The notes under the pieces were generated by a model. That model made no database searches. It was not told the origin of the DNA and saw only the letters and a list, made by a program, of their open reading frames with translations. Of a DNA stretch of 64,000 nt, positions 1 to 64,000 are shown piece by piece. Origin of the DNA: Actinomycetota bacterium. GTDB taxonomy: Bacteria > Actinomycetota > UBA4738 > HRBIN12. The number at the start of each line of letters is the position of its first letter. Within the stretch, counting starts at the first letter, position 1. The stretch spans positions 32,665-96,664 of the forward strand of contig DATHCP010000087.1 of NCBI GenBank assembly GCA_035490535.1, given 5' to 3'. A program made the position numbers and the translations under genes.

Positions 1-339
1 CGCTGGGACGACGAGGCGCTGGACGCACTCGTCGCGATCGACGTCTTCGGGGGCCTCGCCGTGGACGTGCCCGTGTGGCTCGACGAATCCTGGCGCGTCC
101 TGCGTCCCGGCGGCCTGTTGATCGTGCGCCTCCCCGCGTGGAACAACCCGCGGTCCTACCGCTCGCCCACGCGGACGCGCGTCGTCTCCGAGGAGACGTT
201 CGCCGCCTGGGATCCCGACAGCGAGCAGCACGCGCGGTTCGCGACCGAGGTCCCGGAGGGCCGCGCCCGCTGGTGGAAGGTCCGCCAGGTGCTGCGGGAC
301 GACGACGACCTCCGGTTCGTGCTGGAGAAGCGCGGCTGA
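1..339 (+). CDS. SAM-dependent methyltransferase, C-terminal fragment (5' end outside window)
   Basis: Frame 1 is open from base 1. The translation ...DALVAIDVFGGLAVDVPVWLDESWRVLRPGGLLIVRLP... resembles the distal half of a class I methyltransferase. Stop TGA 337-339 shares its A with the next ATG. Confidence 0.55.
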   Translation, partial: RWDDEALDALVAIDVFGGLAVDVPVWLDESWRVLRPGGLLIVRLPAWNNPRSYRSPTRTRVVSEETFAAWDPDSEQHARFATEVPEGRARWWKVRQVLRDDDDLRFVLEKRG

Positions 340-1385
340 TGCGGATCGCGGTCTGTCATCCGCAGCCGCCGTTCATGCGCGGCGGCGCCGAGTCGCACGC
401 CGAAGCGCTCGTGGCCGCGCTCCGCGAGGCAGGGCATACCGCCGAGCTCGTGACGATGCCGTTCAAGTGGTATCCGCCGGACGAGCTGGTCCACCAGATG
501 GGGATGTGGCGCAGCGTCGATCTCACCGAATCGAACGGCGAGCCGATCGACATGGTGATCGCGCTGAAGTTCCCCGCCTACCTGGTCCGCCACCCGAACA
601 AGGTGGTGTGGCTGATCCACCAACACCGCACCGCCTACGAGCTCTGGTCGCATCCGAAGTTCGGCGACATCTCGCGTTATCCGGACGGGCCCGCGGTCCG
701 CGAGCTGATCATCTCGGCAGACCGGCTCGCCCTTCGCGAGGCGCGCCGCTTGTTCACGAACTCCGAGAACGTCAACGGTCGGCTCGAACGCTCGATCGGC
801 CTGCGCGGCGAGGTCCTGTCGCATCGCTCCGGGCTCGCCGACCGGCTCCTGGCCGGCGAACCCCGTCCGCCCGGCGACTACCTCCTGTATCCCAGCCGGT
901 TCGACAAGCTGAAGCGGCAGTCGCTCGCGATCGAGGCGATGGCTGCCGTTGGCTCGGACGTGCGGCTGATCCTGGTCGGCTCCGGTGCCGAGCGCGATCG
1001 GCTGGCCAAGCAGATCGCCGACGCCGGCCTGGGAGGCCGGGTCGAGATGCGCGAGGCGATCCCGGACGAGGAGCTGATCGACCTGTACCTCGGCGCGCTC
1101 GGCGTCTACTTCGGCCCCTACGACGAGGACTACGGTTACATCGCGATCGAGGGCATGGCGGCCGGACGTGCCGTGATCGTCACGGAGGACGCCGGCGGTC
1201 CCCTCGAGTTCGTGCGACCGGAGGAGACCGGTCTGGTGGTGGCGCCTGAGCCCGCGGCGATCGCCGAGGCCTTCGACCGTCTCGCCGGGGACCGGACCGC
1301 CGCGGCGGCGTTCGGCGCGGCCGGCCGGGAGGCGGCCGGACGGCTTCCCGACTGGGCGGGCGTCGTGCGTCGGCTGGTGGACTGA
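339..1385 (+). CDS. glycosyltransferase, GT-B fold / family 4-like
   Basis: Listed ORF 75..1385 is only plausible from ATG 339 (MRIAVCHPQPPFMRGGAESHAEALVAALREAGH...). The C-terminal block YFGPYDEDYGYIAIEGMAAGRAVIVTEDAGGPLEFV is the GT4 sugar-nucleotide binding region. Confidence 0.8.
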   Translation: MRIAVCHPQPPFMRGGAESHAEALVAALREAGHTAELVTMPFKWYPPDELVHQMGMWRSVDLTESNGEPIDMVIALKFPAYLVRHPNKVVWLIHQHRTAYELWSHPKFGDISRYPDGPAVRELIISADRLALREARRLFTNSENVNGRLERSIGLRGEVLSHRSGLADRLLAGEPRPPGDYLLYPSRFDKLKRQSLAIEAMAAVGSDVRLILVGSGAERDRLAKQIADAGLGGRVEMREAIPDEELIDLYLGALGVYFGPYDEDYGYIAIEGMAAGRAVIVTEDAGGPLEFVRPEETGLVVAPEPAAIAEAFDRLAGDRTAAAAFGAAGREAAGRLPDWAGVVRRLVD

Positions 1386-1387
1386 GC

Positions 1388-2647
1388 GTGGCGACCGTCG
1401 CGTTCGTTTCGCCGATGCCGCCGGCGGAGACCGGCATCGCCACGTACGCGGCGGCCGTGCTCGGCGGCCTGGAGGCCACCGGGTTCGCCGCCGAGCACAC
1501 GATCGAGTCGATCTGGCCGGTCGGTCCGGGCGCCGAGGAGCGCGTCGCGGCCGCCGACGTCGCCGTCTATCAACTCGGCAACAACGTCGAGTTCCACGGC
1601 GAGATCTACCGGCTCTCGGTGTGGCATCCGGGCGTCGTCGTGCTCCACGACCTGGCGCTCGACGGCCTCATGTACGGACTGGGGGTCGCGCGGAGCCCGC
1701 TGGCCGAGCCGGCCCGCTCGGAGGCGATCGCCGCCGCGCCGCCCGGCGAAGGGTTCGAGTACCCGTTGGGGGTTCCGTGGTGCGCCCAGGCCGTGCGACG
1801 CGCGCGCGCCGTGATCGTCCACTCGCGGTTCGCCGCCACGTACCTCGAACGGGTCGGCTGCCGCACGCCGATCACGATCGCTCCGCATCCCCTCGTCGAG
1901 GCCGACGAGGAGATCGAGCGCGCGCGGGTCCGCGGTGCGGACCTCCGGGCGCGCGCGCACGAAGGGGGCGGGCTGGTGGTCGGGATCGCAGGGGACCTGA
2001 ACGCCAGCAAGGGGATCGCCGAGCTGCTGGCCGCCGTCGGGCGGATGCGGGCCGACGTCCGCGTGCTGCTGGTCGGCCGGACGAGCCCGCACTGGGACCT
2101 GCGGTCGGTGCTGCGGCACAGCGGCGTCGCCGACCGCGTCACCGTGATCGCGAACACCTCCGACGAGGACTTCCTGTCCTGGCTCTGTGCGTTCGACGTG
2201 CTGGTGAACCTGCGCGAGCCGCATCGCGGCGAGACGAGCGGCTCGCTCGTCCGCGCGCTCCACGTCGGTGTTCCCACCGTGGTCAGCGCCGTCGGCACCT
2301 ATCTCGAGGTCCCTGACGATGTCGTCGCGCGGATCCCCGCGGGCCCGCCAGATCCCGCGGCCCTGGCCGACGTACTCGACCGGCTGGCCGCCGATCCGGC
2401 CGGACGCGCCGCGATGGGGGAACGCGCGCGCGCCTACGCACGCAACGAGCTCGCTCCCGAGCGGACGGCGGGCGCGTACGCGGCGGCGATCGAGGGCGTC
2501 CTGGCGCTGCGCGCCGACCCGGCGCGAGCGGCGTTGGCGCGCTGGGCGTCTGCGCTGCAGGCCGAGGGCGTCCGCCCGCGCGACGTCCGCAGAGGCTTCG
2601 GGCTGCGGTACGCGGAGTCCCTGGCGGAGATCGCCGCCGCCCACTGA
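1388..2647 (+). CDS. glycosyltransferase, family 4-like
   Basis: GTG start lies 2 nt after the previous stop. N-terminus is MATVAFVSPMPPAETGIATYAAAVL. C-terminal block NLREPHRGETSGSLVRALHVGVPTVVSAVG is an E-x7-E type GT4 signature. Confidence 0.75.
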   Translation: MATVAFVSPMPPAETGIATYAAAVLGGLEATGFAAEHTIESIWPVGPGAEERVAAADVAVYQLGNNVEFHGEIYRLSVWHPGVVVLHDLALDGLMYGLGVARSPLAEPARSEAIAAAPPGEGFEYPLGVPWCAQAVRRARAVIVHSRFAATYLERVGCRTPITIAPHPLVEADEEIERARVRGADLRARAHEGGGLVVGIAGDLNASKGIAELLAAVGRMRADVRVLLVGRTSPHWDLRSVLRHSGVADRVTVIANTSDEDFLSWLCAFDVLVNLREPHRGETSGSLVRALHVGVPTVVSAVGTYLEVPDDVVARIPAGPPDPAALADVLDRLAADPAGRAAMGERARAYARNELAPERTAGAYAAAIEGVLALRADPARAALARWASALQAEGVRPRDVRRGFGLRYAESLAEIAAAH

Positions 2648-2656
2648 TCCGTTTCC

Positions 2657-2686
2657 TTGACCCGTTCCCCGAACGGCGGGTATCGT
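2657..2686 (+). promoter_or_regulatory. candidate sigma-70-type promoter of the metal uptake operon
   Basis: TTGACC (2657-2662), 18-nt spacer, TATCGT (2681-2686, fits TANNNT). It sits 16 nt upstream of ATG 2703 in a locally AT-richer patch. Confidence 0.4.
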
Positions 2687-2702
2687 TCCTTCTCGAGCAA
2701 GT

Positions 2703-3626
2703 ATGAGACTCATTCCCATTCTAGGAACGGCCCGCTTCGCGGGCGTCGTGATCGTGCTCGCGCTGATCGGGGCGGGGTGCTCGCGGAACGCCACGGCGAC
2801 CCCGCCCGGAACGGTCTCGGTCGTGGCCAGCTTCTATCCGCTCGCCGAGGCGGCCGAGCGGATCGGTGGAGACGCGGTCAGCGTGACGAACCTCACGGCG
2901 CCCGGCGTGGAACCGCACGACCTTGAGCTCACGCCTGATCAGTTGGTCGCGATCACCACCGCCGACGTCGTTCTGTACCTGGGCGGCGGGTTCCAGCCCG
3001 CCGTCGAGGACGCGCTGGGCGACGCGCGCGGAGCGACGGTGGATGTCGGCGCGGGCTTGCGTACGTTGCCGCCTCCGTCCGGGGAGGGGTCGGATCTGCA
3101 GGCCGATCCGCACGTGTGGCTGGACCCGATCCTCTACGCCCAGATCGTGCGAACCGTGCAGCGAGCTCTGACGGCGGCGGCGCCGAAGGACGCGGCGGAG
3201 TTCGCGGCGAACGCCGCCGCGTTCCTCGTTCCGATCGCCACGCTCGACCACGCCTACCGGACGGGCCTTGCGGCGTGCGAGCGGAACGTGATCGTCACGA
3301 GCCACGCGGCGTTCGGCTACCTCGCCCTCCGATACGGATTGACGCAAGAGGCGATCTCGGGGCTCTCGCCCGACGCCGAACCGACGCCGCAGCACCTCGC
3401 CGACCTCCGGGCGCTCGTGGAGCGTGACGGCGTCACGACGATCTTCACCGAGGAACTGGTCTCCCCGAAGGTCGCGCAGACGCTCGCCGAGGAGACCGGC
3501 GCCCGGACCGCCGTGCTGAACCCGCTCGAGAGTCTGACGCCCGAGGAGCTGTCGGCCGGCGAAGGCTACGTGTCCGTGATGCGGAGCAACCTCATCCAGC
3601 TGCAGGAGGCGCTCGGCTGTGCGTAG
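2703..3626 (+). CDS. metal (Zn/Mn-type) ABC transporter substrate-binding lipoprotein, ZnuA/TroA cluster-9 family
   Basis: Signal peptide with lipobox LIGAG|C. Family motifs: FYPLAEAAERIGGD, PGVEPHDLELTPDQ, DPHVWLDP. Confidence 0.85.
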   Translation: MRLIPILGTARFAGVVIVLALIGAGCSRNATATPPGTVSVVASFYPLAEAAERIGGDAVSVTNLTAPGVEPHDLELTPDQLVAITTADVVLYLGGGFQPAVEDALGDARGATVDVGAGLRTLPPPSGEGSDLQADPHVWLDPILYAQIVRTVQRALTAAAPKDAAEFAANAAAFLVPIATLDHAYRTGLAACERNVIVTSHAAFGYLALRYGLTQEAISGLSPDAEPTPQHLADLRALVERDGVTTIFTEELVSPKVAQTLAEETGARTAVLNPLESLTPEELSAGEGYVSVMRSNLIQLQEALGCA

Positions 3627-4386
3627 CGCGCCCGACGCCGATCCGGTGCTCCTGGAGGCGGCGGGGGTTCGGTTCGGCTACGGCCGCGAACCGGTGCTCT
3701 TGGACGTCGATCTTCGCGTGCGGCGCGGCGAGTTCGTGGCGCTCGTGGGCCCGAACGGCTCTGGGAAATCGACGCTGCTGAGGATCCTGCTCGGCGCACT
3801 GCAACCGGACGCCGGGGTCGTCCGGTTGTTCGGCTCGGCGCCCGATCGGTTCCGGGAGCGGTGGCGCCTGGGCTACGTCCCGCAGCGCCCGTCGCTCGCC
3901 TCCGAGGTTCCCGCGACCGTCGAGGAGATCGTGACGTCGGGCCGCCTGTCGCGGAGCGGTTGGTGGCGTCCACTGCGGCCGCCGGACCGGGACGCCGTCC
4001 GTCACGCGATCCAGTCCGTGGGTCTGGAGCCGCTGGCGGCTCGGCCCGTCGGAGCGCTGTCCGGCGGGCAGCAGCAACGCGCCTTCATCGCTCGGGCGTT
4101 CGCGAGCGAGCCCAACCTGCTCGTGCTGGACGAGCCGGTCGCCGGGGTGGACGCGGAGTCGCAGCGCCGGTTCAGCGATTCGCTGACCCATCTGATCGCC
4201 GAACACGACGCCGGCGTCCTGCTCGTGTCCCACGAGCTGTCCGCGGTCGCGAGCGAGGTGGACCGCGTGATCGTGCTCAAGGGCCGGGTGCTGTTCGACG
4301 GCTCGCCGGCCGACCTCACCCGCGAGGGCGTCTCGCTGGGGATCCACCGAGAGGATCTCCCGCTGTGGTTGGAGGGCCTCCGATGA
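3619..4386 (+). CDS. metal ABC transporter ATP-binding protein
   Basis: Walker A GPNGSGKST, signature LSGGQQQR, Walker B LLVLDEP. GTG 3619 overlaps the SBP stop by 8 nt. Confidence 0.9.
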   Translation: MRSAPDADPVLLEAAGVRFGYGREPVLLDVDLRVRRGEFVALVGPNGSGKSTLLRILLGALQPDAGVVRLFGSAPDRFRERWRLGYVPQRPSLASEVPATVEEIVTSGRLSRSGWWRPLRPPDRDAVRHAIQSVGLEPLAARPVGALSGGQQQRAFIARAFASEPNLLVLDEPVAGVDAESQRRFSDSLTHLIAEHDAGVLLVSHELSAVASEVDRVIVLKGRVLFDGSPADLTREGVSLGIHREDLPLWLEGLR

Positions 4387-5228
4387 TCGCGCTGTGGCTG
4401 CCGTATCCGTTCGACCTGCCGTTCATGCAGCGGGCCTTGGCCGCCGGCCTCGTGGTGGGGGTGTTCGCACCGATGATCGGCACGTTCCTCGTGCAGAAGC
4501 GGCTGTCGCTGATCGGCGACGGCATCGGGCATGTCGCGTTCGCCGGCGTCGGCGCCGGGCTGCTGCTCGGTGTGAACCCCGTGCTGTCCGCGCTGGTGTT
4601 CGCGGTCGTCGGCGCCCTCGGCGTCGACCGGCTGCGTGCGCGCCGGAAGGCCTCCGGCGACGTTGCGCTGGCGCTGTTCTTCTATTCGGGCATCGCGCTC
4701 GGCGTGGTGTTCGCGAGCCTGGGCGGCGGCCTGAACGCGAGCATCCTGACGTACCTGTTCGGCCAGCCGCTGACGGTGACGCGCTCGGAGATCGCCGCGA
4801 TCTTCGCGCTGGGCGCTGCGATCGCGATCGTGATGTGGACGTTGCGGCGCGTGCTGTTCGCGGTCGTCACCGACGAGGACTGGTCACGCGTGGCCGGGCT
4901 GCCGGTCGACGCGATGAACGCCGTGCTGGCGGTGCTGACCGCCGTCGCCGTCGTCGCGGCGATGCGCATCGTGGGGATCTTGCTGATCGCGGCATTGATG
5001 GTGCTCCCGGTCGCCACGGCACAGCTGCTCTCCAGGTCGTTCCGCTCGACGCTGCTCCTCTCGGTCGCCGTCGGGGTCGCATCGGTCGTGGTCGGCCTGA
5101 CGGCCTCGTTCGTCTTCGACATCGCCGCGAGCGGGGCGATGGTTCTCGCGACCGCCGCCGTGTTCGCGGTCGTATCGATCGGCAAGCGCGCCGCACCGCG
5201 GACGCTCCGACAGGAGGAACACGCATGA
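4383..5228 (+). CDS. metal ABC transporter permease (ABC-3 / ZnuB-TroCD type)
   Basis: ATG 4383 is in an ATGA overlap with the ATPase stop. Polytopic; MIALWLPYPFDLPFMQRALAAGLVVGVFAPMIGTFLVQKRLSLIGDGIGH is typical of the family. The upstream part of listed ORF 3861.. is a shadow frame. Confidence 0.85.
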   Translation: MIALWLPYPFDLPFMQRALAAGLVVGVFAPMIGTFLVQKRLSLIGDGIGHVAFAGVGAGLLLGVNPVLSALVFAVVGALGVDRLRARRKASGDVALALFFYSGIALGVVFASLGGGLNASILTYLFGQPLTVTRSEIAAIFALGAAIAIVMWTLRRVLFAVVTDEDWSRVAGLPVDAMNAVLAVLTAVAVVAAMRIVGILLIAALMVLPVATAQLLSRSFRSTLLLSVAVGVASVVVGLTASFVFDIAASGAMVLATAAVFAVVSIGKRAAPRTLRQEEHA

Positions 5229-5695
5229 GCGATGTCGCCCGGTCGATCCACGATCAGGCCGCGGTGCGGTTGCACGGGTCCGGCCAGCGCTACACCGACC
5301 GCCGCCGCCGGCTGATCGAGATCCTGGCGCGCTCCGGGAGCCCGATGTCGATCCCGGAGATCCTCCGGGGGCGCCGCGGGCTGCCGCAGAGCTCCGTCTA
5401 TCGCAACCTCGCCGACCTGGAGGCGGCCGGTGTGGTGCGCCGCATCGCCGCCGACGACGGGTTCGGCCGCTACGAACTGACCGAAGACCTCACGGGCCAC
5501 CACCACCACCTCTTCTGCGCGGTGTGCGGCCGCACCTCGGACGTCCGGCTCGCGCCCGGGCTCGAGGACCAGCTCGACACGGCGCTGGATCTGATCGCCC
5601 GCGAGGCGGGGTTCGCCGACGTCCGCCACCGGCTCGATCTGATCGGGACGTGCGCGGACTGCGCCAGGTCCCTCGCTCCGAAGGACGGCGTCTGA
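5225..5695 (+). CDS. Fur family transcriptional regulator (Zur-like)
   Basis: ATG 5225 is in an ATGA overlap with the permease stop. Winged-helix segment RRRLIEILARSGSPMSIPEIL. Metal-site motifs HHHHLFCAVCG and CADC. Confidence 0.85.
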   Translation: MSDVARSIHDQAAVRLHGSGQRYTDRRRRLIEILARSGSPMSIPEILRGRRGLPQSSVYRNLADLEAAGVVRRIAADDGFGRYELTEDLTGHHHHLFCAVCGRTSDVRLAPGLEDQLDTALDLIAREAGFADVRHRLDLIGTCADCARSLAPKDGV

Positions 5696-6117
5696 GGCGC
5701 GGGGTCGGCGCCGTCCTCCCCGTCCTCCAGGTTCTGGTCCTCGTCCTCGTCGGCTGCTCCGGGGGCGCATCCTTGCCCTCGCCGACCGTGGTCGCCGCGC
5801 GGCCGAGCAGCCCGGTGGAGGTGTCGATCGACCGCCCGGCGAACGGCGCCGTCCTGCACGGCTCGAACGTGCCGATCGTCGTGGAGGTGAGCGGCGGGGA
5901 GATCGTGCCGACGACGACGTCGGCGATCTCGCCGACGCGCGGCCACCTGCACGTCTCCGTGGACGATCGGATCGTCTCGATGAACTTCGGGCGCACCGAT
6001 GTGGTCCGCGGCGTCGCGCCGGGTCTGCACGTGCTGCAGGTCGAGTTCGTGGCGTCGGACCATCTGCCCTTCGAGCCACGCGTGATCTCGCGAACGACGT
6101 TCGAGGTCGAGCGGTGA
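5650..6117 (+). CDS. small secreted lipoprotein, Ig-like beta-sandwich, unknown function
   Basis: Best start is GTG 5650, giving VRGLRQVPRSEGRRLRRGVGAVLPVLQVLVLVLVG|CSGG (basic n-region, hydrophobic core, lipobox). It overlaps the regulator 3' end by 46 nt. Start is uncertain. Confidence 0.5.
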   Translation: MRGLRQVPRSEGRRLRRGVGAVLPVLQVLVLVLVGCSGGASLPSPTVVAARPSSPVEVSIDRPANGAVLHGSNVPIVVEVSGGEIVPTTTSAISPTRGHLHVSVDDRIVSMNFGRTDVVRGVAPGLHVLQVEFVASDHLPFEPRVISRTTFEVER

Positions 6118-6686
6118 TCGACGCCGCGAAGCTCCGCGCCGCCGGCGGCGGCCGCGGACTCCGCGTCGCCGGCGCGATCTGCATCGGTTCCGGCGCGCTC
6201 GTGCTGCGTCGGGTCGTGGTCGGCCGGCCGGATGCCGCGTTGCTGTTCGCGGCAGGGATCGTCGCGCTGGGCGTGGTCTCGGCCTCGCTCGACCTGCCGG
6301 CGATCCCGGAGCGCCGGCGTCTCGCGATCCCGCTGGTCCTGCTGACCGGCCTCGCCGCGATGGGGATCGCCGCCTCGCGGGGGCCGGCGTTCCCGGCGGC
6401 GTGCGGGCCGTGGACGCTTGCCTTCGCCGTGGGTGCCGCGATCGCCGAGGAGGCCTTCTTCCGTCGGGTCGTCTACGGCGGCCTGCTCCGGTTCGGCGCG
6501 CTCGGGGCGGTGGGCGGTTCGGCGTTGCTGTTCGCGGGTGTCCACGTGCCGCTCTACGGGCCCGGTGTGTTCTGGGTCGATCTGGGTGCCGGCCTGCTCT
6601 TCGGCTGGCAACGATGGGCGAGCGCCGGATGGGCGTCGTCCGCCGCGACGCACGCCGTGGCGAACGTCCTCGCGGTGCTCCGGTGA
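6114..6686 (+). CDS. CPBP family intramembrane glutamic endopeptidase (CAAX protease-like)
   Basis: GTGA overlap with the previous stop. Several TM spans. Motifs EEAFFR, FAGVH and ATHAVAN. Confidence 0.7.
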   Translation: MIDAAKLRAAGGGRGLRVAGAICIGSGALVLRRVVVGRPDAALLFAAGIVALGVVSASLDLPAIPERRRLAIPLVLLTGLAAMGIAASRGPAFPAACGPWTLAFAVGAAIAEEAFFRRVVYGGLLRFGALGAVGGSALLFAGVHVPLYGPGVFWVDLGAGLLFGWQRWASAGWASSAATHAVANVLAVLR

Positions 6687-7924
6687 GGATCGTCGCGGCC
6701 GTGCTCGCGGGCCTCGCGCTGCTGCTCTCGGGCGCGTGCACCGGTCGGACCGAACCGATCCGGATCGGCGCGATCTATCCGTTGAGCGGCTCCCAGGGGC
6801 CCGGCGGCCGGGACGAGTACCGAGGGGTGCGGCTGGCGGTCGATCTGACGAACGCCGACGGCGGGATCGGCGGCCGGCCGCTGGCGCTCGACGCGCTGGA
6901 CGTGGCCGGCGCGGACGGCGCACCCGGCGCGGTCGACGCGCTCGCCGACCGGGGGATCGGCATCGTGCTCGGCAGCTACGGGAGCACGATCTCGCAGCCG
7001 GCGGCCGCCGAGGCCGGCCGTCGTGGCCTGGTCTTCTGGGAGACCGGCGCGGTCGGCTCGATGGCGCCACCCGGCGGCGACCGGTTCTTCCGTGTCGCGC
7101 CGAGCGGCAGGCAGCTCGCCGCCGCCGCGGTCTCGTTCGAGGCGCGGCGCCTTGCGCCGATGCTCGGCAGGTCGGCCCACTCGCTTCGGTTCGCGGTCGC
7201 GAACGTCGACGACGTCTACGGTGCGGACGTGGCCGCCGGCGCGGTGCGACGGATCCGGGCGCTGGGCCTGCCGTTCGCCGGCCGGTTCGCGTACGACGTG
7301 CATCACCTCGACGCCCGTGCCCTGATCCGTCGGATCGCGGCGGCACGGCCCGACGTGCTGTTCGTCGCGGCGTACGTGCGCGATGGGATCGCTCTGCGCC
7401 GCGCGATGGTGCGGGAGCGTCTGAACCTCGTCTCGAACATCGGGACCTCCTCCAGCTACTGCATGCCGGCGTTCGGGCTGACGCTCCGGCGGGACGCGGT
7501 GGGGCTGTTCGCGTCCGACAAGCTCGACGGCGCCTACGTGGATCCCGGCGGACTCACGCCTGCTGGGCGCTCGCTGCTGGACCGGGCGCGCAATGCGTAC
7601 GAGGCCGCGTACGGCACCGACATGAGCGCGGCGGCCCTCGCCGGCTTCTCTTCAGCCTGGGCGCTCTTCGCCACGGTGCTCCCCGTCGCGGCCTCGCCCT
7701 CGCCGGACGCGGTCGCCGCCGCCGCCGCGGCCGCCCGCATCCCGACCGGGGCCCTGCCGAACGGCAGCGGGCTCGCGTTCCGTTCCCTCGGCTCGTCCGA
7801 TCCCGGCGCGAACCTCCGCGCGGTCAGCGTGATCTGGGAGTGGGTGCGACCGGGCGTGCGAGCGGTGGTGTGGCCGCCGCGGTTCGCGACCGGGCCGATC
7901 GAGCCGATCCGGATCCTCCCGTGA
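6683..7924 (+). CDS. ABC transporter substrate-binding protein, LivJ/Peripla_BP_6-like
   Basis: GTG 6683 is in a GTGA overlap. Signal peptide with LLLSGA|C. Motifs IRIGAIYPLSGSQGPGG and IVLGSYGSTISQPAA are typical type-I (branched-chain amino acid/amide) binding-protein motifs. Confidence 0.8.
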   Translation: MRIVAAVLAGLALLLSGACTGRTEPIRIGAIYPLSGSQGPGGRDEYRGVRLAVDLTNADGGIGGRPLALDALDVAGADGAPGAVDALADRGIGIVLGSYGSTISQPAAAEAGRRGLVFWETGAVGSMAPPGGDRFFRVAPSGRQLAAAAVSFEARRLAPMLGRSAHSLRFAVANVDDVYGADVAAGAVRRIRALGLPFAGRFAYDVHHLDARALIRRIAAARPDVLFVAAYVRDGIALRRAMVRERLNLVSNIGTSSSYCMPAFGLTLRRDAVGLFASDKLDGAYVDPGGLTPAGRSLLDRARNAYEAAYGTDMSAAALAGFSSAWALFATVLPVAASPSPDAVAAAAAAARIPTGALPNGSGLAFRSLGSSDPGANLRAVSVIWEWVRPGVRAVVWPPRFATGPIEPIRILP

Positions 7925-7929
7925 GGGCG

Positions 7930-8715
7930 ATGAGGTCGCCCCGCCTCGGCGCGGCGCTGGCCGGAGCCGCGGTGGTCGTCGTCTACCTCGCGGGCGCCGC
8001 CGTGAGCACCCGCCTGGATCCCTCGGGCCCCGCGCCGCTCCTGGACGGCCTCGCGCCTCCTCCGATGTACCGGTGGGTCGAGCCGCCGGAGGCGCTCGCC
8101 TCCGTGAACCGGGCGCCCACCCTCGGTGTCGCCACGATCCGGCTCGATCGCGCCGCCGGCTCCGCGGCCGGGGTGTTCCCCACGACCGACCTGCAGGCGC
8201 AGATCGCGCTCCCTACCGGGGCGATCGCGCCGCATGCCGGAGACCGATCCGTGCGACTGGCGATCACGCCGCTCCCGACGTCCGGCGAGGCGCGGGTCCC
8301 CCGCGGCGTCCGGATCGCCGGCAACGTGTACCGGTTCGATGCCACGTACCTCCCGAGCGGCGCGCCGGTCGAACGGCTGGAGGATCGGGGCCGGATCGTC
8401 CTGACCTATCCGCTGCTGTTCGTCGGGGGCGGCTTCTCCGATGTGATGCTCCGCTCCGACGACGGCACGGCCTGGTCGCCGGTCGCCAGCACCGACTCGG
8501 TGGGGCGCCAGCTGGTCCACGCCGACGTGGACCGGCTCGGGTCCTTCGCCGTCGGCCAACGCCAGGCCGGGGTCTCGGGCGAGGGGACGGGCCGCAGCTT
8601 CGCGACCACGCTGGCCGCGGGCGTGGTCGCGCTTGGCGTCGTGTTGGTGACGGTTGAAGTCGCGCTGGTGGTGCGGGAACGACGCCGCCGGTCCGATCCC
8701 GGGGCCGGCGCATGA
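7930..8715 (+). CDS. hypothetical membrane-anchored protein (N- and C-terminal TM spans)
   Basis: ATG 7930 lies 6 nt after the SBP stop. MRSPRLGAALAGAAVVVVYLAGAAV is an N-terminal anchor and AAGVVALGVVLVTVEVALVV a C-terminal span. G/C-rich third positions. No recognisable family. Confidence 0.55.
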   Translation: MRSPRLGAALAGAAVVVVYLAGAAVSTRLDPSGPAPLLDGLAPPPMYRWVEPPEALASVNRAPTLGVATIRLDRAAGSAAGVFPTTDLQAQIALPTGAIAPHAGDRSVRLAITPLPTSGEARVPRGVRIAGNVYRFDATYLPSGAPVERLEDRGRIVLTYPLLFVGGGFSDVMLRSDDGTAWSPVASTDSVGRQLVHADVDRLGSFAVGQRQAGVSGEGTGRSFATTLAAGVVALGVVLVTVEVALVVRERRRRSDPGAGA

Positions 8716-8833
8716 CCGCCCGATCCGAGGCCGGGGATCCGAGGCCCGGCGGTACACTGCGGCGACCGTTCGGGCCGTGCGCCCACGTTCGCCTCGTTCC
8801 TCCGACACGAGGTGGAGAAGAGGACCCACCCGA

Positions 8834-11800
8834 GTGAGAACCCGACCGCAGGCCCTGCAGCCGACGCCGCCGACCGACCCCGCGGCGCCTGCGCGGCCCG
8901 ATCCGCTGGGTTCCTGGTGGGTCCTGGCGATCGCGACGCTGCTGATGCTCGGGGCCCTTGGCTGGCGGTTCGTCGCGGATCCGAGCCTCGCCGCTCCGAC
9001 GCGCGATCCGGCCTGGTACACGTGGCGCGCCAACGTGATCATGCAGGACCAGCCGGGCTCGATCGTGCGTGAGTGGGGCCCGAACGGCCTGTTCTCCGGT
9101 GGCTACCGGGTGACGGTGCCCCTCGAGGGCGCCCTGCTCCAGCGGGTCGTCGGCATCGACACCTACTCCTTCGCGAAGTTCCTGATGCTCGGCGTGCCGA
9201 TCCTCACCGGGCTCGCGCTGGGCGCGGGCGCGGTGCGGAGCCGCGGCGACCCGGTCGCGTTCCTGACGATGCTGCTCGCGACGGTCGCCCTGTTCCTCAC
9301 CACGCCGTACGTCGGTTACCTCGACAACATCACCGTGCTGTTCCTGCTCGCGTTGATGCTGCCCTTCCTGCAGGCGGCCCGCGAGTCGTGGGGCGCGCGC
9401 ACGGCGCTGTTCCTGATCGGGGTCGCGGCTGCGTTCACGCATCCGACCACGTGCGTCCTGTTCGGCGTGACGCTGCTCGCGGTCTTCGGCTTCCACCTCG
9501 TGACGTCGCGGTTCCGGCTGGGATCCGCGCTGAGGTCGGACGCCCCGACGCTGCTGTCGGTCGGCTCGGGCATGGTCGCCGGCCTCGGCTGCTGGATCAT
9601 CGGCATCTGGGGCCCGAGCGCGAGCCTCAAGGACGCGGCGCTCCCGCCGCCGTACACGAAGGCGTTCTTCGTCGACCGGCTGCTCGACTGGATCGGCTCG
9701 ATGCAGCCCGTGATCGTGGTGCCCTTCATCGTGCTCGCGATCGGGTCGACGATCTGGCTCGCACGCACGCGCCGTGAGCCGGCGCACGCGTTCGACGTGA
9801 CCGCGGCCTGGTGGCTCCTGCCGCTCGCCGGGGTCGCCACGATCGTGCTCGGGACCGCCGATCAGGTCTCCGGCGATCCGAACTCGCCGGTCGTCCCCTA
9901 CTACCGGTTCATGAACGCGACCGCGGCGCCGATGGCGCTCGTCGGGCTGGGTGCGTTCGCGCTGATCCGATGGGCGCGCACGCATCCGGATCGCCGGAGC
10001 CTGCTGCGTGGGTTCGGCGTGGCGCTCGCCGTGGTGGTGGTGGGGTGGCTCCTGAACGGCGTCGCACTCACGAACCCGCAGATCCCGACGTGGGTCTTCG
10101 CGGTGCTGGGCCTCGCCGCGCTGATCGGCCTGGCCGGCGCCGCGACCGGGTCGGGCGACGGGGTCCGCCGCGCCGTGGCGCTCGTGGCGGCCTCGGTCCT
10201 GGTGATCGGCTCCCTCGGCTTCCTGCTCGTCGACGGGCTCCAGCACCGCTGGGTGAGCGCCGCGAACCAGTACCCGAACCAGTCGGTTCGCGGCTCGCTC
10301 GCGGCCGTCGACGTGGTGGCGACCGCGGCCGGCCAGCGGCCGTTGATCCTCGTCGTGAACGACACCGACGCCGACGACGACACCGGTTCGAACACGGCCT
10401 ACGGATGGGCCAAGACCTTCACGAACGTGTTCCGCACGGGCCTTCCCGGCACCTCGGCGAAGTATCAGGCCACGTACCTCGGGTCGCTGGACAACTTCCT
10501 GGCCGGCGAGGTCACGACGAGCAGTTCGGGAAGCCGCGGCTACGACCGCGCTGCGGAGGCGCACTTCGGTGAGGTGCAGAAGCGCCTGGCCGACTATCCG
10601 GAGGATCCGGCCGTCTTCGTGGTCCGCGAATACTACGGTGGGCTCTGCAACGGCGAGCCCGCCTGCACACCGGAGCAGGAGCGCCAGCGTTTGGACGCCG
10701 CGATGGCCAAGGGCGTCGCGATCGGGCCGGACGTGTCCGTGATCGAGGGGCCCGGCCTGTGGACCCCGCCCGCCGACGTCGTCCACCAGGCGAACGCCGT
10801 GGCGAACGACACGATCTCGGCCCTCGAGCACCATCCGGGAGCGTTCTCGGATCCGCTGCACACCTTGCTCGTGATCGCGATCCTCGCGGTGCTGCTGGTC
10901 GTGCCGGGCGCGCTGGCAGCGCCGTGGTTCGGCCTACGAACCACCGTCGATCGCTTCGCGCTGATCCCGGGGACCTCCGTCGTCCTGCTCCTGCTTTCCG
11001 GCATCGCGACGCTCGCGGTCTGGCGCGGGCCGCTGACCACGGTGAAGGGGTGGGCGGTCGTCCTGGTCGCGATCGGCGTCGGAGCGGCGTTCCGCGTCGC
11101 CGACCGCTGGCTCCAGCGGCCGCTCGAATCCTTCGGCGGCTTCTTCGACCGGATGTTCGCGGTCTTCGGGGAGCCGGCGTTCGCCGTGCTGATGACGGTC
11201 CAGTTCCTCGCGCAGGCCGGCCAGGGGGTCGTGCAGGGCGCGATCGGCAAGTCGATCGGCTTCGGCGGCCAGAAGGGCTTCGACGTCTCCGACGTGCCCT
11301 CGGCGGACTACCTGTTGAAGGTCGTGCTGTGGCTGTACGTCCCCTACACCCTGCTGTCGCCATTCATCGGGGTGCTCATCGACCGCTTCGCGCGCAAGCG
11401 GGTGATCTGGTGGGCGGGTCTGCTCACGGCCGGCGTCGTCGCCGCGGTCGCCGTCGGCGCGTTGGCGCCGCTCGGTGGCGGTTCCTCCGAGGGCAAGGCG
11501 CTGGACACCGCCCTGCTGATCCTCGGGCTGCTGGCCGCGCAGGCGTGCGTCCGCGTGGCGCTCGCGGTGAAGTCCGCCGCGATGCCCGACGTCCTGTCGG
11601 GCAAGGACCTGCTGCAGGGCAACGCGCTGTCGCAGGCCGGCGGCGCGCTGTTCCAGGTGGTGGGCATCGCGATCGCGGTGGTGGGCACCAGCATCCTCGC
11701 GTCCTGGGTGGTCGTGCTGGGCGGCGCCGGGATCCTCGTCGCGGCCGCGATCGCCTCCCGGCGCATGCAGCACGTGGAGGCGACCGTGCACGCCACGTCG

Positions 11801-12496
11801 TTCGGCTACGAGGCGCGCCGCGTGTTGCACTCGGTCTGGGCCGGGTTGAAGGAGGTCGCGGCCCGCCCGGCCGCGGCCCTCGGGCTCACGTCGTTCCAGA
11901 TGCTCCGGTACCAGTTCTGGGGCTTCGGGCTGTTCGTGTTCGCACTCACCGCCAAGGACCTCGTGCAGGGCGGGCTCGCGCAGGCGGACACGCTCGCGCT
12001 CGTCCTGTCTGGTGTCGGGGGCCTGTTCGGCGGTGCGCTCGGCCTGATCCTCGCACAGAAGCTCAAGGACCGGGTGCCGCCGATCCGGCTGCTCCTCGCC
12101 TCGATGGTCGTGCTCGGTGTGGGCACGGTCGTGTTCGGCGCGTCGGTCTCCGTCGCGGGGTTCGCGGCGATGCTGTTCACCGGGTTCTTCGCGTTCTTCC
12201 TGGGGAAGATCGCCTCCGACACGATCACCCAGCAGGCGATGCCCGACGGGTTCCGCGGCCGGGCGTTCGCCCTGTACGACATCGCGTACAACCTCGGCTT
12301 CATCGTGCCCGCGATCATCCTGTCGTTCGTGTGGATCGAGAACGATCCCACGCGCACGCGGGCGATCCTGATCGTGTCGGGGCTCCTCTTCCTCGCGCTC
12401 ACGGCACTCGTGGCGTTGTGGGCCGGAAGGATCCGCCGGGACTTCGCGCCCCAGGATGACCTGCCGGCAGCCGAGGCCGAGCCCGCGACCGACTAG
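8834..12496 (+). CDS. large fusion protein: polytopic membrane domain + soluble domain + MFS transporter domain
   Basis: GTG 8834 is preceded by GAGGTGGAGAAGAGGA. One open frame of about 1220 codons. The N-terminal ~470 aa has many hydrophobic spans. A soluble segment spans 10262-10858. The C-terminal MFS has VLIDRFARKR in loop 2-3. Confidence 0.75.
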   Translation: MRTRPQALQPTPPTDPAAPARPDPLGSWWVLAIATLLMLGALGWRFVADPSLAAPTRDPAWYTWRANVIMQDQPGSIVREWGPNGLFSGGYRVTVPLEGALLQRVVGIDTYSFAKFLMLGVPILTGLALGAGAVRSRGDPVAFLTMLLATVALFLTTPYVGYLDNITVLFLLALMLPFLQAARESWGARTALFLIGVAAAFTHPTTCVLFGVTLLAVFGFHLVTSRFRLGSALRSDAPTLLSVGSGMVAGLGCWIIGIWGPSASLKDAALPPPYTKAFFVDRLLDWIGSMQPVIVVPFIVLAIGSTIWLARTRREPAHAFDVTAAWWLLPLAGVATIVLGTADQVSGDPNSPVVPYYRFMNATAAPMALVGLGAFALIRWARTHPDRRSLLRGFGVALAVVVVGWLLNGVALTNPQIPTWVFAVLGLAALIGLAGAATGSGDGVRRAVALVAASVLVIGSLGFLLVDGLQHRWVSAANQYPNQSVRGSLAAVDVVATAAGQRPLILVVNDTDADDDTGSNTAYGWAKTFTNVFRTGLPGTSAKYQATYLGSLDNFLAGEVTTSSSGSRGYDRAAEAHFGEVQKRLADYPEDPAVFVVREYYGGLCNGEPACTPEQERQRLDAAMAKGVAIGPDVSVIEGPGLWTPPADVVHQANAVANDTISALEHHPGAFSDPLHTLLVIAILAVLLVVPGALAAPWFGLRTTVDRFALIPGTSVVLLLLSGIATLAVWRGPLTTVKGWAVVLVAIGVGAAFRVADRWLQRPLESFGGFFDRMFAVFGEPAFAVLMTVQFLAQAGQGVVQGAIGKSIGFGGQKGFDVSDVPSADYLLKVVLWLYVPYTLLSPFIGVLIDRFARKRVIWWAGLLTAGVVAAVAVGALAPLGGGSSEGKALDTALLILGLLAAQACVRVALAVKSAAMPDVLSGKDLLQGNALSQAGGALFQVVGIAIAVVGTSILASWVVVLGGAGILVAAAIASRRMQHVEATVHATSFGYEARRVLHSVWAGLKEVAARPAAALGLTSFQMLRYQFWGFGLFVFALTAKDLVQGGLAQADTLALVLSGVGGLFGGALGLILAQKLKDRVPPIRLLLASMVVLGVGTVVFGASVSVAGFAAMLFTGFFAFFLGKIASDTITQQAMPDGFRGRAFALYDIAYNLGFIVPAIILSFVWIENDPTRTRAILIVSGLLFLALTALVALWAGRIRRDFAPQDDLPAAEAEPATD

Positions 12497-12506
12497 CGGG
12501 GCCGTC

Positions 12507-13304
12507 GTGCCCGAAGTGATCGCCCGCGACGGTGTCCGCCTCCACGTGGAGGTCGATGGCGAAGGCCCGCCAGTGACCGTGTTCGCCCACGGCCTCACGA
12601 ACTCCTGCGCGGAACTGTCGGCGTTCACGCCGGCCGCGCCCGGCACGAAGGTCCGGTTCTGCTTCCGGGGCCACGGCCACTCCGACGTGCCGCCGCCGGG
12701 TTCCTCGCGATTCGTGGACTTCGCCGGCGACGTCGACGCGGTCGCGCGCGCCTACGGGGCGACGCGAGCGGTCGGGACCTCGCTGGGCGCCGGCGCGATC
12801 ACGCATCTGCTCGGCCAAGATCCCGGCCGCTTCGAACGCCTCGTCTTCGTCCTGCCGGCGGCCCTGGACGTTCCGCTCGCCGCCGGGTCCCAGGCCGACT
12901 ACGAGCGGACCGCCGAGCTCCTCGAGACGCTCCCCACGGACCAGGCCATCGACCGGATCCTCGAGGCGTCCGGCCGCGTGGAGGAATACCGGGAGCGGCC
13001 CTGGCTCCGCGAGGTCGACCTGCTCCTGTGGCAGGACCTGAACCCCACCGGCGTCGCGCGCGCGATCCGCGAGGTCACGCGCGACGTCGCGATCGCCGAC
13101 CGGGAGCTCCTGCGCCGGGTCGAGGCGCCGGCGATCGTGATCGGCCGCGAGGGCGACGAGATCCATCCCGCCGCCCTCGCGCGTGTCCTGGCCGAGCTGC
13201 TCGCGAACGCCGAGCTGATCTTGCTGAGCTCTGAGGACGAGCTGCTGGCGGCGATCCCGATGCTCGTGCAGCGGGTCAGCGCGTTCCTGGAGGAAGGGTC
13301 GTGA
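12507..13304 (+). CDS. alpha/beta hydrolase
   Basis: GTG 12507 (or 12516) lies just after the previous stop. Oxyanion FAHGL and nucleophile elbow AVGTSLGAG. Confidence 0.75.
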   Translation: MPEVIARDGVRLHVEVDGEGPPVTVFAHGLTNSCAELSAFTPAAPGTKVRFCFRGHGHSDVPPPGSSRFVDFAGDVDAVARAYGATRAVGTSLGAGAITHLLGQDPGRFERLVFVLPAALDVPLAAGSQADYERTAELLETLPTDQAIDRILEASGRVEEYRERPWLREVDLLLWQDLNPTGVARAIREVTRDVAIADRELLRRVEAPAIVIGREGDEIHPAALARVLAELLANAELILLSSEDELLAAIPMLVQRVSAFLEEGS

Positions 13305-14215
13305 CGGAGCGCGCCGCCGGACGCCGGACCTCGTCGGAGATCACGGGGTCGTTGCTGTGCGTGCTGATGGGCGTGCTGTTCGCGTTCGTGGTGATCCTGG
13401 GCAAGGGGCTGCTCAACGGGCATCCGCCGTTCGTCCTGTTGACGTTCCGGTTCGGCATCACGGCCGTGCTCCTGCTGGTGGTCCTGCTGTTCACGCGCTC
13501 TCCGCTCGTGCCGCAGCGCGGGGAACGACTGGGTCTCGTCGTGGCGGCGACCCTGGGGTACGGCACCGAGTCCGCGCTGTACTTCTCCGCGTTGAACCAC
13601 GGCACCGCGGCCGCCGTGACGTTGCTGTTCTACACCTACCCCGTCTGGGTGATGCTCGCGTCGATCGTGATGGACCGGCGCGTGCCCGCCGGGCGCCTGA
13701 TCGCGGCGCTGGTCCTGGCGGTCGCCGGCGCGGGGGTCGTGGTGGCCGCCGGGACCGGCGTCGACGTGGAGCCGATCGGGATCGTGCTCGCGATCGCGTG
13801 CTCGCTGGCCTACACCGGCTACCTGATCGGTGTCGACCGGGTCGTGCACCGCACGAACCCGCTCACCACCGCGACCTGGCTCGCGGCGGGCGCGGCGCTC
13901 GCGAACATCGTCTACGGGGTCGCGTTCCACGCGGTCGCGATGCCGCAGGGCTCGGAGGTCGGCGCGCGGGTGTTCGGGATGGGCGCGTTCACCGCCGGTG
14001 CTTTCGTCGCGATGATCGCGAGCCTGCAGCGGATCGGCGCGGTGCGCAACGCGATCATCGGTGTGCTCGAGCCGCTCACCGTGGCGGTGCTGGCCGCCCT
14101 GCTGCTGGACGAACCGTTGACGGCGGCCACCGTGGTCGGTGGCGTATTGATCCTGAGCGCCGCGGTGATCGCGACCCTCGCGCGCGGCCAGCGCGCGGTC
14201 GAGCCCGACGTCTAG
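13301..14215 (+). CDS. EamA/DMT family transporter
   Basis: GTGA overlap with the hydrolase stop. About 10 hydrophobic spans arranged as two EamA-like repeats. Confidence 0.8.
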   Translation: MTERAAGRRTSSEITGSLLCVLMGVLFAFVVILGKGLLNGHPPFVLLTFRFGITAVLLLVVLLFTRSPLVPQRGERLGLVVAATLGYGTESALYFSALNHGTAAAVTLLFYTYPVWVMLASIVMDRRVPAGRLIAALVLAVAGAGVVVAAGTGVDVEPIGIVLAIACSLAYTGYLIGVDRVVHRTNPLTTATWLAAGAALANIVYGVAFHAVAMPQGSEVGARVFGMGAFTAGAFVAMIASLQRIGAVRNAIIGVLEPLTVAVLAALLLDEPLTAATVVGGVLILSAAVIATLARGQRAVEPDV

Positions 14216-14233
14216 CCGGAGCCGGACCCGCGG

Positions 14234-14239
14234 TAGTAT
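14234..14239 (+). promoter_or_regulatory. candidate -10 box (TAGTAT) for a leaderless transcript
   Basis: TAGTAT fits TANNNT and ends 8 nt before ATG 14248. There is no Shine-Dalgarno sequence in between. Confidence 0.45.
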
Positions 14240-14247
14240 CCGCCGCC

Positions 14248-15015
14248 ATGACCGAACGCCTCTACGCCGCCGACGCCTACCTCGCCAGCTGCGACGCGGT
14301 GGTCGTGGCCGTCACGGACGACGGCGTGGTGCTGGACCGCACGGTGTTCTACGCGCGCGGCGGCGGCCAGCCGGGCGACACCGGAACGCTCGCGTGGACC
14401 GGCGGCGCGGTCGCGGTCGCCGACACCGTCTCATCGCGGGAGACCGGCGAGGTCCTGCACCGCGTGGACGGGGGGCCACCGCCGGCGGGCACGGCCGTCA
14501 CGGCGACGATCGACTGGGAGCGCCGCCACCTGCACATGCGGACCCACACCGCCCTGCACGCGCTCTCCGGCGTGGTCTACGCCGGGTTCGGCGCGAAGGT
14601 GACCGGTGGCAACATCGACACCGGCGGCGTCGGTCGCATGGACTTCGAGCTGGACTCGATGTCGCAGAGCTTCGGGCGCGAGGTGGAGGAGATCCTCAAC
14701 ACCCGCCTCGCCGAGGACCGGCCGGTCCACGTGCTGGTCCTGCCGCGCTCGGCCGCCCTCGCGGATCCCGACCTGATCCGGACGAAGGTCAACCTGATCC
14801 CGCCCTCGGTCGACCCGATCCGCGTGATCGACATCGAGGGGATCGACAAGCAGGCAGACGGCGGCACCCACGTCCGCTCGACGGGCGAGGTCGGCCGCGT
14901 CCGCGTGGTGAAGACCGAGTCGAAGGGTCGCGCGAACAAACGGATGCGGATCCAGGTGGAGGACCCGGCCGCTCAGCCGCCGAGCAGGGCCCCGAGCAGC
15001 ACGAACACCGCGTAG
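14248..15015 (+). CDS. alanyl-tRNA editing protein, AlaX-M-like (tRNA_SAD domain)
   Basis: MTERLYAADAYL..., the GGGQPGDTG motif, the HxxxH zinc motif (HTALH) and DGGTHV in place of the usual CGGTHV. The 3' end overlaps the convergent gene by 43 nt. Confidence 0.8.
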   Translation: MTERLYAADAYLASCDAVVVAVTDDGVVLDRTVFYARGGGQPGDTGTLAWTGGAVAVADTVSSRETGEVLHRVDGGPPPAGTAVTATIDWERRHLHMRTHTALHALSGVVYAGFGAKVTGGNIDTGGVGRMDFELDSMSQSFGREVEEILNTRLAEDRPVHVLVLPRSAALADPDLIRTKVNLIPPSVDPIRVIDIEGIDKQADGGTHVRSTGEVGRVRVVKTESKGRANKRMRIQVEDPAAQPPSRAPSSTNTA

Positions 15016-16910
15016 ATCGCGATCCCGCCGACGGTCAGGATCAGGCGGAGCTGGCGCGGGATCGGCGAGCGCCCGAACGCGAAGTACAGCAGGGGCCCGA
15101 CGAACGGCACCGCGAGCACCACCAGCATCCAGCGCGCACGGTGCGCGATCGCGGCCGACTCCTGCCGGATCAGGTCCCACATCGCCACGGCGACCCACGA
15201 TGCGTACAGCACGAACGGCAGCACGTACCCGTAGAGGCCGAGCAGCAGGCTCCACCACGAGGTCGCGAGCGGCATCCCCATCACGGCGAGCTCCTTCCCG
15301 ACGGTCGGTCCGGCGGGCGCACGGAGCTCCTCGACCGGACGGATGCGGTACGGCTGCGGCACGTTCTGGCCGGCGATCGCCGGAACGGGCGGCGCCTTCG
15401 CCGGGTCACCCGGCAGCTGCGGCTGCGGTGGCGCCGACGGCCCGGTGCGCCAGTCGCCGTGGGGGAACGTCCCGTCCTGTGCGTCCAGGTAGCGCGCGAG
15501 CGCTTCGAGCGTCGGCGCGATCGATCCGCCCCCGCCCGGGAACGGCCGGATGCCTGAGCACGGGTACAGCAGCTGGATCGCCGGGGGTTGGCTGCTCCCG
15601 TGCGTGTTGCCGGCGAAGCAGTCGCCGCCGGCCGAGGGCGCGCCGAGCGCCAGATCGGCCAGCCCGCTGCGGCGCACCACGTTGTCCGTGATCCGGTTCC
15701 CAGCCGTCGTCCAGAGGTTCCGGTCGATGATCGGCAGCACCGCGATCCCGTACGCCGGTTGGTCCTCGACGAGGTTGCCCGTCACGACGTCGTCGCGGCC
15801 GCCGGTCACGAGGATCCCGACGCCGAACGCGGGATACGTGAGCGGCAGCGTCGGCGCGGACGGCGAGCCGTTGTCGTGGACCACGTTGCCCGCGATCAGG
15901 ACGTCGTGCTGCGGAGGACCGGCCTCGGAATCCAACGTGTTGGGCACGATCCCGGCCAGGTTGCCGGTCCACTCGCTGTTCACGATCGCCAGATCGCCGC
16001 CGGCGTTCGTGCCGCTGAAGCCCGCCGCGTTCCCCTCGGCCGTGACGTCGGTGATCACCGCGTGGCACGGATCGCACTGGCCGATGTAGAAGCCCGAGTC
16101 GGGAGAGCCGCTCGCGTAGGAGTGATCGAACTGCCCGTAGTCCGACGCGAACGCGAAGATCCCGTAATCGCCGTTGTCCTCCGCGGTCAGGTACGACCCC
16201 CAGTAGCCGTGGACGTCGTTCCAGTAGAAGCCGTTCAACGCGAACCGGCGCGCGGTGAGGTTCTGGATCGTGACGCCGTCTGCCTCGAAGACCGCGATCC
16301 CGTTCGCTTCCGTGAAGCCGCCGTCGAGGATCGTCCGGTTCCGGTCGGCGCCGCGGATCGTCAGGTACGGGGTCGTGACGGTCACCGACTCGTGGTAGAC
16401 GCCGGGCGCGATCAGCACCATCCCGCCGGGCCGCGCGTGGTCGACACCGGCTTGGATCGTCGCGAAGTCCTGGGGGACGCGGACCGTCGGCGCGAAGCGC
16501 GTCGGCGGCGGCTCGTGCCCCGGTCCCACGCCGCCGGAGGGTCCGGGGAGCGGCACGTCGCCCACCACGATCGTGCCGATCATCCCGTGGCCGGGGGTGC
16601 CGTGATAGCGGCAGTAGTAGGGATAGACGCCGGGCGTGGCGAACGTCTGCTCGAACCCCCCGCCGGGGGTCAGCCGCCCAGAGTCGAACGATCCGTCGTC
16701 GGCCGTCACCGCGTGGTCCGCGTGACCGTCGTTCGTCCACTCGACCGTCTGGCCCGGCTGGATCCGGACCACCTGCTGGTCGAACGCGTCGTCGACCGCC
16801 GAGACGGTGGCGCCGTACCCCTCGTCCGCATGCGCCGGCGTGCCGAGCAGGAGCGCCGGAACGACCGCCGCGACGGCGATCGCGCCGCGCAGGAAGGGTC
16901 GTCGCCTCAT
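14973..16910 (-). CDS. Tat-signal cupredoxin / right-handed beta-helix (NosD-like) / PLDc_N membrane-anchor fusion protein
   Basis: Start ATG 16910 gives MRRRPFLRGAIAVAAVVPALLLGTPAHA (RRxFL twin-arginine motif). Cupredoxin ligand pattern: HADHAV ... YYCRYHGTPGHGMIG. The middle is a long parallel beta-helix repeat region. The C-terminal two-span segment WDLIRQ...VPFVGPLLYFAFGR resembles the PLD N-terminal domain. Confidence 0.8.
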   Translation of the reverse strand: MRRRPFLRGAIAVAAVVPALLLGTPAHADEGYGATVSAVDDAFDQQVVRIQPGQTVEWTNDGHADHAVTADDGSFDSGRLTPGGGFEQTFATPGVYPYYCRYHGTPGHGMIGTIVVGDVPLPGPSGGVGPGHEPPPTRFAPTVRVPQDFATIQAGVDHARPGGMVLIAPGVYHESVTVTTPYLTIRGADRNRTILDGGFTEANGIAVFEADGVTIQNLTARRFALNGFYWNDVHGYWGSYLTAEDNGDYGIFAFASDYGQFDHSYASGSPDSGFYIGQCDPCHAVITDVTAEGNAAGFSGTNAGGDLAIVNSEWTGNLAGIVPNTLDSEAGPPQHDVLIAGNVVHDNGSPSAPTLPLTYPAFGVGILVTGGRDDVVTGNLVEDQPAYGIAVLPIIDRNLWTTAGNRITDNVVRRSGLADLALGAPSAGGDCFAGNTHGSSQPPAIQLLYPCSGIRPFPGGGGSIAPTLEALARYLDAQDGTFPHGDWRTGPSAPPQPQLPGDPAKAPPVPAIAGQNVPQPYRIRPVEELRAPAGPTVGKELAVMGMPLATSWWSLLLGLYGYVLPFVLYASWVAVAMWDLIRQESAAIAHRARWMLVVLAVPFVGPLLYFAFGRSPIPRQLRLILTVGGIAIYAVFVLLGALLGG

Positions 16911-16918
16911 CGGCGCGG

Positions 16919-16928
16919 ACCCTAGCAT
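16919..16928. promoter_or_regulatory. two overlapping, oppositely oriented -10 boxes (TAGCAT on +, TAGGGT on -)
   Basis: The plus-strand TAGCAT (16923-16928) ends 6 nt before ATG 16935. The minus-strand TAGGGT (16924..16919) ends 8 nt before ATG 16910. The whole intergenic gap is 24 bp. Confidence 0.5.
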
Positions 16929-16934
16929 GGGCCC

Positions 16935-18341
16935 ATGTCCCCAGATCGCCTCACGAGCCTCGACGCGAGCTTCCTCTACCTGGAGACGCCGGCGATGCAC
17001 ATGCACGTCGCGGGCGTGTCGGTCCTGGCACCGCGGCCCGATGGCCCGCTGTGCTACGAGGATGTCGTGCGCGTCGTTGAGGCCCGCCTGCACCTCGCGC
17101 CGCGGCTCCGCCAGCGGGTGCTCCCCGTGCCCGGGAACCTCGCGCGTCCGCTGTGGGTCGACGACGATCGGTTCGACCTCGACTTCCATCTGCGCCGCGC
17201 CGCGATCCCCAAGCCCGGCGGACGGCTCCAGCTCGAGCGCGCCGTCGGGCGAGTCCTGTCGAGGCCGCTCGACCGCTCCAAACCGCTATGGGAGCTCTAC
17301 GTCTACGAAGGCCTCGCCGAGGACCGGACCGCCGTGCTGCTGAAGCTCCACCACGCGCTCGCCGACGGGATCGGCGGCATGGTGATCGGCTCGGCGCTGT
17401 TCGACCTGCAGCCCGACGCGCCGGTCCATCCCCCGGCTGAAACGTGGGTGGCCGAGCCCACGCCGTCGCGGGAGGAGCTCGTCCGCGACGCCGTGGCCGA
17501 GATGACGTCGCACCCCCTCGAGACGATCGCCGACGCCGCGAGAGCGCCGCGCCGCGCGCTCGACGCGATCGGTCGCACGCTCTCGGGTATGGGATCGATC
17601 GTCGGGATGGGCGCCGCCCCTCGCGGCCCCTTCGACACGAAGATCGAGCCGGCGCGACGGTTCGCGACGGCGGAGGTCCCCTTCGAGCGGGTCCGCGGCA
17701 TCAAGCACGCGCTCGGCGGAACGGTGAACGACGTGGTCATCACGGCGGTCGCGATCGGCCTGCATCAGCTCCTGGTGTCGCGAGCTGAGTCGACGAAAGG
17801 GCGCTCGCTCCGCGTGATGGTGCCGGTTTCGGTCCGTTCGCGGGCAGAGGCGGGCGAGGTCGGCAACCGGGTCGCGCCGGCGTTCGTCGAGATCCCGGTC
17901 GGCCGGATGACGCCGCGGTCACGCCTGGCGAAGGTCCGGGCGGCCACGGAAGAGCTGAAGTCCGGATCGATGGCGGTGTCGGCGGACGCGATCATCAGCC
18001 TGGGCGCCTACGCGCCGCCGGCGCTGCACGCCGCGGCGGCGCGGCTCGTCTCGCGAGGGCGCTGGTTCAACCTGGTGGTCTCCAACGTTCCTGCACCGCA
18101 GGTTCCCCTCTACCTCGGCGGCGCCCGCCTGGTGGCGAGCTATCCGGCGATGCCCCTCGGGGAGACCTGCGGACTCTCGGTCGCGTGCACGTCGCTCGGC
18201 GGCACGATGGCGTTCGGGCTGACGGCCGACTGGGACATCCTGAAGGACATCGACGTCTTGGCGCGGGGGATCGAGCGAGGCTTCGACGATCTCGAGGCGG
18301 CCGCGGCCGGCCGCGCCGGCGCGCGCGCGAACGCCGGCTGA
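16935..18341 (+). CDS. wax ester synthase / diacylglycerol acyltransferase (WS/DGAT)
   Basis: Catalytic HHxxxDG motif (HHALADG). N-terminus MSPDRLTSLDASFLYLETPAMHMHV and overall length are typical of the family. Confidence 0.85.
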   Translation: MSPDRLTSLDASFLYLETPAMHMHVAGVSVLAPRPDGPLCYEDVVRVVEARLHLAPRLRQRVLPVPGNLARPLWVDDDRFDLDFHLRRAAIPKPGGRLQLERAVGRVLSRPLDRSKPLWELYVYEGLAEDRTAVLLKLHHALADGIGGMVIGSALFDLQPDAPVHPPAETWVAEPTPSREELVRDAVAEMTSHPLETIADAARAPRRALDAIGRTLSGMGSIVGMGAAPRGPFDTKIEPARRFATAEVPFERVRGIKHALGGTVNDVVITAVAIGLHQLLVSRAESTKGRSLRVMVPVSVRSRAEAGEVGNRVAPAFVEIPVGRMTPRSRLAKVRAATEELKSGSMAVSADAIISLGAYAPPALHAAAARLVSRGRWFNLVVSNVPAPQVPLYLGGARLVASYPAMPLGETCGLSVACTSLGGTMAFGLTADWDILKDIDVLARGIERGFDDLEAAAAGRAGARANAG

Positions 18342-18342
18342 G

Positions 18343-19233
18343 CTACCGGATCTCCGCCGCGGCCCACTCCGCAACCTCGGCGAGCCAGCGGTCGGGCGCT
18401 TCCATGTGCGGGATGTGCCCCACGCGCGGCAGGATCCGCCCTCGCCACGACGGATGCGCCGCGAGGGCGGCCTCGGCGAACGCGGCCGGAACGAACCGGT
18501 CTTGCCGCCCGTGGATCACGAGGACCGGGCACCGGGCCGCGTCCATCACCGATCGCCCGATCGACGGATCGCGAACGTAGCGGACGATCGAGCGCGCGGC
18601 CTCGACGAAGGACGCCGGCAGATCGGGATCGTCGTGGGTCTCGCGGAGCAGGTCGACCTGCAGCCGGACGACGTCGGGCGGCACCCGACCGGGATCGACG
18701 GTCAGCAGCTTCAGTCCGATCGCCACGACGGCCTCCGGATCGACCGCGCGGCGACGCCCCGCGACCACGCGCTCGCCGAGCCAGCGGTTGTCGTACAGGG
18801 CGAACGTGCCGAGCACGAAGGGATGCGGCCGCCCGCCACGGGCCCACGGATAGACCGACGACGTCGCGATCAACCCCCGGACCCGGTCGGGTTCCACGGC
18901 GGCCTCGAGGAAGCCGATGGCGCCGCCCATCGAGTTGCCGGCAAGGACCGAGGGTCCGGCACCGACCGCGTCCAGGAACCGTGACAGCGCGGCCCGCGAG
19001 TCCATCAGGCGGGTCCCTCGCTCGCCTCGCGGCGAGCGGCCGAACCCGGGGAGATCCGGAGCGAGCACCCGTCCGAGGCCGGCCAGCGCCGGCGCTACCT
19101 CGACCCAGTTCAGGTGGGACCCGCCCAGCCCGTGCAGGAGCACGAACGTGCCCTGGGCTGGGCCGGGCCATTCGCGGTACGACACCGGACTGCCGATGTC
19201 CGCGATCTGCAGCGGCGGAAGCTCCGTCGGCAT
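18343..19233 (-). CDS. alpha/beta hydrolase
   Basis: FVLLHGLGGS oxyanion region, GNSMGG nucleophile elbow and a C-terminal His region (VGHIPHMEAP). Confidence 0.8.
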   Translation of the reverse strand: MPTELPPLQIADIGSPVSYREWPGPAQGTFVLLHGLGGSHLNWVEVAPALAGLGRVLAPDLPGFGRSPRGERGTRLMDSRAALSRFLDAVGAGPSVLAGNSMGGAIGFLEAAVEPDRVRGLIATSSVYPWARGGRPHPFVLGTFALYDNRWLGERVVAGRRRAVDPEAVVAIGLKLLTVDPGRVPPDVVRLQVDLLRETHDDPDLPASFVEAARSIVRYVRDPSIGRSVMDAARCPVLVIHGRQDRFVPAAFAEAALAAHPSWRGRILPRVGHIPHMEAPDRWLAEVAEWAAAEIR

Positions 19234-19436
19234 GTGGGGAGCGTAGCCGGGGCCGGCCGGAGGGGGCCTCCCTCGACTGGGTCTTGACCCGCGGTCATCT
19301 CCGGCATATCTCGAGGCCGTCGAACGTTGTACGGGACGATGGCGAAGGCTCTACGGGCGCGTGACCCGGGGTTCGCTCCGGCTTCACACGACCTCCACAC
19401 GGCCTCAGCTTTACAGAGAAGGAGGGACCGCCTACC

Positions 19437-19580
19437 ATGGCTCGCGAGCGGCGAAGGCGTTCCCGCACGTCATCCCAGTCAGGGCCGCTCGCACACGGAA
19501 CGACCCCGAGTTCCCGCGATCGCAACGCTGTGCCCTGCGGCGGAGCGGTCCCGGACAGGAGCGTGATACGAAGTGCCTGA
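19437..19580 (+). CDS. candidate upstream ORF (47 aa, Arg-rich) in the sigma-factor leader
   Basis: GAAGGAGGG (19418-19426) lies 10 nt upstream of ATG 19437. Stop TGA 19578-19580 overlaps the sigma-factor GTG 19573. The ORF is below the 60-aa cutoff of the ORF track. Third-position G/C is weaker than in real genes here. Confidence 0.2.
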
Positions 19581-20508
19581 GCCGGCGCGTCCCCTTGGGA
19601 CCGACGACGCTGACGACCTGCGCCTCTACCTCGAGGCGGCGGCCCGCGAGCCGCTGCTCACGAAGGAGGAAGAGGTGGAGCTCGCCATGACGATCGAGGG
19701 CGGCAAGGAGGCCGAGGAGCGCCTCCGTGCCGGCCGCCTCCGGTCCGAGAAGAGCATCGCGAAGGCGCGAGCCGACGTCCGCAAGGCGGAGGCGGCGCGC
19801 CAGCGATTCATCATGGCCAACCTCCGACTGGTGGTCTCCGTGGCCCGCAAGTACCAGGGCCAGGGGCTGCCGCTGCTCGACCTGATCCAGGAGGGGAACA
19901 TCGGCCTGATGCGCGCGGTCGAGCTGTTCGACTGGCGCCGCGGGTTCAAGTTCTCCACCTACGCGACGTGGTGGATCCGGCAAGGGATCACGCGGGCGAT
20001 CGCCGATCGCTCCAGGTCGATCCGTCTGCCGGTGCACATCCACGACCGTCTGCGCAAGCTGAACCGCACGCGGTTCCAGTTCGCGCAGTCGATGGGCCGC
20101 GAGCCGACCCGTGAAGAGCTCGCGAAGGCGCTCGACACGACGGTCGACGAGATCGACGACCTCACGGAGATGGGGCGCCGCGAGCCGCTGTCCCTGCAGT
20201 CCCCGGTCGGGGAGGACACGGAGCTCGGCGACCTGATCGAGGAGATCGACTCCGACGCCGCGTTCAACGAGGTCGAGGACCAGCTGCTCCGTGAGGAGAT
20301 CGGCGGCGCGGTGGACAAGGTGCTGGACGAGCGCGAGCGGCACGTGGTGGCGCTGCGCTACGGCCTGGAGAACGGACAGCCGCTGAGCCTGCGCGAGACC
20401 GGGAAGGTGCTCGGCCTTTCGGGCGAGCGCGTCCGGCTGATCGAGCGCGAGGCGCTGCGCAAGCTGCGCGACTCCAACCTGATCAACGCGGTGGCGCTCG
20501 GCGGCTGA
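19573..20508 (+). CDS. RNA polymerase sigma-70 factor, principal-like (group 1/2, SigA/SigB type)
   Basis: Region 2: [60 protein letters not shown]. Regions 3 and 4: [38 protein letters not shown]. There is no long region 1.1. Confidence 0.9.
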
Positions 20509-20533
20509 GCCGCCGAGCACCGAAGGATCCCCC

Positions 20534-20562
20534 GGAAGGGCCGCCCGAAGGGCGGCCCTTCC
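20534..20562 (+). terminator. stem-loop terminator candidate after the sigma-factor gene
   Basis: Perfect 12-bp stem, GGAAGGGCCGCC (20534-20545) pairing with GGCGGCCCTTCC (20551-20562), with loop CGAAG. It sits 26 nt after the stop. There is no T-tract, which is common in high-GC actinobacterial terminators. Confidence 0.6.
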
Positions 20563-20643
20563 GCCTTCCTGCTGTCCGGGTGCGCCGCCACGGCGCGTCC
20601 GGGATACTGAGCCGGCCACCGATCTGAAGGAGCGGGTCTGCTG

Positions 20644-22593
20644 ATGCGCATGAAGCGCTCGCGCGCCTCGACATCGGCCGTCCTGCTCGTGCTCGGTGCG
20701 TTCGTGGCCGGGATCGGCGTGACGGCGGTCGACGGCGCCCCGGCATCCGGTGCCTCGGCGGGCGCCTTCGTCCGCGTGAACCAGGTCGGCTATCCCTCGA
20801 CGGACACGAAGCGGGCCTACCTGCTCGCGAGCGCTCCGGAAACCGGGGCGACCTTCGCCGTCCGCAACGGCACGACGGACGTGTTCGGGGCGCCGATCGG
20901 CGCCGATCAGGGCCGGTGGAGCCCGACCTTCCCCCACGTCTACGTCCTCGACTTCGACGGGGTCACGGCACCGGGCGTCTATACGATCGAGGTGACCGGT
21001 TCACAGACCGCCGTCTCCCCGCCCTTCCGGGTCGACGCGGCTCCCGCGGTCGATGCCGGCGTGGTCGCGAACGCGCTGGCGTTCTACCGGAACGAGCGCG
21101 ATGGGGTGGCCTCGCGCGGATCGCCGCTGCCCACGAAGGCCGGGCACCTGAACGATCGTTCGGCGATGACGTACGCCACGCCTCGGTACGACGCTGACAG
21201 CGGGGAGTACCGCGGCCGGCTCCGCGCGCTCGGCACGCGGATCGACGCGGCCGGCGGCTGGTGGGACGCCGGCGACTACCTGAAGTTCGTGGAGACCACG
21301 AGCTACACGGACGCGATCCTCCTGTCGGGGATCCGGGACTTCCCCGAGCAGATGGGCGCCGGTTCCGGATCGGACTTCACGCGGGTCGCACGGTTCGGAA
21401 CGAACTGGCTCCTGCGGATGTGGAACGACCGGACCCGCACGCTCTACTATCAGGTCGGGATCGGCGAGGGGAACGACACGACCGCGGGCGATCACGACAT
21501 CTGGCGGCTTCCGCAGGCGGACGACCGATACCACCCCCACGACCCGACCTTCCGTTTCATCCGTCACCGACCGGTCTTCCGGGCGGGACCTCCCGGGTCG
21601 CCGATCAGCCCGAACCTGGCCGGCCGGGACGCGGCGGCGTTCGCGGAGTGCTTCCAGGTGTTCGCCGGCAGCGATCGCGAGCTCGCGACCCGGTGCCTGC
21701 GAGCCGCCGAGCACATCTTCGACCTGGCCGATACGCACCCGCGCGGCCACGTGCTGACCGTGATCCCCTTCTCCTTCTATCCGGAGCAGGAGTGGCGCGA
21801 CGATCTGGAGTGGGGCGCGACCGAGCTCGCGCTCGCCCTGGACGCCGGCGAGCTGCCGCGCGGCCTTCCGCACTCCAGCCCTCGGTATTACCTGCGGCGC
21901 GCCGCTCGGTGGGCCGCCGCCTACATCGCCGGCCCGAACGATGGCGCCGATCCGCTGAACCTCTACGACGTCGCCGGCATCGCCCACCCCGATCTGATCC
22001 GAGCGATCGCCCGGGCGGGTCACCCCGCCGGGCTCGCCGTGTCGCGGGCGGAGCTCCTGGCCGACATGCGGAGGGTTCTGGACGCGGCGAGGCGGCTCGG
22101 GATGGCCGATCCGTTCGGCTTCGGGTCCCCGTGGAACGAATGGGATACGACCTCGCACGGTGCCGGGCTCTCGGTGATGGCGAGCGAGTACGACGAGCTG
22201 TCCGGGACGTCGCGCTACGCCGTGAACGCGGACCGCTGGCTGGGGAACATCCTGGGGGCCAACGCGTGGGGCCTGTCCTTGATCGTCGGCGATGGCTCGG
22301 TGTTCCCACGCTGCCTCCAACACCAGGTGGCGAACATCGAAGGTTCGCTCGATGGTACCGGCGCGGTGCTGGCCGGCGCGGCCGTCGAGGGCCCGAACGC
22401 GGAGCCGGTGGGCGGTTTCGTGGACGGGATGCGGCGCTGCCCGATGCACGGCGTCGATCGGTTCGCGCCGTTCAACGGCAGCGGCGCACAGTTCCGTGAC
22501 AACGTCCAGTCCTACGACAACACGGAGCCGGCGATCGACCTGACCGCGACGTCGCCGCTCGCGTTCGCGCGGCAGGCCGCCGGGGTCAGGTGA
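20644..22593 (+). CDS. secreted glycoside hydrolase family 9 (endoglucanase) with N-terminal Ig-like domain
   Basis: Signal peptide MRMKRSRASTSAVLLVLGAFVAG. GH9 signature GGWWDAGDYLKF. GAAGGAG lies upstream of ATG 20644. Confidence 0.85.
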   Translation: MRMKRSRASTSAVLLVLGAFVAGIGVTAVDGAPASGASAGAFVRVNQVGYPSTDTKRAYLLASAPETGATFAVRNGTTDVFGAPIGADQGRWSPTFPHVYVLDFDGVTAPGVYTIEVTGSQTAVSPPFRVDAAPAVDAGVVANALAFYRNERDGVASRGSPLPTKAGHLNDRSAMTYATPRYDADSGEYRGRLRALGTRIDAAGGWWDAGDYLKFVETTSYTDAILLSGIRDFPEQMGAGSGSDFTRVARFGTNWLLRMWNDRTRTLYYQVGIGEGNDTTAGDHDIWRLPQADDRYHPHDPTFRFIRHRPVFRAGPPGSPISPNLAGRDAAAFAECFQVFAGSDRELATRCLRAAEHIFDLADTHPRGHVLTVIPFSFYPEQEWRDDLEWGATELALALDAGELPRGLPHSSPRYYLRRAARWAAAYIAGPNDGADPLNLYDVAGIAHPDLIRAIARAGHPAGLAVSRAELLADMRRVLDAARRLGMADPFGFGSPWNEWDTTSHGAGLSVMASEYDELSGTSRYAVNADRWLGNILGANAWGLSLIVGDGSVFPRCLQHQVANIEGSLDGTGAVLAGAAVEGPNAEPVGGFVDGMRRCPMHGVDRFAPFNGSGAQFRDNVQSYDNTEPAIDLTATSPLAFARQAAGVR

Positions 22594-23110
22594 CGACGGA
22601 CGCGGTGCCCCGACGGACGAGCGTCACCACGCCGACCGCGAGCAGAGCGAGGACCCCCGCGGCGGCGAGCGCGACCAGCCACGCGGTCGGCGTGATCCGT
22701 TCGGCGGTCTGACCGCCCTCCGAGGGCACGCGCAGGCCGGGCCTGGTGCCGCCCACCTCGATCGCCGTCACGCGCGCGCCGGAGCCGCCGGCCGCGACCG
22801 TCGCGATACCGGTCGTCGCCGTCCCGTCGTCGTCGACCACCCGGAACGGCACCAGGCTCGCCCCGGGCGTCCGCGGATCGGCGGCGGCGCGGCCGACCTC
22901 GACCGTGTCCAGGCGGCCGGGGTCCAGCGTGGCCCAGCCGGGCACGATCTCCTGCGACAAGGCGTCGGGGGCGTAACGGTCCGGCCGGCCGGCGGCTCCT
23001 TGGTTCAGCGAGAGCAGCCATCGCTCGACGATGCCCTCGGGGCGGTCCTGCCGGGCGCAGGCCGGGAGCAGCGCGACCAAGACGACGCCGAGCAGCAGCA
23101 GCCGTCTCAC
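22586..23110 (-). CDS. hypothetical lipoprotein with C-terminal TM anchor
   Basis: GTG 23110 is in a GTGA overlap with the MFS stop. VRRLLLLGVVLVALLPA|C lipobox. C-terminal span WLVALAAAGVLALLAVGVV. It overlaps the GH9 3' end by 8 nt (convergent). Confidence 0.5.
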   Translation of the reverse strand: MRRLLLLGVVLVALLPACARQDRPEGIVERWLLSLNQGAAGRPDRYAPDALSQEIVPGWATLDPGRLDTVEVGRAAADPRTPGASLVPFRVVDDDGTATTGIATVAAGGSGARVTAIEVGGTRPGLRVPSEGGQTAERITPTAWLVALAAAGVLALLAVGVVTLVRRGTASVVT

Positions 23111-24378
23111 GTCGCCACGATCGCCTCGTCCATCGCGACCATGTCCTCCGCGTTCGTCTCCGGCACGAAGAACCAGCAGACCACCATCGCGGCCGGCAAC
23201 ATCGCCACCGTGACCAGGGCCATCGCGTCGCCGATCGAGCCGACCGGCCCCGTGACGTGGTCGCCGAGCAGGCCCACCGTGAGCGCCCCCAAGACGCCGC
23301 CCGGGATCTCGAACGCGTTGCGACACCAGGCCGCCGCGCGCGAGCGCACGTAGGTCGGGAACGGCTCCGTGGCGAACGCGGACGTCATCGCGACCGAGCC
23401 GAGGCCGAAGAAGATCCCCGTGCAGAGGATCGGGAGCATCACGCGCGGCGTGTGCACCTGGAAGGTCAGCGTGCCGAACACGAGTGCACCGGCCAGGTAG
23501 ATCTCGAACATCGGCTTGCGGCCGAACCGGTCCATCATCCGTCCGGCCACGAGGAATCCGAGCGCACCGACCAGGCCGGCCACCGCCAGGAACAGCCCCG
23601 ATGTCGACACGCTCATGCCGACCTCCTGTTGTGCGTAGTAGGCCCACCAGAAGGCGCCCGCGGAGACCACGAAGTACCGGAAGAACGTCACCAGTCCCAC
23701 CGCGACGACGACGGTGCGGAACGCCGGGCGCCAGGGCTCGAACAGCGACGCGTGATCCAGGTGCGCGCTGCGCTCGTCGCTGCGCACGGCCTCGTAGCGC
23801 TCGGTCTCGAGCATCGACCGACGGCCCCAGGCGATCAGGATCAGCGGGAGCAACCCGACCACGAAGAACCCGCGCCATCCGAGGGGCGTGTCCTGCAACC
23901 CGACGAACGCGAGCACGCCGACGAAGATCCCGCCGAGCGTGTTCATCGAGGTCACGATGCCGAGCGCCTTCCCGCGGTGGGTCCGTGGGAACTCCTCGAC
24001 GACGATCGTGATCGCGACCGCCCACTCGGCGCCGAGGAACACCTGCGCCGCGAACTGCGCGCCGGTCAGCCACAGCAGGCCCGGAGAGAGTGCGGTCAGG
24101 GCGGCCGCGATCGTGTAGCCGACGATCGTGATGAGCAACAGTCGCCTGCGGCCGATGCGATCGGCCTGGGCGGCCAGCGCGAAGGCTGCAACCGCGCCGA
24201 GCGATGTGATCGCACGGATCCATCCCGCGTCGGCCTCGCTGCCGCCCAGATCGCCGAGGACGAGCGCCAGCACGAAGGCCAGCACGAAGTTGTCGTACCC
24301 CTCGAAGAAGGTCGCGGACGACAGCAACACCAGGAGCCGGCGCCGGTATCGGGCGCCGCGATCCGGGATCGCACTCAC
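23107..24378 (-). CDS. MFS transporter, metabolite:H+ symporter (MHS)-like
   Basis: GTG 24378 is in a GTGA overlap with the acyltransferase stop. Motifs FFEGYDNFVL, ADRIGRRR and EEFPRTHRGKALG. About 12 TM spans. Confidence 0.85.
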   Translation of the reverse strand: MSAIPDRGARYRRRLLVLLSSATFFEGYDNFVLAFVLALVLGDLGGSEADAGWIRAITSLGAVAAFALAAQADRIGRRRLLLITIVGYTIAAALTALSPGLLWLTGAQFAAQVFLGAEWAVAITIVVEEFPRTHRGKALGIVTSMNTLGGIFVGVLAFVGLQDTPLGWRGFFVVGLLPLILIAWGRRSMLETERYEAVRSDERSAHLDHASLFEPWRPAFRTVVVAVGLVTFFRYFVVSAGAFWWAYYAQQEVGMSVSTSGLFLAVAGLVGALGFLVAGRMMDRFGRKPMFEIYLAGALVFGTLTFQVHTPRVMLPILCTGIFFGLGSVAMTSAFATEPFPTYVRSRAAAWCRNAFEIPGGVLGALTVGLLGDHVTGPVGSIGDAMALVTVAMLPAAMVVCWFFVPETNAEDMVAMDEAIVAT

Positions 24379-25043
24379 GCCGGTTGGCCCGCCAGACGCA
24401 TCGCCTCGGCAACCTGCGCATCGAGGAGGTCTCGGATCCGCGCGACGAACGCATCGAGATCGTCCCCACCCTCGCCGCCGACCGGCAGGACCGGCGCCCC
24501 GTACACGATCGCCAGGCGGGGCCGCAGCGGCCGCGACCAGGTGAGGCCCGAGCGCGGCCAGCGGCGGTTCGTCCCCCAGATGCCCACGGGCACGACCGGC
24601 GCGCCGGTGGGCAGGGCGATCCGGGCGATCCCGGACCGGATCCGCAAGAGCTCCGGCGGGTCCGGGTTCACGGTGCCCTCCGGCGCGATCGCCAGCAGGC
24701 GGCCGTCCTTCAACGCCGCGAAGGCATGCTCCAGCGCGTCGGCGTCGCCCTCGCCCCGGCGGATCTTTATCTGATCGAAGCGCCGCAGGATCCAGCCGAA
24801 GAACGGCTTGGCGAAGAACTCGGAGGCGACCACGAAGCGGGTCTCGCGTCGCGTCCGTCGGCTCGTCTCGATCGCGAGCACGGGTCCGTCGAACGTGCTG
24901 ACGTGGTTGAACACCAGGATCGCCGGGCCGGTCGCCGGGACGTGCTCCACGCCCGTGATCCGCGGACGGAACAGCAGACGAACGAGCGGCGCGACGACGA
25001 CCAGTCCGATGCGCCACCAGCGGTTCAGCTCACCCGCGGCCAT
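24375..25043 (-). CDS. 1-acyl-sn-glycerol-3-phosphate acyltransferase family (PlsC-like)
   Basis: HxxxxD motif NHVSTFD and the APEGT motif, with an N-terminal hydrophobic anchor. Confidence 0.85.
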   Translation of the reverse strand: MAAGELNRWWRIGLVVVAPLVRLLFRPRITGVEHVPATGPAILVFNHVSTFDGPVLAIETSRRTRRETRFVVASEFFAKPFFGWILRRFDQIKIRRGEGDADALEHAFAALKDGRLLAIAPEGTVNPDPPELLRIRSGIARIALPTGAPVVPVGIWGTNRRWPRSGLTWSRPLRPRLAIVYGAPVLPVGGEGGDDLDAFVARIRDLLDAQVAEAMRLAGQPA

Positions 25044-25100
25044 CGGGCGGATGCTACCGGGGCCGGCGCCGCCGCGTGGTTCGGGCCGCTCGGCGCGTGC

Positions 25101-25106
25101 TAGCGT
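25101..25106 (+). promoter_or_regulatory. candidate -10 box (TAGCGT) for a leaderless transcript
   Basis: Fits TANNNT and ends 7 nt before ATG 25114. No SD sequence. Confidence 0.45.
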
Positions 25107-25113
25107 CGCGCGG

Positions 25114-26274
25114 ATGGACGCCCGGGCGCTGGAGCAGCATGCGGCCGCGCGCTCCGGCGAGTACCTCGAGGCGCTTGAGGCGATGGTGAACGTCGACTGC
25201 GGTTCCTACTCGCCCGAGGGCGTGGGTCGGATCGCGGATCTGTGCGAAGGCTTCTTCCTGGGGAACGGCTGGGACGTCGAACGCCGTGGGCACCGGCCGC
25301 TCGACGGCGATCCGCAGCTCGGCGATCTACTGGTCGCCACGCTCAGCGGCGCGGGTGGCGCGCGGATCCTCCTGCTCGGCCACATGGACACGGTCTTCGA
25401 CGACGGGACGGCCGCGGCGCGCCCGTTCCACATCGACGGGAACCGCGCACTCGGCCCCGGCGTGAGCGACATGAAGGGCGGGCTGCTCGGTGGTCTGTAC
25501 GCAACGCGGGCGCTGCAGGACGCTGGGCTCGACGCGTTCGACCGGATCACGTTCGTGTGCAATCCGGACGAGGAGATCGGCTCACCGTTCTCCGGTCCGA
25601 TGATCGGGGAGCTGGCGGGTCGGCATGACGTTGCGTTCGTCTTGGAGTGCGCCCGCTCCACCGGCGCGATCGTCTCCGCCCGCAAGGGTGTGACCGACTA
25701 CGTGATCCGGATCCGCGGGCGGGCGGCGCACGCCGGCGTCGAGCCGAGCCGGGGCCGCAGCGCCGTCCTCGAGGCGGCCCACAAGGCGATCGCGATCTCA
25801 GCGCTCGCCGGACGGTGGCCGGGCGTGACGTGCAACGTCGGGGTCCTGCGCGGGGGAACGCGGCCGAACGTCGTGCCGGAGGACGCCGTGCTCGAGGTGG
25901 ACCTTCGCTCGCCAGAGCTCGCGACCCTCGAGGAGGCCGAGGCCGAGGTCGAGCGGATCTGCCGTGAGCACACGATCCCCGACATCGAGGTCGAGCTGCG
26001 CCACGACGGGTGGCACCGCCCGATGGAGAAGACCCCGGCCTCGCAACGGCTCGTGGATCTGGCGGTCGAGGTGGCCGGCGAGCTCGGGTTCGGGGTGGAG
26101 GACGTCGCGACCGGCGGCGCCTCGGACGGGAACACCACGAGCGCCGCCGGTTGCCCGACGCTCGACGGCCTGGGCCCGATCGGCGGCGGCGCCCACGCGG
26201 CCGACGAGTGGCTCGATCTGTCCAGCGTGGTGCCGCGGGTGGCGATGCTCGCGGGGATCATCGCCCGGCTGTGA
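25114..26274 (+). CDS. M20 family metallopeptidase (glutamate carboxypeptidase-like)
   Basis: LLLGHMDTVF, GPGVSDMKGGL and NPDEEIGSPFS metal/catalytic motifs. Start ATG 25114; the upstream part of listed ORF 24808.. is antisense shadow. Confidence 0.85.
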   Translation: MDARALEQHAAARSGEYLEALEAMVNVDCGSYSPEGVGRIADLCEGFFLGNGWDVERRGHRPLDGDPQLGDLLVATLSGAGGARILLLGHMDTVFDDGTAAARPFHIDGNRALGPGVSDMKGGLLGGLYATRALQDAGLDAFDRITFVCNPDEEIGSPFSGPMIGELAGRHDVAFVLECARSTGAIVSARKGVTDYVIRIRGRAAHAGVEPSRGRSAVLEAAHKAIAISALAGRWPGVTCNVGVLRGGTRPNVVPEDAVLEVDLRSPELATLEEAEAEVERICREHTIPDIEVELRHDGWHRPMEKTPASQRLVDLAVEVAGELGFGVEDVATGGASDGNTTSAAGCPTLDGLGPIGGGAHAADEWLDLSSVVPRVAMLAGIIARL

Positions 26275-27384
26275 GCGGTCCCGCCACCTGGCGCTTCGGC
26301 GAACTCCACCCCGAGGCCTACCGGATGCTGGTCGAGGGCGTCCCGGCGATCCTGTACATCGACCGGCCCGATGAGCGTTCGTCCAACCTCTACACGAGCC
26401 CACAGATCCAGGCGATGTTGGGGTTCTCGGTCGAGGAATGGATGGCCGATCCTGATCTCTGGCGCGACCGGATCCACCCCGACGACCGCGCCAGGGTCGC
26501 CGCGGCGAACCAGGAGTCGAACCGCGCGGGGGCACACTACGTGGACGAATACCGGCTCGTTGCCCGTGACGGCGCCATCGTGTGGGTCCGCGACGAGGCG
26601 GCGCCCGTGCGCGGCGACGACGGGACCCTCCTGTACTGGCGCGGCGTGATGCTGGACATCACCGAACGCAAGCAGGCGGAAGAGAAGCTCGAACGGAGCC
26701 TCGAGGTCCTGCATCGGACGCTCCGGCAGCGGCGCGAGCTGGCGCGACGCCTCCAGCATGCGCAGGAGGAGGAGCGGCGGGGGATCGCGGCCGACATCCA
26801 CGACGACCCGATCCAGGTCATGAGCGCGGTCGACGTCCGACTGCAGATGCTGCAGGCGGACCCGTCTGCCGCGACGGCGGGAACGCTCGGCCAGATCCAG
26901 GCGGAGGTTCGGGGCGCGATCGAGCGGCTGCGGTCCCTGCTGTTCGAGCTCCGGCCGACGGCGTTGGACCGCGAAGGCCTGGTGGCGGCGATCCGCCTCT
27001 ATCTGGCCCGGACCGCCGAGACCACCGGCTGGGAGGTGTCGGTCGAGGATCGGCTCGATGCGGAGCCGGATGCAGACGTCCGCGCGCTGATCTATCGGAT
27101 CGTGCAGGAGGCGATCGCGAACGCGCGCAAGCACGCTGGCGCGGCGCACCTTCGGGTGGACCTGGCGACCGCGGCCGACGGAGTCATGGTGCGGGTCCAC
27201 GACGACGGCGCCGGATTCGTCCCGGAGCGGGCAACGCCGCAGCCCGGACACCTCGGCCTGCTCACGATGGTCGAACGCGCCGAGCTCGGCGGCGGGTGGG
27301 CGCGGATCGTCAGCGAGCCCGGGCGGGGCACGACGATCGAGTGTTGGCTGCCCGCCTCGGAGGACCCCGCCGGCCCGGCCGAAC

Positions 27385-27407
<23 letters not shown>
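26271..27407 (+). CDS. cytoplasmic PAS-domain sensor histidine kinase (HisKA_3/NarL-partner type)
   Basis: GTG 26271 is in a GTGA overlap with the M20 stop. No TM span. PAS: [18 protein letters not shown]...[18 protein letters not shown]-box [18 protein letters not shown]-box [12 protein letters not shown]-box DDGAGF...[14 protein letters not shown]. Confidence 0.8.
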
Positions 27408-28578
<1,171 letters not shown>

Positions 28579-29619
28579 CTACCGCTCCTTCCGTCGGGCG
28601 GCAGTCTCGGCGGACAGCCGCTCGTGGGTCAAGTCTCGCTGCAGGCGCCGGTGCGCGGCCGGCGTGGCGCCGATCCGGTCCAGGCCGATCAGCGCCGCGC
28701 CCAGCACCGGCGGCGCCTGGAGCACGTGGACGCGGGCGGCAGGGGCGACCGCCGCTACGCCGCGCTCGATCCGGTCGTAGAAGGCCCGGTACCGGTTGCG
28801 GAAGATGCCGCCGCCGAGCACCACATCGACATCCAGCTTCGTCATCCGCAGGCGTCGGATCGCCGTGGTCGCCATCGTGACGACCTCGTCCGCCTGCTGC
28901 TCGACGATCGTGTTCGCGACGCGGTCGCCCTCGGCGGCCGCCGCGAACACGATCGGCGCGAGTTCGCTCACACGATCCTCGCCGATCCGGTGGAAGTACA
29001 TCGCCTCCATCACCTGCCGGGGCCGCCGCAGGCCGAAGTAGGCCGGCACCGTGGTGGCCAGCGCCGTACGTTCGCCCCGGCCGTCCTCGGCGCGGATCGC
29101 GTGCCACAGGCCGGCGCCGCCGACCTCGAGCCCGCCGCCCCAGTCGCCGGAGATCGGGCCGACCGCCGGCAGACGGTACGTGCGTCCGTTCGGAGCGACG
29201 GCCGTGCAGTTCGTTCCCTGACCGCACACGATCGCCACGCCCCAGGGCCGGTCGGTGCCGGCGCGCATCACCGCGAACGTGTCGTTGCGCAAGACCTCCT
29301 CGCGTGTCCACCCGTTGCGGCGCAGCCACCGGCTCAGGCGACGGTCGTCGGCCGGCAGATCGGCGCCGGCCAGGCAGAAGACCCCGAGCTCGGCGAACGG
29401 CGGCCGATCCGGATCGAGCCCCGCCGCGCGGATCGCGCGCTCGATCGCGACCCACACCGCGTCGAGGTGGTCCTCGCCGATCCGGTACACGAGGTGCGTG
29501 TCCGAGAATTCGATCGACCCGGCGCGGGCCGCCCCGATGATCGTCCCCGACCGCGACACGAGCACCGCATGGGTCTTCGAGCCGCCGGCGTCGACGGCGA
29601 GCAGCGCGGGGATCCTCAC
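28579..29619 (-). CDS. BadF/BadG/BcrA/BcrD-type ATPase, N-acetylglucosamine-kinase-like sugar kinase
   Basis: GTG 29619 is in a GTGA overlap with the deacetylase stop. Phosphate-1 motif AVDAGGSKTHAVL and CGQGTNC. Its stop abuts the ATPase start. Confidence 0.75.
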   Translation of the reverse strand: MRIPALLAVDAGGSKTHAVLVSRSGTIIGAARAGSIEFSDTHLVYRIGEDHLDAVWVAIERAIRAAGLDPDRPPFAELGVFCLAGADLPADDRRLSRWLRRNGWTREEVLRNDTFAVMRAGTDRPWGVAIVCGQGTNCTAVAPNGRTYRLPAVGPISGDWGGGLEVGGAGLWHAIRAEDGRGERTALATTVPAYFGLRRPRQVMEAMYFHRIGEDRVSELAPIVFAAAAEGDRVANTIVEQQADEVVTMATTAIRRLRMTKLDVDVVLGGGIFRNRYRAFYDRIERGVAAVAPAARVHVLQAPPVLGAALIGLDRIGATPAAHRRLQRDLTHERLSAETAARRKER

Positions 29620-30230
29620 GGCAACGTCTCCAGATCGGCGACCGTCACGAACGTCGCGCCGGCCTCCCGGAGGCCGTCGACGAGCGGGCCGACGGCGTCG
29701 CCGGTCCCCGCCGGCCACGTGTGCAGCAGGACGACCGCGCCGTCGCCGTGCTCGAGCGTTCCACGGAGCCCGTCCGCGGTGATCGCCTCACCGGTCCGGT
29801 GGGCCTCCCAATCCTCGAGCTCGACGTGCCAGCCGACGTCGCGGTAGCCGAGTTCCTCGAGCGCCGCCTGGACGTCGGGGTCGTCGTGCCCGGCGCCGAA
29901 CGGGCAGCGGAACCATGGCCGTGGATCGCGGCCGGTCGCCGCCTCGATCGCGGCCGCTCCGTCGGCCAGGTCCGACGGCACGCCGTTCGGCACGAGCAGC
30001 GGCATCCGGGCGTGGTAGTGCGAGTGGTGTCCGATCAGATGGCCGTCCTCGGCGATCCGCCGGGCGGTCACCGGATAGGCCTCGGCCCACCGGCCCTGGA
30101 CGAAGAACGTCGCGGTCACGCCCCGCCCCGCCAGCGTCTCGACGATCCGCTCGGCGTTCCCCGGCGGACATCCGGGACGGTCGGGATGCTCGGCGTCGAA
30201 CGTCAGCGCGACCCGGAACGGCTCACTCAC
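29616..30230 (-). CDS. polysaccharide/chitooligosaccharide deacetylase, CE4 (NodB) family, cytoplasmic
   Basis: No signal peptide. Motif 1 variant LTFDAEH; motif 2 GHHSHYH; RCPFGAG region. Confidence 0.8.
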   Translation of the reverse strand: MSEPFRVALTFDAEHPDRPGCPPGNAERIVETLAGRGVTATFFVQGRWAEAYPVTARRIAEDGHLIGHHSHYHARMPLLVPNGVPSDLADGAAAIEAATGRDPRPWFRCPFGAGHDDPDVQAALEELGYRDVGWHVELEDWEAHRTGEAITADGLRGTLEHGDGAVVLLHTWPAGTGDAVGPLVDGLREAGATFVTVADLETLP

Positions 30231-31275
30231 GGGTGGTCACCTTCGCGGCGTGGACGTAGGTGCCCGGGTCGCGGCCGGCGAGCGTGGCGAGCCGCCACGC
30301 GAGCAGCTGCACCGGAACGATCGACGCGGCCGGCGCGACGAGCCGGTCCAGATCGCCGATCTCGATCGTTCCCGGCCCTCCGTCGTCGTGCCTCGCGACG
30401 ACGAGCACGCCTGCGCCGAGGGCGCGGAGGTCCGTGGCCAGCCCCAGGTCGAGCTCGGCGGTCTCGGGCTCGGTCGCGATCACGATCGCGGCCAGGGCGG
30501 GGCCGGCCAGCTCCAGCGGGCCGTGCCGGAACTGTGCGGCCTGCAAGGACTCGACGGGGATCCCGACCGCCTCCTTCAGCGTCAGCGCGCCCATCTCGGC
30601 GGCCGCGCGGGCGGCACCTCGACCCAGGATCACGGTCGTCGCGCGGCCGTCGTGCCACGCCGCGAGCCGGTCGGGGAGGCTGCCGTCACCCAGGAGGCTG
30701 CCCACGGCCGTCGCGGCCGCGTTCGCGGCGTCCGCGACGCCGTCCGTCGCGACGCCGCCGATCGCGCGGGCGAGCGCGCCGACCAGGACCAGCGTGGCCA
30801 CGAAGGTCATCGTCGACGGACCGGTCTCCGGCCCGGCCTCGGTATCCAGGGCGACGTCCGCGAGGCCGGCGAGCCGATTGTCCAGGCCGTTCGTCACCGC
30901 GACGATCGTGGGCGCGTCGCCGCGCTCGCGGAGCGAACGGGCGACCGCCACGGTCTCCGCGCTCTCTCCCGACTGGCTCACGAGGATCAGCAGGTCGCCG
31001 GCGCCGAGCGTCGCCAGCCGCATGTGGAGCAGCTCGGCGGCGTCCACCATCAGGGCGGGGATCCCGGCCACCGCCAGGTCGGCGACGGCCGGATAGCACG
31101 CGTCGTAGGAGCTGCCCATCCCCGCGAACGCGAGGGTCCGCCCGCCCGCCGATGCGGCCGCCTCGGCCACCGCGTCGGCCTGCCGGAGCGATGCGGCGCC
31201 GGCCCGCCGGAGGGCGTCGGGCTGGCCGGCGATCTCGGCGATGAATGGGTCAGGAAAGTTTCCTAACGATTTCAC
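30223..31275 (-). CDS. double-SIS-domain sugar isomerase/deaminase (GlmS C-terminal-like; GlcN-6-P deaminase or deglycase type)
   Basis: IAEIAGQPDALRR N-terminus, SIS motif FAGMGSSYDACYP and a second SIS half. The only in-frame start is GTG 31275. It overlaps the next gene by 8 nt. Confidence 0.8.
   Translation of the reverse strand: MKSLGNFPDPFIAEIAGQPDALRRAGAASLRQADAVAEAAASAGGRTLAFAGMGSSYDACYPAVADLAVAGIPALMVDAAELLHMRLATLGAGDLLILVSQSGESAETVAVARSLRERGDAPTIVAVTNGLDNRLAGLADVALDTEAGPETGPSTMTFVATLVLVGALARAIGGVATDGVADAANAAATAVGSLLGDGSLPDRLAAWHDGRATTVILGRGAARAAAEMGALTLKEAVGIPVESLQAAQFRHGPLELAGPALAAIVIATEPETAELDLGLATDLRALGAGVLVVARHDDGGPGTIEIGDLDRLVAPAASIVPVQLLAWRLATLAGRDPGTYVHAAKVTTRE
31252..31264. 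promoter_or_regulatory. 13-bp palindrome AGGAAAGTTTCCT, candidate operator (copy 1)
   Basis: Perfect 6-1-6 inverted repeat in the divergent SIS/GH4 control region. The identical 13-mer recurs at 38358-38370 next to the ROK regulator gene. Read on opposite strands the two copies share GTTAGGAAA-N-TTTCCT. AT-rich 13-mers are rare in this sequence. Confidence 0.55.
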
Positions 31276-31301
31276 CGACCGGAGTGTACGATGCGCCGCG
31301 G

Positions 31302-32570
31302 ATGGGTGTGAAGGTCGCGGTCGTCGGCGGCGGGAGCACGTACACGCCGGAGCTCGTCGAGGGGTTCGTCACCCGGAGCGACCGTCTCCCGGTCGATGCC
31401 CTCGTCCTGCTGGACATCGACCTGGACCGCCTCGGCGTGGTCGGGGGGCTCGCCCAGCGCATGGTCCTGCGCGCCGGGTGGAGCGGCACGGTCGAGCTGA
31501 CCGACGATCCGCGACGCGCGATCGAGGGCGCCGACTTCGTGATCGTCCAGCTGCGGGTCGGCGGGAACCAGGCGCGGTTCCGGGACGAGACGATCCCGCT
31601 GCGGTTCGACTGCATCGGTCAGGAGACGACCGGTCCCGGCGGCTTCGCGAAGGCGCTGCGCACGGTGCCGGTGGTGCTCGAGCTCGCCGAGCTGACCGCC
31701 GAGATCGGCGCGCCCGGGGCGTGGTTCGTCGACTTCACGAACCCGACCGGGCTGGTCACGCAGGCGTTGCTCGACGGGGGCCACCGCGCATGCGGGCTCT
31801 GCAACGTCGCGATCGGCTTCCAGCGCGAGTTCGCCGCGATCTTCGGCGTCGAGCCGTCCCGCGTCACGCTCGACCATGTCGGCCTGAACCACCTGACGTG
31901 GGAGCGCGAGGTCCGGGTCGACGGCGAGGACCGGCTTCCGGCGTTGCTCGCCGATCCGCCCGTCGACGCGTTCGAGGACGCGCCGATCGAGCTGGTTCGG
32001 GCGCTGGGTGCGATCCCGAGCTACTACCTGCACTACTACTACCGGACCCCCGAGGTGCTCGCGCACCAACGGACGCACCGCACGCGTGCCGAGGAGGTGC
32101 TGGAGATCGAGGCGGGCTTGCTGGAGCTGTACCGCGACCCCGCGCTCGACACGAAGCCCAAGCTCCTGGAGGAGCGGGGCGGCGCCTGGTACTCCGACGC
32201 CGCGGCCGCGCTCGTCGCCTCGTTGCACGCCGGGACCGGGGACGAGCAGGTGGTGAACGTCCGCAACCAGGGCGCGATCGCGAACCTGGCCGACGACGAC
32301 GTGGTCGAGGTCCCGTGCCGGGTCGACCGTGAGGGAGCCCATCCGATCCCGACCGCGCCGCTCGCCCCGGAGATGCTCGGGCTGGTCCAGCACGCCAAGG
32401 CCTACGAGCGCCTCACGATCGAGGCCGCCCTCAGCGGCTCGCGCGAGCGCGCGCTCCTCGCGCTGATGACGAACCCGCTCGTCGGCGACCACGATCGGGC
32501 GGCGCCGCTCCTCGACGCGCTGCTCGAGGCGAACCGCGAGCTCCTGCCGCGGTTCTTCCCGTCCGCCTAG
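31302..32570 (+). CDS. glycoside hydrolase family 4 (6-phospho-beta-glucosidase / ChbF-like)
   Basis: NAD-binding N-terminus [22 protein letters not shown]. Metal-site motif CGLCNVAIG and [21 protein letters not shown] (31287-31292) lies 9 nt upstream of the ATG. Confidence 0.85.
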
Positions 32571-33802
32571 ACCTCCGGCAGCTCGTCGGCGTGCCGCTGG
32601 ATCTTCGCGAGCGCCTCCACGGCCTGCTCGACGCCCCGACGGTCGGACCGGAACACGTTCTCGTCCAGGTAGACCGACTCTCGCAGCCCGGCCGCCTCGG
32701 CCACCGGGAACGACATCCGCGCCGGATCCAGCCGATCCGCGTGCTCCACGCACACGGGGAGGCGCGACAGCGCCGGCTGGAACAGGTCGTAGTTCGACAT
32801 CGGCTCGTAGCCGGTCCAGGCGCCGATCCCCTCGGCCTCGAGGGCGTCGCAGACGGCCGCGTTCGTGCGTCCGGCGAAGGCGTCGGGATCGATCGCCACG
32901 ATGTAGCGGTAGAAGCTCCAGCGCGTGATCCGCGGATCGCGCGGCATCAGCCGCACCCCCGGAAGGTCGTCTGCGAGCTCCTCGAAGAGGGAGCCCAACT
33001 CGGCGCGGCTCGCCTGTTGCGCGGGGAACCGGTCCAGCGCGACCTCGAGCAACGCGGCTTGGAGTTCGCCCAGGCGGTAGTTCGCCCCGAAGGTGTACTC
33101 GCGCTCCGCGGCGTCCTTCGGCCGCCCGCAGTCGACGACCGAGTGCGCCAGGCGCGCGAGCCGGTCATCGTTCGTGAGCAGGGAGCCGCCCTCGCCGGCC
33201 GTCATGATCTTCGAGGACTGGTGGCTGAAGGAGCCGAACGCACCGATGCAGCCGGCGCCGACCCCGTTCCACTGCTGGCCGTGCGCGTGCGCGCAGTCCT
33301 CGACGACGGCGAGGTCGTGCGCCTGCGCGATCGCCATCAACGCGTCCATGTCGGCCATCTGATGGCCGAGGTGCACGGGCAAGATCGCCCGCGTCCGGGG
33401 CGTGATCGCCGCCTCGACCTGCGCGGGATCGATCGTCCAGGTCGCGGGCGTCACGTCGACGAACACCGGCAGGGCTCCGGCGGCGATCGGGGCGTACGCC
33501 GTTGCGCTGAACGTCAGCGCCGGCACGATCACCTCGTCCCCCCAGCCGATCCCGAGCGCCTTCAGCGCGACCTCCATCGTCACGGTTCCGTTCGCCATCA
33601 GGACGCCGTGTCGGGCGCCCTGATACGCGGCGAATCGCTCCTCGAAGGCGGCCGCATGCGGGCCCGGCTCGGGGAAGCCTCCCCAGCGGCCGCTGCGGAC
33701 CACGCGTTCGACGGCGAGGACGTCGTCGTCGTTCCCGTTCGGCCAGTCGGGATAGGGCTCGGTTCGGACGGGCGTGCCGCCCGCGATCGCGAGTTCGCTC
33801 AT
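32567..33802 (-). CDS. DegT/DnrJ/EryC1/StrS family PLP-dependent sugar aminotransferase
   Basis: GTVTMEVALKALGIGWGDEVIVPALTFSAT and the PLP-lysine motif FSHQSSKIMTAGEGG. SD GGAAGGAG lies 5 nt before ATG 33802. Confidence 0.85.
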   Translation of the reverse strand: MSELAIAGGTPVRTEPYPDWPNGNDDDVLAVERVVRSGRWGGFPEPGPHAAAFEERFAAYQGARHGVLMANGTVTMEVALKALGIGWGDEVIVPALTFSATAYAPIAAGALPVFVDVTPATWTIDPAQVEAAITPRTRAILPVHLGHQMADMDALMAIAQAHDLAVVEDCAHAHGQQWNGVGAGCIGAFGSFSHQSSKIMTAGEGGSLLTNDDRLARLAHSVVDCGRPKDAAEREYTFGANYRLGELQAALLEVALDRFPAQQASRAELGSLFEELADDLPGVRLMPRDPRITRWSFYRYIVAIDPDAFAGRTNAAVCDALEAEGIGAWTGYEPMSNYDLFQPALSRLPVCVEHADRLDPARMSFPVAEAAGLRESVYLDENVFRSDRRGVEQAVEALAKIQRHADELPEV

Positions 33803-33842
33803 CGTCGGCTCCTTCCGAAGCGGTGGGGTGGATCGGGGTTGG

Positions 33843-33848
33843 TAGGGT
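33843..33848 (+). promoter_or_regulatory. candidate -10 box (TAGGGT) for a leaderless transcript
   Basis: Fits TANNNT and ends 7 nt before ATG 33856. No SD. Confidence 0.45.
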
Positions 33849-33855
33849 CGCGCAG

Positions 33856-35160
33856 ATGGACGCGCCGCGCATCTGCATCGTCGGCGGCGGCTCCGCGTAC
33901 ATGCCCGGCATCGCGTTCGCGGTGGCGCACGCCCGCGACGCGCTGGCCGGAGCGACGCTCGTGCTGCACGACGTCGACGCCGACGCGCTCGAGCTGCAGG
34001 CGCGGCTCACCCGGTCGATCCTGCGCGCGCGCGGCGCAGGCGACATCGGGGTGGAGGCCACGCTCGAGCGCCGGCGCGCGATCGCCGGCGCCGACCTGAT
34101 CCTGACGGCGTTCCGTCCCGGCGGGTTCGCGGCGCGGCACCTGGACGAGCGGATCGCGATCGACCACGGGGTGATCGGCCAGGAGACGGCCGGGCCGGGC
34201 GGGTTCGCGATGGCGTTGCGCTCGGTACCGATCGTGCGGGAGATCGCCTCGGAGGTGCGAGCGGAGGCGGCATCCGAGGCGGTCCTGCTGAACTACACGA
34301 ACCCGATCGAGATCGTCTCCGAGGCGATGACCCGGTGGGGGCCGCCCGTGCCGTTCCTCGGGCTGTGCGACCAGACCGCGGGCGAGGAGGCGTTCCTCGG
34401 CCGCCTGCTCGCCGTCGATCCGGTCCGGATCGAGCTCGACACGGCTGGCGTGAACCACATGACGTTCACCCGGGCGGTGCGGATCGACGGCCTCGACCGG
34501 ACGCCCGCCGTCTGGGAGCGGCTCGACACGGTTACGCCCGCGGAGGTCGCCGACCGCGGTTGGTGGCGGGTCGTCGTGCTGTTCCGCGAGCTCCGGGTCG
34601 TTCCGAGCCTCTACCTGCAGTACTTCCGGTTCACGGACGAGGTCCTTGCCGAGCAGCGGGCGGCGGGGCGTACGCGTGCCGAGGAGGTGATGGCGCAGCT
34701 CCCGGAAGTCGTCGCGAGCTATCGGCGGGAGGCGGACGCGGCCGATCCGCGTCCGTCGATGGCGCGGGCGAGTGAGGAGCACGGCGACTTCGCCGTCGCG
34801 ATCATGGCCGCGATCCGCTCCGGAGCGCGCCACCGCGCGATCCTCAACCTCCCGAACCGCGGCCAGGTCCCCGACCTCCCGGAGGGTGCCATCGTCGAGA
34901 CCCCCGCGTGGGTGCAGGGGCGCTCGGTGGAGCCGATCGATCAGGCGGCGTTGCCGGAGCCGGTGCACGACGTCGTGACCCGGGTCGCCGAGCACGCCCG
35001 GCTGGCCGCCGAAGCCGCCCTCACCGGCGACCATGCGCTCGCGATCGATGCGCTCGAGGCGCATCCGCTGGTTCCCTCCCGCGCGGTGGCCGCTCAGCTC
35101 CTCGACGCGTACCTCCGCGCTCATGCCGCGTTCCTCCCCGCCATCTGGGGCGCGGCGTGA
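33856..35160 (+). CDS. glycoside hydrolase family 4, second divergent copy
   Basis: MDAPRICIVGGGSAYMPGIAF, GQETAGPGGFAMALR and the GLCDQTA metal-site variant. Confidence 0.8.
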   Translation: MDAPRICIVGGGSAYMPGIAFAVAHARDALAGATLVLHDVDADALELQARLTRSILRARGAGDIGVEATLERRRAIAGADLILTAFRPGGFAARHLDERIAIDHGVIGQETAGPGGFAMALRSVPIVREIASEVRAEAASEAVLLNYTNPIEIVSEAMTRWGPPVPFLGLCDQTAGEEAFLGRLLAVDPVRIELDTAGVNHMTFTRAVRIDGLDRTPAVWERLDTVTPAEVADRGWWRVVVLFRELRVVPSLYLQYFRFTDEVLAEQRAAGRTRAEEVMAQLPEVVASYRREADAADPRPSMARASEEHGDFAVAIMAAIRSGARHRAILNLPNRGQVPDLPEGAIVETPAWVQGRSVEPIDQAALPEPVHDVVTRVAEHARLAAEAALTGDHALAIDALEAHPLVPSRAVAAQLLDAYLRAHAAFLPAIWGAA

Positions 35161-36413
35161 ACGGCGGGCCGCTGGATCTTTCGGAGGCCCTCGCCACGCC
35201 GATCGACGGACGCACGACCGGGTTCCCGCCGGCGGCGGCCACCACGGTCGAGGAGGTCGCGGCCCAGGGCTGGACGCTCGACGACCTGGCGCCGCCGATC
35301 CTGCTGTTGCGCCGATCGGCGGTCGAGCACAACGTCCGCGTGATGGCCGAGTACCGCGCCGCGCACGGCGTCGAGCTCTACCCCCACGCGAAGACGTCGA
35401 TGGCCCCGCAGCTGTGGGCGCGCCAGCTGGTGGCCGGCGCGGCCGGCATGACGGCGGCCACCGGCCAGCAGGTCCGCGCGCTGCGCGCCGTCGGTGTCCG
35501 CCGCGTGCTGCTGGCGAACCAGCTCGTCGACGCCCCGACGATCGCGTGGCTCGCGGAGGCGCTCGGCGATCCCTCCTTCGAGCCGGCGTGCTGGGTCGAC
35601 TCCGTCGCCGGGGTCGACCTGCTCGCGCGCGGGCTGCAGGCAGCGGGCGCGCCGCGTGCCCTGGACGTGCTGGTCGAGCTCGGGCACACGGATGGGCGCA
35701 CCGGCTGCCGCACGGTGGAGGACGCACGGACGGTGGCGGCGGCGACGGCATCGTCGCGCGCCCTGTCGCTGGCGGGCGTCGCGGGTTACGAGGGGACGCT
35801 CGCCGACGACCGCTCGCCGGCATCCTTGGGGGCCGTGGATGGGTTCCTCGACTCGATGCGGGTTTTGACCGAACGGTTGCTCGCAGACGGCGCAGGCGAG
35901 GACGGGTTCCTGGTCACCGCCGGCGGGAGCGCGTTCTTCGATCGAGTGATCGAACGCCTCGGCGGGGGATGGCGCGCGGGCTCCGACGTCCGGATCGCGC
36001 TCCGCTGCGGCTGCACGATCACGCACGATCATGGGGTGTACGCTCGTTCGTCGCCGATCGCCGAGGGGTTGCGCGCCGCGTTCGAAGCGTGGGGACCGGT
36101 GCTGTCGCGGCCGGAGCCCGGAACCCTGGTCGTCGGCCTCGGCCGCCGGGATGTGCCGGCCGACCGCGATCCGCCGGTCCCGCTGCGGGCGCGGAGCGGA
36201 GGTGCCGCCGTGTCCCTCGACGGGAGCCTGCGCGTCGTCCGCGTGATGGACCAGCACACGATCTGCCGGATGGATCCCGCGATGGCGCTCGGCCCCGGCG
36301 ACCGGGTCGCCTTCGGCATCTCGCATCCGTGCTCGGCGTTCGATCGACGTCGCGTGATCCCGATGCTCGACGACGACGATCGCGTCGTGGACGCGATCGT
36401 CACCTGGTTCTGA
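35157..36413 (+). CDS. DSD1-family PLP enzyme (alanine-racemase-fold D-serine/D-hydroxyamino-acid dehydratase-like)
   Basis: GTG 35157 is in a GTGA overlap. LLLRRSAVEHNVRVMAEY...LYPHAKTSMAPQL (PLP lysine in HAKT). The C-terminal HPCSAFD segment is typical of the D-serine dehydratase-like domain. Confidence 0.75.
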   Translation: MNGGPLDLSEALATPIDGRTTGFPPAAATTVEEVAAQGWTLDDLAPPILLLRRSAVEHNVRVMAEYRAAHGVELYPHAKTSMAPQLWARQLVAGAAGMTAATGQQVRALRAVGVRRVLLANQLVDAPTIAWLAEALGDPSFEPACWVDSVAGVDLLARGLQAAGAPRALDVLVELGHTDGRTGCRTVEDARTVAAATASSRALSLAGVAGYEGTLADDRSPASLGAVDGFLDSMRVLTERLLADGAGEDGFLVTAGGSAFFDRVIERLGGGWRAGSDVRIALRCGCTITHDHGVYARSSPIAEGLRAAFEAWGPVLSRPEPGTLVVGLGRRDVPADRDPPVPLRARSGGAAVSLDGSLRVVRVMDQHTICRMDPAMALGPGDRVAFGISHPCSAFDRRRVIPMLDDDDRVVDAIVTWF

Positions 36414-36415
36414 AC

Positions 36416-36796
36416 TCACGTCGGCAGCACCGCCACCGCCTCGATCTCCACGAGCAGTCCGGCGGCCAGTCCGACCTCGACCGTCGACCGGGCGGGTCGC
36501 GGCTCGGCGAAGTGCCCCGCGTATTCCTCGTTGAACGCGGCGAAGTCGCCCAGGTCGGCGAGGAACGCCGTCACCTTGACGACGTCGTCCATCGTGGCGC
36601 CGGCGGCTTCCAGGCACGCCCGCAGGTTGGTGAGCACCTGCCGGGTCTGCTCCGCGATGCCGCCGGGTACGATCCGGCCGCTCGCGTCCAGGGCCACCTG
36701 CCCGGAGATGAACGCGAGCCCGGCGCCGACGACGACGGGACTGTAGGGGGACGTCGGACGGGGGAGCCCCTCGGGTTGGCGCGCGTCTCGGGTCAT
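36416..36796 (-). CDS. ridA: RidA family enamine/imine deaminase
   Basis: ATG 36796 is in an ATGA overlap with the kdgK stop. PYSPVVVGAGLAFISGQVALD...TRQVLTNLRACLEAAG...VEIEAVAV is the classic YjgF/RidA pattern. Confidence 0.85.
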   Translation of the reverse strand: MTRDARQPEGLPRPTSPYSPVVVGAGLAFISGQVALDASGRIVPGGIAEQTRQVLTNLRACLEAAGATMDDVVKVTAFLADLGDFAAFNEEYAGHFAEPRPARSTVEVGLAAGLLVEIEAVAVLPT

Positions 36797-37695
36797 CCTC
36801 GCTCCTCCTGGTTGGGATCGGGTGGGTCGGTGTCGCCGAAGGTTTCGGCCGCCCGGGCACCGGCGGCGATCGCGAGCTCGAGCGCGTCGGGGACGGCCGC
36901 GCCGGCAAGGCGGGCCTCGAGGTAGCCGGCGTTGAACGCGTCGCCGGCGCCGACCGGATCGCGTTCGTCGATCGGCGCGGCCGCGCGCTCGTGCCATGCT
37001 CCGTCCGGGTCGAGCGCGGCGGCGCCGTCGGCGCCCCGCGTGAGCACGACCTCGCCGGCGCCGGCGGCCGCGCACCGCTCGGCCAGCGCCGGGCCGGAGC
37101 CGCCGAACAGGGTCGCGAGCTCGTCCTCACCGCCGAGCACGACGTCGCAACGCGCCAGGAGCGGCTCGAGCAGCTCCGCCGCTCGCGCAGATCCCCACAG
37201 GCCCGGACGCAGGTTCGGGTCGATCACGCGGAGGCCCTGCGCGAGGTCGAGCAATGCGACCGCGGCCCGGTGGGGGCCGGGGCCCAGCATCGCCGTGATG
37301 CCCGTGACCAGGACCGCGCGCGCCTCCGCGACCGGCGCGCCCTCCAGGTCCGCCGGCTCGAGCGCGCTCGCGGCCGATCCGGCCCGCCAGTAGCGCACGC
37401 CGCCCTCGGTGTCGCGCAGCATCAGGCCGGTCGGGCGGTCCGGGTCCACATGGACCCAGCGGAGATCGACGCCGGCCGCCGCGAGCGCTCCGCGGATCCG
37501 TCGACCCGCCTCGTCGGCGCCCAGCCGGCTGATCCACGCGGTGCGAGCTCCGCGCCGGGCCAACGCGACGCACGTGTTGCTCTCCGCGCCGCCGATCGTC
37601 GCGGCGAACGTCTCCGCGTCGGCGAGGGTGCCGTCGACGGCGACCAGCGACAGCATCGTCTCGCCGAGCGCGATCAGATCGAACCGCTCGGTCAT
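36793..37695 (-). CDS. kdgK: 2-dehydro-3-deoxygluconokinase-like PfkB sugar kinase
   Basis: ATG 37695 is in an ATGA overlap with the eda stop. MTERFDLIALGETMLSL, GGAESNTCVALAR and DPVGAGDAFNAGYL PfkB signatures. Confidence 0.8.
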   Translation of the reverse strand: MTERFDLIALGETMLSLVAVDGTLADAETFAATIGGAESNTCVALARRGARTAWISRLGADEAGRRIRGALAAAGVDLRWVHVDPDRPTGLMLRDTEGGVRYWRAGSAASALEPADLEGAPVAEARAVLVTGITAMLGPGPHRAAVALLDLAQGLRVIDPNLRPGLWGSARAAELLEPLLARCDVVLGGEDELATLFGGSGPALAERCAAAGAGEVVLTRGADGAAALDPDGAWHERAAAPIDERDPVGAGDAFNAGYLEARLAGAAVPDALELAIAAGARAAETFGDTDPPDPNQEERG

Positions 37696-38351
37696 CCGCG
37701 GGTCGCCGCGACGGCCTCGCGCGCCCGGTCCCGCAGCGCGGTCATGCCGAGATCGTCGGCGGGCGGGACCGCCCCGACCAGGCTCGAGCCGAGGCCGACC
37801 GCGGTCGCCCCCGCCGCGAGGTAGCCGCGGACGTCCGCGATCGCGATCCCGCCGGTCGGCACGATCGGCACGTCGGGGTACGGCCCACGGAGCGTCCGGA
37901 CGTACGCCGGTCCGACGGCGGCCGCGGGGAACAGCTTCACGGCACGCGCCCCGGCCTCGAGCGCCCGCGCCAGTTCGCCCGGGGTCAGGACGCCGGGGAA
38001 CGCGTCGATCCCGCGCGCGGTCGCGGCGTCGACGACGGCCGGCACGAGGTGGGGGGAAGCGACGAACCGGGCGCCGGCGTCGGCCGCCGCGCCCACCTGA
38101 TCGGCGGACAGGACCGTGCCGGCGCCGACCAGGTCGCCGCGCTCCGCCGCACGAGCGATCGCGTCCAGCGCGCCGGGCGTGTCGAGCGTGATCTCGAGCG
38201 CGGGGACACCGGCGTCGGCCAGCGCGCCCAGCACCCGGTCGAGCCCGTCGGCCGTCCGGTAGCGCACCACGGCGATCAGCCGTCCGACGTCCTCGCGGAT
38301 CACCTCGGTCGCCTTGACTCCCGCACCGGCCGGAGCGTAGCATCCGCCCAA
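37692..38351 (-). CDS. eda: KDPG / KHG aldolase
   Basis: EITLDTPGA, GAGTVLS, the Schiff-base lysine in AVKLFPAA and PTGGI. The listed TTG 38351 start is doubtful. GTG 38303 (MIREDVGRLIAVVRY) is more likely because a plus-strand promoter occupies 38314-38343. Confidence 0.85.
   Translation of the reverse strand: MGGCYAPAGAGVKATEVIREDVGRLIAVVRYRTADGLDRVLGALADAGVPALEITLDTPGALDAIARAAERGDLVGAGTVLSADQVGAAADAGARFVASPHLVPAVVDAATARGIDAFPGVLTPGELARALEAGARAVKLFPAAAVGPAYVRTLRGPYPDVPIVPTGGIAIADVRGYLAAGATAVGLGSSLVGAVPPADDLGMTALRDRAREAVAATRG
38314..38343 (+). promoter_or_regulatory. candidate promoter of the ROK regulator gene
   Basis: TTGACT (38314-38319), 18-nt spacer, TAGCAT (38338-38343). The predicted start site is near 38350, so the palindrome at 38358-38370 lies just downstream. 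Confidence 0.45.
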
Positions 38352-38357
38352 TTAGTT

Positions 38358-38370
38358 AGGAAAGTTTCCT
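38358..38370. promoter_or_regulatory. 13-bp palindrome AGGAAAGTTTCCT, candidate operator (copy 2)
   Basis: Identical to 31252-31264. It lies between eda and the ROK regulator gene, immediately downstream of the predicted regulator promoter. Confidence 0.55.
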
Positions 38371-38375
38371 TTGAG

Positions 38376-39584
38376 CTGAGGGGAACGACCACGGTCCTCG
38401 ATCGGACGTCGCGTGCGGGGACGCCCAGCCTCCTGCGGGCGATCAACGAGCGGACCGTTCTGGACTGCGTGCGGCGGCAGGGCCCGATCTCTCGCGCGCA
38501 ACTCGCTCGCGAAACCGCGCTCTCGAAGCCCACGGTCTCGCAGGCCCTCGCCGGGCTCCAGCAGGCGGGACTGGTGCGCGAGGCCGGCCGCTCCCGCGGG
38601 GGCAAGGGCCCGACCGCGATCCTGTACCAGCTGAATCCCCGCGCCGGCTGGGTGGTCGGCATCGACGTCGGCCGCAAATGGCTCCGCGCGGCGATCGCCG
38701 ACGTCACCGGCGAGTTCGTGGCGCGCCGCGACGAGCGCGCCCGCGTGCGCAGCGCCTCCACGCTGATCGCGCAGATCGGCGCGATCGCGCACGGCCTGGC
38801 CTCCGACGCCGGCATCCGCTGGGGGCAGGTCACGTTCGCCGCGGTCGGGAGCCCCGGCGTGTACGAGCCCGGACGTGGCGAGGTCGCGCTCGCGTACAGC
38901 CTGCCGGGCTGGGGCCGGCACGGCCTGGTGGAGCTGGTTCAGCGCGAGCTCGGCACGAAGACCGAGTTCGAGAACGACGTGAACCTCGCAGCACTCGGTG
39001 AGCGGTGGCATGGGCTGGGCAAGGACGTCGGCGACTTCGTGTACCTGCACCTGGGCACGGGCGTCGGGCTCGGCATCGTGGTGAACGGCCAGCTCTACCG
39101 GGGCTCGAGCGGCGCGGCCGGCGAGGTCGGCTACCTGCCCCTGTGGAAGACCGACGTGCGCGACCCCGAGGGGCGCCGGCGGGGGCCGCTGGACGCCGCG
39201 GCGAGCGCCAGCGGGGTGGTCGAGGCCGCGCGCCGGGCCGGGATGACCGGGCCGCTCACCGCCGAGCGTGTGTTCGCGGCGGCGACGCGGGGAGACCGGA
39301 GGGCCGCAAGGGTGGTGGCGCAGGAGGCGGAGCGGATCGCCCTGGCGATCGCTGCGGTCTCGGCGGTCCTCGATCCGGAGCTCGTGATCCTGGGCGGCGG
39401 CATCGGCAGCAACCGCGAGCTGTTGCTGGAACCGGTGCGCAGCAAGCTGGACGGGATCTCCCCATTCCGGCCCCGGGTCGAGGTCTCGGTCCTCGGGCAC
39501 GAGGCCACGCTCTACGGCTCGGTCTCGATGGCCCTGCGGTCCGCCCACGACCAGCTGTTCGACCGCGGGATGGCTTCGGCATGA
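38376..39584 (+). CDS. ROK family transcriptional repressor (NagC/Mlc-like)
   Basis: N-terminal winged HTH SLLRAINERTVLDCVRRQGPISRAQLARETALSKPTVSQALAGLQQAGLV. ROK body GLGIVVNGQLYRGSSGAAGEVGYL, with no Cys-rich zinc motif visible. The start codon is unresolved (CTG 38376 or ACG 38391); see findings. Confidence 0.8.
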   Translation: MRGTTTVLDRTSRAGTPSLLRAINERTVLDCVRRQGPISRAQLARETALSKPTVSQALAGLQQAGLVREAGRSRGGKGPTAILYQLNPRAGWVVGIDVGRKWLRAAIADVTGEFVARRDERARVRSASTLIAQIGAIAHGLASDAGIRWGQVTFAAVGSPGVYEPGRGEVALAYSLPGWGRHGLVELVQRELGTKTEFENDVNLAALGERWHGLGKDVGDFVYLHLGTGVGLGIVVNGQLYRGSSGAAGEVGYLPLWKTDVRDPEGRRRGPLDAAASASGVVEAARRAGMTGPLTAERVFAAATRGDRRAARVVAQEAERIALAIAAVSAVLDPELVILGGGIGSNRELLLEPVRSKLDGISPFRPRVEVSVLGHEATLYGSVSMALRSAHDQLFDRGMASA

Positions 39585-39660
39585 GCTTCCGAGCCCGACC
39601 CGCACGTATATCCGGGAAGCGAACGACGACCCGGGCGTTGCCCGGAGAGGAGGCAACGGG

Positions 39661-41034
39661 ATGAAGCGATGGTCGGTGATGCTCCTCAGCCTGGGGCTGT
39701 TCGCCGCGGCGTGTTCGGGCGGCGGCGCCAGCAGTGGCATCCAGACGGTGAACCCGAGCGCGTCGCACGAGCCCGTGACGCTCACGATGTGGAGCGAGTG
39801 GACCTCCAAGGCCGAGACGAACGTCTTCAACAAGATCTTCGCCGGCTTCGAGAAGCAGTACCCCTGGATCACGGTCGACTCCAAGACCGGGCTGACGGAC
39901 CAGAAGATCATCGCCGCGATCAACGCGGGCGACGCGCCCGATGCGGTGCTCTCGTTCGGGGTGGACAACGTGGGCAAGTTCTGTCAGTCCGGCGCGTGGA
40001 TCGACATGAACCCGTACATCAAGGACCCGAACGTCGGGATCGACATGAGCAGCACGTTCCCGCCGACGGCCCTGACCTACACGAGCTACAACGGGATCCA
40101 GTGCTCGCTGCCGTTCCTCACCGACGTGACCGCCATGTACTACAACCTGGACATGTTCAAGGCCGCCGGCATCAGCGGCCCGCCGAAGACGACGGACGAG
40201 CTGATGGCCGATGCGAAGAGGCTGACGAAGTTCAACCCCGACGGTTCGATCAAGGTTGCCGGCTTCGTGCCCTGGATCGGCTACAACTGCTGCGGCAACA
40301 CGACGCTGAGCTTCGGACACATGTTCGGCGCGAAGTGGCTGGACGCCGACGGGAAGCCGGCCTTCGCGACCGACCCGGCGTGGGCCGAGATGCTCACGTG
40401 GCAGAAGCAGTTCATCGCCGAGGTGTACGGCAACGGGGACTTCCAGACGGGGTCGGACCGGCTCCAGCGGTTCGTCGCCGGGACGGCCGACGAGTTCTCG
40501 CCGGCGAACGACTTCGAGATCGGACGGGTCGCGATCGACCTCGACGGCGAGTGGCGCGCAGGCCCCAACTTCATCCAGGCCGAGGCGCCGAACCTGAACT
40601 ACGACACCGCGCCGATGCCGACCTCCCCCGGGACCACCGACACGTACGGCTCCGGCATCGCCGGCGGCACGATCATCGGGATCCCGCGGGGCTCGAAACA
40701 CGAGGCCGAGGCGTGGCTGCTGATGAAGTACATGGCCACGGACACGCCAACCCTCGTGTACATGGCGAACAACGCCTACAACGTTCCGACGACGAACGCG
40801 TCGTTGAACTCCCCGGATCTGAAGTTCGTCCCGCAGTTCCAGGTCTTCCTGGACGCGTTCGCGAACCCGCATTCGGAGTATCGTCCGACCACGCCGATCG
40901 GTGACGGGTTGGGCACGTACATCGACCAGTTCTCCCAGGCGTGGCAGGCTGGCAAGACCACGGATCTCCAGGGCGGCCTCCAGACGGCGGCCGACCGCAC
41001 GGAGACCGACCTGCAGCAGGCGCAGGCGCCATAG
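39661..41034 (+). CDS. sugar ABC transporter substrate-binding lipoprotein (family 1)
   Basis: SD GGAGAGGAGG. MKRWSVMLLSLGLFAAA|CSGG lipobox. Typical SBP_bac_1 length and composition. Confidence 0.9.
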   Translation: MKRWSVMLLSLGLFAAACSGGGASSGIQTVNPSASHEPVTLTMWSEWTSKAETNVFNKIFAGFEKQYPWITVDSKTGLTDQKIIAAINAGDAPDAVLSFGVDNVGKFCQSGAWIDMNPYIKDPNVGIDMSSTFPPTALTYTSYNGIQCSLPFLTDVTAMYYNLDMFKAAGISGPPKTTDELMADAKRLTKFNPDGSIKVAGFVPWIGYNCCGNTTLSFGHMFGAKWLDADGKPAFATDPAWAEMLTWQKQFIAEVYGNGDFQTGSDRLQRFVAGTADEFSPANDFEIGRVAIDLDGEWRAGPNFIQAEAPNLNYDTAPMPTSPGTTDTYGSGIAGGTIIGIPRGSKHEAEAWLLMKYMATDTPTLVYMANNAYNVPTTNASLNSPDLKFVPQFQVFLDAFANPHSEYRPTTPIGDGLGTYIDQFSQAWQAGKTTDLQGGLQTAADRTETDLQQAQAP

Positions 41035-41045
41035 GAGGAGGGGCG

Positions 41046-42044
41046 ATCGTCGCCACCGCGGCTTCGACGGGACCGACGACGGGCCGGACGACCCCGGTCC
41101 GTCGTCGGACGCCCGCCGCGCGTCGGAGGACCCGCCGGAACTACCTGCGGGTCGCGTTGTTCATGTCGCCGTGGCTGATCGGCTTCTTCGTCTTCACGCT
41201 GTATCCGATCCTCGCGAGCTTCTACTACTCGCTCACGCACTTCGACCTGCTGTCGCATCCGATCTTCAACGGCCTCGCGAACTACCGGTTCATGTTCACG
41301 AAGGACCCGTTCTTCTGGCAGGCGATCCGCAACACGCTGTGGATCATCATCTTCGGGGTGCCGCTGCGGATCGCGTTCGCGGTCGGCACCGCCTGGCTGC
41401 TGGTGAAGCCGCGTCGAGGGATCCGCGTGTACCGAACGATCTTCTTCCTGCCGACGCTCGCGCCGGCGGTCGCCGCGGCGCTCGCCTTCGTGTTCATCTT
41501 CAATCCGGCGTTCGGGCCGGTGAACCAGATCCTGTCGCATCTGGGCGTCAAGAACACGCCGCTGTGGTTCCAGAGTCCCACGTGGTCGAAGCCGGGCCTC
41601 CTGATCCTCGGCCTCTGGGGCGTCGGCGACGCGATGATCATCTTCCTCGCCGGCATGCTGAACGTGCCGCGCCAGCTCTACGAGGCCGCCGACATCGAGG
41701 GCGCATCGGGCTGGCAGAAGTTCCGGCACGTCACGCTGCCGTTGATCAGCCCGGTGATCTTCTTCTCCCTCGTGATCGGCATCATCGAGGGCTTCCAGTT
41801 CTTCACCGAGGCCTACGTCACGAACATCACGCTGAACAACGGCGACGTGAACGGCCTCGGCGATCCGCTGGGCTCGCTGCTGTTCTATACGACCCGCCTG
41901 TACCAGGCCGGCTGGATCAACTTCCAGATGGGCTACGCGTCGGCGCTCGCCTGGGTCCTCCTGGTGATCACGATGATCTGCACGCTCGCCGTGATGAAGT
42001 CCTCGGGACGCTGGGTCTTCTACCAGGGAGGTGAGTTCAAGTAG
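41046..42044 (+). CDS. sugar ABC transporter permease (MalF/UgpA-like)
   Basis: RRNYLRVALFMSPWLIGFFVFTLYPILASFYYSLT N-terminal pattern and an EAA-loop region (YEAADIEGASGWQKFRHVTLPLISP). The start is assigned to ATC 41046 behind AGGAGGAGGGG; see findings. Confidence 0.8.
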   Translation: MVATAASTGPTTGRTTPVRRRTPAARRRTRRNYLRVALFMSPWLIGFFVFTLYPILASFYYSLTHFDLLSHPIFNGLANYRFMFTKDPFFWQAIRNTLWIIIFGVPLRIAFAVGTAWLLVKPRRGIRVYRTIFFLPTLAPAVAAALAFVFIFNPAFGPVNQILSHLGVKNTPLWFQSPTWSKPGLLILGLWGVGDAMIIFLAGMLNVPRQLYEAADIEGASGWQKFRHVTLPLISPVIFFSLVIGIIEGFQFFTEAYVTNITLNNGDVNGLGDPLGSLLFYTTRLYQAGWINFQMGYASALAWVLLVITMICTLAVMKSSGRWVFYQGGEFK

Positions 42045-42109
42045 CCGTCCCCCGCCCCGTCGGTCATCCGGGCGGCGCCGAGGTCCTCAAAGGCGTCGCG
42101 ATCGGGAAC

Positions 42110-42973
42110 ATGGGCGCGCTCTCCGCCCGCCCGGTGCCGCCGCACGAGAAGCGCCGGCGGCTGCTGAGCGCCTTCGCGAACCACACGATCTTGATCGTGC
42201 TGTCGGCGATGTTCTTCCTGCCCTTGCTGTTCGTGCTGCTGACCGCGGTGATGCCGGACTCGCAGGCGAACACCCCGGCGATGTGGCCCCACCAGTGGAT
42301 CTGGTCGAACTACACCAGCGTCTTCAGCGCGATCCCGTTCTTCCGCTACACGTTCAACACGCTGACGATCGCCTTCCTGTCGACCGTCGGCACGGTGCTC
42401 TCCTGCATCCCGGTCGCCTACGCGCTGGCACGGATGCGCTGGCGGGGCCGGCAGGTCGCGTTCGTCGTGATCCTCTCGACCCTGATGCTGCCCTACCAGG
42501 TCACGGTGCTGCCCCTGTACGTGATCTTCGTGCGACTGCACTGGATCCCGTCGCTGAAGCCGCTGATCATCCCGAGCTTCTTCGGCGACGCGTTCTCGAT
42601 CTTCCTGCTCCGACAGTTCTTCATGACGATCCCGGAAGAGCTCGCCGACGCCGCGCGCGTGGACGGCGCGAGCGATTGGCAGATCATGACCCGGGTGATC
42701 GTGCCGCTCGCGAAGCCCGCGATCGCCGCGGTCGCGCTGTTCAACTTCCTCTACAACTGGAACGACTTCTTCGGCCCCCTGCTGTACGTGGGCGAGGATC
42801 CCAATCGCTGGACGCTCGCGATCGGCCTGTCGGAGTTCAAGGCGCTGCACCACGTCCAGTGGAACCTCACGATGGCGGCCTCCGTCCTGTTCATGCTGCC
42901 CATCATCGTGTTGTTCTTCCTGGCGCAACGTGTCTTCGTCGAGGGCATCACGCTGTCGGGCGTGAAGGGCTAG
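42110..42973 (+). CDS. sugar ABC transporter permease (MalG/UgpE-like)
   Basis: Six hydrophobic spans. EAA loop ELADAARVDGASDWQIMTRVIVPLAKPA. Confidence 0.85.
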   Translation: MGALSARPVPPHEKRRRLLSAFANHTILIVLSAMFFLPLLFVLLTAVMPDSQANTPAMWPHQWIWSNYTSVFSAIPFFRYTFNTLTIAFLSTVGTVLSCIPVAYALARMRWRGRQVAFVVILSTLMLPYQVTVLPLYVIFVRLHWIPSLKPLIIPSFFGDAFSIFLLRQFFMTIPEELADAARVDGASDWQIMTRVIVPLAKPAIAAVALFNFLYNWNDFFGPLLYVGEDPNRWTLAIGLSEFKALHHVQWNLTMAASVLFMLPIIVLFFLAQRVFVEGITLSGVKG

Positions 42974-43013
42974 GCTCCGCGCCCGGGACGGACCCGGAGG
43001 GACGGCGACACGG

Positions 43014-43958
43014 ATGCGGGTTGCGCTGTTCGGATGCGGATGGATCCAGGACTTCCACGCGCGCGCCGTGCGCGAGAGCGGCTCCGAGGTGGTCGTCGTG
43101 GCCAACCACCGGGAGGAGACCGCCCGCGCCTTCGCCGAGCGGCACGGGATCGAGCGGGTGACGACCGACTGGGAGTCGCTCGCCCGAGATCCAGAGGTCG
43201 ACGCCGCGGTCGTCTCGACGCCGAACGCCCTGCACGCGCCCCAGTCGGTGGCGCTCCTGGAGGGCGGGATCCCGGTGCTGGTGGAGAAGCCGATGGCCAC
43301 CGATCTCGCCGGCTGCGACGCGATGCTCGCGGCCTCTCGCTCCTCGGGCGCGCCGCTGATGGTCGCCCACTGCTGGCGGTTCCGGGACGAGGTGATCGCG
43401 CTGCGCGACCGGATCGCCGCCGGCGAGCTCGGCGAGGTCGTGAAGACGCGGGGCTACGGGGTCCACGTGGCGTGGGGCCCCTCCGGCTGGTTCGTCGATC
43501 CGGTCCTCGCGGGTGGCGGCGCCTTGGTCGATATGGGTGTCCACGCGATCGACACGGTCCGGTTCCTGCTCGGAGATCCGTCGGTGGAGCGCGTCTGTGC
43601 GGCGGTCGGGACGCGGTACGGTTCCTACGACGTGGACGACGACGCGGTCCTGCTGATCGGCTGGTCCCAGGGGACGACCTCCATCGTCGAATCCGGCTGG
43701 TGGCAGCCCCACGCGGAGGGACTCGAGGCGGAGACCGAGGTGTACGGCACCAGCGGCTACGCGCGCATCTTCCCGCGCGAGGCTCCGAGCGAGGACTACG
43801 AGCACTGCACCCAGCCGATGTATACGGCCCAGATGCGCGAGTTCCTGACCGCGATCGCCGAGGGTCGCCAGCCCCGCCCGTCGGGCGAGGACGGCCGCGT
43901 CGTGATGGACGTCGTCGCGCGCGCCTACGCCTCCGGCGCGGAGGCGGACGCGCCGTGA
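43014..43958 (+). CDS. Gfo/Idh/MocA family NAD(P)-dependent sugar oxidoreductase
   Basis: MRVALFGCGWIQDFHARAV Rossmann N-terminus and the VLVEKPMA motif. Confidence 0.85.
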   Translation: MRVALFGCGWIQDFHARAVRESGSEVVVVANHREETARAFAERHGIERVTTDWESLARDPEVDAAVVSTPNALHAPQSVALLEGGIPVLVEKPMATDLAGCDAMLAASRSSGAPLMVAHCWRFRDEVIALRDRIAAGELGEVVKTRGYGVHVAWGPSGWFVDPVLAGGGALVDMGVHAIDTVRFLLGDPSVERVCAAVGTRYGSYDVDDDAVLLIGWSQGTTSIVESGWWQPHAEGLEAETEVYGTSGYARIFPREAPSEDYEHCTQPMYTAQMREFLTAIAEGRQPRPSGEDGRVVMDVVARAYASGAEADAP

Positions 43959-44956
43959 GCGTGGCCCTGGGGGTCGACGGCGGCGGCCGCAAGACCTATG
44001 CGGTGGTGGTCGACGGCTCGGGGGAGCTGCTCGGCGCCGGCGCCGGCGGCTCCTCGAACTGGGAGACGGCGGGACTGGAGGGCGCCTGCGAGGCGGTCGC
44101 CGAGGCGGCGGACGGTGCGCTCGCGGCCGCCGGTCTGCGGCGCGGCGCGCTCGACGCCTCCGTGTTCGGATTGGCCGGCTTGGATTGGCCCTCCGACCTC
44201 GCGCGTCTCGAGGGCGTGATCGGGCCGCTCGGGTTCGGCGGACCGCAGCGGATCGTGAACGACGCCTTCGTCGCGCTCCGAGCCGGAACGATGCAGCCGT
44301 GGGGCGCCGTCGTGATCTCCGGCACCGGCACCGTCGCGGCCGGCCGCAATCCCGCCGGCGAGGAGTTCCGCACGATCGGCGAGGGGCGCGTCTTCGGCGA
44401 CTTCGGCAGCGAGTTCGACGTCTCCGAGCTCGCGGTGCGTGCGGTCGCCGACGCCTACACGGGCCGCGGGCCCTCCACGATGCTGACCGAGCTGATCTGC
44501 GAGCGGGCCGGCGTGGACGGCGCGGCGACGTTGCTCGAGCGCCTGAGCCGGCAGGACACCCGGCTGCGCTCGCCCGAGGTCGCCAACATGGCCCCGCTCG
44601 TCCTGGAGGCGACGGAACGCGGCGACCTGGTGGCACGAACGATCCTGGAGCAGATCGGCTCCTCGCTCGGCGACGCCGCGGGCCTTGTCGCCGGGCGTCT
44701 CGACATGGGCGACCTCGAGTTCGAGGTGGTCTGCGCCGGCAACCTGTTCCGCACGCCGAACCGCTACCTGATGGACCAGCTCGAGCTCGGCGTCCGGCGG
44801 ACCGCGCCGCGGGCCCGGCCCGAGGTGCTCACGACCCCGCCGGTCGTCGGCGCCGGGTTGATGGCGCTGGAGCTCGCGAGCCCCGCGATCAGCGCAGGCG
44901 CCTCGCTGCGGCTGGCCGGCGCGGCCGCGAGCCACTTCTGGGGCGCCGGCGTCTGA
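43955..44956 (+). CDS. BadF/BadG/BcrA/BcrD-type ATPase, second GlcNAc-kinase-like sugar kinase
   Basis: GTG 43955 is in a GTGA overlap. GVDGGGRKTYAVV and SGTGTVAAG motifs. Paralog of 28579-29619. Confidence 0.75.
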   Translation: MSVALGVDGGGRKTYAVVVDGSGELLGAGAGGSSNWETAGLEGACEAVAEAADGALAAAGLRRGALDASVFGLAGLDWPSDLARLEGVIGPLGFGGPQRIVNDAFVALRAGTMQPWGAVVISGTGTVAAGRNPAGEEFRTIGEGRVFGDFGSEFDVSELAVRAVADAYTGRGPSTMLTELICERAGVDGAATLLERLSRQDTRLRSPEVANMAPLVLEATERGDLVARTILEQIGSSLGDAAGLVAGRLDMGDLEFEVVCAGNLFRTPNRYLMDQLELGVRRTAPRARPEVLTTPPVVGAGLMALELASPAISAGASLRLAGAAASHFWGAGV

Positions 44957-44975
44957 GGTCCGGCGCGGCGACGGC

Positions 44976-46553
44976 TCAGCCGTCGGGCGCCACGTCTTCC
45001 GGCACCGCGCGCAGTGCCACCTCCGAGGCCACGACGATCAGCGCGCGTCCGAAGATCTGGGAGAAGCGGTCGGCGACCGCGCGCGGCCGCCAGCCGGCCG
45101 GCACCGGGGCGACCACCTCGAAGCCGTCCCGCATCCAGTTGCACGACACGGGCGCCGGCGTGTCGGGCGGGATCCGCCGGTTCAGCTCGTCGGCCAGCAG
45201 CAGCGCCGCGGCCGCCCGTTCCACCGCGGGCCGGTCCGCGTCGTCGACGAGCCGCGCGTACGGGCCCGGGCGCCGGTGGTTCGCCCCGAGTCGCAGGATC
45301 GTCACGAGCGCCCCAAGGTCGGCGTGCGAGAAGCCGGCCAGGTCGGCCGCGCTGGCGATCGTGGCGGCGTGCTCGAAGCGGTCGTAGTAGTCGATCGCTC
45401 TCCCGATGTCGAGGAGCGTCGCGGCGTGCTCGAGCATCTCGCCGATCGACGGTGGCGCCGCGGGGTCGAGCGCCTCGGTCAGGCGCGTCGCGATCGATGC
45501 CCGCCGCCGCGCCGGCGCCTCTTCCCAGGTCGCGAACCGGGCGGCGAGGGTCGCGACGGAGATCGCGCGCACCCACGACGCCGGCGGGACGTCGCGCCCG
45601 AACGAGTCCAGCGCGAGGCCCTCGCGCAGGCCGCGGCTGGACACGACGAGCCGGCGCGCGCCGAGGTGGCGCATCACGCCGAGCACGACGGCGGCACCGC
45701 CGACGATCGAGTCCGCCCGGTCGGGGTTCAGCCCCGAGGCTTGGGCGCGGCGTTTCATCGACCGCTCGGCCAGGTCCTCGCCGATCGCCGCGAGGTGACG
45801 CTCCGAGAGCTCGTGGCCGTGCAGGATCTGCAACGGGTCCTCGCTGCGGTGCAGGTCGATCTTCGCGAGGTTGCGCACCGTGCCGCCGATCCCGACCAGC
45901 TCCTCGCCGGTCGCGAGCTCGGGAACGCCGGCATCGGCGAGCGTCGCGGCGACGTGTTCGCGGAGCTTCCGGAGCTCCTTCTCGGTCGGCGGATCGTTCT
46001 CCAGGAACAGGTCGGAGATCCGGAGCGATCCGAGCGGGAGGGTCCAGGACGCGTCGAGCTTGCGTTCGACGAACCGCGAGAGCTCCATGCTGCCCCCGCC
46101 GACGTCCATCGTGACGCCGCTCGTCACCGACAGATCGTGGACCGCGCCGAGGAAGCCGAGCCGAGCCTCCAGGTCACCGTCGATCACCTGGAGGTGGAAG
46201 CCCAGCCGGGCCGCCTGGGCGGCGAGCTCGGCGCCGTCCTCCGCGTCGCGCACCGCCGACGTCGCGACCGCGATGATCCGGGTGGCGCCGGCGCCGTCGG
46301 CCACCGCCCGGAAGTCGTGGAGCGCCTCGAGGGTGCGGGCGATCGCGCTCGGCCCCAGCCGATCCTCCTCGCGGAGCGCGCGCGCGAGCCGCAGCGGAGC
46401 CCGCGCGTCTTCCAAGACGTCGAGGTGTTCGCCCTCGCGGAGCCGGAACACGATCATCCGTGCGGAGTTCGAGCCGATGTCGACGACCGCGAACGGCCGA
46501 TCGGGCGCGCCGACCTCCGGCGCCGCGTCGCTCACCGGGGCATCCTCGCACAC
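44976..46553 (-). CDS. ppx: Ppx/GppA family exopolyphosphatase / guanosine pentaphosphate phosphohydrolase
   Basis: FAVVDIGSNSARMIVF, DVGGGSMEL and a C-terminal HD-like domain. The exact start (GTG 46553 or 46535) is uncertain. Confidence 0.85.
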   Translation of the reverse strand: MCEDAPVSDAAPEVGAPDRPFAVVDIGSNSARMIVFRLREGEHLDVLEDARAPLRLARALREEDRLGPSAIARTLEALHDFRAVADGAGATRIIAVATSAVRDAEDGAELAAQAARLGFHLQVIDGDLEARLGFLGAVHDLSVTSGVTMDVGGGSMELSRFVERKLDASWTLPLGSLRISDLFLENDPPTEKELRKLREHVAATLADAGVPELATGEELVGIGGTVRNLAKIDLHRSEDPLQILHGHELSERHLAAIGEDLAERSMKRRAQASGLNPDRADSIVGGAAVVLGVMRHLGARRLVVSSRGLREGLALDSFGRDVPPASWVRAISVATLAARFATWEEAPARRRASIATRLTEALDPAAPPSIGEMLEHAATLLDIGRAIDYYDRFEHAATIASAADLAGFSHADLGALVTILRLGANHRRPGPYARLVDDADRPAVERAAAALLLADELNRRIPPDTPAPVSCNWMRDGFEVVAPVPAGWRPRAVADRFSQIFGRALIVVASEVALRAVPEDVAPDG

Positions 46554-46590
46554 CGCGCCGGGAGCCCGTGCCCGCGGGCTCGGAGGGACG

Positions 46591-46596
46591 TAGCCT
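46591..46596 (+). promoter_or_regulatory. candidate -10 box (TAGCCT) for a leaderless transcript
   Basis: Fits TANNNT and ends 7 nt before GTG 46604. Confidence 0.4.
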
Positions 46597-46603
46597 GTCG
46601 GGC

Positions 46604-47002
46604 GTGCGACAGCATGTTCGGCTCGGCCTGAGCTTGATCGGGATCGTCGTCGCGGTGACCGGGTGCACGACGTCGACCACGACGCCCTCGGCCGGCGGCG
46701 TCACGAGGATCGCGATCTTGCATCCGGCGGACGGCGACCAGATCTACGGGAAGGAGGTCTCCGTCCTCGTCCACGTGAGCGTCGGTGATCCGACGTCGTC
46801 GGATGCGGTCGCGCGGGTCGTCTACATCCTCGACGGTCACCGCATCGCGACGAGCGCATCGCCCGACCGGGAGCTCCGCCACCTCCACTACGGCGAGCAC
46901 GTCCTGCGGGTCGAACTCGTTGGGCGGGATCTGCGTCCGCTCGACCCGCCGGTCACGGCGAGAGTGACCTTCGAAACCGCGAGCCTCGCGAGCGACGAGT
47001 AG
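46604..47002 (+). CDS. small secreted lipoprotein, Ig-like, distant paralog of 5650-6117
   Basis: VRQHVRLGLSLIGIVVAVTG|CTTS lipobox. IAILHPADGDQIYGKEVSVLVHV...GEHVLRVELVG...VTFE parallels the 5650-6117 protein block for block. Confidence 0.5.
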   Translation: MRQHVRLGLSLIGIVVAVTGCTTSTTTPSAGGVTRIAILHPADGDQIYGKEVSVLVHVSVGDPTSSDAVARVVYILDGHRIATSASPDRELRHLHYGEHVLRVELVGRDLRPLDPPVTARVTFETASLASDE

Positions 47003-47107
47003 ATCGCGGCGACCACGATCTCGGAGCGTGCCGGGCCCGGGGCGCGTCGACATCGCTCCGAGCGGGTGGCTGACCACCGCCGCTCCGGGACGACGGACGC
47101 GATCGCC

Positions 47108-47821
47108 TCACGCGGATCCGGCGCCGTCCTCCGCGAGTGATACCAGCACCGACGCGAGCGCGTCGGGAGCCGACAGGAACGGGGAGTGGCCGGTGGCGAG
47201 TTCGACCGGGTCGACCCCCAGGATCGATCGCGCGGCTCGTCGCGACCACACCGGGTTGATCACCGGGTCGCGGGCCCCGATGACGGAGGTCGAAGGCGTA
47301 TCCGGCCATCGATCGAGGGGGGTGACCTCCTGGGTGATCTTCCAGCACTGGCCCCGCAACCGCGCGCACGCCCAGGCGGCGGTCGCCGCGTCGCAGTCGG
47401 CGAAGAACCACGCCGCGGCCGCGTCCGCCGGCCACCGGGTGGTGCCGGGCGGATCCTCGTACGCACCGCCGCGAGGAGGGGGCAGTCCCATGTCGGGCGA
47501 CTCCCGTTGGAGGTCATCGTGGATCCGGCCGGGCTCGGGCAGCATGGCGCACAGGAACACCATGCGCTGCACGGGTCGTCGTTCCGCGATCAGGGGGATC
47601 GTGAGCCCGCCGAGCGAGTGGCCCACGAGGATCAGATCCTGGCCCGCACCGGAGAACGCTTCGACGGCCACCTGCGCGTATCGGTCCGCGCCCGCCTCCG
47701 GATCTTCGCACGGAAGGTCCACCGTGAGGGCCTCGTGCCCCGCTGCGCGCAGTTCCGGAGCGAGCCGCTCCCAGCACCAGCCGCCGTGATAGGCACCGTG
47801 AACGAGGCCGAACGTCGCCGT
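47108..47821 (-). CDS. alpha/beta hydrolase (esterase-like); N-terminus lacks a canonical start codon
   Basis: GHSLGG nucleophile elbow. The conserved ATFGLVHGAYHGGWCWERL strand/oxyanion region is in frame upstream of the listed GTG 47722, but it can only be reached from ACG 47821. That codon sits 6 nt after GGGAGA. See findings. Confidence 0.6.
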   Translation of the reverse strand, partial: TATFGLVHGAYHGGWCWERLAPELRAAGHEALTVDLPCEDPEAGADRYAQVAVEAFSGAGQDLILVGHSLGGLTIPLIAERRPVQRMVFLCAMLPEPGRIHDDLQRESPDMGLPPPRGGAYEDPPGTTRWPADAAAAWFFADCDAATAAWACARLRGQCWKITQEVTPLDRWPDTPSTSVIGARDPVINPVWSRRAARSILGVDPVELATGHSPFLSAPDALASVLVSLAEDGAGSA

Positions 47822-47871
47822 TGCTCGTCTCCCGTCTCAGGAGCCACGATGCTATCGCTCGGGGATCGCGA

Positions 47872-49350
47872 TCAGGTGCGTCGACCCGAGAGCACGTGCG
47901 ACAGCCGCTCTGCCACCGCGATCGCCCAGAGGTGGGGGAACCCCGACGGCGGCTCAGGAACGATCGAGGCGTCGATCACGTGCAGCCCGTCGGTTCCGTG
48001 AACGCGGCCGTCGGCGTCGACCACGGCCCCCGCCTCGGGTGAGCGGCCCATCGCACAGGTCCCGACGACGTGCGGGAGCGAGTACGCCTCCGCGCGGACC
48101 CGCGCACGGCTCGCGTCGTCGTTCCCGAAGGCCGGCGGCGGATCGCCGCACCCCGCCCGTACGGCGGGGTCGGACACGACCTCGTGCGCGCGGCGGCACG
48201 CCTCGAGCAGTCGATCGACGTCGGTGTCGTCAAGCGGGGGAAGGTCGATCCGCGGTGCGTCGCTCGGATCGGCCGAGCGGAGTCGAACCGTTCCGCCACC
48301 GCGCGGCTTCATCAGCACCGCCGCGATCCCGAGTTCCGGGGGATCGCCGGACGGATCGCTCGTCCACAGCAGGAGATCGGGCGGACCGTCGGCCCGGGCG
48401 CCGTCGCTGTGGAACGTGGCGATCGTGTGCAGGAGCGGTGCGTCGCGTCCGGGCCCGTGGTAGGCGGGCGCGACCTCGACGCCGGGATGGTCGCGCAGGT
48501 TCCGGCCGACCCCGTCCAGCGGGACGCGGACCGTGACCCCGAGTTCGCGCAGTTCGTCCGCCGGCCCGATCCCGGACCGGAGCAGGATGGGCGGGCTCCC
48601 GTACACGCCAGCGGACAGCACCACGCGCCCGGCCTCGATCACCGAGCCGTCGGCCAGCCGGACGCCGCTCGCGCGGTCGTCGTCGAGGATCACGGCGTCG
48701 ACGGTGCGATCGGGCAGGACCGTGAGCGTCGACGGGACGCGCTCCGGCGCGAGGTAGGCGTCCGCGGTCGTCGCGCGGAGCCCGTCCCGGACGCTCATCG
48801 GCATCCGTCCGACGCCGACCGCGCCGGGAGCGTTGTGATCGTCGACCGGCGGGAAGCCGGACCGCTCCATCGCGGCACCGATCGCCGCGAGGGCCGGGGT
48901 CGCTGGCACATCGAGGGCCCGTCCGATCGGGATCGGACCGGCGTCCCCGTGCCAGGGCTGGTCGGGATGGTCGAGGTCGTTCTCGAGCCGGACGAACGCC
49001 GGCAGCAGGTCCTCGGGCGTCCATCCGTCGACATCCCAGGCTTCGAGGTCGTCGAGCGAACCGCGGACCGCGAACCGGGTGAGCCACGAGGTACCGCCCA
49101 CCAGCCGTCCGCGTCGCAGGGGCGTCGTCTCCCCGTCGGCGTCGGGCTCCGATCGGAAGCCCCAATCGACGTCCCAGTCGGCGCCAGCCGGCAGACGCCA
49201 GCCGTCGCGCAGCGCCGGCGCCACGGCGCCGCGGCGGTCCGGCCCGGCCTCCACGAGCAGCACCGACGATCCGGCCTCCGCGAGCCGCGCGCCGATCACA
49301 CAGCCGGCCGCGCCCGCACCGACCACCACGACGTCGTGCGCGTCGCCCAC
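47872..49350 (-). CDS. GMC family FAD-dependent oxidoreductase (choline dehydrogenase-like)
   Basis: GTG 49350 behind GGAGAGGGG. FAD motif DVVVVGAGAAGCVIGARLAE. The C-terminal GMC active-site region contains HVVGTCAMG. Confidence 0.85.
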   Translation of the reverse strand: MGDAHDVVVVGAGAAGCVIGARLAEAGSSVLLVEAGPDRRGAVAPALRDGWRLPAGADWDVDWGFRSEPDADGETTPLRRGRLVGGTSWLTRFAVRGSLDDLEAWDVDGWTPEDLLPAFVRLENDLDHPDQPWHGDAGPIPIGRALDVPATPALAAIGAAMERSGFPPVDDHNAPGAVGVGRMPMSVRDGLRATTADAYLAPERVPSTLTVLPDRTVDAVILDDDRASGVRLADGSVIEAGRVVLSAGVYGSPPILLRSGIGPADELRELGVTVRVPLDGVGRNLRDHPGVEVAPAYHGPGRDAPLLHTIATFHSDGARADGPPDLLLWTSDPSGDPPELGIAAVLMKPRGGGTVRLRSADPSDAPRIDLPPLDDTDVDRLLEACRRAHEVVSDPAVRAGCGDPPPAFGNDDASRARVRAEAYSLPHVVGTCAMGRSPEAGAVVDADGRVHGTDGLHVIDASIVPEPPSGFPHLWAIAVAERLSHVLSGRRT

Positions 49351-49374
49351 GGAGCCCCTCTCCGGTTCGGACAG

Positions 49375-49467
49375 CGGAGGCGGACGGGAATCGAACCCGC
49401 CAGGGAGCTCGTCGCCCCCTCAACGGTTTTGAAGACCGCGGAGCCCACCAGGAACCCAGACGCCTCC
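49375..49467 (-). tRNA. selC: tRNA-Sec (anticodon UCA), 93 nt, CCA not encoded
   Basis: Read on the minus strand: acceptor GGAGGCG/CGCCTCC. Anticodon stem GCGGT/ACCGT with loop CUUCAAA (anticodon at 49432..49430). Long variable arm AGGGGGC..GCTCCCT. T arm GCGGG-TTCGATT-CCCGT. One extra nucleotide between the T stem and acceptor gives 13 stacked pairs. Discriminator is G. Confidence 0.7.
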
Positions 49468-49473
49468 GCCCGG

Positions 49474-49479
49474 AGCCTA
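49474..49479 (-). promoter_or_regulatory. candidate -10 box (TAGGCT) for the tRNA
   Basis: The minus-strand TAGGCT ends 6 nt before the first acceptor-stem G (49467). Confidence 0.4.
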
Positions 49480-49574
49480 GCCGACGGCGTCCCACGACGA
49501 TCCGACGATGATCCGGCATCTGATCGGTGCGCTTCCGCTCAATGTCGCGGCTCCGCCCTACGATGCTTCTCGAG

Positions 49575-50378
49575 ATGGAAGCGGCGTTCTTCGACCTCGA
49601 CAAGACGATCATCAGCCGGTCGTCCTCGCTGGCGCTGTCGCGCCCCTTGTACCGGGCTGGCATGGTCTCGCGCGGCCAGCTCTTGCGCGGCGCGTATGCC
49701 CAGCTGGTCTACCTGCTGGTCGGAGCGGACGAGCAGAAGATGGACCGCCTGAAGGAAGGGATGCTCCAGCTCACGAAGGGCTGGGATCGTGCGCAGGTCG
49801 AAGGCTTGGTCCAGGACGTGATCCTCGACGTGATCGATCCTTACGTCTATCAAGAGGCGCTCGATCTGATCGAGCTGCATCGCAGCGAGGGGCGCCGGAT
49901 CTACATCGTGTCGTCCTCGCCCGAGGAGGTCGTGCGTCCGCTCGCGCGCCACTTCGGCGTCTCCGGCGTGATCGCGACCCGAGCGCAGGTCGGCGCGGAC
50001 GGGCGATACACGGGGGAGCTCGAGTTCTACGCCTACGGCGAGCAGAAGGCGCTGGCGATCCGCCAGCTCGCGGACCGCGTCGACATCGATCTGGGCGGCT
50101 CCTACGCCTACTCGGACTCGATCACCGACCTCCCGATGCTCCTCGAGGTGGGACATCCGGTCGCGGTCAACGCCGACAAGGATCTGCGGCGCGAGGCCGA
50201 TGAACGGGGCTGGGAGATCCGCGACTTCCGGAGCCCCGTCCGACTGCGGAGCCGCATCGCCTCGGCCGTGCCGGCCCCGAAGACGAGCCTCGCTGCGGCG
50301 GGCGTCGGGGTCGCGGCGGTCGCGGCCGTGCTGGTTTGGGTCGCGCTCCGTTCCCGCGACCGACGCGACCCCGCCTGA
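49575..50378 (+). CDS. HAD-IB family hydrolase (SerB-like phosphatase) with C-terminal TM anchor
   Basis: MEAAFFDLDKT (DxDxT), SSSPEEVV, YSDSITDLPML. C-terminal span LAAAGVGVAAVAAVLVWVAL. ATG 49575 is preferred because TACGAT (49559-49564) overlaps the earlier ATG 49563. Confidence 0.8.
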   Translation: MEAAFFDLDKTIISRSSSLALSRPLYRAGMVSRGQLLRGAYAQLVYLLVGADEQKMDRLKEGMLQLTKGWDRAQVEGLVQDVILDVIDPYVYQEALDLIELHRSEGRRIYIVSSSPEEVVRPLARHFGVSGVIATRAQVGADGRYTGELEFYAYGEQKALAIRQLADRVDIDLGGSYAYSDSITDLPMLLEVGHPVAVNADKDLRREADERGWEIRDFRSPVRLRSRIASAVPAPKTSLAAAGVGVAAVAAVLVWVALRSRDRRDPA

Positions 50379-50454
50379 GGCGCGCTGCGTCGCCGCGGCG
50401 TTGCTGCTTCGCACGGCACGGGTGTACGTTGGATGTGGGTACCGAGAGGCACCC

Positions 50455-50573
50455 GCGAGGGGAGCAGAACCCACGCGCGAGTCATGCCGCGGGAGGCATG
50501 CCCCAGGACCCGGAGCGATGGCTCCGGCTCCCGGGGCACGTGCGGACAAGCGCCTGATACCTGCTCCCCTCGC
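50455..50573. repeat. perfect 13-bp inverted repeat enclosing 93 nt with internal hairpins
   Basis: GCGAGGGGAGCAG (50455-50467) pairs with CTGCTCCCCTCGC (50561-50573). Inside are CATGCC-GCGGGA-GGCATG (50483-50500) and CCGGAGC-GATG-GCTCCGG (50510-50527). It lies between two convergent genes. Confidence 0.6.
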
Positions 50574-50591
50574 TCACGGAGAGCCGCGGAC

Positions 50592-51833
50592 CTAGTCCTG
50601 GATCGAGGTCCGCCCGCGGAAGCGGAACAGCGCCCCTTGCGGGAAGGCGTCCGTTCCCGCCCATCCGAACCCCGAACGCGCCATCGCCTGCACGAGCTCG
50701 CTCGACTGCTCCGGCGGGTCGCCCGGCTTGTTCGTGGCGGGGTTCAACACGATCGCCGCACCGAACGGACGCGCGGTCAGCGGCCCCTCGGGATCGGTCG
50801 GGGAGGCGGTCGCGACGAAGCACGGTCCGACGCCCGCCACGTCGGCGGCATGGCCCATCGTTTGCAGCCGCGTCATCGCCGAACGCAAGAGCCCGAGGAT
50901 CCTCTCGTTACAGGTGACCGTGCCGAGGACGGGCAGGCTGGTCGACGTGATGTGGTCCTGGATCCAGGCCGGGTCGATCCGGATCAGCCCCGGCGCCGCG
51001 GGATCCGGATACGCGGTGAACTCGCCGAACCGGCGCTTCAACAGCACGGGGGGCAGCTCGCCGTCGTTCGCACGCAGGTACGGCGTCTCCCCCGGCGAGC
51101 GGACCTCGACGACCGGATGCGGCACGCCGAGTGGGAGGTACTGCACCATCTTCTGCGCGAGCTCCTGGGCGGTGATCGTGGCGTTGGGCGCGACGTGGAA
51201 CAGCACGTACCGGTCATGGGTCACGCCGAGCTGCTGGCCGGTGGCGCGGTCCACCAGGAGCTCGTAGCCGCCCATCATCGCGTCCGGCAGGGTGCCCACG
51301 ACCTTGATGTCCACGCTTCCGTCGAAGGTGAGGGTCGCGCCGCGACGCAGCCCCCGCAGCTGGGCCTCCGACTCGGACAGGATCCCCTGGCCCGGCTGGA
51401 GCTCCGCCACCTGACCCCGTTCCGGCTGCGGCAGGAAGGAGGGGAAGCTCCGCAGGTCCACCCCGGTGGTGTCGATCGGGATCATGTAGGGCGCGGTCGG
51501 CGTGTCGATCGCCACGCCGGCGCCGTTCGTCGAACCGGTCATCCACGCGATGTCGGCCGCTGCCGTCGTGGTGTTGGTGACGGCCGGGATCGCCGTGAGG
51601 CTCGCGCCGAAGTCCTCCGGCACGCCGCCCGGCACCCAAGCGAGCCAGGCTTCCGGCGTCGTGACGACCGGGCTCGACGGGACGCTCGTGGGAGGTGGGC
51701 CCGTGGGCGCCCCCTCGCCGGTGCTCTTCGAGCCGACCCGGCCGGCGGCGTAGACCAGCGTCGTTCCGGCCACGACGATCACGACGAACGCGGTGATGCC
51801 GCGGATCAAGGCGCTGCGGGAGAGGTCGTCCAT
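50592..51833 (-). CDS. membrane-anchored M15-peptidase-like protein with all zinc ligands replaced (probable pseudoenzyme)
   Basis: N-terminal TM ITAFVVIVVAGTTLVYAA. Middle domain resembles a MacB/FtsX periplasmic domain. The C-terminal domain aligns with 53561-54799 but reads ARPFGAAIVLN and QGALFRF where the paralog has SQHAYGAAIDIN and DGMHFEY. Confidence 0.7.
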   Translation of the reverse strand: MDDLSRSALIRGITAFVVIVVAGTTLVYAAGRVGSKSTGEGAPTGPPPTSVPSSPVVTTPEAWLAWVPGGVPEDFGASLTAIPAVTNTTTAAADIAWMTGSTNGAGVAIDTPTAPYMIPIDTTGVDLRSFPSFLPQPERGQVAELQPGQGILSESEAQLRGLRRGATLTFDGSVDIKVVGTLPDAMMGGYELLVDRATGQQLGVTHDRYVLFHVAPNATITAQELAQKMVQYLPLGVPHPVVEVRSPGETPYLRANDGELPPVLLKRRFGEFTAYPDPAAPGLIRIDPAWIQDHITSTSLPVLGTVTCNERILGLLRSAMTRLQTMGHAADVAGVGPCFVATASPTDPEGPLTARPFGAAIVLNPATNKPGDPPEQSSELVQAMARSGFGWAGTDAFPQGALFRFRGRTSIQD

Positions 51834-51879
51834 GGCCTCGCCCGAGTCTATGCCGGGCCACCGCGCCGCCCCGGGAGGC

Positions 51880-52131
51880 TCAGCCCGACGCGGCCGGGTG
51901 CTCGAGGATGCCGGCCAGGCGCTCGGCGCGCTCGGCCGCGCGCAGTGGCGCGCCCTCGGCGACCGCGCGCGCGATCACCCGAAGTTCGCGCTCGATCGTG
52001 GGCGTGAGCGCCGCGGCCCGCTGATGGACGAGCGGATCGAGCCGCTCCACCGCGCGGTCGAGGCGACCGAACGCCCCCCCGGCGGCGTCGCGCCGCCTGC
52101 GGTAGCGCTCGAGCGAGATCACGCGTCCCAT
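51880..52131 (-). CDS. small hypothetical protein (83 aa, helical, Arg-rich)
   Basis: ATG 52131. Third positions are strongly G/C. It fits the 35-46 nt spacing of the surrounding same-strand genes. No recognisable motif. Confidence 0.35.
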   Translation of the reverse strand: MGRVISLERYRRRRDAAGGAFGRLDRAVERLDPLVHQRAAALTPTIERELRVIARAVAEGAPLRAAERAERLAGILEHPAASG

Positions 52132-52166
52132 GCCGGCCACCGTAGCGGCCGGGTCTGACACGCTCC

Positions 52167-53231
52167 TCAGGCGGAGACCGCGCGCACGCTGGTCACCGGC
52201 GCGAGCCTCGGGGCGACCGTGAACCACGGCCCGCCGGTGCTGCCGAAGACCTCGCCGCTCGTGGCCCCGAACCACAGGCTCAGGTCCTCTCCCGAGCCCG
52301 AGGTCCCGAAGGCCTGGCGCAGGATCGTGATCCACGCGTCGTGCGCAGGCAGCCCCTCGCCCGCGACCCACGACGCGCCGGCGTCCCGCGTGCCGAACAC
52401 GCGTACCGTCCCCTCGGGGGTGACGCGGTCCTCCGCGCCCACCAGCGGGATCACGAAGGCGCTGTCCGGATCGGCCGGATCGATCGCGAGCGGGAAGCCG
52501 AAGCCGCTCGGAAGTGGCGCGGCGATGTCGTTCCAGGTGATGCCGGCGTCGTCGCTCCGATACACGCTTCCGTGGAACTGCATGAACAGCCGCTCCGGCC
52601 GCAGGGGAGCGCGATGCATGTTATGGACGCAGAGCTGGTTCGTGCCCTCCCGCGCGTCCTCGGGCATGTACTCCGGAACGAGTCCGGTGAAGCCCGACCG
52701 CCACGACGCGCCCCCGTCCTCGGTCAGCCACACGCCCGCAGCCGACACGCCGATCGCCAGCCGGTCCGGGTGGCCCGGCCACGGACAGATCGAGTGCAGC
52801 GCCAGGCCGCCGGCGCCCGGCTGCCAATCGCCCTCGATCCGCTGGGCCCACAGCGCGTCGTTCAGCGACCAGGACTCGCCGCCGTCGGTGCTGACGAACA
52901 ACGCGGCCGGCGCGACGCCCGCGTAGAGCACGCCGTCGGCTTCGCCCGGCTGCACGATCCAGATCCGCTCGACCGCCTCGTCCTTCCCCTCCGGGAACGC
53001 GGGACCCGCCGCGGTTCGCCACTCCTCGGCCGTGACGTCGTCCGTCCACATCAGCCGGGGACCGTAGAACCCGCTGGTCACCGAGGCGAAGGTCCGGCCC
53101 GTCCGCGGATCTCGAACGGCGAACTCGACGACCTGTCCCGCGAACGCACGCGTCGTGACGCGGAACGTTCCCGGCCCCTCGCCCTGCAGGACGAACAGCC
53201 CTTTCTTCGTGCCGATCAAGAGCTCGTGCAT
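52167..53231 (-). CDS. BNR/Asp-box repeat beta-propeller protein (sialidase-fold, function unknown)
   Basis: Four Asp-boxes: STDGGESW, TEDGGASW, SDDAGITW and TRDAGASW. No signal peptide. ATG 53231 lies 1 nt after the upstream stop. Confidence 0.8.
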   Translation of the reverse strand: MHELLIGTKKGLFVLQGEGPGTFRVTTRAFAGQVVEFAVRDPRTGRTFASVTSGFYGPRLMWTDDVTAEEWRTAAGPAFPEGKDEAVERIWIVQPGEADGVLYAGVAPAALFVSTDGGESWSLNDALWAQRIEGDWQPGAGGLALHSICPWPGHPDRLAIGVSAAGVWLTEDGGASWRSGFTGLVPEYMPEDAREGTNQLCVHNMHRAPLRPERLFMQFHGSVYRSDDAGITWNDIAAPLPSGFGFPLAIDPADPDSAFVIPLVGAEDRVTPEGTVRVFGTRDAGASWVAGEGLPAHDAWITILRQAFGTSGSGEDLSLWFGATSGEVFGSTGGPWFTVAPRLAPVTSVRAVSA

Positions 53232-53232
53232 C

Positions 53233-53496
53233 TCATCCCCCTCCGCTGATCGACGGGAGGACCTGCAGGCGGTCCTCGGGCCGCACCGACGCGTCCTCGC
53301 GCACCGCTTCGCCGTTCACGAACACGTTCACATGGCGGCGGACCTTGCCGCGCTCGTCGAGGATCCAGCCGCTGGTCCGCGGCCATGCCCGCTCCAGCTC
53401 GCGAAGGACCTCGCCGACGGTGGCGCCGTCGAGACGGATCTCGCGGTTGCCGCCGGCCAGCTCGCGGAGCGGGGCGCGGAGCGCGACGAGGGGCAC
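53233..53496 (-). CDS. MoaD/ThiS-family ubiquitin-like beta-grasp protein ending in Gly-Gly-Gly
   Basis: 87 aa. ...VNVFVNGEAVREDASVRPEDRLQVLPSISGGG* follows the MoaD/ThiS pattern (hydrophobic core, C-terminal diglycine directly before the stop). Confidence 0.75.
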   Translation of the reverse strand: MPLVALRAPLRELAGGNREIRLDGATVGEVLRELERAWPRTSGWILDERGKVRRHVNVFVNGEAVREDASVRPEDRLQVLPSISGGG

Positions 53497-53560
53497 GGTC
53501 CGAGCCTAGCCGTTCGGAACGACGCGGAGGTCCGGCGCCCGGACGAGGTCGCGGGGCGCC

Positions 53561-54799
53561 TCACGCCGGAGGTGGCTTCCCGTACTCGAAGTGCATCCCA
53601 TCGGGGATCAGGAAGTCCCCGCCCCAGTTGAAGCCCCAGCGTTCGAAGATCCGGACGATCCGCGGGTCCATCGTCGGTCTGCTCCCGTACGGGTTCTCGG
53701 GGGCGTTGATGTCGATCGCGGCGCCGTAGGCGTGTTGGGATGGAGGTGCGATCGTGGACCGCGCCACGGTCCGGGCGGCGTAGCAGCCCGAGTAGACGTG
53801 GATCTCGCCGCCGAGGCCAGCCGCCTGCACCTGGCCGAGCGCGCCGATCAGCATCGGGAACAGGGCGTCGTTGCACGTGACCTGGCCGAGGAGCGGGACG
53901 CTCCGCGTGGAGATGTGGGCGTCGTACCACGAGGTCGACATCGTGAGCTCGGCCGGGTCCGAGGTCTGCGGATACGCGGCGAACTCGCCGAACACCTCCT
54001 TCATCACGATCGGGGGATCGACGCCACTCGCCACCCGCACGAACCGCGTGCCGCCCGGGCGGACGGTGCGCAGCGGATCGTCGGCGGCGATCAGCCCGCG
54101 CACGTCGGCCGTGAATCGTGTGAGGGTCAGGTCGGGATCGCCGAGCGCGAGCAGGTACCGGTCGTGCGTGATCCCGAGTCGCGCGCCGACGTCGCGGCTC
54201 ACCAGCAGCTCCGACCAACCGACGTCGTCATCGGGTACCACGGCTCCCACCGTCACCGTCGTACCGCCGAACGTCATCGAGCCACCCACGCCGATCCTGC
54301 GCAGGTCGGCGGACCGCTGGCCGAGCACCGCATCGCCGGCGTCGAGCGCCTGCACGATCCGCGCCCGGTCCCCGCCGGGGACGAACGGCGCGTACGCGGT
54401 GGGGTCGACCGCGAACGCGTCGATCGGGATCGCGTACGGCGGCGAAGGCCGGTCGACGACGTTCCCGTCGGCGTCGCGGCTGGAGTTCATCCATAGGGTG
54501 TCGCCGGCGACGACGACGGTGGTCGTGAGTCCGTCGGCATGCACGATCCGGTTCCGGAAGCCGGCCGGGAATCCGCCGGGCATCCACGCGAGCCACGCCG
54601 GGACCCCGCCGTCCGGTGCGACCGGAACCGACGCGGAGCCCGACGCGGCCGGCGCAGCCGGGGTGGTCGGGGATGGCGCGCCGGCGACATCGGCGTCCCG
54701 CCCGGGGCGCAGCAGGACGACGAGCGCGAGCACGGCGACGCCGATCACGGCGACGAACGAACGCCGGCGGCGGACCTGTGAGCGGGTGACGTGCGACAT
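53561..54799 (-). CDS. membrane-anchored M15 family zinc D-Ala-D-Ala carboxypeptidase/endopeptidase-like protein
   Basis: N-terminal TM FVAVIGVAVLALVVLL. MacB/FtsX-periplasmic-like middle domain. Intact H-x6-D (SQHAYGAAIDIN) and D-x-x-H (PDGMHFEY) zinc/catalytic motifs. Confidence 0.8.
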   Translation of the reverse strand: MSHVTRSQVRRRRSFVAVIGVAVLALVVLLRPGRDADVAGAPSPTTPAAPAASGSASVPVAPDGGVPAWLAWMPGGFPAGFRNRIVHADGLTTTVVVAGDTLWMNSSRDADGNVVDRPSPPYAIPIDAFAVDPTAYAPFVPGGDRARIVQALDAGDAVLGQRSADLRRIGVGGSMTFGGTTVTVGAVVPDDDVGWSELLVSRDVGARLGITHDRYLLALGDPDLTLTRFTADVRGLIAADDPLRTVRPGGTRFVRVASGVDPPIVMKEVFGEFAAYPQTSDPAELTMSTSWYDAHISTRSVPLLGQVTCNDALFPMLIGALGQVQAAGLGGEIHVYSGCYAARTVARSTIAPPSQHAYGAAIDINAPENPYGSRPTMDPRIVRIFERWGFNWGGDFLIPDGMHFEYGKPPPA

Positions 54800-54838
54800 G
54801 TGCGTTCCGAGGCTACGACGAGCGGGGCGGGAAGACGG

Positions 54839-55312
54839 CTAGCGACGCAGGGCCCGGGCGAGGGCTTCCTCGAGCTCCTCGGCCGTTCTGCCCGATGCGG
54901 TCGCGAGGGCCGCCACGTCGCCGGCGCGCAGCGACACGCTCTCGGTCGGCGGCTCGCGTCGAAGGGAGCTGACCTGTCGGACGAATCCCGAGACCAATGC
55001 CCCCTCGGCGGAGCCGAGGGATTCGAGGGTCGTGAGGTCGATCTCGGCCTCCGGACGGCCTTCGGTGGCGCGGACGATCTCCGCGAGGATCCGGTCGGGC
55101 GGAACCTCGTACAGCTTGCACAGCAGGATGAAGCGCTCGAGGCTGATGTTCCGCTCGCCACGCTCGTAGCCGGCGACCGAGGTCGCCATGAACCGGCCCT
55201 CGGAGGCTGCACCGACGCCGCGCAGCGTCAAACCGCGACGCTGCCGCGCGCGACGGAGCGCTCGACCGATCTCGACCGCGAGAGGTTCTGGCTCCAACCG
55301 TTCCCTCACCAT
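54839..55312 (-). CDS. XRE family helix-turn-helix transcriptional regulator
   Basis: ATG 55312. HTH IGRALRRARQRRGLTLRGVGAASEGRFMATSVAGYERGERNISLERFILLCKLYEV. Near-consensus -10 TATACT on the minus strand at 55354..55349. Confidence 0.75.
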   Translation of the reverse strand: MVRERLEPEPLAVEIGRALRRARQRRGLTLRGVGAASEGRFMATSVAGYERGERNISLERFILLCKLYEVPPDRILAEIVRATEGRPEAEIDLTTLESLGSAEGALVSGFVRQVSSLRREPPTESVSLRAGDVAALATASGRTAEELEEALARALRR

Positions 55313-55694
55313 CCGACCTGCCCTGCGGGAAGGGGAAGCCTTCGGCAGAGTATATGAACGGCCGCGGGCCGCGCACCATCCCTTCGGGTGGTCATGGAGC
55401 GGCATCCGGGACGCGCTCCGACGCATCGCGGCCCTATCCCGGCCGCGTTCCGCGGTCGCGAACGGGCGCGGCCCGGAGGCATCGGGGGTCGCTCTGCGTC
55501 CGGATCGCGAACGGATCGTGAACGCTCAGGAGATGGGGGCTTGCAAGAACGCGCTCCGCGTCCTAGTGTCTGGCTACGTCCTTTGCGGTATCGGGACGTG
55601 GCTCATCGGCCGGGAGGGCACAGGTGAGGGCTCACCCTTCCAGTCGTGCACCGTTGGCAGTGGGGGACAACTGGCATCGCGAGGAGGGGTCGCT

Positions 55695-55805
55695 GTGAAG
55701 GCGCTCCTGGAGGGTGATGAGGTGCGTCTGAGCATCGAGATGCAACGCCCGCGGGGTACCGACGTCCGGTCGGAACGATGCGCGTTCGAGGGGTTGTTCC
55801 GATGA
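55695..55805 (+). CDS. candidate 36-aa upstream ORF translationally coupled to the nucleotide-sugar dehydrogenase
   Basis: GAGGAGGGG (55681-55689) lies 5-7 nt before GTG 55695. Stop TGA 55803-55805 overlaps ATG 55802 (ATGA). Confidence 0.3.
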   Translation: MKALLEGDEVRLSIEMQRPRGTDVRSERCAFEGLFR

Positions 55806-57118
55806 GCGCCGCCGGATCCACGAACGACCTTCCCGCCGCAGCCGCGCAGCGCACGGGTCGCGTTGCGGTCGTCGGCCAGGGGTACGTCGGGCTGACGTTG
55901 GCATCGGCCGCGGCCGCGGCCGGCTTCCCGGTCACCGGCATCGACAACGACGTCGCCCGGATCGACGCGCTCACGCGCGGAGAGTTGGCGGTTCCGGGCG
56001 TGGACCGTGTGACGTTCGATGCCGCGATCCAGAGCGGGGGCATCCGGTTCGCTGGATCGGCCGACGCGGTGGCCGATGCGGCGTTCATCTTCATCTGCGT
56101 GCCGACGCCGCTGCGCGATGGCGCGCCGGATCTGAGCTACGTTGAGGCCGCGGGCCGGTCCGTCGCCGCGCACCTGCGCGCCGGAGCGATGGTGGTGCTC
56201 GAGTCCACGACGTATCCGGGAACCACGGATCAGCTGCTCCAGCCGCTCCTCGAGCAGGGCTCGGGGCTGCGGGCGGGCGTGGACTTCCTGCTCGCCTATT
56301 CGCCCGAGCGGATCGATCCCGGGAGCGCCGAGTTCACGATGCGGAACACCCCGCGGGTGGTCGGCGGCACCACGCCGGAGGCCACCGACGCGGCGGTGGC
56401 GTTCTACGAGCAGCTCGTGGACAAGGTGTTCCCCGTGTCGTCCACGCGGACGGCCGAGACCGCGAAGCTGCTCGAGAACACGTTCCGGCACATCAACGTC
56501 GCGCTGGTGAACGAGCTGACGATGCTGACCCACGACCTCGACATCGACGTGTGGGAGGTCATCGACGCGGCCTCCACCAAGCCCTTCGGCTTCATGCCCT
56601 TCTATCCGGGCCCCGGGATCGGCGGGCACTGCATCCCGCTCGATCCGACGTACCTGTCATGGCAGGTCCGCCGGCAGACCGGCCGGCGCTTCGGCGTGCT
56701 CGAGGCGGCCCAGGACGTGAACGAGCGGATGCCGAACTACGTGGCCAGCCGGGTCGCCGAGATCCTGAACGACGTGGGCCGCGCGGTCCGCGGCAGCAAG
56801 ATCTTCGTCCTGGGTGTGACCTACAAGGCCGACGTGGGCGACGTGCGCGAGTCCCCATCCCTGATGGCGATGCAGGCCCTCTACCGCAAGGGCGCGGAGA
56901 TCTCCTTCCACGACCCCTTCATCGAGGAGGTGCCCCTGAACGGCGGTCGGATCCGGCGGACGGAGCTGGCCGAGGGCCTGGCCACGGCGGACCTGGTCCT
57001 GCTGCTCACGCCGCACAGCTCCTACGACGTGGACCAGATCGCGGAGCACGCGGCGCTCGTGTTCGACACGCGGAACGCCTACGGCGACGCGTCGCACGAC
57101 AACGTGATCCGCCTGTAA
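55802..57118 (+). CDS. nucleotide-sugar 6-dehydrogenase (UDP-GlcNAc/UDP-ManNAc dehydrogenase, WbpA/WecC-like)
   Basis: VAVVGQGYVGLTLA Rossmann motif and catalytic Cys in GIGGHCIPLDP. ATG 55802 (or 55778). Confidence 0.85.
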   Translation: MSAAGSTNDLPAAAAQRTGRVAVVGQGYVGLTLASAAAAAGFPVTGIDNDVARIDALTRGELAVPGVDRVTFDAAIQSGGIRFAGSADAVADAAFIFICVPTPLRDGAPDLSYVEAAGRSVAAHLRAGAMVVLESTTYPGTTDQLLQPLLEQGSGLRAGVDFLLAYSPERIDPGSAEFTMRNTPRVVGGTTPEATDAAVAFYEQLVDKVFPVSSTRTAETAKLLENTFRHINVALVNELTMLTHDLDIDVWEVIDAASTKPFGFMPFYPGPGIGGHCIPLDPTYLSWQVRRQTGRRFGVLEAAQDVNERMPNYVASRVAEILNDVGRAVRGSKIFVLGVTYKADVGDVRESPSLMAMQALYRKGAEISFHDPFIEEVPLNGGRIRRTELAEGLATADLVLLLTPHSSYDVDQIAEHAALVFDTRNAYGDASHDNVIRL

Positions 57119-57175
57119 GGAGCTGGTCCCTCGGGCGCGGTTCCGCCGCGGGTCGATCCGGGATCTCGGACGCGC

Positions 57176-59173
57176 TCAGCCCGCGGCGTCGGGCGGCACC
57201 GTCGTCACGATCGCGTCGGGGGCCGCGTGCGACAGATCGAGCATCGGCTCGGGCTCGCTGGTCCGCACGACGATCCGCGGCGTGGTCTCCACGGGAGGCG
57301 GTGCCAACCCGACCTGGGGGAAGTCCGGCACCAGCAGTCGCAGGCACTCGTCCAGCTTCCACCAGTCGCGACGCTCGGCCGCGCCGATCAACTCCTCGAT
57401 CATCGCGCGGCCTTCTTCGTCCTCGTCGCACTCGTGCGTGGCCATCATGATGTGCTCGAACGTCGTGCCCGACAGCTCTTCCTCGTGCGTGAAGAGCTCC
57501 TCATGCAGCTTCTCTCCAGGCCGCAGCCCCGTGTAGCGGATCTTCACGTCGTCCTCGTCCGCGCCGGCGAGCCGGATCATCTCCTTCGCCAGGTCGAGGA
57601 TCAGCACCGGGGTGCCCATGTCGAGGACGTAGACCGCGCCGTTCACGCCGAGCGCGCCCGCCTCGACGACGAGCCGGCTCGCCTCCGGGATCGTCATGAA
57701 GTAGCGGGTCATGCGGCGGTCGGTCAGCTTGATCGGACCGCCCGTGCGGATCTGCTCCTCGAAGATCGGCACGACCGAACCGCGGCTCCCGAGCACGTTG
57801 CCGAAGCGCACCGACGCGAACACTTGGTCCTGTTCGGCATGCGCGCCGACCATCCGAACGATCCGCTCGGCGAGGTGCTTCGTCACTCCGAGCATCGAGG
57901 CGGGATGGACGGCCTTGTCGGTGGAGACGTTCACGAACCGGGTGACGCCAGCCGCGAGGGCGGCCTCGGCGACGTTGCGCGTTCCCGCGACGTTGTTGAG
58001 GATCGCCTCATCGGGGTCTGCCTCCATCAGCGGCACGTGCTTGTGCGCCGCGGCATGGAACACGACCGACGGTCGGAAGCGCTCCATCACGTTGAGGACC
58101 TTGATGCGGTCGCGGATGTCACCGACCACGATCGTGAAGTCGAGCTCGGGGAGCGTGTTCTGGAGCTCGCGGCCGATGTCGTGCAGCGTGTTCTCGCCGT
58201 GCCCGAACAGGATGACCTTGCCGGGCCCCGCGCTCGCGATCTGCCGGACCAGCTCGGATCCGACCGAGCCGCCGGCGCCGGTGACGAGCGCGGTACGGCC
58301 TTCCAAGTAGGAGGGCGGGAGGTCCAGCGGAACCGGCTTGCGGCGCAAGAGGTCTTCGACCTTCACCGGCCGCAGGCCGGCGAGCTGGGCCTCGCCGAGG
58401 AGGACCTGTGTCACGCCCGGCAGGATCCGGCACGGAACGTCGGCCGCGCTCGCCACGTCGACCACCCGCTTGGTCGCGCGCCCTCCTGCGGCCGGCATCG
58501 AGATCAACACCTCGTCGACCTGGTGCTCCTTGACCACCTGCGGCAGGTCGTCGATGCCGCCGAGCACGTCCGTTCCGGCGATCTTCAGGCGGCGCTTCAC
58601 CGGGTCGTCATCGAGGTACCCCACGAGCTCCTTGCCGTGGTCGGGGTGGCGGCGGATCTCCCAGCCGAGGCGCGTGCCCGCGTCGCCGGCGCCGACGAGC
58701 AGCACCCGGCGCGGACCCGCGCGGTGCAGGCTGGTCTTCGTCTGCAACCGCCACTGACGCTCGGCGTACAGGCGCGCCAACACGCGGATCGCGGACATGC
58801 CGACGAGCGCGACGACACCTTCGATCAGCGGGACCGTCCGCGGGAAGAGGCCGGCCCGTGCGTACCAGACGAGCCCGATCCCGAACAGCACCGCGGTCCC
58901 CGTGACGACGGCTCCCACGACACGGAGCAGATCCTCGATCGTCACACGCTCCCACGCCTGACGCGGCAGACCGAACGCCAGCAACAGCACCGCCTTGATC
59001 GACATGCCGGCCAGCGCGTACAGCGGGATCAGCGTCCACATCTCGCCGATGCGGTTCGGCGCTCGCAGCGGGAAGGCGACCAATGCAGCAAGCGTCCAGA
59101 TCGTCAGATCGGTTGCGAACTTCGCCCGGAACCAGAAGCGTCCTTTCGGGCTGTCGTGCACGGAGCGCGTCAT
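57176..59173 (-). CDS. membrane-bound polysaccharide biosynthesis protein, CapD/WbpM/PglF-type UDP-sugar 4,6-dehydratase
   Basis: ATG 59173 behind GAAGGAA. Four N-terminal TM spans. LVTGAGGSVGSEL Rossmann motif. Polysacc_synt_2-like core. Confidence 0.85.
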   Translation of the reverse strand: MTRSVHDSPKGRFWFRAKFATDLTIWTLAALVAFPLRAPNRIGEMWTLIPLYALAGMSIKAVLLLAFGLPRQAWERVTIEDLLRVVGAVVTGTAVLFGIGLVWYARAGLFPRTVPLIEGVVALVGMSAIRVLARLYAERQWRLQTKTSLHRAGPRRVLLVGAGDAGTRLGWEIRRHPDHGKELVGYLDDDPVKRRLKIAGTDVLGGIDDLPQVVKEHQVDEVLISMPAAGGRATKRVVDVASAADVPCRILPGVTQVLLGEAQLAGLRPVKVEDLLRRKPVPLDLPPSYLEGRTALVTGAGGSVGSELVRQIASAGPGKVILFGHGENTLHDIGRELQNTLPELDFTIVVGDIRDRIKVLNVMERFRPSVVFHAAAHKHVPLMEADPDEAILNNVAGTRNVAEAALAAGVTRFVNVSTDKAVHPASMLGVTKHLAERIVRMVGAHAEQDQVFASVRFGNVLGSRGSVVPIFEEQIRTGGPIKLTDRRMTRYFMTIPEASRLVVEAGALGVNGAVYVLDMGTPVLILDLAKEMIRLAGADEDDVKIRYTGLRPGEKLHEELFTHEEELSGTTFEHIMMATHECDEDEEGRAMIEELIGAAERRDWWKLDECLRLLVPDFPQVGLAPPPVETTPRIVVRTSEPEPMLDLSHAAPDAIVTTVPPDAAG

Positions 59174-59355
59174 CGTGGAAGGTTCCTTCTCGTCAACACG
59201 ACCGGGGGGATACGCAAGGCGCGACTTTCGGCCGAAGGCGCGTCTGCGGCCGAGGTTATATCCTGCATGCGCTGTAGGCAAGACCCAGCTCGCGAACGTG
59301 CGACGTCGGATGGCCATCGGGCGGGCTGTGTCGGCCAGACGGAGGACAGCAGAGC

Positions 59356-60372
59356 ATGCAGAACGGAAGGGATGTCCGCGTCGCGGTCCTGGGTGCGGGC
59401 CGCTGGGGCCGGAACCTGGTCGCCAATCTGGACGCGCTGGGTGCTCTCGCCGCGGTGTCCGATCCGGACCCGGCGATCCGCGCCGAGCTCGTTGCCACGT
59501 ACGGACAACGGATCGCGATCAGCGCCGAACACGAGCGCGTGCTCACCGATCCGGCGCTGGATGCCGTGGTGATCGCGACCCCCGCGACCACCCACACCTC
59601 GCTCGCGATCGAGGCGGTCCGCGCAGGCAAGCACGTCTTCGTCGAGAAGCCGTTCACGCTGACGGTGGACGACGCCGAGCTGGTCGTGAAGGAGGCGGAG
59701 GCGGCCGGGCGGACGTTGATGGTCGGCCACCTGCTGCTCTACCAGCCGGCGATCGTGTGGATGCGGGAGTTCCTGCAGAGCGGCCGGCTGGGCTGGGTCG
59801 CGAGCCTCTACCAAGACCGGCTGAGCCTCGGAACGGTCCGCACCGTCGAGAACAGCCTGTGGAGCCTCGGCGTGCACGACGTCGCAGCGATCCTGTACCT
59901 CGAAGGACAGGAACCGATCCGCATCGCCACATGGGGCCAGGCGATCATCCAACCCGGCGTCCAAGACGACATGCACCTGCACATGCAGTTCGCGAACGGC
60001 GCGGAGGCGCACATCCACAACTCCTGGCTCTGGCCGGAGCGCCGCCGCAGGTTGACCGTCGTGGGGACCGAAGCGATGGCCGTGTACGACGAGCTGAACC
60101 AGACCGTGCAGTTGCACCGGCGTCGCGTGAACGCGAACCTCTCCGTGCAGGATGATGGGGGCGAGGTCGTGTTCCGCGGCGATCCGCAGCCGTTGCGTCA
60201 TGAACTCGAGCACTTCCTGACGTGCGTGCGCGACGGCCGCGAGCCGCGCTCCGGTGGCCCGAGCGCGATCGAGGTGATCCGGGTCCTCAGCCAGGCCGAC
60301 GCGCAGATGAAGGAGATCCGCGTCCTCGGGCAGACCAGCGCGCGGATGACGGGGATCGCGACCTCGGCATGA
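59356..60372 (+). CDS. Gfo/Idh/MocA oxidoreductase, WbpB/WlbA-like UDP-GlcNAcA 3-dehydrogenase
   Basis: [27 protein letters not shown] and VFVEKPFT motifs. Context next to WbpD- and WbpE-like genes. Confidence 0.8.
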
Positions 60373-60953
60373 GTGGGGTCTTCGTGCACCCGAGCGCGGT
60401 CGTCGACGACGGCGCTCGGATCGGCGCCGGATCGAAGGTCTGGCATTTCGCCCACGTGATGGCCGGCGCGTGCATCGGTCGCGACGTCAGCCTCGGGCAG
60501 AACGTCTTCGTTGCCGACGACGTCACGATCGGCGACGGGTGCAAGATCCAGAACAACGTGTCGATCTACCAGGGCGTGACGCTCGAGGAGCACGTCTTCT
60601 GCGGCCCGAGCATGGTGTTCACGAACGTGCGGAACCCTCGGGCGGCGTTCCCGACGCCGGAGGAACGGTACGCCGGGACGCTCGTGCGGCGCGGCGCCTC
60701 GATCGGGGCCAACGCGACGATCGTCTGCGGGATCACGGTCGGCACGGACGCGTTCATCGCCGCCGGCGCGGTCGTGACGAGGGACGTCCCCGATCACGCG
60801 TTGATGGCCGGTGTCCCTGCACGCCGGATCGGGTGGGCGTGCACGTGCGGCCGGATCCTCCGGATGGACGACCAGGGGCGCGCGGCCTGTGCGGAGTGCG
60901 GACGCCGGTACCGGCAGGCCGGCCCCGATGACCTGCAACGGGACGAGCCATGA
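60369..60953 (+). CDS. left-handed beta-helix N-acetyltransferase, WbpD/WlbB-like
   Basis: ATGA overlap. [45 protein letters not shown]...[16 protein letters not shown] closely follows the WlbB/WbpD hexapeptide pattern. Cys-rich C-terminal tail. Confidence 0.85.
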
Positions 60954-62098
60954 TGCCCGCCCGGGTCACGCACGTCACGAGCGTGCACGATGCGGACGAC
61001 CCGAGGATCAACAGTAAGGAGTGCCGGACGCTCGCGGCCGCGGGGTTCCGCGTCTCGCTCCTGGCGCCGGAGGGGTCGGTGCACGAGGACGGTCCCGTGT
61101 CGCTCGTTCCGCTGCCGGCGCAGCCTGGCCGGCTCCGCCGCATGACGCTCGGCAACGTGAGCGCGTTCCGCCGGGGCCTGCGGTTGCGGTCGCACGTCTA
61201 CCACCTCCACGATCCGGAGCTGTTCCCGACGGCCGTGGCGCTTCGCCTGGTGGGGCGCCGCGTCGTGATGGACGTCCACGAGGATCTCCCGGCCCAGATC
61301 CGGACGAAGACCTGGATCGCGCCCGCGCTCCGCCGGCCGATCGGCTGGCTGGCACGTCGGTGGGAGTGGGCGGTCGCGCGCATCGCGACGCGCGTGGTCG
61401 TCGCCGAGCCGGGCGTCTACGCACGCTTCCCGGCCGAGCGCGCCACGCTGATCCAGAACTTCCCGCGAAGCGACGAGTTCCCGCCGGCCTCGTCCACGCC
61501 GTACGGGGAGCGGCCCAACCACCTCGTGTACGTCGGCAGCATGAGCGAGGCCCGGGGGCTCTTCTCGATGATCCGGGCCGTCGACCGGTTGGATCCCGCG
61601 CTGGAGGCCAGGCTCCACTTGGCCGGACAGCTCTCGGGACCCCTGCGGGCGCGCGCGGAACAGGAGCCGGGGTGGCGTCTCGTCGTGTCGCGCGGATGGC
61701 TCGGCCGGGACGGCGTGGCCGACGTGCTCGGCGAGGCGCGGATCGGCATGGTCGTCCTGCACCCGCTGCCCAACTACGTGGATGCGCAGCCGACCAAGCT
61801 GTTCGAGTACATGATGGCGGGGCTCCCCGTGGTCGCATCGGACTTCCCGCGATGGCGCGAGATCATCGAGCCGGCCGGCTGTGGCCTGCTCGTCGATCCG
61901 ATGTCTGAGGACGCGATCGTCGCGGCCACGGCGTGGCTGCTGGAGCATCCGGAGGACGCGCGCGAGATGGGCGAGCGCGGCCGCGCCGAGGTCCTGCGCC
62001 GATACAGCTGGGATGCCGAGGGCGAGCGACTCGTCCGGATGTACGAGACGATGCTCGGTGCGCCGATGCGGGCGCCGAGCGCGGAGGGGGTCCGCTGA
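60950..62098 (+). CDS. glycosyltransferase family 4
   Basis: ATGA overlap. [16 protein letters not shown]-terminus. [21 protein letters not shown]-x7-E region. Confidence 0.8.
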
Positions 62099-63234
62099 TG
62101 GCCGTGCCCGATCGCATCGAGGCTCGTCGGGGGGTGGCGATCCCCGTGTTCGACCCTCGTCCCGACATCGAGCCGATCCGTGCCGAGGTGCTCGAAGCGA
62201 TCGCCGGCGTGGTGGACTCGGGTCGGTTCATCCTCGGTGAGCAGGTCGCGGGGCTGGAGGACGAGGTCGCCGCCTACCTCGGGGTCCGGCACGCGGTGGG
62301 GGTCAACTCCGGCACCGATGCACTCGTGATCGCGCTGCGGTCGCTGGGCGTCGGGCCCGGGCACGAGGTGATCACTACGCCGTTCACGTTCTTCGCTACG
62401 CCGGAGGCCGTCACGACGATCGGGGCGACGCCCGTGTTCGTCGACATCGACCCCGCCACCTTCACGATCGATCCCTCCGCGATCGAGGCGGCGATCACGG
62501 CGCGCACCGCGGCGATCGTGCCGGTCCACCTGTTCGGATTGGCCGCGGACATGGACCCGATCCTCGAGGTCGCACGGCGACACGGGCTGCGGGTCGTCGA
62601 GGACCTCGCCCAGGCGATGGGGGGATCCGCGGGCGGGCGGAAGCTGGGCACGATCGGCGACGCCGCCGCGTTGTCGTTCTTCCCCACGAAGAACCTCGGG
62701 GGGTTCGGGGACGGCGGCATGATCGTGACCGACGACGACGAGGCCGCCGCCCTCGCGCGCAAGCTCCGGACGCACGGATCCGCGAAGAAGTACGCGAACG
62801 AGCTCTTCGGCTACAACTCGAGGCTCGACGAGCTGCAGGCGGCGGTGCTGCGGGTGCGGCTGCGGACGCTCGATGACGCGAACGCGGCGAGGCGGGGGGC
62901 GGCCGCCCGGTACGACGAGCTGCTCGACGGGATCGACGGGCTCGCGCGGCCGATCGCGGCGCGCGCGGCCGGCCACGTGTACCACCAGTTCACGATCCGG
63001 GTGCCGGGCGGCCGCCGGGACGAGGTGCGCGATCGCCTCGGGGCCGAGGGGATCGGGACCGCCGTCTATTACCCGATCCCGTGTCACCGGCTCCCGCCGT
63101 ACGCGGACCTGGGCGTGACGCTGGCCGAAGCCGAGGCCGCCGCCGCTGAGGTGCTCTCGCTCCCGATGTGGCCGTCGATCCCCGACGACGCGGTCCGCGC
63201 GGTCGGGGACGCGCTCGGACGCGCGATGCGATGA
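62098..63234 (+). CDS. DegT/DnrJ/EryC1/StrS aminotransferase, WbpE/WlbC-like
   Basis: ATG 62098 shares its A with the previous TGA. GVNSGTDALVIALRSLGVGPGHEVITTPFTFFAT and the PLP lysine in SFFPTKNLGGFGDGG. Confidence 0.85.
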   Translation: MAVPDRIEARRGVAIPVFDPRPDIEPIRAEVLEAIAGVVDSGRFILGEQVAGLEDEVAAYLGVRHAVGVNSGTDALVIALRSLGVGPGHEVITTPFTFFATPEAVTTIGATPVFVDIDPATFTIDPSAIEAAITARTAAIVPVHLFGLAADMDPILEVARRHGLRVVEDLAQAMGGSAGGRKLGTIGDAAALSFFPTKNLGGFGDGGMIVTDDDEAAALARKLRTHGSAKKYANELFGYNSRLDELQAAVLRVRLRTLDDANAARRGAAARYDELLDGIDGLARPIAARAAGHVYHQFTIRVPGGRRDEVRDRLGAEGIGTAVYYPIPCHRLPPYADLGVTLAEAEAAAAEVLSLPMWPSIPDDAVRAVGDALGRAMR

Positions 63235-64000
63235 GGTCGTTGCAGGCCCGGTTCCGCCGGGACACGGCCGGCGCCGTCGCCGGCTTGAGCGTCGCGACCG
63301 CGATCGGCCAGGGCCTGAGCCTCCTGGCGGCGCCGATCCTGGCTCGCCTCGTCTCGCCGGCAGACTTCGCCGTGTTCGGTGTCTACATCGCGTTGTTCTC
63401 CTGGCTCGCCTCGATCGTGTGCTTGCGGTACGAGCAGGCGATCGTGCTGCCGGCCGATGATGAGGACGGCGCCGGCGTGTTCTCCCTCGCGCTGCTCTCG
63501 GCGGTCGCGGTCTCGGCCTGTGCCCTCGTGCTGGTGATCGGGTTCGGCGCCCCGATCTCCCGGGCCCTCGGGGTGCCGTCCCTGCACGGGCTGCTCCCCC
63601 TGCTGCCGGTCGGGCTCCTGGCGACGGGGGCCGTCGTCGCGATGAACTATCTCGCCTTGCGCCGCAAGACGTACGGCCCGGTGATGCGCTCGAAGATCGC
63701 GCAGGGCGTCGGCACGGCCGCCGGGCAGATCTCGTTGACGGCCGCCGGGATGGGTGGCCCGGGCCTGGTGGTAGGCGACGTGATCGGACGGATCACCGGG
63801 GTCCTCCCGTACCTGCGCCTCCACGGTCTGGTCGATGCGATCCGGAGCGCCTCGACCGATCAGATCCGTCGCCTGGCGCGCCGTTACCGTCGGTTCCCGC
63901 TGATCTCGGGACCGTCGTCGCTGATCAACAGCGCGGGGCTGGTGGCGCCGGTCCTGCTGCTGACGGCGCTGTTCGGGGCGCGGGTCGGCGGCCTCTACAC
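63231..64000 (+). CDS. polysaccharide/O-antigen flippase (Wzx, MOP superfamily), 3' end outside window
   Basis: Not in the ORF track because it has no stop. ATG 63231 is in an ATGA overlap. My translation MRSLQARFRRDTAGAVAGLSVATAIGQGLSLLAAPILARLVSPADFAVFGVYIALFSWLASIVCLRYEQAIV... is a typical Wzx N-terminus with successive TM spans. Confidence 0.7.
   Translation, partial: MRSLQARFRRDTAGAVAGLSVATAIGQGLSLLAAPILARLVSPADFAVFGVYIALFSWLASIVCLRYEQAIVLPADDEDGAGVFSLALLSAVAVSACALVLVIGFGAPISRALGVPSLHGLLPLLPVGLLATGAVVAMNYLALRRKTYGPVMRSKIAQGVGTAAGQISLTAAGMGGPGLVVGDVIGRITGVLPYLRLHGLVDAIRSASTDQIRRLARRYRRFPLISGPSSLINSAGLVAPVLLLTALFGARVGGLY

Follow-up and report, generated by a model that had tools for sequence, protein, structure and literature searches.

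The locus analysed here raises the question of why the gene of a fold-type-III pyridoxal phosphate- (PLP-) dependent enzyme should lie against genes for RidA, a 2-keto-3-deoxygluconate (KDG) kinase and a KDPG aldolase. It belongs to a stretch of 64,000 nucleotides (64 kb, hereafter the window) from an uncultured Actinomycetota bacterium of peat. What the analysis shows directly is what the genes encode, how they are coupled in operons, where operators lie, that the deaminase is homologous to those of ong clusters and that the neighbourhood is conserved. On these grounds, the genes probably turn an amino-sugar acid, glucosaminate, into central metabolites. The 35157-36413 product is, in the reading that we favour, an OngC-type fold-type-III PLP-dependent 2-amino-2-deoxy-D-gluconate ammonia-lyase, encoded in a CsnR-controlled chitosan-oligosaccharide island. 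The initial annotation had proposed the same pathway, which stands, and had offered the enzyme as a solution distinct from DgaE. This claim of novelty does not stand, as the OngC/OngD/KdgK solution was already published in 2022 (PMC9537276). What is new is the placement of an OngC-type solution in a chitosan-oligosaccharide island of an uncultured peat actinomycete.

Gene content of the island

A conserved region of ~17.6 kb (27385-44956) is proposed to serve for taking up and breaking down glucosamine oligosaccharides derived from chitosan. Its features are the following.

27385-28578, minus strand: MsiK/MalK-like ABC ATPase (Pfam ABC_tran 3.7e-34, OB_MalK)
28579-29787, minus strand: BadF/BcrAD-type sugar kinase, GlcN/GlcNAc-kinase-like (Pfam BcrAD_BadFG 2.5e-25)
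29616-30236, minus strand: CE4 carbohydrate de-N-acetylase (Pfam Polysacc_deac_1 1.7e-24)
30223-31275, minus strand: double-SIS protein, predicted GlcN-6-P deaminase/isomerase (Pfam SIS, two stretches, 2.9e-34)
31252-31264: CsnR box 1, AGGAAAGTTTCCT, in the divergent SIS / GH4a control region
31302-32570, plus strand: GH4a, CsnH/ChbF-like, of 6-phospho-beta-glucosidase type (Pfam Glyco_hydro_4, Glyco_hydro_4C)
32567-33802, minus strand: DegT/DnrJ/EryC1-family PLP aminotransferase (Pfam 2.8e-88)
33823-35160, plus strand: GH4b, second GH4 glycosidase (Pfam GH4, GH4C; start probably ATG 33856)
35157-36413, plus strand: OngC-like fold-type-III PLP deaminase, 418 aa, predicted D-glucosaminate (GlcN1A) ammonia-lyase
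36416-36796, minus strand: RidA, enamine/imine deaminase, last gene of the eda-kdgK-ridA operon
36793-37695, minus strand: KdgK, PfkB-family KDG kinase (Pfam PfkB 3.8e-47)
37692-38351, minus strand: Eda, KDPG/KHG aldolase (Pfam Aldolase 4.6e-44)
38358-38370: CsnR box 2, AGGAAAGTTTCCT, between the eda-kdgK-ridA operon and the ROK gene
38376-39584, plus strand: CsnR-like ROK-family repressor (Pfam ROK 2.1e-42, N-terminal wHTH models)
39661-41034, plus strand: ABC solute-binding protein in CsnE-like position (Pfam SBP_bac_1 5.9e-30, weak NgcE match)
40941-42973, plus strand: two ABC permeases (Pfam BPD_transp_1, 9.4e-14 and 3.1e-19)
43014-43958, plus strand: Gfo/Idh/MocA NAD(P) oxidoreductase (Pfam), candidate GlcN 1-dehydrogenase, a role that we infer
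43955-44956, plus strand: second BadF-type sugar kinase in CsnK-like position, a 333-aa open frame beginning VSVALGVDGGGRKT

The GC3 frame plot together with Pfam/NCBIfam scans confirmed the deaminase, ridA, kdgK and eda genes as real. The initial annotation mentioned neither the GTGA-coupled GH4 gene nor the CsnR boxes, and did not place the genes in a chitosan-oligosaccharide island.

The deaminase and its relatives

The deaminase gene starts with GTG, not ATG, and this start overlaps the stop of the upstream GH4b gene as GTGA. The product matches Pfam D-ser_dehydrat (1.1e-11), and an Ala_racemase_N domain is precomputed for an identical protein, P0001. The top PDB match and nearest solved structure is 3GWQ (E 9.5e-67, residues 20-418 aligned, ~39% identity, motifs in common), a Burkholderia protein which is a “D-serine deaminase” by entry name only and which clusters in a neighbour-joining (NJ) tree with the ong-cluster enzymes of Ralstonia and Cupriavidus. 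In an alignment of 33 family members PH(A/G)KT with K79, YEG, DQH and SHPC are invariant; the window protein has K79 in PHAKT, DQH at 365-367 and SHPC at 389-392. Judged by its sequence, the enzyme is a member of the subfamily of 3GWQ/OngC-like “amino acid deaminases”, where its clade forms a separate branch amid ong-context lineages.

The earlier label of a DSD1-family enzyme is right as to the PLP-dependent fold type III, whereas the kinship to D-threo-3-hydroxyaspartate dehydratase is distant, the PDB match to it being confined to the N-terminal half (E 1e-6). No Dsd1p/chicken-type D-serine dehydratase entry occurs among the eight PDB matches at E <= 0.01. Dsd1p, chicken DSD and D-threo-3-hydroxyaspartate dehydratase have the fold, the two-domain architecture, the PLP lysine and a C-terminal H-x-C motif (H390/C392 in the window protein) in common with the deaminase. 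This motif binds Zn in the eukaryotic-type Zn-dependent D-serine dehydratases and in D-threo-3-hydroxyaspartate dehydratase.

The protein is a full-length homologue, at 33-43% identity, of deaminases encoded in ong-type clusters (tblastn and alignment, both against the window protein). The identity is 33% for Pseudoalteromonas sp. CF6-2 (over 404 aa, E 9e-69), 33% for Vibrio, 39-41% for Ralstonia, 38-39% for Cupriavidus and 42-43% for both Tsukamurella and Arthrobacter. CF6-2 reproduces exactly the gene order published for ong, with TonB receptor, deaminase, MurR, D-aminoacylase, RidA, SSS symporter, kinase and GH20, and the authors of the ong work themselves count Ralstonia clusters of this layout among the ong clusters. 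It has been reported that OngC, itself a fold-type-III PLP enzyme, converts GlcN1A to KDG and NH3 in vitro (Jiang 2022, PMC9537276). According to the same study, OngC deaminates D-Ser and D-Thr too, OngD, a RidA protein, is indispensable in vivo, and the Ong enzymes left phosphorylated GlcNAc1A unprocessed (PMC9537276). Relatives from Pantoea and Klebsiella in amino-acid-ABC contexts are equally similar to the window protein (38-43%) and, given also the D-Ser and D-Thr activity of OngC, sequence alone leaves the substrate unfixed. The positions invariant in ong enzymes are kept at 68/74 in the window protein and at 61-65/74 in the amino-acid-context relatives.

The eda-kdgK-ridA operon and its conservation

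The ATGA linkage described earlier is borne out by overlaps at 37692-37695 (eda/kdgK) and 36793-36796 (kdgK/ridA), and the deaminase indeed faces the operon convergently, its stop and that of ridA being 2 bp apart (36413, 36416). The eda start is TTG 38351 or GTG 38303. Eda scores 171.7 with TIGR01182 (cut-off 156.05) and RidA 110.2 with TIGR00004 (cut-off 106.25; Pfam 1.2e-34). The best NCBIfam models for KdgK are KDG/KDGal kinases, with scores under their cut-offs. Its nearest named structure is the Thermus KDG kinase 1V19 (E 1e-34), followed by the KDG kinases 1WYE and 4E69; an unnamed PfkB entry, 4DU5, matches slightly better (2e-37). RidA carries a PARSTVEV motif, which includes the Arg on which imine hydrolysis by the Salmonella protein depends.

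The conservation check suggested in the initial annotation turns out positive. RidA, a KDG-type kinase and Eda accompany homologues of the deaminase in six ong-type clusters, which come from three bacterial classes, and in all ten related island loci the deaminase is flanked convergently by ridA and/or kdgK-eda and by nothing else (ridA-kdgK-eda in four, kdgK-eda in three, ridA alone in three). Against the OngC-type reading, the nearest relatives (L005, L007 and L008) and also L009 are without kdgK-eda at the deaminase site. A further relative, L011, has an unrelated context, beside peptidoglycan-type genes (YkuD, M15).

Operators and the surrounding genes

In actinomycetes the chitosan regulon has the CsnR box as its operator, and box and csnREFGHK cluster respond to (GlcN)2 (PMC6097792). 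Both boxes of the window fit exactly the consensus AGGAAANTTTCCT, taken from PMC6097792, and two are found where 0.01 would be expected. They are kept in place in L005, L006, L008, L009, L019 and L020, box 2 with 0-1 mismatch. Given the place of box 2, with eda on one side and the ROK gene on the other, repression of the KDG operon probably goes together with that of the transporter operon. Before the GH4b-deaminase operon, no box was found at up to 2 mismatches, which speaks against the OngC-type reading. The start of the ROK gene is uncertain: ATG, GTG and TTG are absent between box 2 and the HTH, and CTG 38376 is possible.

The remaining genes fit glucosamine, since the SIS, CE4, GH4 and kinase products resemble enzymes of glucosamine or chitin metabolism. 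The SIS protein matches the GlmS isomerase domain (1.7e-24) and a “glucosamine-6-phosphate deaminase”, 8EOL (6.6e-13); the CE4 enzyme is nearest to the chitin/xylan deacetylases 7Y51 and 7FBW, and also to PdaA. The first kinase, whose actual start is probably ~29620, has the MurNAc/GlcNAc kinase 8ZO3 as nearest structure (E 1.7e-19). The ATPase gene, at the end of the SIS-CE4-kinase-ATPase operon, shows 73-89% identity in related island loci. GH4a (open from 31245, start probably ATG 31302) matches the 6-phospho-beta-glucosidases 5C3M and 1S6Y (E ~1e-106) and shares 44-46% identity with annotated CelF-type enzymes. GH4b, which matches 5C3M at 3.5e-69, is present among island loci only in the window and its nearest relatives L005/L007/L008.

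The solute-binding protein gene has low GC, and its product shows 46-47% identity to the L005/L008/L009 orthologues and 61% to that of L006; the permease genes lie at about 41066-42044 and 42110-42973, with approximate starts. The Gfo/Idh/MocA gene of the initial annotation is present at its assigned place. Its nearest structures are 1,5-anhydro-D-fructose reductase, DgpA and aldose-aldose oxidoreductase, and it occurs in 7/8 island loci readable at that position, being absent from L009. The second kinase gene is GTGA-coupled to it, and the L005 orthologue of this kinase has Pfam BcrAD_BadFG. The DegT protein, found in 8/10 island loci, is nearest to L-glutamine:2-deoxy-scyllo-inosose aminotransferases (E 7e-65). 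This conserved aminotransferase stands outside the proposed pathway, which counts against the OngC-type reading.

Proposed pathway

The route from D-glucosaminate through KDG to pyruvate and glyceraldehyde-3-P is well supported on comparative grounds, and the chemical logic set out earlier (D-glucosaminate undergoes alpha,beta-elimination, RidA helps to hydrolyse the imine, and KdgK and Eda act on the resulting KDG in turn) is sound. Oligosaccharides would be imported by the ABC system with the MsiK-like ATPase, and residual acetyl groups would be stripped by the CE4 enzyme. The BadF-type kinase may then phosphorylate the oligomers, which the ChbF/CsnH-like GH4s, in a presumably phospho-dependent manner, would cleave, and the SIS deaminase would convert GlcN-6-P to fructose-6-P. 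Unphosphorylated GlcN would most likely serve the Gfo/Idh/MocA enzyme as substrate for oxidation at C1, and the glucosaminate so formed would feed the deaminase. There, the substrate would displace K79 from PLP to form an external aldimine, the C2 proton would be abstracted and the 3-OH eliminated. The released enamine/imine would be hydrolysed, sped by RidA, to KDG and NH3; KdgK would form KDPG, and Eda would split this to pyruvate and glyceraldehyde-3-P. A CsnR-type repressor is expected to control the island. The most tentative element is the origin of the glucosaminate, which may come from GlcN oxidised by Gfo or from pre-oxidised oligomers.

Alternative explanations

This last point gives rise to an alternative which leaves the deaminase function unchanged and is possible, if doubtful: glucosaminate may be imported pre-formed, within C1-oxidised chito-oligosaccharides released by extracellular LPMOs or oligosaccharide oxidases. 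CE4 would deacetylate in OngB's stead and GH4 would free the GlcN1A aglycone straight to the co-transcribed deaminase, in what would be the actinobacterial counterpart of the ong pathway, with another purpose for Gfo and DegT. A GH4 gene indeed adjoins the deaminase or is translationally coupled to it (GTGA in the window; in L009, GH4a directly upstream in one operon behind a CsnR box), and the minimal island L009 consists of GH4a-deaminase, ridA, CE4, SIS, kinase and ABC genes, without Gfo or DegT. For this deaminase family, oxidised chitin is the one biological source of GlcN1A that experiments have established (PMC9537276), and the cultured actinomycetes Tsukamurella and Arthrobacter have ong-type clusters. 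However, CsnR boxes mark chitosan genes and the known inducer is unoxidised (GlcN)2 (PMC6097792); the scanned ORFs, which cover part of the 64 kb, showed no LPMO, chitinase or oxidase bearing a CsnR box, and activity of GH4 on an aldonic-acid aglycone or of CE4 on GlcNAc1A is undocumented.

That the enzyme is a general D-serine/D-threonine dehydratase, acting with RidA in detoxification or nitrogen scavenging and placed by coincidence beside kdgK-eda and chitosan genes, is quite improbable. The island has no amino-acid transporter, the position is kept in ten loci, always by ridA and/or kdgK-eda, the deaminase of L009 shares the GH4a operon behind a CsnR box, and the window clade stands among ong-context lineages. 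These observations are set against the database names of the relatives (“D-serine deaminase” or “D-serine dehydratase”), the D-Ser and D-Thr activity of OngC (PMC9537276), the Pantoea, Klebsiella and Agrobacterium relatives beside amino-acid ABC transporters and RidA, and the peptidoglycan-type surroundings of L011. The least probable reading is that of another amino-sugar substrate, namely, D-galactosaminate, D-mannosaminate, glucosaminate-6-phosphate (giving KDPG directly, as DgaE does) or GlcN itself, with Gfo later oxidising a 3-deoxy-osone. KdgK resembles bifunctional KDG/KDGal kinases too, kdgK is missing from some island variants, and the island has two sugar kinases. Yet the retention of kdgK in 7/10 island loci points to an unphosphorylated 2-keto-3-deoxy acid as the product, a reactive dicarbonyl would result from elimination on free GlcN, and the characterised relative takes unphosphorylated GlcN1A, phosphorylated GlcNAc1A not being processed by the Ong enzymes (PMC9537276).

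Relation to known systems

The ong system of Pseudoalteromonas prydzensis ACAM 620, an oxidised N-acetylglucosamine cluster (PMC9537276), resembles the locus in its fold-type-III PLP “D-amino acid deaminase”, its linked RidA, its PfkB kinase making KDPG and its deamination without prior phosphorylation. In contrast, the window comes from an uncultured actinomycete of peat and not from a proteobacterium, Eda is encoded inside the operon of the window, and MurR/RpiR regulator, TonB receptor, SSS symporter and GH20 are missing; in their place stand the CsnR-type ROK protein with its boxes, an ABC importer, the GH4s, CE4, SIS deaminase, DegT and Gfo. Against the OngC-type reading, no OngB-type D-aminoacylase was found in the window and no lactonase is evident there.

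The functions of csnREFGHK are described in PMC6097792 and bioRxiv 10.1101/2023.09.20.558697. As far as the Streptomyces lividans/coelicolor cluster is summarised there (Dubeau 2011, Viens 2015 via PMC6097792), it has in common with the island an exact CsnR box before the ROK gene, followed by the solute-binding protein and two permeases, as well as a GH4 hydrolase, a sugar kinase and an MsiK-like ATPase. According to the same accounts, the island differs in that its GH4 is duplicated, in separate divergent units outside the transporter operon, and its permeases are followed by Gfo and a BadF-type kinase. Its CE4, SIS, DegT, OngC-like deaminase, RidA, KdgK and Eda are additional, and CE4, SIS, DegT, deaminase, RidA, KdgK and Eda are not described for the Streptomyces csn cluster in the literature covered.

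The E. coli chb system (ChbG deacetylase and ChbF GH4 6-phospho-beta-glucosidase) likewise combines a deacetylase with a ChbF/CelF-like GH4 acting on a chitobiose-type disaccharide; the island differs by ABC import instead of a PTS and by a CE4 instead of a YdjC-type deacetylase. Since import is by ABC and not by PTS, the 6-phosphate for GH4 would have to come from a kinase in the cytoplasm.

In Salmonella, glucosaminate is taken up by a PTS. To our knowledge, DgaE is not a fold-type-III enzyme and the Dga pathway needs no KdgK or RidA. DgaE converts glucosaminate-6-phosphate directly to KDPG, and the likeness of this D-glucosaminate PTS pathway (DgaABCD, DgaE, DgaF) to the window consists in a PLP-dependent alpha,beta-elimination followed by an ED-type aldolase (PMC9529869).

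Gene Layout around the Deaminase

Because the window has a G+C content of 72%, its genes were called from third-position GC, and the calls were then confirmed with Pfam and NCBIfam. All four genes of the glucosaminate branch proposed in the initial annotation were borne out in this way.

Genes of the predicted glucosaminate branch
35157-36413, plus strand, PLP enzyme (here called the deaminase), third-position GC with Pfam/NCBIfam
36416-36796, minus strand, ridA, above the NCBIfam cut-off
36793-37695, minus strand, kdgK, nearest to solved KDG kinases (1V19 at 1e-34)
37692-38351, minus strand, eda, above the NCBIfam cut-off

Both ATGA stop/start overlaps of the eda-kdgK-ridA operon are found in the sequence, and this operon is convergent with the deaminase gene, 2 bp separating their stops. 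The coordinates of the arrangement first described as "facing" hold, and facing here means convergent; what differs is the start of the deaminase gene, a GTG that shares a GTGA overlap with the stop of the GH4 gene before it (GH4b, 33823-35160), upstream. GH4b is about 35% identical to the other GH4 gene of the island, GH4a, and is inserted between the DegT aminotransferase gene and the deaminase. It is confined to the window and the nearest relatives (loci L005/L007 and L008); elsewhere the deaminase directly follows DegT or GH4a.

The Deaminase and the OngC Family

The fold of the deaminase is settled as fold-type III because its nearest structure, 3GWQ, matches over the whole length (E 9.5e-67). 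Pfam returns PF14031 at 1.1e-11, and PF01168 and PF14031 are precomputed for the identical database protein P0001. The alanine-racemase-like N-terminal barrel, the D-ser_dehydrat C-terminal domain, and the PLP lysine are all present. K79 (in PHAKT), YEG, DQH, and SHPC are invariant across the family alignment, as is the C-terminal His-x-Cys motif H390-P-C392, which we take to correspond to the Zn site of eukaryotic-type D-serine dehydratases (chicken DSD, D-threo-3-hydroxyaspartate dehydratase). The initial assignment to a DSD1-type family stands as regards the PLP lysine and the His-x-Cys motif. A close kinship to characterised D-serine or D-threo-3-hydroxyaspartate dehydratases is not borne out: the best PDB match of this kind, D-threo-3-hydroxyaspartate dehydratase, is remote (E 1e-6, residues 42-226 only) and is outscored by D-threonine aldolases (1e-20).

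OngC of Pseudoalteromonas prydzensis is a fold-type-III PLP "D-amino acid deaminase" that converts GlcN1A (2-amino-2-deoxy-D-gluconate, that is, D-glucosaminate) to KDG and NH3 in vitro, a catalysis demonstrated for P. prydzensis OngC alone; D-Ser and D-Thr are further substrates (PMC9537276). The RidA protein of the same pathway, OngD, is essential in vivo, and KDG is phosphorylated by KdgK (PMC9537276). The "distinct solution" beside DgaE that had been envisaged for the window was thus already published by Jiang et al. in 2022 (PMC9537276), and the enzyme chemistry is not new. The DgaE type, which is not of fold-type III, acts on PTS-delivered glucosaminate-6-phosphate, whereas the window enzyme is of fold-type III; no PTS component was found among the island genes scanned with Pfam. 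No fitness or GapMind evidence on glucosaminate lyases was found in the literature searched.

A tblastn search of plasmid and chromid records gave 320 homologues of the deaminase. The comparison proteins are proxies for P. prydzensis OngC, taken from the PLSDB ong clusters of Pseudoalteromonas CF6-2, Vibrio THAF191d, and Ralstonia. The CF6-2 cluster has the exact published eight-gene order (TonB receptor, deaminase, MurR/RpiR, D-aminoacylase, RidA, SSS symporter, sugar kinase, GH20), and its deaminase is 33% identical to that of the window over 404 aa (E 9e-69). Identity to the ong-type proteins of Vibrio, Ralstonia, Cupriavidus, Tsukamurella, and Arthrobacter is 32-43%, and the homology to deaminases of bona fide ong clusters is full-length. 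In a neighbor-joining tree, a separate monophyletic clade unites the window protein with its metagenomic relatives and branches among ong-context lineages; the same region of the tree also holds enterobacterial proteins from amino-acid-ABC contexts. Of the 74 ong-invariant columns, 68 are kept in the window protein versus 61-65 in the amino-acid-context relatives, a contrast too small to discriminate; Q90 and L231 are the only aligned residues by which the ong and window proteins differ as groups from the amino-acid-context proteins. By its sequence, the deaminase is a member of the OngC family, and activity on glucosaminate is predicted for it.

Vibrio, Ralstonia, Cupriavidus, Tsukamurella, and Arthrobacter likewise carry ong-type clusters, which encode an OngB-like amidohydrolase, RidA, a kinase, and Eda, and Nonomuraea has a partial one. 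Ralstonia clusters of the same layout are counted as ong clusters by the authors of the 2022 ong paper, and no actinobacterial ong cluster appears in the consulted part of its supplement (PMC9537276). Among cultured actinomycetes, Tsukamurella (L002), Arthrobacter (L015), and Nonomuraea (L014) carry ong-type clusters on a plan of RidA, IclR, and kinase with a divergent deaminase, D-aminoacylase, Eda, and GntP. Further relatives, in Pantoea, Klebsiella, Agrobacterium, and Rhizobium, lie with RidA and with ABC transporters for amino acids or sugars, and RidA is found in every annotated context of a deaminase homologue that was examined. The window shares with the ong cluster the linkage to RidA (OngD) and a KDG kinase. 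Conversely, the D-aminoacylase OngB and the MurR/RpiR regulator OngR have no counterpart in it, the regulator here being of ROK type; tblastn with Ralstonia and Tsukamurella OngB and with Ralstonia MurR gave no match in the 64-kb window at E <= 1e-3.

Conservation of the Island

A single-protein scan of genome contigs retrieved only two loci, both from uncultured Actinomycetota MAGs, as the nearest genomes; wider sampling used contigs encoding related proteins. Ten island-type loci were compared: the window, L005/L007, L008, L006, L020, L009, L019, L010, and the contigs of P0020 and P0007. Their common plan begins with a leftward operon of ATPase, BadF kinase, CE4, and SIS genes, followed by GH4a rightward, DegT leftward, the deaminase rightward (with GH4b where present), and a subset of ridA, kdgK, and eda leftward. 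A rightward operon of ROK, solute-binding protein, two permeases, Gfo/Idh/MocA oxidoreductase (Gfo), and a second BadF kinase completes it.

Convergent partner of the deaminase gene in the ten loci
ridA-kdgK-eda, 4 loci
kdgK-eda, 3 loci
ridA alone, 3 loci
anything else, 0 loci

Since the convergent partner always comes from the ridA/kdgK/eda set (ridA and/or kdgK-eda in 10/10 loci), the conservation of the neighbourhood, proposed earlier as a check, is confirmed. The nearest relatives of the window, with deaminases 66-68% identical, have ridA only, without kdgK-eda. In most island loci, DegT is kept as the divergent neighbour of the deaminase, and Gfo is present in seven of the eight that are readable at that position; L009 has neither. 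One further relative of the deaminase (L011) lies in an unrelated gene context. The window sequence is seen in DNA runs, all of them peat metagenomes, and none of the RNA runs searched for the deaminase gene contains it.

CsnR Boxes and Regulation

The ROK repressor CsnR has as its operator the CsnR box, with the consensus AGGAAANTTTCCT (PMC6097792). In Streptomyces, CsnR controls chitosanase genes and the csnREFGHK cluster, which specifies uptake of GlcN oligomers by an ABC importer as well as the GH4 enzyme CsnH and the kinase CsnK, the inducer being (GlcN)2 (PMC6097792; bioRxiv 10.1101/2023.09.20.558697). In the window, AGGAAAGTTTCCT is found twice without mismatch, versus 0.01 copies expected by chance.

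CsnR boxes in the window
31252-31264, box 1, SIS/GH4a divergent region, exact match to the consensus
38358-38370, box 2, between eda and the ROK gene, exact match to the consensus

Both positions are kept with 0-1 mismatch in six related loci, and CsnR boxes are absent from the ong-type loci examined. All the components of a csnREFGHK-type cluster are present, namely, ROK, a solute-binding protein, two permeases, GH4, and a sugar kinase. The order differs from that in Streptomyces: in the window, GH4 is not part of the transporter operon, and Gfo has been inserted ahead of the kinase. This kinase is a second BadF-type sugar kinase (43955-44956), GTGA-coupled to Gfo in the csnK position and absent from the initial gene list. 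The island reads as a CsnR (chitosan) regulon, with the ROK repressor as the putative CsnR counterpart. The position of box 2 suggests that eda-kdgK-ridA would be derepressed together with the transporter operon; upstream of the GH4b-deaminase operon, no CsnR box was found with up to 2 mismatches.

Box 1 falls within the first eight codons of the SIS ORF (31252-31275), in a very compact divergent control region; GTG 31275 is the sole SIS start upstream of the conserved IAEIAGQP motif, and 38 bp separate the box from the likely GH4a start downstream of it. For the ROK gene, the stretch from the CsnR box to the helix-turn-helix (window 38352-38440) offers no ATG, GTG, or TTG, so that its start would need CTG 38376 or the far-upstream GTG 38049; in related contigs, gene callers run the ROK ORF across the box.

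In Nonomuraea gerenzanensis (L018, 5.44 Mb region), a ROK gene whose CsnR box has one mismatch precedes a 56%-identical GH4a homologue, which is followed by a BadF-type kinase, like the compact csnR...HK arrangement. This arrangement supports GH4a as the probable CsnH equivalent.

Proposed Pathway and Source of Glucosaminate

The remaining genes of the island fit glucosamine, judging by their resemblances. The SIS protein is similar to the isomerase domain of GlmS and to GlcN-6-P deaminase, CE4 resembles chitin deacetylases, and the BadF kinase resembles GlcNAc/MurNAc kinase. GH4a and GH4b are both nearest to 6-phospho-beta-glucosidases, GH4a being 44-46% identical to CelF-type enzymes. Chitosan-derived oligomers would be imported, stripped of acetyl groups if necessary, phosphorylated, and then cut by the GH4 enzymes, and the SIS enzyme would deaminate GlcN-6-P to fructose-6-P. 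In the other branch, the OngC-like enzyme would eliminate the 3-OH of glucosaminate, RidA would hydrolyse the resulting enamine/imine to KDG, and KdgK and Eda would yield pyruvate and GAP. The logic of this last sequence, as initially annotated, is right, with OngC/OngD/KdgK as its precedent (PMC9537276). The functional assignments at the locus are inferences, and the origin of glucosaminate is their weak link.

Glucosaminate could arise by oxidation of free GlcN by Gfo, which was also the initial proposal; a similar step has been predicted for haloarchaea, as a prediction only (PMC12343721). The nearest structures to Gfo are 1,5-anhydrofructose reductase, DgpA, and aldose-aldose oxidoreductase. 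Another option is that the imported oligomers are already C1-oxidised, in which case GH4 would pass GlcN1A on to the deaminase with which it is co-transcribed; both the coupling of GH4 to the deaminase and locus L009, which lacks Gfo, fit such an import. About 3 kb past the island is a gene for a GMC-family FAD oxidoreductase (47872-49419, minus strand), whose product could be an alternative sugar C1-oxidase.

The island might encode a branched chitosan-dimer route undescribed in actinomycetes, with a GlcN-6-P arm, a free-GlcN/glucosaminate arm, and possibly a transaminative arm, a reading that we consider tentative and rather doubtful. A ChbF/CsnH-type GH4 would cut 6'-phospho-(GlcN)2 to GlcN-6-P and free GlcN. 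The former would pass to fructose-6-P through the SIS deaminase; the latter would be left unphosphorylated, oxidised by Gfo to glucosaminate, and converted by the OngC-like enzyme and RidA to KDG, which would enter a semi-phosphorylative ED-type branch under CsnR control. DegT and the anhydrofructose-reductase-like Gfo might constitute the third, transaminative route, taking nitrogen off GlcN. DegT (32567-33802) is nearest to L-glutamine:2-deoxy-scyllo-inosose aminotransferases (E 7e-65), and we know of no role for a DegT-type enzyme in glucosamine or glucosaminate catabolism.

Significance

Chitin and chitosan account for major pools of carbon and nitrogen in soil and peat. To our knowledge, the ong pathway of Proteobacteria, which serves LPMO-oxidised chitin, is the sole characterised route via unphosphorylated glucosaminate. 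The island joins these two systems: an OngC-type deaminase, together with RidA, KdgK, and Eda, is found under a CsnR operator beside GH4, CE4, and SIS genes. The novelty lies in this context: an OngC-type branch without OngB in a CsnR-controlled, GH4-based chitosan island of uncultured peat Actinomycetota. If the pathway holds, these organisms would send part of their chitosan-derived GlcN through an ED-type branch with no prior phosphorylation, and the OngC family would acquire a second physiological context, without OngB. The branched route, if true, would extend the CsnR regulon past uptake and hydrolysis and fill part of a gap in the Streptomyces literature, where glucosamine metabolism after CsnEFG uptake in actinomycetes is called "largely unknown" (bioRxiv 10.1101/2023.09.20.558697). 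In practice, annotation could be improved for a large family whose members now carry the label "alanine racemase" or "D-serine deaminase", and the family supplies candidate enzymes for the conversion of glucosaminate to KDG.

Transporter Cassette and Surrounding Genes

The solute-binding protein and permease genes (39661-42973) have 65-69% GC versus the 72% window mean, with a codon-position-1 GC of 0.54-0.59, and are 46-62% identical to their L005/L008 orthologues versus 75-94% for the flanking island genes. This cassette looks like a replacement by recombination or horizontal transfer, which possibly changed the imported substrate. Mycothiol or aminoglycoside scavenging, prompted by the IolG-like match of Gfo and the inosose-aminotransferase-like DegT, was dropped as a role for the island after the CsnR boxes were found.

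An M20 peptidase gene (24775-26274) is kept beside the island in relatives. About 5 kb upstream of the island lies a GH9 gene with a CelD_N domain (20611-22593), with no CsnR box before it; the GH9 family includes exo-beta-glucosaminidases. A surface-glycan biosynthesis cluster at 55721-63234 (UDP-glucose dehydrogenase family, Polysacc_synt_2 dehydratase, a second Gfo/Idh/MocA protein, GT1, and a second DegT) appears unrelated to the catabolic island.

Follow-up and report, generated by a model that had tools for sequence, protein, structure and literature searches.

In the MoaD-MoaE, ThiS-ThiG and CysO-CysM systems, the gene of a small beta-grasp carrier with a C-terminal Gly-Gly lies beside that of its partner. 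At the cell envelope, M15 peptidases of the VanY and Ply500 type (Peptidase_M15_4) bear an H-x6-D...H zinc-ligand motif, the periplasmic domain found in MacB/LolC/LolE/FtsX-type ABC transporters controls wall hydrolases in the case of FtsEX, and the ligand-less LytM factors EnvC and NlpD are degenerate hydrolase-like regulators. The regulator BldD of Streptomyces carries the c-di-GMP signature RXD-X8-RXXD (PMC4151990). A fused carrier has its precedent in MoaX, reported as a fused MoaD-MoaE protein that is cleaved (PMC4326299).

Proteins resembling these components are encoded side by side in our window, i.e. the whole stretch of 64,000 nucleotides of an Actinomycetota bacterium that was analysed. 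Inspection of its open reading frames confirmed six genes on the minus strand at 50592-55312, with gaps of 39, 64, 1, 35 and 46 nt, as a sequence-only reading of this DNA had described (one strand, gaps of 1-64 nt); its domain calls (XRE, M15, ThiS/MoaD-like and BNR) are upheld by Pfam scores. We also agree with it on the lack of an internal terminator, as a scan of 49400-56000 gave no site resembling an intrinsic terminator (shuffles give 1.3) and no intergenic fold in the block was better than its own shuffles. Given the short gaps and no predicted terminators, read-through co-transcription is possible in this genome. The GC content of the block (0.72) is the same as that of its surroundings. 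Our preferred reading, to which we assign a probability of about 0.6, is that of a syntenic block, specific to this lineage, in which the genes belong to separate transcription units and do not make up one system, because promoter-like signals precede the individual units, the ThiS-BNR pair is independent, and the other genes are loosely attached.

The ThiS-BNR pair comprises a beta-grasp protein from the ThiS/MoaD family, of CysO/SAMP1 type, whose SGG tail is conserved (53233..53496, minus strand), and a BNR/Asp-box beta-propeller (52167..53231, minus strand) that starts 1 nt past the ThiS stop, with GGAGGGGG, upstream of the BNR start, falling inside the ThiS 3' end. The former matched ThiS in Pfam (46.8 bits), ends in ...SISGGG, and scored 58.8 with the NCBIfam SAMP1 model (cut-off 60) vs. 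24.6 with the MoaD equivalog model (cut-off 66); its PDB matches (SAMP1, CysO, 4n6e_B and 1v8c) all lie near E 1e-7, with sulfur carriers and SAMP1 as the closest solved relatives. The propeller, with a Pfam BNR score of 31.1 bits, four Asp-boxes and no RIP motif, belongs to the family of PDB 3b7f ("Glycosyl hydrolase, BNR repeat"), which it matches over the whole length at E 1.3e-64, although 3b7f is a structural-genomics entry known from its structure only. The predicted structure model of the propeller had a pLDDT of 53; residues H146, H203, Q218, H220 and R225 do not vary between Actinomycetota and Proteobacteria. The family is a large one of 805 clusters at 50% identity (E<=1e-30), set against about 1000 relatives found for M15a and 166 for sm83. 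Neither protein has a signal sequence, in agreement with their earlier description as cytoplasmic-looking.

The two genes adjoin in 80/80 GTDB species loci; about 0-15 nt separate them in 78 loci, and 33 and 42 nt in the remaining two. They are also fused in frame, in at least nine species and in the additional protein clusters P0362 and P0386. The pair occurs in Ralstonia, Burkholderia, Cupriavidus, Mitsuaria and Pseudomonas and, with the order reversed, in Arthrobacter; among ten distant loci, six had the pair with no M15, sm83, XRE or HAD gene nearby, and four had a BNR homologue without an adjacent ThiS. This distribution indicates an old, widespread and self-contained pair. Its likeness to the sulfur-carrier pairs lies in the Gly-Gly carrier encoded next to a putative partner, in the probable translational coupling and in the fusions; in contrast to those pairs, however, the propeller is unrelated to MoaE, ThiG or CysM, no MoaE or ThiG gene is found nearby, a motif search for E1 and JAMM genes found none in the window or at any locus, and the GG is usually trailed by 1-3 residues (52/81 species). 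Here the pair is known from its genes, and its chemistry is drawn by analogy; in the literature searched, we found no pairing of a 3b7f-family propeller with a ThiS-like gene. A candidate -10 hexamer, TAGGCT (53503..53508, minus strand), lies 6 nt before the ThiS GTG, and in 70 of 79 species the last base of a TANNNT is 5-8 nt away from the ThiS start, vs. a background of 0.3%. In M. tuberculosis, the centre of TANNNT lies 7-12 bp upstream of the transcription start (PMC3898074). Such proximity to the ThiS start would fit a leaderless mRNA.

On the envelope side, M15a (53561..54799, minus strand) is a 412-aa protein with an active-type, VanY-like M15 zinc peptidase domain (Peptidase_M15_4, 54.9 bits vs. 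a cut-off of 25, residues 354-406) displaying the H-x6-D...H motif; H-D-H ligands are present in 34 of 36 upstream M15 copies, and about 1000 relatives of M15a were found. Its AlphaFold2 model predicts a transmembrane helix at residues 6-30, followed at about 65-250 by a confidently modelled domain that matches the periplasmic domains of MacB, LolC/E and YknZ (Foldseek E 7e-6, probability 1.0, target TM-score 0.54-0.57), while the match to the Ply500 L-Ala-D-Glu peptidase 2vo9 is weak. M15a thus differs from VanY and Ply500 in that the M15 domain is C-terminal in a membrane-anchored protein, behind a MacB-type domain, and from the transporters in having one transmembrane helix, neither permease bundle nor ATPase, and a domain fused straight to a hydrolase rather than recruiting one.

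The last gene of the block, M15d (50592..51833, minus strand), gave no family match in Pfam or NCBIfam but is a paralog of M15a (34% identity over 345 residues, E 5e-62), and each of the two has one N-terminal hydrophobic helix, as expected from the earlier proposal of a membrane-anchored pair. That M15d lacks its ligands had also been noticed; all three are lost, with R, V and L where H, D and H are expected. Altogether, 17 downstream M15 copies (that of the window included) are without ligands, yet they are full-length open reading frames that retain the FGAAI.LN and PQGALFRF/Y motifs, and 11 other downstream copies have H-D-H intact or nearly so. Ligand-less M15d is found almost only where M15a is directly upstream of ThiS. 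Judged by its sequence, M15d is a maintained pseudo-peptidase, comparable to EnvC and NlpD as a conserved ligand-less wall-hydrolase paralog kept beside active copies, although it belongs to another fold family.

Each M15 gene has a putative promoter of its own, as judged from motif conservation. TAGCCT (54810..54815, minus strand) lies 10 nt before the M15a ATG and recurs 7-10 nt before the M15a start in eight loci (L007, L010, L013, L029, L043, L050, L051 and L053), with TAGCCC at this position in L011; of the loci named here, only L007 has an XRE gene upstream. Similarly, TAGACT (51845..51850, minus strand) lies 11 nt before the M15d ATG; in 15 loci, the M15d start is preceded at 6-12 nt by TAGACT, TACACT or TAAACT, and L077 has TAGACT about 23 nt upstream.

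Between BNR and M15d lies sm83 (51880..52131, minus strand), encoding an orphan, lineage-specific protein of 83 aa with no hydrophobic segment and no family match in Pfam, NCBIfam or PADLOC; the homologues found number only 166, each of them unnamed or hypothetical. We regard sm83 as a real gene since its 54 orthologues keep a constant length (82-87 aa) and substitutions are biased to the third codon position (424/424/829 by position). Directly upstream is a conserved element (52139..52161, minus strand) consisting of GTGTCAGAC, 8 nt and then TACGGT, with TGTC[AG]G in 49 of 52 species and [TC]ANNNT ending 5-8 nt before the ATG in 52/52, and it travels with sm83 where other genes have been inserted after BNR. 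A putative promoter may reside here; in 44% of loci, however, the element is spanned by a 6-8 bp hairpin of variable sequence, and the frequent placement of the hexamer within this hairpin suggests a transcribed leader instead of a promoter. A GTGTC motif is found upstream of sm83 in 39/52 species and upstream of some ThiS genes (17/79).

The first gene (54839..55312, minus strand) encodes an XRE-type regulator that shares the domain order of BldD, with an N-terminal HTH (HTH_31, 37.8 bits in Pfam) and a BldD_C-like C-terminal domain (22.7 bits, under the 27-bit cut-off), and among PDB entries it is best matched by 2ewt, the DNA-binding domain of BldD, at E 1e-9. Its RRE-X8-RAGD motif is spaced as in the c-di-GMP signature of BldD, but the first half is RxE and not RxD, the NCBIfam BldD model gives only 66 bits vs. 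an equivalog cut-off of 250, and the gene is not conserved at this locus, being present in only 3 of 80 related loci: L007, where it adjoins M15a as in the window, and L015 and L017, which have no upstream M15 copy. The TATACT hexamer that had been pointed out upstream of the gene is indeed at 55349..55354 (minus strand), 36 nt upstream of the ATG, and is conserved together with the leader in the closest relative, L007. There, the ATG is replaced by ATC; the GTG at 55309 may therefore be the true start.

Outside the cluster, the plus strand carries at 50425..50580 a structured sRNA candidate that lacks annotation and has a -35 (TTGCTG, 50401-50406) and a -10 (TACGTT, 50425-50430) of its own. 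Its 11-bp closing stem reaches to about 50571, which leaves some 20 nt to the M15d stop codon. In its alignment, 97.3% of cells are paired vs. 39-47% with partners slid (RNAalifold, pair counts), with 11 compensatory pairs. The covariance model yielded one strong match each in the window and in 48 loci, the 42-nt core is present in 78 metagenome contigs, and no Rfam family matched.

Comparison of over 80 species of related uncultured soil Actinomycetota, with 80 GTDB species loci for adjacency counts, showed that the six-gene block is real and recurs, with the complete compact layout in 9 of 55 loci and ThiS-BNR alone in 7/55. In 47/55 loci, all from one lineage, ThiS-BNR has a same-strand M15 gene no more than 10 kb away, and look-ups anchored on M15a found ThiS-BNR at most 3.3 kb away in 4/4 cases. 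The M15 genes and sm83 keep a constant order and strand, with unrelated genes often between them (phosphatase-, TolB-, GyrI-, methyltransferase- and sulfatase-like genes as well as that for prolyl-tRNA synthetase, proS). The proximity of M15 to ThiS-BNR looks like inherited synteny, because an unrelated HAD gene on the opposite strand is retained at a similar rate (48/63), on a par with sm83 (51/63). The lineage also keeps other unrelated flanking genes (PadR and Tad pilus genes along with HAD). Nevertheless, the constancy of order and strand, together with the M15 genes nearby, leaves room for selection for proximity.

These data bear on how far the block can be seen as functionally united. 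The sequence-only reading had put forward, as speculation, one envelope-remodelling or envelope-sensing module, a single operon transcribed from TATACT under its own regulator, here the XRE/BldD-like protein. The common strand, the short gaps, the missing terminators and the TATACT with its leader in L007 accord with such an operon; we nonetheless judge it quite improbable, given that the XRE gene is missing from 77/80 related loci, that conserved -10-like hexamers precede M15a, ThiS, sm83 and M15d internally, that insertions interrupt the layout in most species, and that ThiS-BNR occurs without M15 in other phyla. The alternative offered by that reading, unrelated gene pairs that are merely adjacent, comes close to our data; what it misses is the persistence of M15/ThiS-BNR co-occurrence within the lineage, the two having been found together outside this window too. 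As a whole, the earlier interpretation is thus partly supported. A looser arrangement, in which separately promoted ThiS-BNR, sm83 and M15a/M15d share one pathway in this lineage, such as making or sensing a modified wall component, or are co-regulated, seems to us unlikely though the strongest of the rivals. It would account for the conserved order and strand, the M15 counts, the near restriction of ligand-less M15d to one arrangement and the GTGTC motif common to sm83 and some ThiS genes, but all cases come from a lineage that retains unrelated flanks as well, unrelated genes are placed between the units, ThiS-BNR is found alone in Proteobacteria, in Arthrobacter and in some related loci, and the products would reside in different compartments.

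Two further possibilities concern what the genes are. We consider it very improbable that the ThiS-like protein serves molybdopterin or thiamine synthesis as a regular MoaD or ThiS and is encoded by chance next to an unrelated sialidase or glycosidase: the Pfam ThiS match would fit, as would the labels "MoaD/ThiS family" and "exo-alpha-sialidase" given to relatives, yet the MoaD equivalog score is low, MoaE, ThiG and an E1 motif are all absent nearby, the adjacency persists across phyla and changes in gene order and extends to natural fusions, and the propeller has neither signal peptide nor RIP motif. That the XRE, ubiquitin-like and peptidase genes constitute a mobile or anti-phage defence island is scarcely credible, since apart from weak HTH matches to PADLOC control proteins (E 0.002-0.008) nothing speaks for it, the other five proteins had no PADLOC match, the GC content equals that of the surroundings, the place in the chromosome does not shift between species and an integrase is absent.

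We therefore return to a syntenic block of separate units and to what each may do. The BldD-like regulator, on its own leadered promoter, would be a recent neighbour, and sm83 would form a unit of its own as an orphan small protein. ThiS-BNR would be an old two-gene cassette with translational coupling, its own -10 probably giving rise to a leaderless mRNA; if the pair works as MoaD-MoaE, ThiS-ThiG and CysO-CysM do, the CysO/SAMP1-like protein, its tail probably thiocarboxylated by an E1 encoded elsewhere, would hand its Gly-Gly tail to the cytoplasmic propeller carrying the invariant His/His/Gln/His set, in a sulfur or ubiquitin-like chemistry. M15a would act outside the cytoplasm as a membrane-anchored peptidase, presumably on peptidoglycan, with its VanY-type domain hung on a MacB/LolC-type periplasmic domain, and M15d, a maintained and catalytically dead copy, is most plausibly a non-catalytic partner or regulator of the active wall M15 enzymes.

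The six minus-strand ORFs that the sequence-only reading had placed in one cluster were recovered by our ORF check, in transcription order: an XRE-type regulator gene (54839-55312; HTH_31 and a sub-threshold BldD_C match), M15a (53561-54799), an M15-peptidase gene with Peptidase_M15_4 at the C-terminus of its product, ThiS (53233-53496), encoding a ThiS/MoaD-like beta-grasp protein that ends in SISGGG, BNR (52167-53231), encoding an Asp-box beta-propeller, sm83 (51880-52131), encoding an 83-aa orphan protein of no family, and M15d (50592-51833), a ligand-less M15 paralog likewise of no family. The gaps between them are 39, 64, 1, 35 and 46 nt, the TATACT hexamer lies at 55349-55354, and the description of the cluster was correct as to coordinates, gaps, domain calls and ligand loss. 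As had also been claimed, no internal terminator was found in a promoter/terminator scan, with intergenic folds indistinguishable from shuffles. The six genes thus resemble a single operon in having the same strand, short gaps and no internal terminator, but not in gene set and adjacency, which are not conserved, nor in promoters, as conserved -10-like hexamers precede four internal genes. A reading of the cluster as an anti-phage defence system was rejected, given that PADLOC returned just weak HTH matches among the cluster proteins and that base composition is uniform, with 72% GC throughout the window. Among GTDB species representatives, the nearest one, at 82% BNR identity, is a soil MAG.

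Alignments across species of the 45-50 nt upstream of start codons provide the clearest evidence against a single operon. Ahead of ThiS, 70 of 79 loci carry a TAGGCT/TAGACT/TATACT hexamer with its end 5-8 nt from the start, against a rate of 0.3% when positions in these loci are picked at random. M. tuberculosis, in which leaderless mRNAs are frequent, has TANNNT centred 7-12 bp ahead of the transcription start (PMC3898074); the geometry of the hexamer fits a transcription start at the ThiS start codon. In species with the compact layout, the start of M15d is preceded at 6-12 nt by TAGACT/TACACT/TAAACT and that of M15a, at the same distance, by TAGCCT, while the TATACT of the XRE gene is conserved in the closest relative together with a 36-nt leader. 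A single nucleotide separates the ThiS stop from BNR, and GGAGGGGG lies within the ThiS 3' end. The promoters so assigned to all units are putative, being drawn from motif conservation. The promoter/terminator scan yielded one weak intragenic promoter-like site and zero terminators, and it is blind to promoters consisting of TANNNT only because it requires a -35 element.

Conservation of the neighbourhood was surveyed from a BNR homologue alignment, yielding 80 species-level loci with flanks of up to 10 kb that were searched by tblastn with the six cluster proteins and flanking genes; directional counts were restricted to loci whose flank on the side in question measured 3 kb or more. ThiS stands immediately upstream of BNR in all 80 loci, at a spacing of about 0-15 nt in 78; the remaining pairs are 33 and 42 nt apart. 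Of 67 loci, 13 have an M15 gene immediately before ThiS and 38 have one anywhere upstream; sm83 is found directly after BNR in 37 of 63 (anywhere downstream in 51) and is followed downstream by an M15 gene in 24 of 63, while an unrelated HAD hydrolase gene on the opposite strand is kept in 48 of 63. Among the 55 loci with both flanks, the five non-XRE genes have the full compact layout in 9, and ThiS-BNR is alone in 7. The genes inserted between units are mixed (phosphatase-like, TolB-like, GyrI-like, methyltransferase, sulfatase and beta-lactamase-like), including a prolyl-tRNA synthetase gene in one complete genome.

As to the proposition that the M15 genes and the ThiS/BNR pair never co-occur elsewhere, they do: some M15 gene lies within 10 kb of ThiS-BNR, on the same strand every time, in 47 of the 55 two-flank loci of this lineage. 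M15a has only about 1000 relatives, all belonging to this lineage, and in all four look-ups anchored on M15a in long contigs, ThiS-BNR-sm83-HAD was found downstream (directly adjacent in three, at 3 kb in one). Within this lineage the block is thus a stable chromosomal segment, and its unrelated flanks are equally stable. Upstream of M15a one usually finds a Tad-pilus cluster, encoded on the opposite strand; at many GTDB loci and at three further loci (L098, L099 and L100), this cluster (TadE, T2SSF, CpaF-like ATPase, ParA-like) is accompanied by an RCC1-repeat protein. In the window, the usual Tad position is taken by the XRE gene and a polysaccharide-synthesis cluster that includes a UDP-glucose dehydrogenase gene (55778-57118, plus strand) and a CapD-like gene (57176-59317, minus strand).

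The XRE gene was detectable at only 3 of 80 loci, adjoining M15a at one (L007), with the upstream M15 copy absent from the other two (L015 and L017). Being absent from 77 of 80 related loci, it cannot be the dedicated regulator of the block. Its product has a BldD-like domain order and matches best, among PDB entries, the DNA-binding domain of BldD (E 1e-9). It was nevertheless rejected as BldD proper, scoring 66.4 bits against the cut-off of 250 for the BldD equivalog NF050110 and departing from the bipartite c-di-GMP signature of BldD, RXD-X8-RXXD (PMC4151990): residues ~117-132 read RRE-X8-RAGD, and RSE-X8-R(A/T)GD in the L015 and L017 orthologues, with the spacing shared and the first acidic residue E instead of D. 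Together with the compact layout in 9 of 55 loci and the internal -10-like hexamers, the rarity of the XRE gene leaves unsupported the proposal of a single new envelope module with a regulator of its own.

The alternative, that unrelated genes happen to lie side by side, comes close to the data once two refinements are made, one for the ThiS-BNR pair and one for its M15 and sm83 neighbours. The BNR family is an extensive one, with more than 6000 word-search matches and 805 clusters at 50% identity with E<=1e-30, and includes PDB entry 3b7f (E 1.3e-64). On annotated chromids and plasmids of P. aeruginosa, R. solanacearum and Mitsuaria, the gene right before an "exo-alpha-sialidase" is annotated as a "MoaD/ThiS family protein"; ThiS is likewise followed by BNR in B. 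cenocepacia and C. metallidurans (tblastn), the order is reversed in Arthrobacter, and the propeller has no adjoining ThiS in Nonomuraea, two Streptomyces and Rhodobacter. Relatives of M15, sm83, XRE or HAD were found at none of the 10 distant BNR loci. Furthermore, ThiS and BNR are fused in frame in 9 of 80 species (L060, L063, L065, L066, L071, L072, L074, L075 and L084), in the form ...SISGG-(4-5 residues)-VLVGTRKGLF..., and two BNR-family cluster representatives, P0362 and P0386, carry Pfam ThiS and then BNR within a single protein of 453-454 aa. Throughout these fusions SGG is internal and followed by a linker of 4-12 residues. Adjacency across phyla, survival of a change in order, and fusion together argue for a direct functional link of ThiS with BNR only; this pair is a genuine and widespread two-gene system. 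The M15, sm83 and pseudo-M15 genes are neighbours specific to this lineage, and selection may or may not have kept them close. Another protein, P0089 (447 aa), was rejected as a fusion, as it is a BNR homologue with an internal duplication of ~90 residues that is probably an assembly or chimera artefact. In P0369 (704 aa), a Ser/Thr protein kinase domain is fused to a propeller of the same family. Nothing relevant to a MoaD/ThiS-plus-BNR or propeller system turned up in the literature searched, subscription journals being outside its scope.

The ThiS-like protein matches Pfam ThiS at 46.8 bits (cut-off 22.5), and its closest solved relatives, all at about E 1e-7, are SAMP1, which is the best PDB relative, M. 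tuberculosis CysO, the ThiS/MoaD-family chain 4n6e_B and a Thermus MoaD-related protein. It falls narrowly under the cut-off of the SAMP1 equivalog NF041918 (58.8 vs. 60 bits) and far under that of the MoaD equivalog TIGR01682 (24.6 vs. 66.15 bits); with the latter score and no MoaE gene among its neighbours, an identity as MoaD proper was rejected. ThiG and E1 genes are likewise missing nearby. The SGG motif is conserved, forming the C-terminal end in 15 of 81 species, standing 1-3 residues before it in 52 and being internal to the BNR fusion in 9; the protein of the window terminates in SGGG. A search for E1 and JAMM motifs came back negative for the 64-kb window and every fetched locus, and an E1-like adenylyltransferase to activate the ThiS-like protein for thiocarboxylate formation could be encoded elsewhere. 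The propeller (Pfam BNR 31.1 bits, cut-off 27) has four S-x-D-x-G-x-x-W Asp-boxes at residues 114, 170, 226 and 281. Its relatives are automatically annotated as exo-alpha-sialidases, a function we rejected for a protein that lacks both the sialidase RIP motif (F/YRIP) and a signal peptide. From Actinomycetota to Proteobacteria, residues H146, H203, Q218, H220 and R225 are invariant; Cys201 was dropped as a catalytic residue because Proteobacteria carry Asp there. Given a shallow alignment, the AlphaFold2 model of BNR reached a pLDDT of 53 and was kept out of fold search and residue mapping.

Known carrier-partner pairs, namely MoaD-MoaE or MoaX, ThiS-ThiG and CysO-CysM, offer a model for the ThiS-like protein and the propeller; MoaX is a fused and cleaved MoaD-MoaE (PMC4326299). 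By analogy with these pairs, we infer that the propeller would be a dedicated partner receiving the Gly-Gly tail of the carrier. The beta-grasp domain may instead have a purely structural role. A more far-reaching reading would make ThiS-BNR an undescribed cross-phylum ubiquitin-like/sulfur-carrier system, with the cytoplasmic propeller and its invariant His/His/Gln/His set as dedicated partner of the Gly-Gly tail (acceptor enzyme, tail processor or conjugation target). In this lineage, functional ties of the pair would extend to the M15 peptidase that carries the MacB-type domain and to its pseudo-peptidase, as well as to the orphan sm83 protein and the new sRNA. We regard this combination as improbable, at roughly 0.15.

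The M15a protein matches the VanY-like family Peptidase_M15_4 at residues 354-406 (Pfam, 54.9 bits, cut-off 25), and its zinc ligands H, D and H are present (SQHAYGAAID and DGMHFEY), as they are in 34 of 36 M15 copies upstream of ThiS. In sequence, its C-terminal domain weakly resembles the endolysin peptidases Ply500 and LysB4. The AlphaFold2 model (mean pLDDT 71, ~90 for residues 65-250) begins with a transmembrane helix at the N-terminus, continues through a disordered linker rich in Pro and Ala to a confidently modelled middle domain, and closes with the M15 domain; in Foldseek the model matched the periplasmic domains of MacB, LolC, LolE and YknZ (E 7e-6 to 1e-4, probability 1.0, target TM-score <=0.57). 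M15d shares 34% identity with M15a over 345 residues and, in agreement with its description as ligand-less, has R, V and L at the aligned H, D and H positions. It had no Pfam or NCBIfam match at E<=0.1, its homology to M15 being visible through M15a only; judging by its sequence, M15d should be regarded as a homologue of M15 peptidases and not be filed as an active one. Among the copies downstream of sm83, two groups can be told apart, one with H-D-H and a SHHxWG motif, the other ligand-less (17 including that of the window) and restricted to a sub-clade with the compact layout. In the latter, the replacements are variable (R/K/A/Q; V/A/E/Q/L/R; L/F), and the surrounding motifs are conserved in full-length ORFs. 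Full length, retained motifs and confinement to one sub-clade mark it as a maintained pseudo-enzyme and not a decaying gene, and M15d may plausibly partner with active M15 enzymes in a non-catalytic role. Elsewhere in the lineage, M15 genes directly follow a pair of ECF sigma and zf-HC2-type anti-sigma genes, a context that fits an envelope role of the M15 genes and points to their control by envelope stress. The order sigma, anti-sigma, M15 occurs at L022, L026, L028, L036 and L049, and anti-sigma, M15 at L018, L039, L041 and L058.

That sm83 is a real gene, as had been proposed, is borne out by its 54 orthologues of 82-87 aa, with 424/424/829 substitutions by codon position; these data overruled the antisense ORF preferred by a GC3-based gene caller. 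Upstream of it (52139-52161, minus strand) is an element composed of the nearly invariant 9-mer GTGTCAGAC and a -10-like hexamer. The 9-mer recurs there in almost every locus (TGTC[AG]G in 49 of 52), followed after 8-9 nt by [TC]ANNNT, which ends 5-8 nt before the sm83 ATG in 52 of 52, and the element travels with sm83 when genes are inserted after BNR. In 44% of loci the hexamer is spanned by a 6-8 bp hairpin of variable sequence, which raises a transcribed leader as an alternative to a promoter; accordingly, the element could be a promoter/operator or an RNA leader. We rejected GTGTCAGAC as a regulon motif, its sole exact copy in the window being that at sm83 and matches with one mismatch being fewer than chance. 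GTGTC, the reverse complement of the WhiA motif GACAC, was considered as a possible WhiA site. The similar GUGCAGAC sits inside the neighbouring sRNA candidate.

This candidate (50401-50580, plus strand), a structured RNA of ~145 nt with its own -35/-10, is located in the 213-nt gap that follows the HAD gene (49527-50378) and reaches to the M15d stop (50592); this gap holds a sequence more conserved than the genes around it. In a 28-sequence alignment, the fold comprises a 5' hairpin with GNRA or UUCG loops and then a three-way junction with an 11-bp closing stem; 97.3% of cells are paired vs. 39-47% with partners slid, and 11 pairs show compensatory changes vs. at most 4 in controls. The covariance model gave one strong match (125-173 bits; antisense 25-36) in the window and in each of 48 of the 80 loci, the 42-nt core recurs in 78 metagenome contigs, every time between HAD and sm83 or M15, and no Rfam family matches it. 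In one clade the sRNA is inverted and still has its own promoter, TTGCG(G/C), a 17-18 nt spacer and TACGGT, which makes it a gene in its own right. The closing stem is palindromic and, read on the minus strand, could also end the sm83-M15d transcript. Between the GMC oxidoreductase and HAD genes, a selenocysteine tRNA gene with anticodon TCA (49374-49467, minus strand) was recognized by Rfam (72.6 bits) and ARAGORN.

For a high-GC actinobacterium, these data imply that same-strand genes with small gaps need not constitute an operon, as gaps of 35-64 nt can conceal short-leader or leaderless promoters. With the sRNA candidate, an uncultured soil lineage contributes a new structured RNA, and the fusion of a MacB-like domain to M15, with a maintained dead paralog, would add an architecture to the control of wall hydrolases. 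The part most worth pursuing is ThiS-BNR, which is conserved in Actinomycetota as well as Beta- and Gammaproteobacteria, occurs in some cases as a fusion, and has a solved structure in 3b7f but no assigned function. If true, a new partner class for ThiS/MoaD-type carriers would widen the prokaryotic ubiquitin-like and sulfur-transfer systems.

What the first reader, a model, noticed from the sequence alone, without database searches (positions are those of the whole stretch)
52167..53496. MoaD/ThiS-like protein ending in GGG coupled (1-nt gap) to a cytoplasmic BNR/Asp-box propeller, with no E1, JAMM or molybdopterin/thiamin genes nearby
The 87-aa beta-grasp protein has the exposed C-terminal diglycine used for adenylation and thiocarboxylation or conjugation. 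Nothing in the window encodes a MoeB/ThiF-type activating enzyme, MoaE, ThiG, CysM or a JAMM peptidase. Its stop (53233-53235) is separated by one base from the ATG of a 354-aa four-Asp-box propeller that lacks a signal peptide, so it is unlikely to be a secreted sialidase. Such tight coupling suggests the two proteins work as a pair, with the propeller as partner, target or scaffold for the GG protein. I am not aware of an assigned function.
Basis: partly seen in the sequence, partly recalled or inferred. Interest (0 to 1): 0.65.

Follow-up and report, generated by a model that had tools for sequence, protein, structure and literature searches.

The report
Ubiquitin-like sulfur-carrier protein paired with propeller
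A small ubiquitin-like (MoaD/ThiS-type) protein and a seven-bladed propeller mislabelled "sialidase" form a two-gene unit, sometimes fused into one protein, that is conserved across many bacterial phyla including Pseudomonas aeruginosa and Ralstonia, and nobody has reported what it does.

Summary
An 87-aa ThiS/MoaD-family gene (53233-53496, minus strand) is followed after one base by a 354-aa Asp-box propeller gene (52167-53231). The window holds no E1, JAMM, MoaE, ThiG or CysM gene. One correction: the conserved motif is ...SGG, and the third Gly is a variable tail, so the di-glycine is capped rather than exposed. The pairing is not chance. 68 of 75 assessable species-level genomes have an adjacent or fused intact GG-bearing ThiS-like gene. 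It lies upstream in Thermoleophilia and Proteobacteria and downstream in Acidobacteriota and Gemmatimonadota. At least 117 protein clusters are in-frame ThiS-propeller fusions, and all keep GG. One Ser/Thr-kinase-propeller fusion has a ThiS gene 8 nt downstream. No other neighbour recurs. The propeller belongs to the family of PDB 3B7F (function unknown), not to sialidases or GH74. It carries an invariant His146/His203/His220/Gln218/Arg/Lys/Trp set. Best reading (about 0.4): a sulfur-carrier protein plus its acceptor enzyme, analogous to MoaD-MoaE and its cleaved fusion MoaX. The carrier would be trimmed at GG and activated by enzymes encoded elsewhere. The substrate is unknown. This is a robust, uncharacterised module and a new variant of a known kind.

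The parts
53233..53496 (-). ThiS/MoaD-family beta-grasp protein, 87 aa, GTG start, ends ...LPSISGG-G
   Evidence: ORF listed. Pfam ThiS E 4e-12. NCBIfam SAMP1 58.8 bits against cut-off 60, MoaD 24.6 against 66. Best PDB matches are SAMP1, CysO and a Thermus MoaD-related protein. 1343 homologues found.
53239..53244 (-). Codons of the invariant Gly85-Gly86 (GGA GGG). Their GGAGG also serves as the Shine-Dalgarno sequence, 8 nt upstream of the propeller ATG.
   Evidence: Sequence read. GG is invariant in all partners except one. The first Gly codon is GGA in 33/42 ThiS-upstream loci, against 4/21 ThiS-downstream loci and 1/8 fusions; Fisher p = 5e-7.
53236..53238 (-). Gly87, a non-conserved one-residue tail after GG
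   Evidence: Tail length and sequence vary among homologues. The alignment to the terminal GG of SAMP1 and CysO ends at residue 86.
53232..53232 (-). Single-base spacer between the ThiS stop codon and the propeller start codon (translational coupling)
   Evidence: Relatives have a 4-bp ATGA overlap or an in-frame fusion.
52167..53231 (-). Cytoplasmic seven-bladed Asp-box beta-propeller, 354 aa, of the PDB 3B7F (Reut_B4987) family
   Evidence: AF2 model with pLDDT 95.9 and pTM 0.93. Match to 3B7F: profile E 7.5e-123, TM 0.91. 9718 representative clusters.
52572..52826 (-). Segment holding the near-invariant residues Trp136, His146, Cys201 (Asp in Proteobacteria), His203, Gln218 and His220, the candidate axial metal- or ligand-binding site. 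Thr8, Lys10, Trp91, Arg269 and Arg305 lie elsewhere in the gene and are inferred to contribute to the same face.
   Evidence: Conservation of at least 90% in 51 diverse sequences. The residues are retained in ThiS-less and kinase-fused members and mostly in 3B7F. Placement on the top face is inferred from strand topology, not measured.
52368..52892 (-). Four canonical Asp-boxes (STDGGESW, TEDGGASW, SDDAGITW, TRDAGASW)
   Evidence: Pfam BNR hits.

Best explanation
The two genes encode a dedicated two-component system: a sulfur-carrier-type ubiquitin-like protein and its cognate acceptor protein. The acceptor is a cytoplasmic seven-bladed propeller, not a glycosidase.

Proposed mechanism:
1. The genes are co-translated in roughly equal amounts. 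The carrier's Gly-Gly codons (GGAGG) serve as the ribosome-binding site of the propeller gene, and sister lineages make one fused polypeptide. The sequence evidence is shown; the coupling itself is inferred.
2. The residue(s) or linker after GG are removed by a GG-specific peptidase encoded elsewhere. This is inferred. The precedent is the MoaD-MoaE fusion MoaX, which is cleaved at GG|S by a still unidentified mycobacterial protease.
3. The free GG carboxylate is adenylated and thiocarboxylated by a housekeeping MoeB/MoeZ-type E1-rhodanese acting in trans. This is inferred. The precedent is MoeZR, which serves both MoaD and CysO.
4. The thiocarboxylated tail docks on the propeller's conserved face (His146, His203, His220, Gln218, Arg269, Arg305, Lys10, Thr8, Trp91, Trp136). 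This face possibly holds a metal. There the sulfur is delivered to an unknown, probably anionic or sugar- or aromatic-like, substrate. This is inferred.
For: The pair is conserved. An intact adjacent or fused ThiS-like gene is present in 68 of 75 assessable GTDB species genomes. The set spans Thermoleophilia and other Actinomycetota, Acidobacteriota, Gemmatimonadota, Rokubacteria and a Nitrosopumilales MAG. The pair is also annotated in Ralstonia, Burkholderia, Mitsuaria and P. aeruginosa, and found unannotated in Cupriavidus metallidurans CH34. Gene order is inverted between clades while the linkage is kept.

Natural fusions are abundant. At least 117 clusters (defined at 90% identity) all keep ISGG, followed by a short linker of about 5 aa, [AS][DG][DQE][AT]E. 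More distant fusions also exist: P0242, P0265 and P0276.

Nothing else is linked. The most frequent neighbour family occurs in 11 of 83 loci, and the best nearest-neighbour Pfam family in 6 of 129.

GG is selected at the protein level, because the codons differ between arrangements.

The carrier is closest to SAMP1, archaeal-type MoaD and CysO.

Published precedents exist. MoaX cleavage at Gly82|Ser83 is required for activity (PMC4326299). MoeZR acts as an E1 in trans on MoaD and CysO (PMC3227635).

The propeller has a near-invariant polar cluster that is typical of an active site and is absent from sialidase or GH74 logic.

The AF2 model of a natural fusion gives two well-folded domains and a disordered GG linker (pLDDT below 50 for residues 81-87, pTM 0.78). 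This fits an exposed, cleavable tether rather than a rigid docked unit.
Against: None of the roughly 90 loci examined has a linked E1, rhodanese or JAMM gene, so activation and trimming are pure inference.

Tails after GG are common and variable in the window's clade. This could mean that a free GG carboxylate is not needed.

Some members lack the partner: Streptomyces, Nonomuraea, Rhodobacter and Marivivens. The Microtetraspora partner ends in LPALV with no GG.

The kinase-propeller fusions suggest a sensing or binding domain rather than an enzyme.

No substrate, no metal and no docking geometry could be shown. The tools return no model coordinates, so the clustering of the conserved residues rests on topology reasoning alone.

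Cys201 is replaced by Asp in Proteobacteria, so it is not an essential catalytic thiol.
Confidence: 0.4

Rival explanations
1. The pair is a non-covalent receptor or regulator. The beta-grasp protein is a stable subunit or ligand of the propeller, and no adenylation or sulfur chemistry occurs. The propeller reads the Ubl or its tail, as the related Asp-box propellers sortilin and Ycf48 bind peptides. The complex acts in sensing or regulation. In some lineages it is wired directly to a Ser/Thr kinase.
For: A kinase-propeller fusion has a ThiS gene 8 nt downstream. Stable fusions with linkers of only 4-6 residues exist. Variable tails are tolerated. No E1 or JAMM gene is linked. Among the structural relatives are Asp-box propellers solved in complex with peptides: sortilin with neurotensin, Ycf48 with a D1 peptide, and DAIP with a thermolysin fragment (titles).
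Against: GG is invariant in more than 300 partners, including all fusions, although the neighbouring linker varies. Non-covalent beta-grasp subunits such as TmoB, RnfH and YukD do not conserve GG (general knowledge; Iyer et al. 2006). AF2 does not dock the domains or order the GG segment. By strand topology the propeller's N-terminus enters from the face opposite the conserved cluster (inference).
Confidence: 0.25
2. The small protein is a SAMP/TtuB/Urm1-like protein modifier. It is conjugated through its GG to lysines, and the propeller is its main target, adaptor or specificity factor.
For: The best NCBIfam match of all partners tested is SAMP1, at 58.8, 49 and 40.9 bits, just below the cut-off of 60. 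The closest solved structure is SAMP1. GG is conserved.
Against: No E1, E2 or deconjugase is linked. No PADLOC or Bil-type system matches. Bacterial ThiS/MoaD proteins with one dedicated neighbour are, in all characterised cases, sulfur donors to that neighbour (general knowledge). No conserved surface lysine target could be tested.
Confidence: 0.12
3. The propeller is itself the maturation enzyme for the small protein. It would act as a GG-specific peptidase or hydrolase, using the His cluster (a metallo-hydrolase-like site) to remove the tail or linker or to release adducts. The carrier then works elsewhere.
For: Tails and fusions need a protease, and none is linked. Three invariant His plus Gln resemble a metal-hydrolase site. 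Protease and substrate being encoded together would explain the strict pairing.
Against: About half of the species-level partners already end exactly in GG and still keep the propeller. ThiS-less propellers keep the full residue set. No similarity to any peptidase family was found.
Confidence: 0.08
4. The reading is ordinary. The small protein is the housekeeping MoaD or ThiS, the propeller is a sialidase or glycosidase, and they are adjacent by chance.
For: Database names: 'molybdopterin converting factor small subunit' and 'exo-alpha-sialidase'.
Against: The adjacency is conserved across phyla and in fusions. The MoaD equivalog model scores 24.6 against a cut-off of 66, and no MoaE is present. 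No GH33 domain hit is found. The fold has seven blades, whereas sialidases have six. GH74 needs two propellers. There is no signal peptide. P. aeruginosa and Ralstonia carry the pair in addition to their normal moaD and thiS (general knowledge).
Confidence: 0.03

Closest known systems
MoaD-MoaE molybdopterin synthase, including the fused MoaX of Mycobacterium tuberculosis
   Same: A small beta-grasp protein with a C-terminal GG is encoded next to its single dedicated partner. The two are occasionally fused into one polypeptide with GG retained and followed by a small residue. MoaX is cleaved at Gly82|Ser83 by an unknown host protease, and cleavage is required for activity (PMC4326299). The E1 is encoded elsewhere (PMC3227635).
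   Different: The partner is a seven-bladed Asp-box propeller, not the MoaE fold. The small protein fails the MoaD equivalog model. No Moco genes are linked. The substrate is unknown.
CysO-CysM (M. tuberculosis), HcyS-MetY (Wolinella) and QbsE thiocarboxylate systems
   Same: A sulfur-carrier protein delivers sulfide as a thiocarboxylate to one partner enzyme. CysO is among the closest solved structures (3dwg_C). HcyS and QbsE carry extra residues after GG that must be trimmed (my knowledge of Begley-lab work; not checked here).
   Different: Those operons carry the JAMM peptidase, and often the E1, next to the carrier. Here nothing else is linked. Their partners are PLP enzymes, not propellers.
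SAMP1 (Haloferax) and archaeal-type MoaD (TIGR01687)
   Same: These give the best profile match (58.8 bits) and the best PDB match. They share the R/D-x-H-[VI]-N-V-x-x-N-G-E region and the terminal GG.
   Different: The score is below the SAMP1 cut-off. The organism is bacterial. There is a capped C-terminus and a dedicated propeller partner. Conjugation was not tested.
PDB 3B7F, Reut_B4987 of Ralstonia eutropha JMP134 (structural genomics, 'putative glycosyl hydrolase with BNR repeats')
   Same: Same family: profile E 7.5e-123, 30% identity, TM 0.91. It is a single seven-bladed Asp-box propeller and keeps His146, Cys201, Gln218, His220 and Arg305.
   Different: No function is assigned; it is listed as 'not known' in PMC2716378. 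His203 is not aligned in 3B7F. Its genomic partner was not examined here.
GH74 xyloglucanases, sortilin Vps10 domain, Ycf48/HCF136 and DAIP (other Asp-box propellers)
   Same: They share the Asp-box propeller architecture and are the next-best sequence and fold matches (E about 1e-20 to 1e-5; TM 0.52-0.6). Some were solved in complex with peptides.
   Different: GH74 needs two tandem propellers forming a cleft. Sortilin has ten blades. None is paired with a ThiS-like protein. The conserved His/Gln/Arg set is specific to this family.

Membership tests
ThiS/MoaD beta-grasp superfamily (Pfam PF02597) | Match to the family HMM above the gathering score | tested here: met
   46.8 bits against a cut-off of 22.5, covering residues 6-86
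ThiS/MoaD beta-grasp superfamily (Pfam PF02597) | Gly-Gly as the last two residues, giving a free carboxylate for adenylation | tested here: not met
   GG is present at residues 85-86 and aligns with the terminal GG of SAMP1 and CysO. The ORF continues with Gly87, so trimming would be needed. Relatives have tails of 0-4 residues or a fused propeller.
ThiS/MoaD beta-grasp superfamily (Pfam PF02597) | Adenylation and thiocarboxylation by a MoeB/ThiF-type E1 | not testable with these tools
   No E1 is present in the window or in about 90 related loci. The whole genome is not available.
MoaD proper (TIGR01682, molybdopterin synthase small subunit) | Equivalog score above cut-off, and a MoaE partner or Moco operon | tested here: not met
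   24.6 bits against a cut-off of 66.15. No MoaE or other Moco gene is in the window.
SAMP1 (NF041918) | Equivalog score above cut-off | tested here: not met
   58.8 bits against a cut-off of 60 for the window protein; 49 and 40.9 bits for relatives. It is the closest family but not a member.
Exo-alpha-sialidase (GH33) | Six-bladed propeller with an Arg triad, a Tyr/Glu nucleophile pair and an acid/base Asp, and a match to sialidase domain models | tested here: not met
   Only generic BNR repeat and partial Sortilin-Vps10 hits were found. The fold has seven blades, as in 3B7F. No conserved Tyr or Glu is among the positions that are at least 80% conserved. Sialidase PDB matches have E of only about 1e-5.
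GH74 xyloglucanase | Two tandem seven-bladed propellers forming the catalytic cleft | tested here: not met
   The protein is a single 354-aa propeller. The matches cover one GH74 domain only.
3B7F / Reut_B4987 family of single Asp-box propellers (function unknown) | Full-length sequence and fold match | tested here: met
   Profile E 7.5e-123 over positions 4-357. phmmer E 4.5e-41. Foldseek E 4e-27, TM 0.91/0.88.
Ycf48/HCF136 (COG4447 'photosystem II stability/assembly factor-like', the JGI name) | Full-length similarity to Ycf48 | tested here: not met
   E about 1e-5 to 1e-6 on short stretches, TM 0.52. NCBIfam Ycf48 scores 15-21 bits against a cut-off of 326.
Ubl-based anti-phage systems (Bil and others in PADLOC) | Match to defence-system models; linked E1, E2 and JAB genes | tested here: not met
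   No PADLOC hit for either protein or for the flanking genes. No E1, E2 or JAB gene is nearby.

The most novel reading that the evidence does not exclude
The propeller is a new class of thiocarboxylate-dependent sulfur-insertion enzyme. It would be the first such enzyme built on a beta-propeller, with an axial His3/Gln (metal) centre. Fed by its private ubiquitin-like carrier, it would make a still unknown thiolated metabolite or cofactor in soil bacteria and in P. aeruginosa, Ralstonia and Burkholderia. In some Acidobacteria-type lineages the same module is coupled to Ser/Thr-kinase signalling.
Probability: 0.3. Interest if true: 0.8.

Novelty: new variant of a known kind. Interest (0 to 1): 0.62.

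Why it matters
Every characterised bacterial ThiS/MoaD-type carrier with one dedicated partner has defined a sulfur-insertion pathway: thiamin, Moco, cysteine, methionine, thio-siderophores, 2-thiouridine and thiosugars. This module has a partner of an entirely different fold and no linked pathway genes. It spans at least six phyla and thousands of protein clusters. It is present in genetically tractable organisms: the probable P. aeruginosa PA1355/PA1356, R. solanacearum, C. metallidurans and Burkholderia. It also already has a crystal structure (3B7F) with no assigned function. Solving it would either add a new sulfur-transfer reaction or reveal a bacterial ubiquitin-like 'reader' module. 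It would also correct a widespread 'exo-alpha-sialidase' misannotation, which has already led one paper to treat PA1356 as an adhesion or biofilm factor (PMC11538994). The fused and tailed forms give a second natural system, after MoaX, for finding the unidentified GG-specific protease.

Tried and rejected
- Riboswitch or other RNA leader that might name the pathway: an Rfam scan of 11 diverse loci and of the whole window found nothing near the pair. The only hits were RNase P in L078 and tRNA-Sec in the window.
- Defence-system reading: no PADLOC hits.
- Promoter and terminator scan of 50.4-55.8 kb: nothing usable, with no terminator-like sites.
- Expression evidence: only peat-metagenome DNA runs hold the sequence, and no RNA run does (one search failed).
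- Surrogate for AlphaFold-Multimer: AF2 on a natural fusion (P0398 with 129-row alignment A4) folded both domains. It gave no confident inter-domain geometry (pTM 0.78, linker pLDDT below 50), so the docking site of the GG tail could not be established. The tools return no coordinates, so the spatial clustering of the conserved residues could not be measured.
- Conserved third gene: all-against-all clustering of neighbour ORFs and a Pfam census of 129 nearest neighbours found none. Anecdotal thiol, redox or electrophile-stress neighbours in Proteobacteria (AhpCF, GST, DJ-1, VOC, thioredoxin-like, EgtBD) are too inconsistent to use.
- P0089 (447 aa) looked like a fusion but is an internal duplication of the propeller, probably an assembly artefact. 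P0313 and several other 'long' representatives are frameshifted junk.
- Cys201 as a catalytic thiol or thioester site: rejected, because it is Asp in Ralstonia and Pseudomonas.
- Literature: searches on MoaD, BNR, sulfur carrier, propeller, 3B7F and PA1355/PA1356 found no study of the pair.
- The first search for related loci attempt with the 51-sequence alignment failed because the sequences were too diverse. It was repeated with 7 sequences.
Full report
OBSERVATION. The minus strand of this 72% GC window carries an 87-aa ORF (53233-53496, GTG start, ending ...LPSISGGG, stop TGA at 53233-53235). One spacer base (53232) follows, then a 354-aa ORF (ATG at 53229-53231, stop at 52167-52169). Both ORFs have GC3 of about 0.90, as expected for real genes here. 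The identical arrangement occurs in three independent assemblies from peat metagenomes.

The small protein matches Pfam ThiS (46.8 bits against a cut-off of 22.5). The large one has four canonical Asp-boxes (aa 114, 170, 226, 281) and two degenerate ones. It has no signal peptide, because residues 2-8 are already a propeller strand.

I scanned essentially every coding-like ORF of the window against Pfam. No ThiF/MoeB, JAB, MoaE, ThiG or CysM-type domain was found.

CORRECTION ON THE C-TERMINUS. Profile and PDB alignments put the canonical terminal Gly-Gly at residues 85-86. Among 120 close homologues the invariant motif is LPSI[ST]GG, followed by a variable tail of 2 aa (71 cases), 1 aa (32) or none (7). 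Examples are GGS, GGA, GGG, GGSR, GGER and GGAA. The third Gly is therefore a non-conserved cap, and the di-glycine is not exposed in the primary translation product.

WHAT THE TWO PROTEINS ARE. The small protein is nearest to the SAMP1, archaeal-MoaD and CysO branch of the beta-grasp carriers:
- NCBIfam SAMP1 scores 58.8 bits against a cut-off of 60.
- The MoaD equivalog scores only 24.6 against 66.
- The best solved relatives are SAMP1, a Thermus MoaD-related protein, a ThiS/MoaD family protein (4n6e_B) and M. tuberculosis CysO.

The large protein gives a very confident AF2 model (pLDDT 95.9, pTM 0.93). It is a clear member of the family of PDB 3B7F (Reut_B4987 of Ralstonia eutropha). That structure is a structural-genomics seven-bladed Asp-box propeller whose function is listed as unknown. 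The profile match has E 7.5e-123, 30% identity and TM 0.91.

The next matches are single domains of GH74 xyloglucanases, then DAIP, sortilin and Ycf48, all far weaker. The protein does not fit the sialidase definition, which needs six blades, an Arg triad and a Tyr/Glu pair. It does not fit GH74, which needs two propellers. The database names 'exo-alpha-sialidase' and 'photosystem II assembly factor-like' are therefore generic Asp-box labels. No curated NCBIfam model reaches its cut-off for either protein.

THE PAIR IS A CONSERVED MODULE. The propeller family is large: 9718 clusters at 50% identity with E below 1e-3, and 292 below 1e-30.

A scan of one genome per GTDB species returned 80 loci. 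An HMM of the small protein finds a ThiS-like ORF in two positions:
- Directly upstream of the propeller in the Thermoleophilia/Actinomycetota clade that contains the window.
- Directly downstream in the roughly 40%-identical Acidobacteriota, Gemmatimonadota, Rokubacteria and Acidimicrobiales clade.

Of the 80 loci, five end too close to the gene to judge. Of the remaining 75, 68 have an intact partner with GG. One partner is frameshifted (L047), one lacks GG (Microtetraspora, ending LPALV), and five have none.

Annotated records show the same pair ('MoaD/ThiS family protein' plus 'exo-alpha-sialidase') in several Proteobacteria. These are the Ralstonia solanacearum megaplasmid, Burkholderia, Mitsuaria and P. 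aeruginosa. In P. aeruginosa its position next to PmpM suggests PA1355/PA1356, which is my inference. These partners end exactly in ...QALSGG. In the unannotated Cupriavidus metallidurans CH34 record, the HMM finds a partner ORF upstream of the propeller that also ends ...QALSGG. Two Rhodobacterales and two Streptomyces have the propeller alone.

Nothing else is conserved around the pair. The next most frequent neighbour family is present in 11 of 83 loci. A Pfam census of the 129 nearest neighbours peaks at 6. No E1, rhodanese or JAMM family appears among the most frequent families.

FUSIONS. Eight of the GTDB loci encode ThiS and the propeller as one in-frame ORF. A protein search seeded with one of them returned at least 117 distinct clusters (at 90% identity) of fusion proteins about 440 aa long.

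All of these fusions keep ISGG. The linker is short, mostly 5 residues, and follows the pattern [A/S]-[D/G]-[D/Q/E]-[A/T]-E before the invariant LLVGT(K/R)KG strand. More distant fusions with different linkers also exist: P0265 at 41% identity, P0242 and P0276.

On a rough NJ tree the fused forms are a basal grade of the clade that contains the window's unfused form. The unfused 'tail + Met + X' (here G + M + H before the conserved Glu3) has nearly the same length as the fusion linker. The tails are therefore best seen as half-linkers left by fusion or fission.

A third architecture is a Ser/Thr kinase fused N-terminally to the propeller (P0257). It is followed 8 nt later by a ThiS gene ending in SGG.

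TRANSLATIONAL COUPLING. In the window the carrier ends AGC GGA GGG GGA TGA g ATG. The Gly codons form GGAGG 8 nt upstream of the propeller start.

Across loci the first Gly codon is the otherwise rare GGA in 33 of 42 'ThiS-upstream, unfused' cases. It is GGA in only 4 of 21 'downstream' cases and 1 of 8 fusions (Fisher p = 5e-7). The GG codons therefore double as the Shine-Dalgarno sequence of the partner gene. The amino-acid GG is conserved whatever the codons are, so it is selected at the protein level.

THE PROPELLER'S CONSERVED SITE. In 51 sequences with 31-75% identity to the window protein, the non-Asp-box residues conserved at about 85% or more are Thr8, Lys10, Asp41, Trp91, Trp136, His146, His203, Gln218, His220, Arg269 and Arg305. 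They are kept in ThiS-less and kinase-fused members. Cys201 is Asp in Proteobacteria, so it is not essential.

From the strand order in the model, His146 and His203 open the innermost strands of adjacent blades. His220 and Gln218 end a B strand. Thr8 and Lys10, Arg269 and Arg305 sit in B-C or D-A loops. By standard propeller topology all of these lie on the same ('top') face near the axis.

This arrangement looks like a metal- or anion-binding active site. The four-His iron centre of carotenoid oxygenase propellers is a comparable case (my knowledge). This placement is an inference, because the tools give no coordinates.

FUSION MODEL. AF2 on a natural fusion (129-row alignment) folds both domains. 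Residues 81-87 (SGG plus linker) stay below pLDDT 50, and pTM is 0.78. No fixed docking is predicted. The linker looks like an exposed tether.

MECHANISM. The best-supported reading (about 0.4) is a sulfur-carrier protein with a dedicated acceptor enzyme, analogous to MoaD-MoaE, ThiS-ThiG and CysO-CysM. The steps are equimolar coupled synthesis, trimming after GG, activation by a trans-encoded MoeB/MoeZ-type E1, and delivery of the thiocarboxylate to a substrate held at the His/Arg/Trp site.

The closest precedent is MoaX of M. tuberculosis. It is a MoaD-MoaE fusion that must be cleaved between Gly82 and Ser83 by a still unidentified protease (PMC4326299). MoeZR also shows that one distant E1 can serve several carriers in Actinobacteria (PMC3227635).

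What is shown: the linkage, the fusions, the GG invariance, the coupling signal, the family placements and the conserved residue set. What is inferred: trimming, adenylation, sulfur transfer, the metal and the substrate.

RIVALS.
(a) A non-covalent receptor or regulator pair (0.25). It is favoured by the kinase fusions, the tolerated tails, the lack of linked E1 or JAMM genes, and structural relatives solved with bound peptides. It is disfavoured by strict GG conservation and the undocked AF2 linker.
(b) A SAMP/TtuB-like protein modifier with the propeller as target or adaptor (0.12).
(c) The propeller as the GG-specific maturation hydrolase (0.08). It is disfavoured because half of the partners already end in GG.
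(d) Housekeeping MoaD plus a sialidase adjacent by chance (0.03). This is effectively refuted.

NOVELTY. I found no paper describing the pair. The two large surveys of prokaryotic beta-grasp neighbourhoods do not mention a propeller, BNR or sialidase partner. 3B7F is cited only as a fold example. PA1356 appears once, taken at face value as a sialidase. The module is a new variant of a known kind (carrier plus dedicated partner) with a partner fold not seen before in that role. If the propeller proves to be a reader rather than an enzyme, it would be further from known systems.

LIMITS. There is no whole genome, no expression data, no model coordinates and no biochemical data. Gene calls in related loci were made with a simple GC3 filter. 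The tree is a quick NJ tree. The literature search covers open-access text only.

Noticed in passing
window 49374-49467 (-): A selenocysteine tRNA gene (anticodon TCA) lies immediately downstream of the GMC oxidoreductase gene, about 2.7 kb from the pair. Rfam tRNA-Sec scores 72.6 bits and ARAGORN agrees. No SelA, SelB or SelD domains were found among the window ORFs scanned.
   Followed up: partly
window 53561-54799 (-) and 50592-51833 (-): The pair is sandwiched between two paralogous genes of about 412 aa with an N-terminal hydrophobic segment (32% identity, E 3e-66). The upstream copy matches Peptidase_M15_4 and keeps the metal and catalytic motif residues (QHAYGAAID...GMHFEY). In the downstream copy they are replaced (ARPFGAAIV...GALFRF) and it has no Pfam hit, so it is likely a pseudoenzyme. 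The arrangement is lineage-specific (also seen in L004), not part of the conserved module.
   Followed up: partly
window 51880-52131 (-): An 83-aa ORF lies between the propeller and the second M15-like gene. It is conserved at 59% identity at the same relative position in L004 and has no Pfam or PADLOC hit. The overlapping plus-strand ORF 51793-52158 has coding-like GC3 but is probably its antisense shadow.
   Followed up: partly
window 54839-55426 (-): A BldD-like regulator (HTH_31 plus BldD-like C-terminal domain) lies upstream of the first M15-like gene.
   Followed up: no
L091 1050-3453 (protein P0257): A 704-aa Ser/Thr kinase fused to the propeller, with no transmembrane segment between the domains, is followed 8 nt later by a 93-aa ThiS-like gene ending in SGG. 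This third architecture of the module hints at a signalling role.
   Followed up: partly
L072 7066-7374 (Microtetraspora niveoalba): The ThiS-like ORF downstream of the propeller ends in ...VYVLPALV with no Gly-Gly. Streptomyces and Nonomuraea propellers (L085, L088, L069) and two Rhodobacterales (L094, L096) have no adjacent partner at all, yet they keep all conserved propeller residues.
   Followed up: partly
L094 (Rhodobacter sp. CZR27), L095, L093, L089, L087: In Proteobacteria the module often sits near thiol, redox or electrophile-stress genes. Examples are egtB-egtD divergently adjacent, ahpCF, DJ-1/PfpI and cysS, thioredoxin-family/VOC/YciI, and GST/RidA/MBL-fold hydrolase/hppD. The pattern is anecdotal and not statistically tested.
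   Followed up: no
window 55778-63998 and 27385-44000: The wider neighbourhood is rich in sugar and polysaccharide genes: UDP-glucose dehydrogenase, a Polysacc_synt_2 dehydratase, GFO/IDH/MocA oxidoreductases, a hexapeptide acyltransferase, GT4, two DegT aminotransferases, two GH4, GH9, and ROK and sugar ABC transporter genes. None of these is conserved next to the pair in other genomes.
   Followed up: partly
P0089 (447 aa homologue): This apparent long homologue is an internal tandem duplication of about 90 aa of the propeller, most likely an assembly artefact rather than a fusion.
   Followed up: yes
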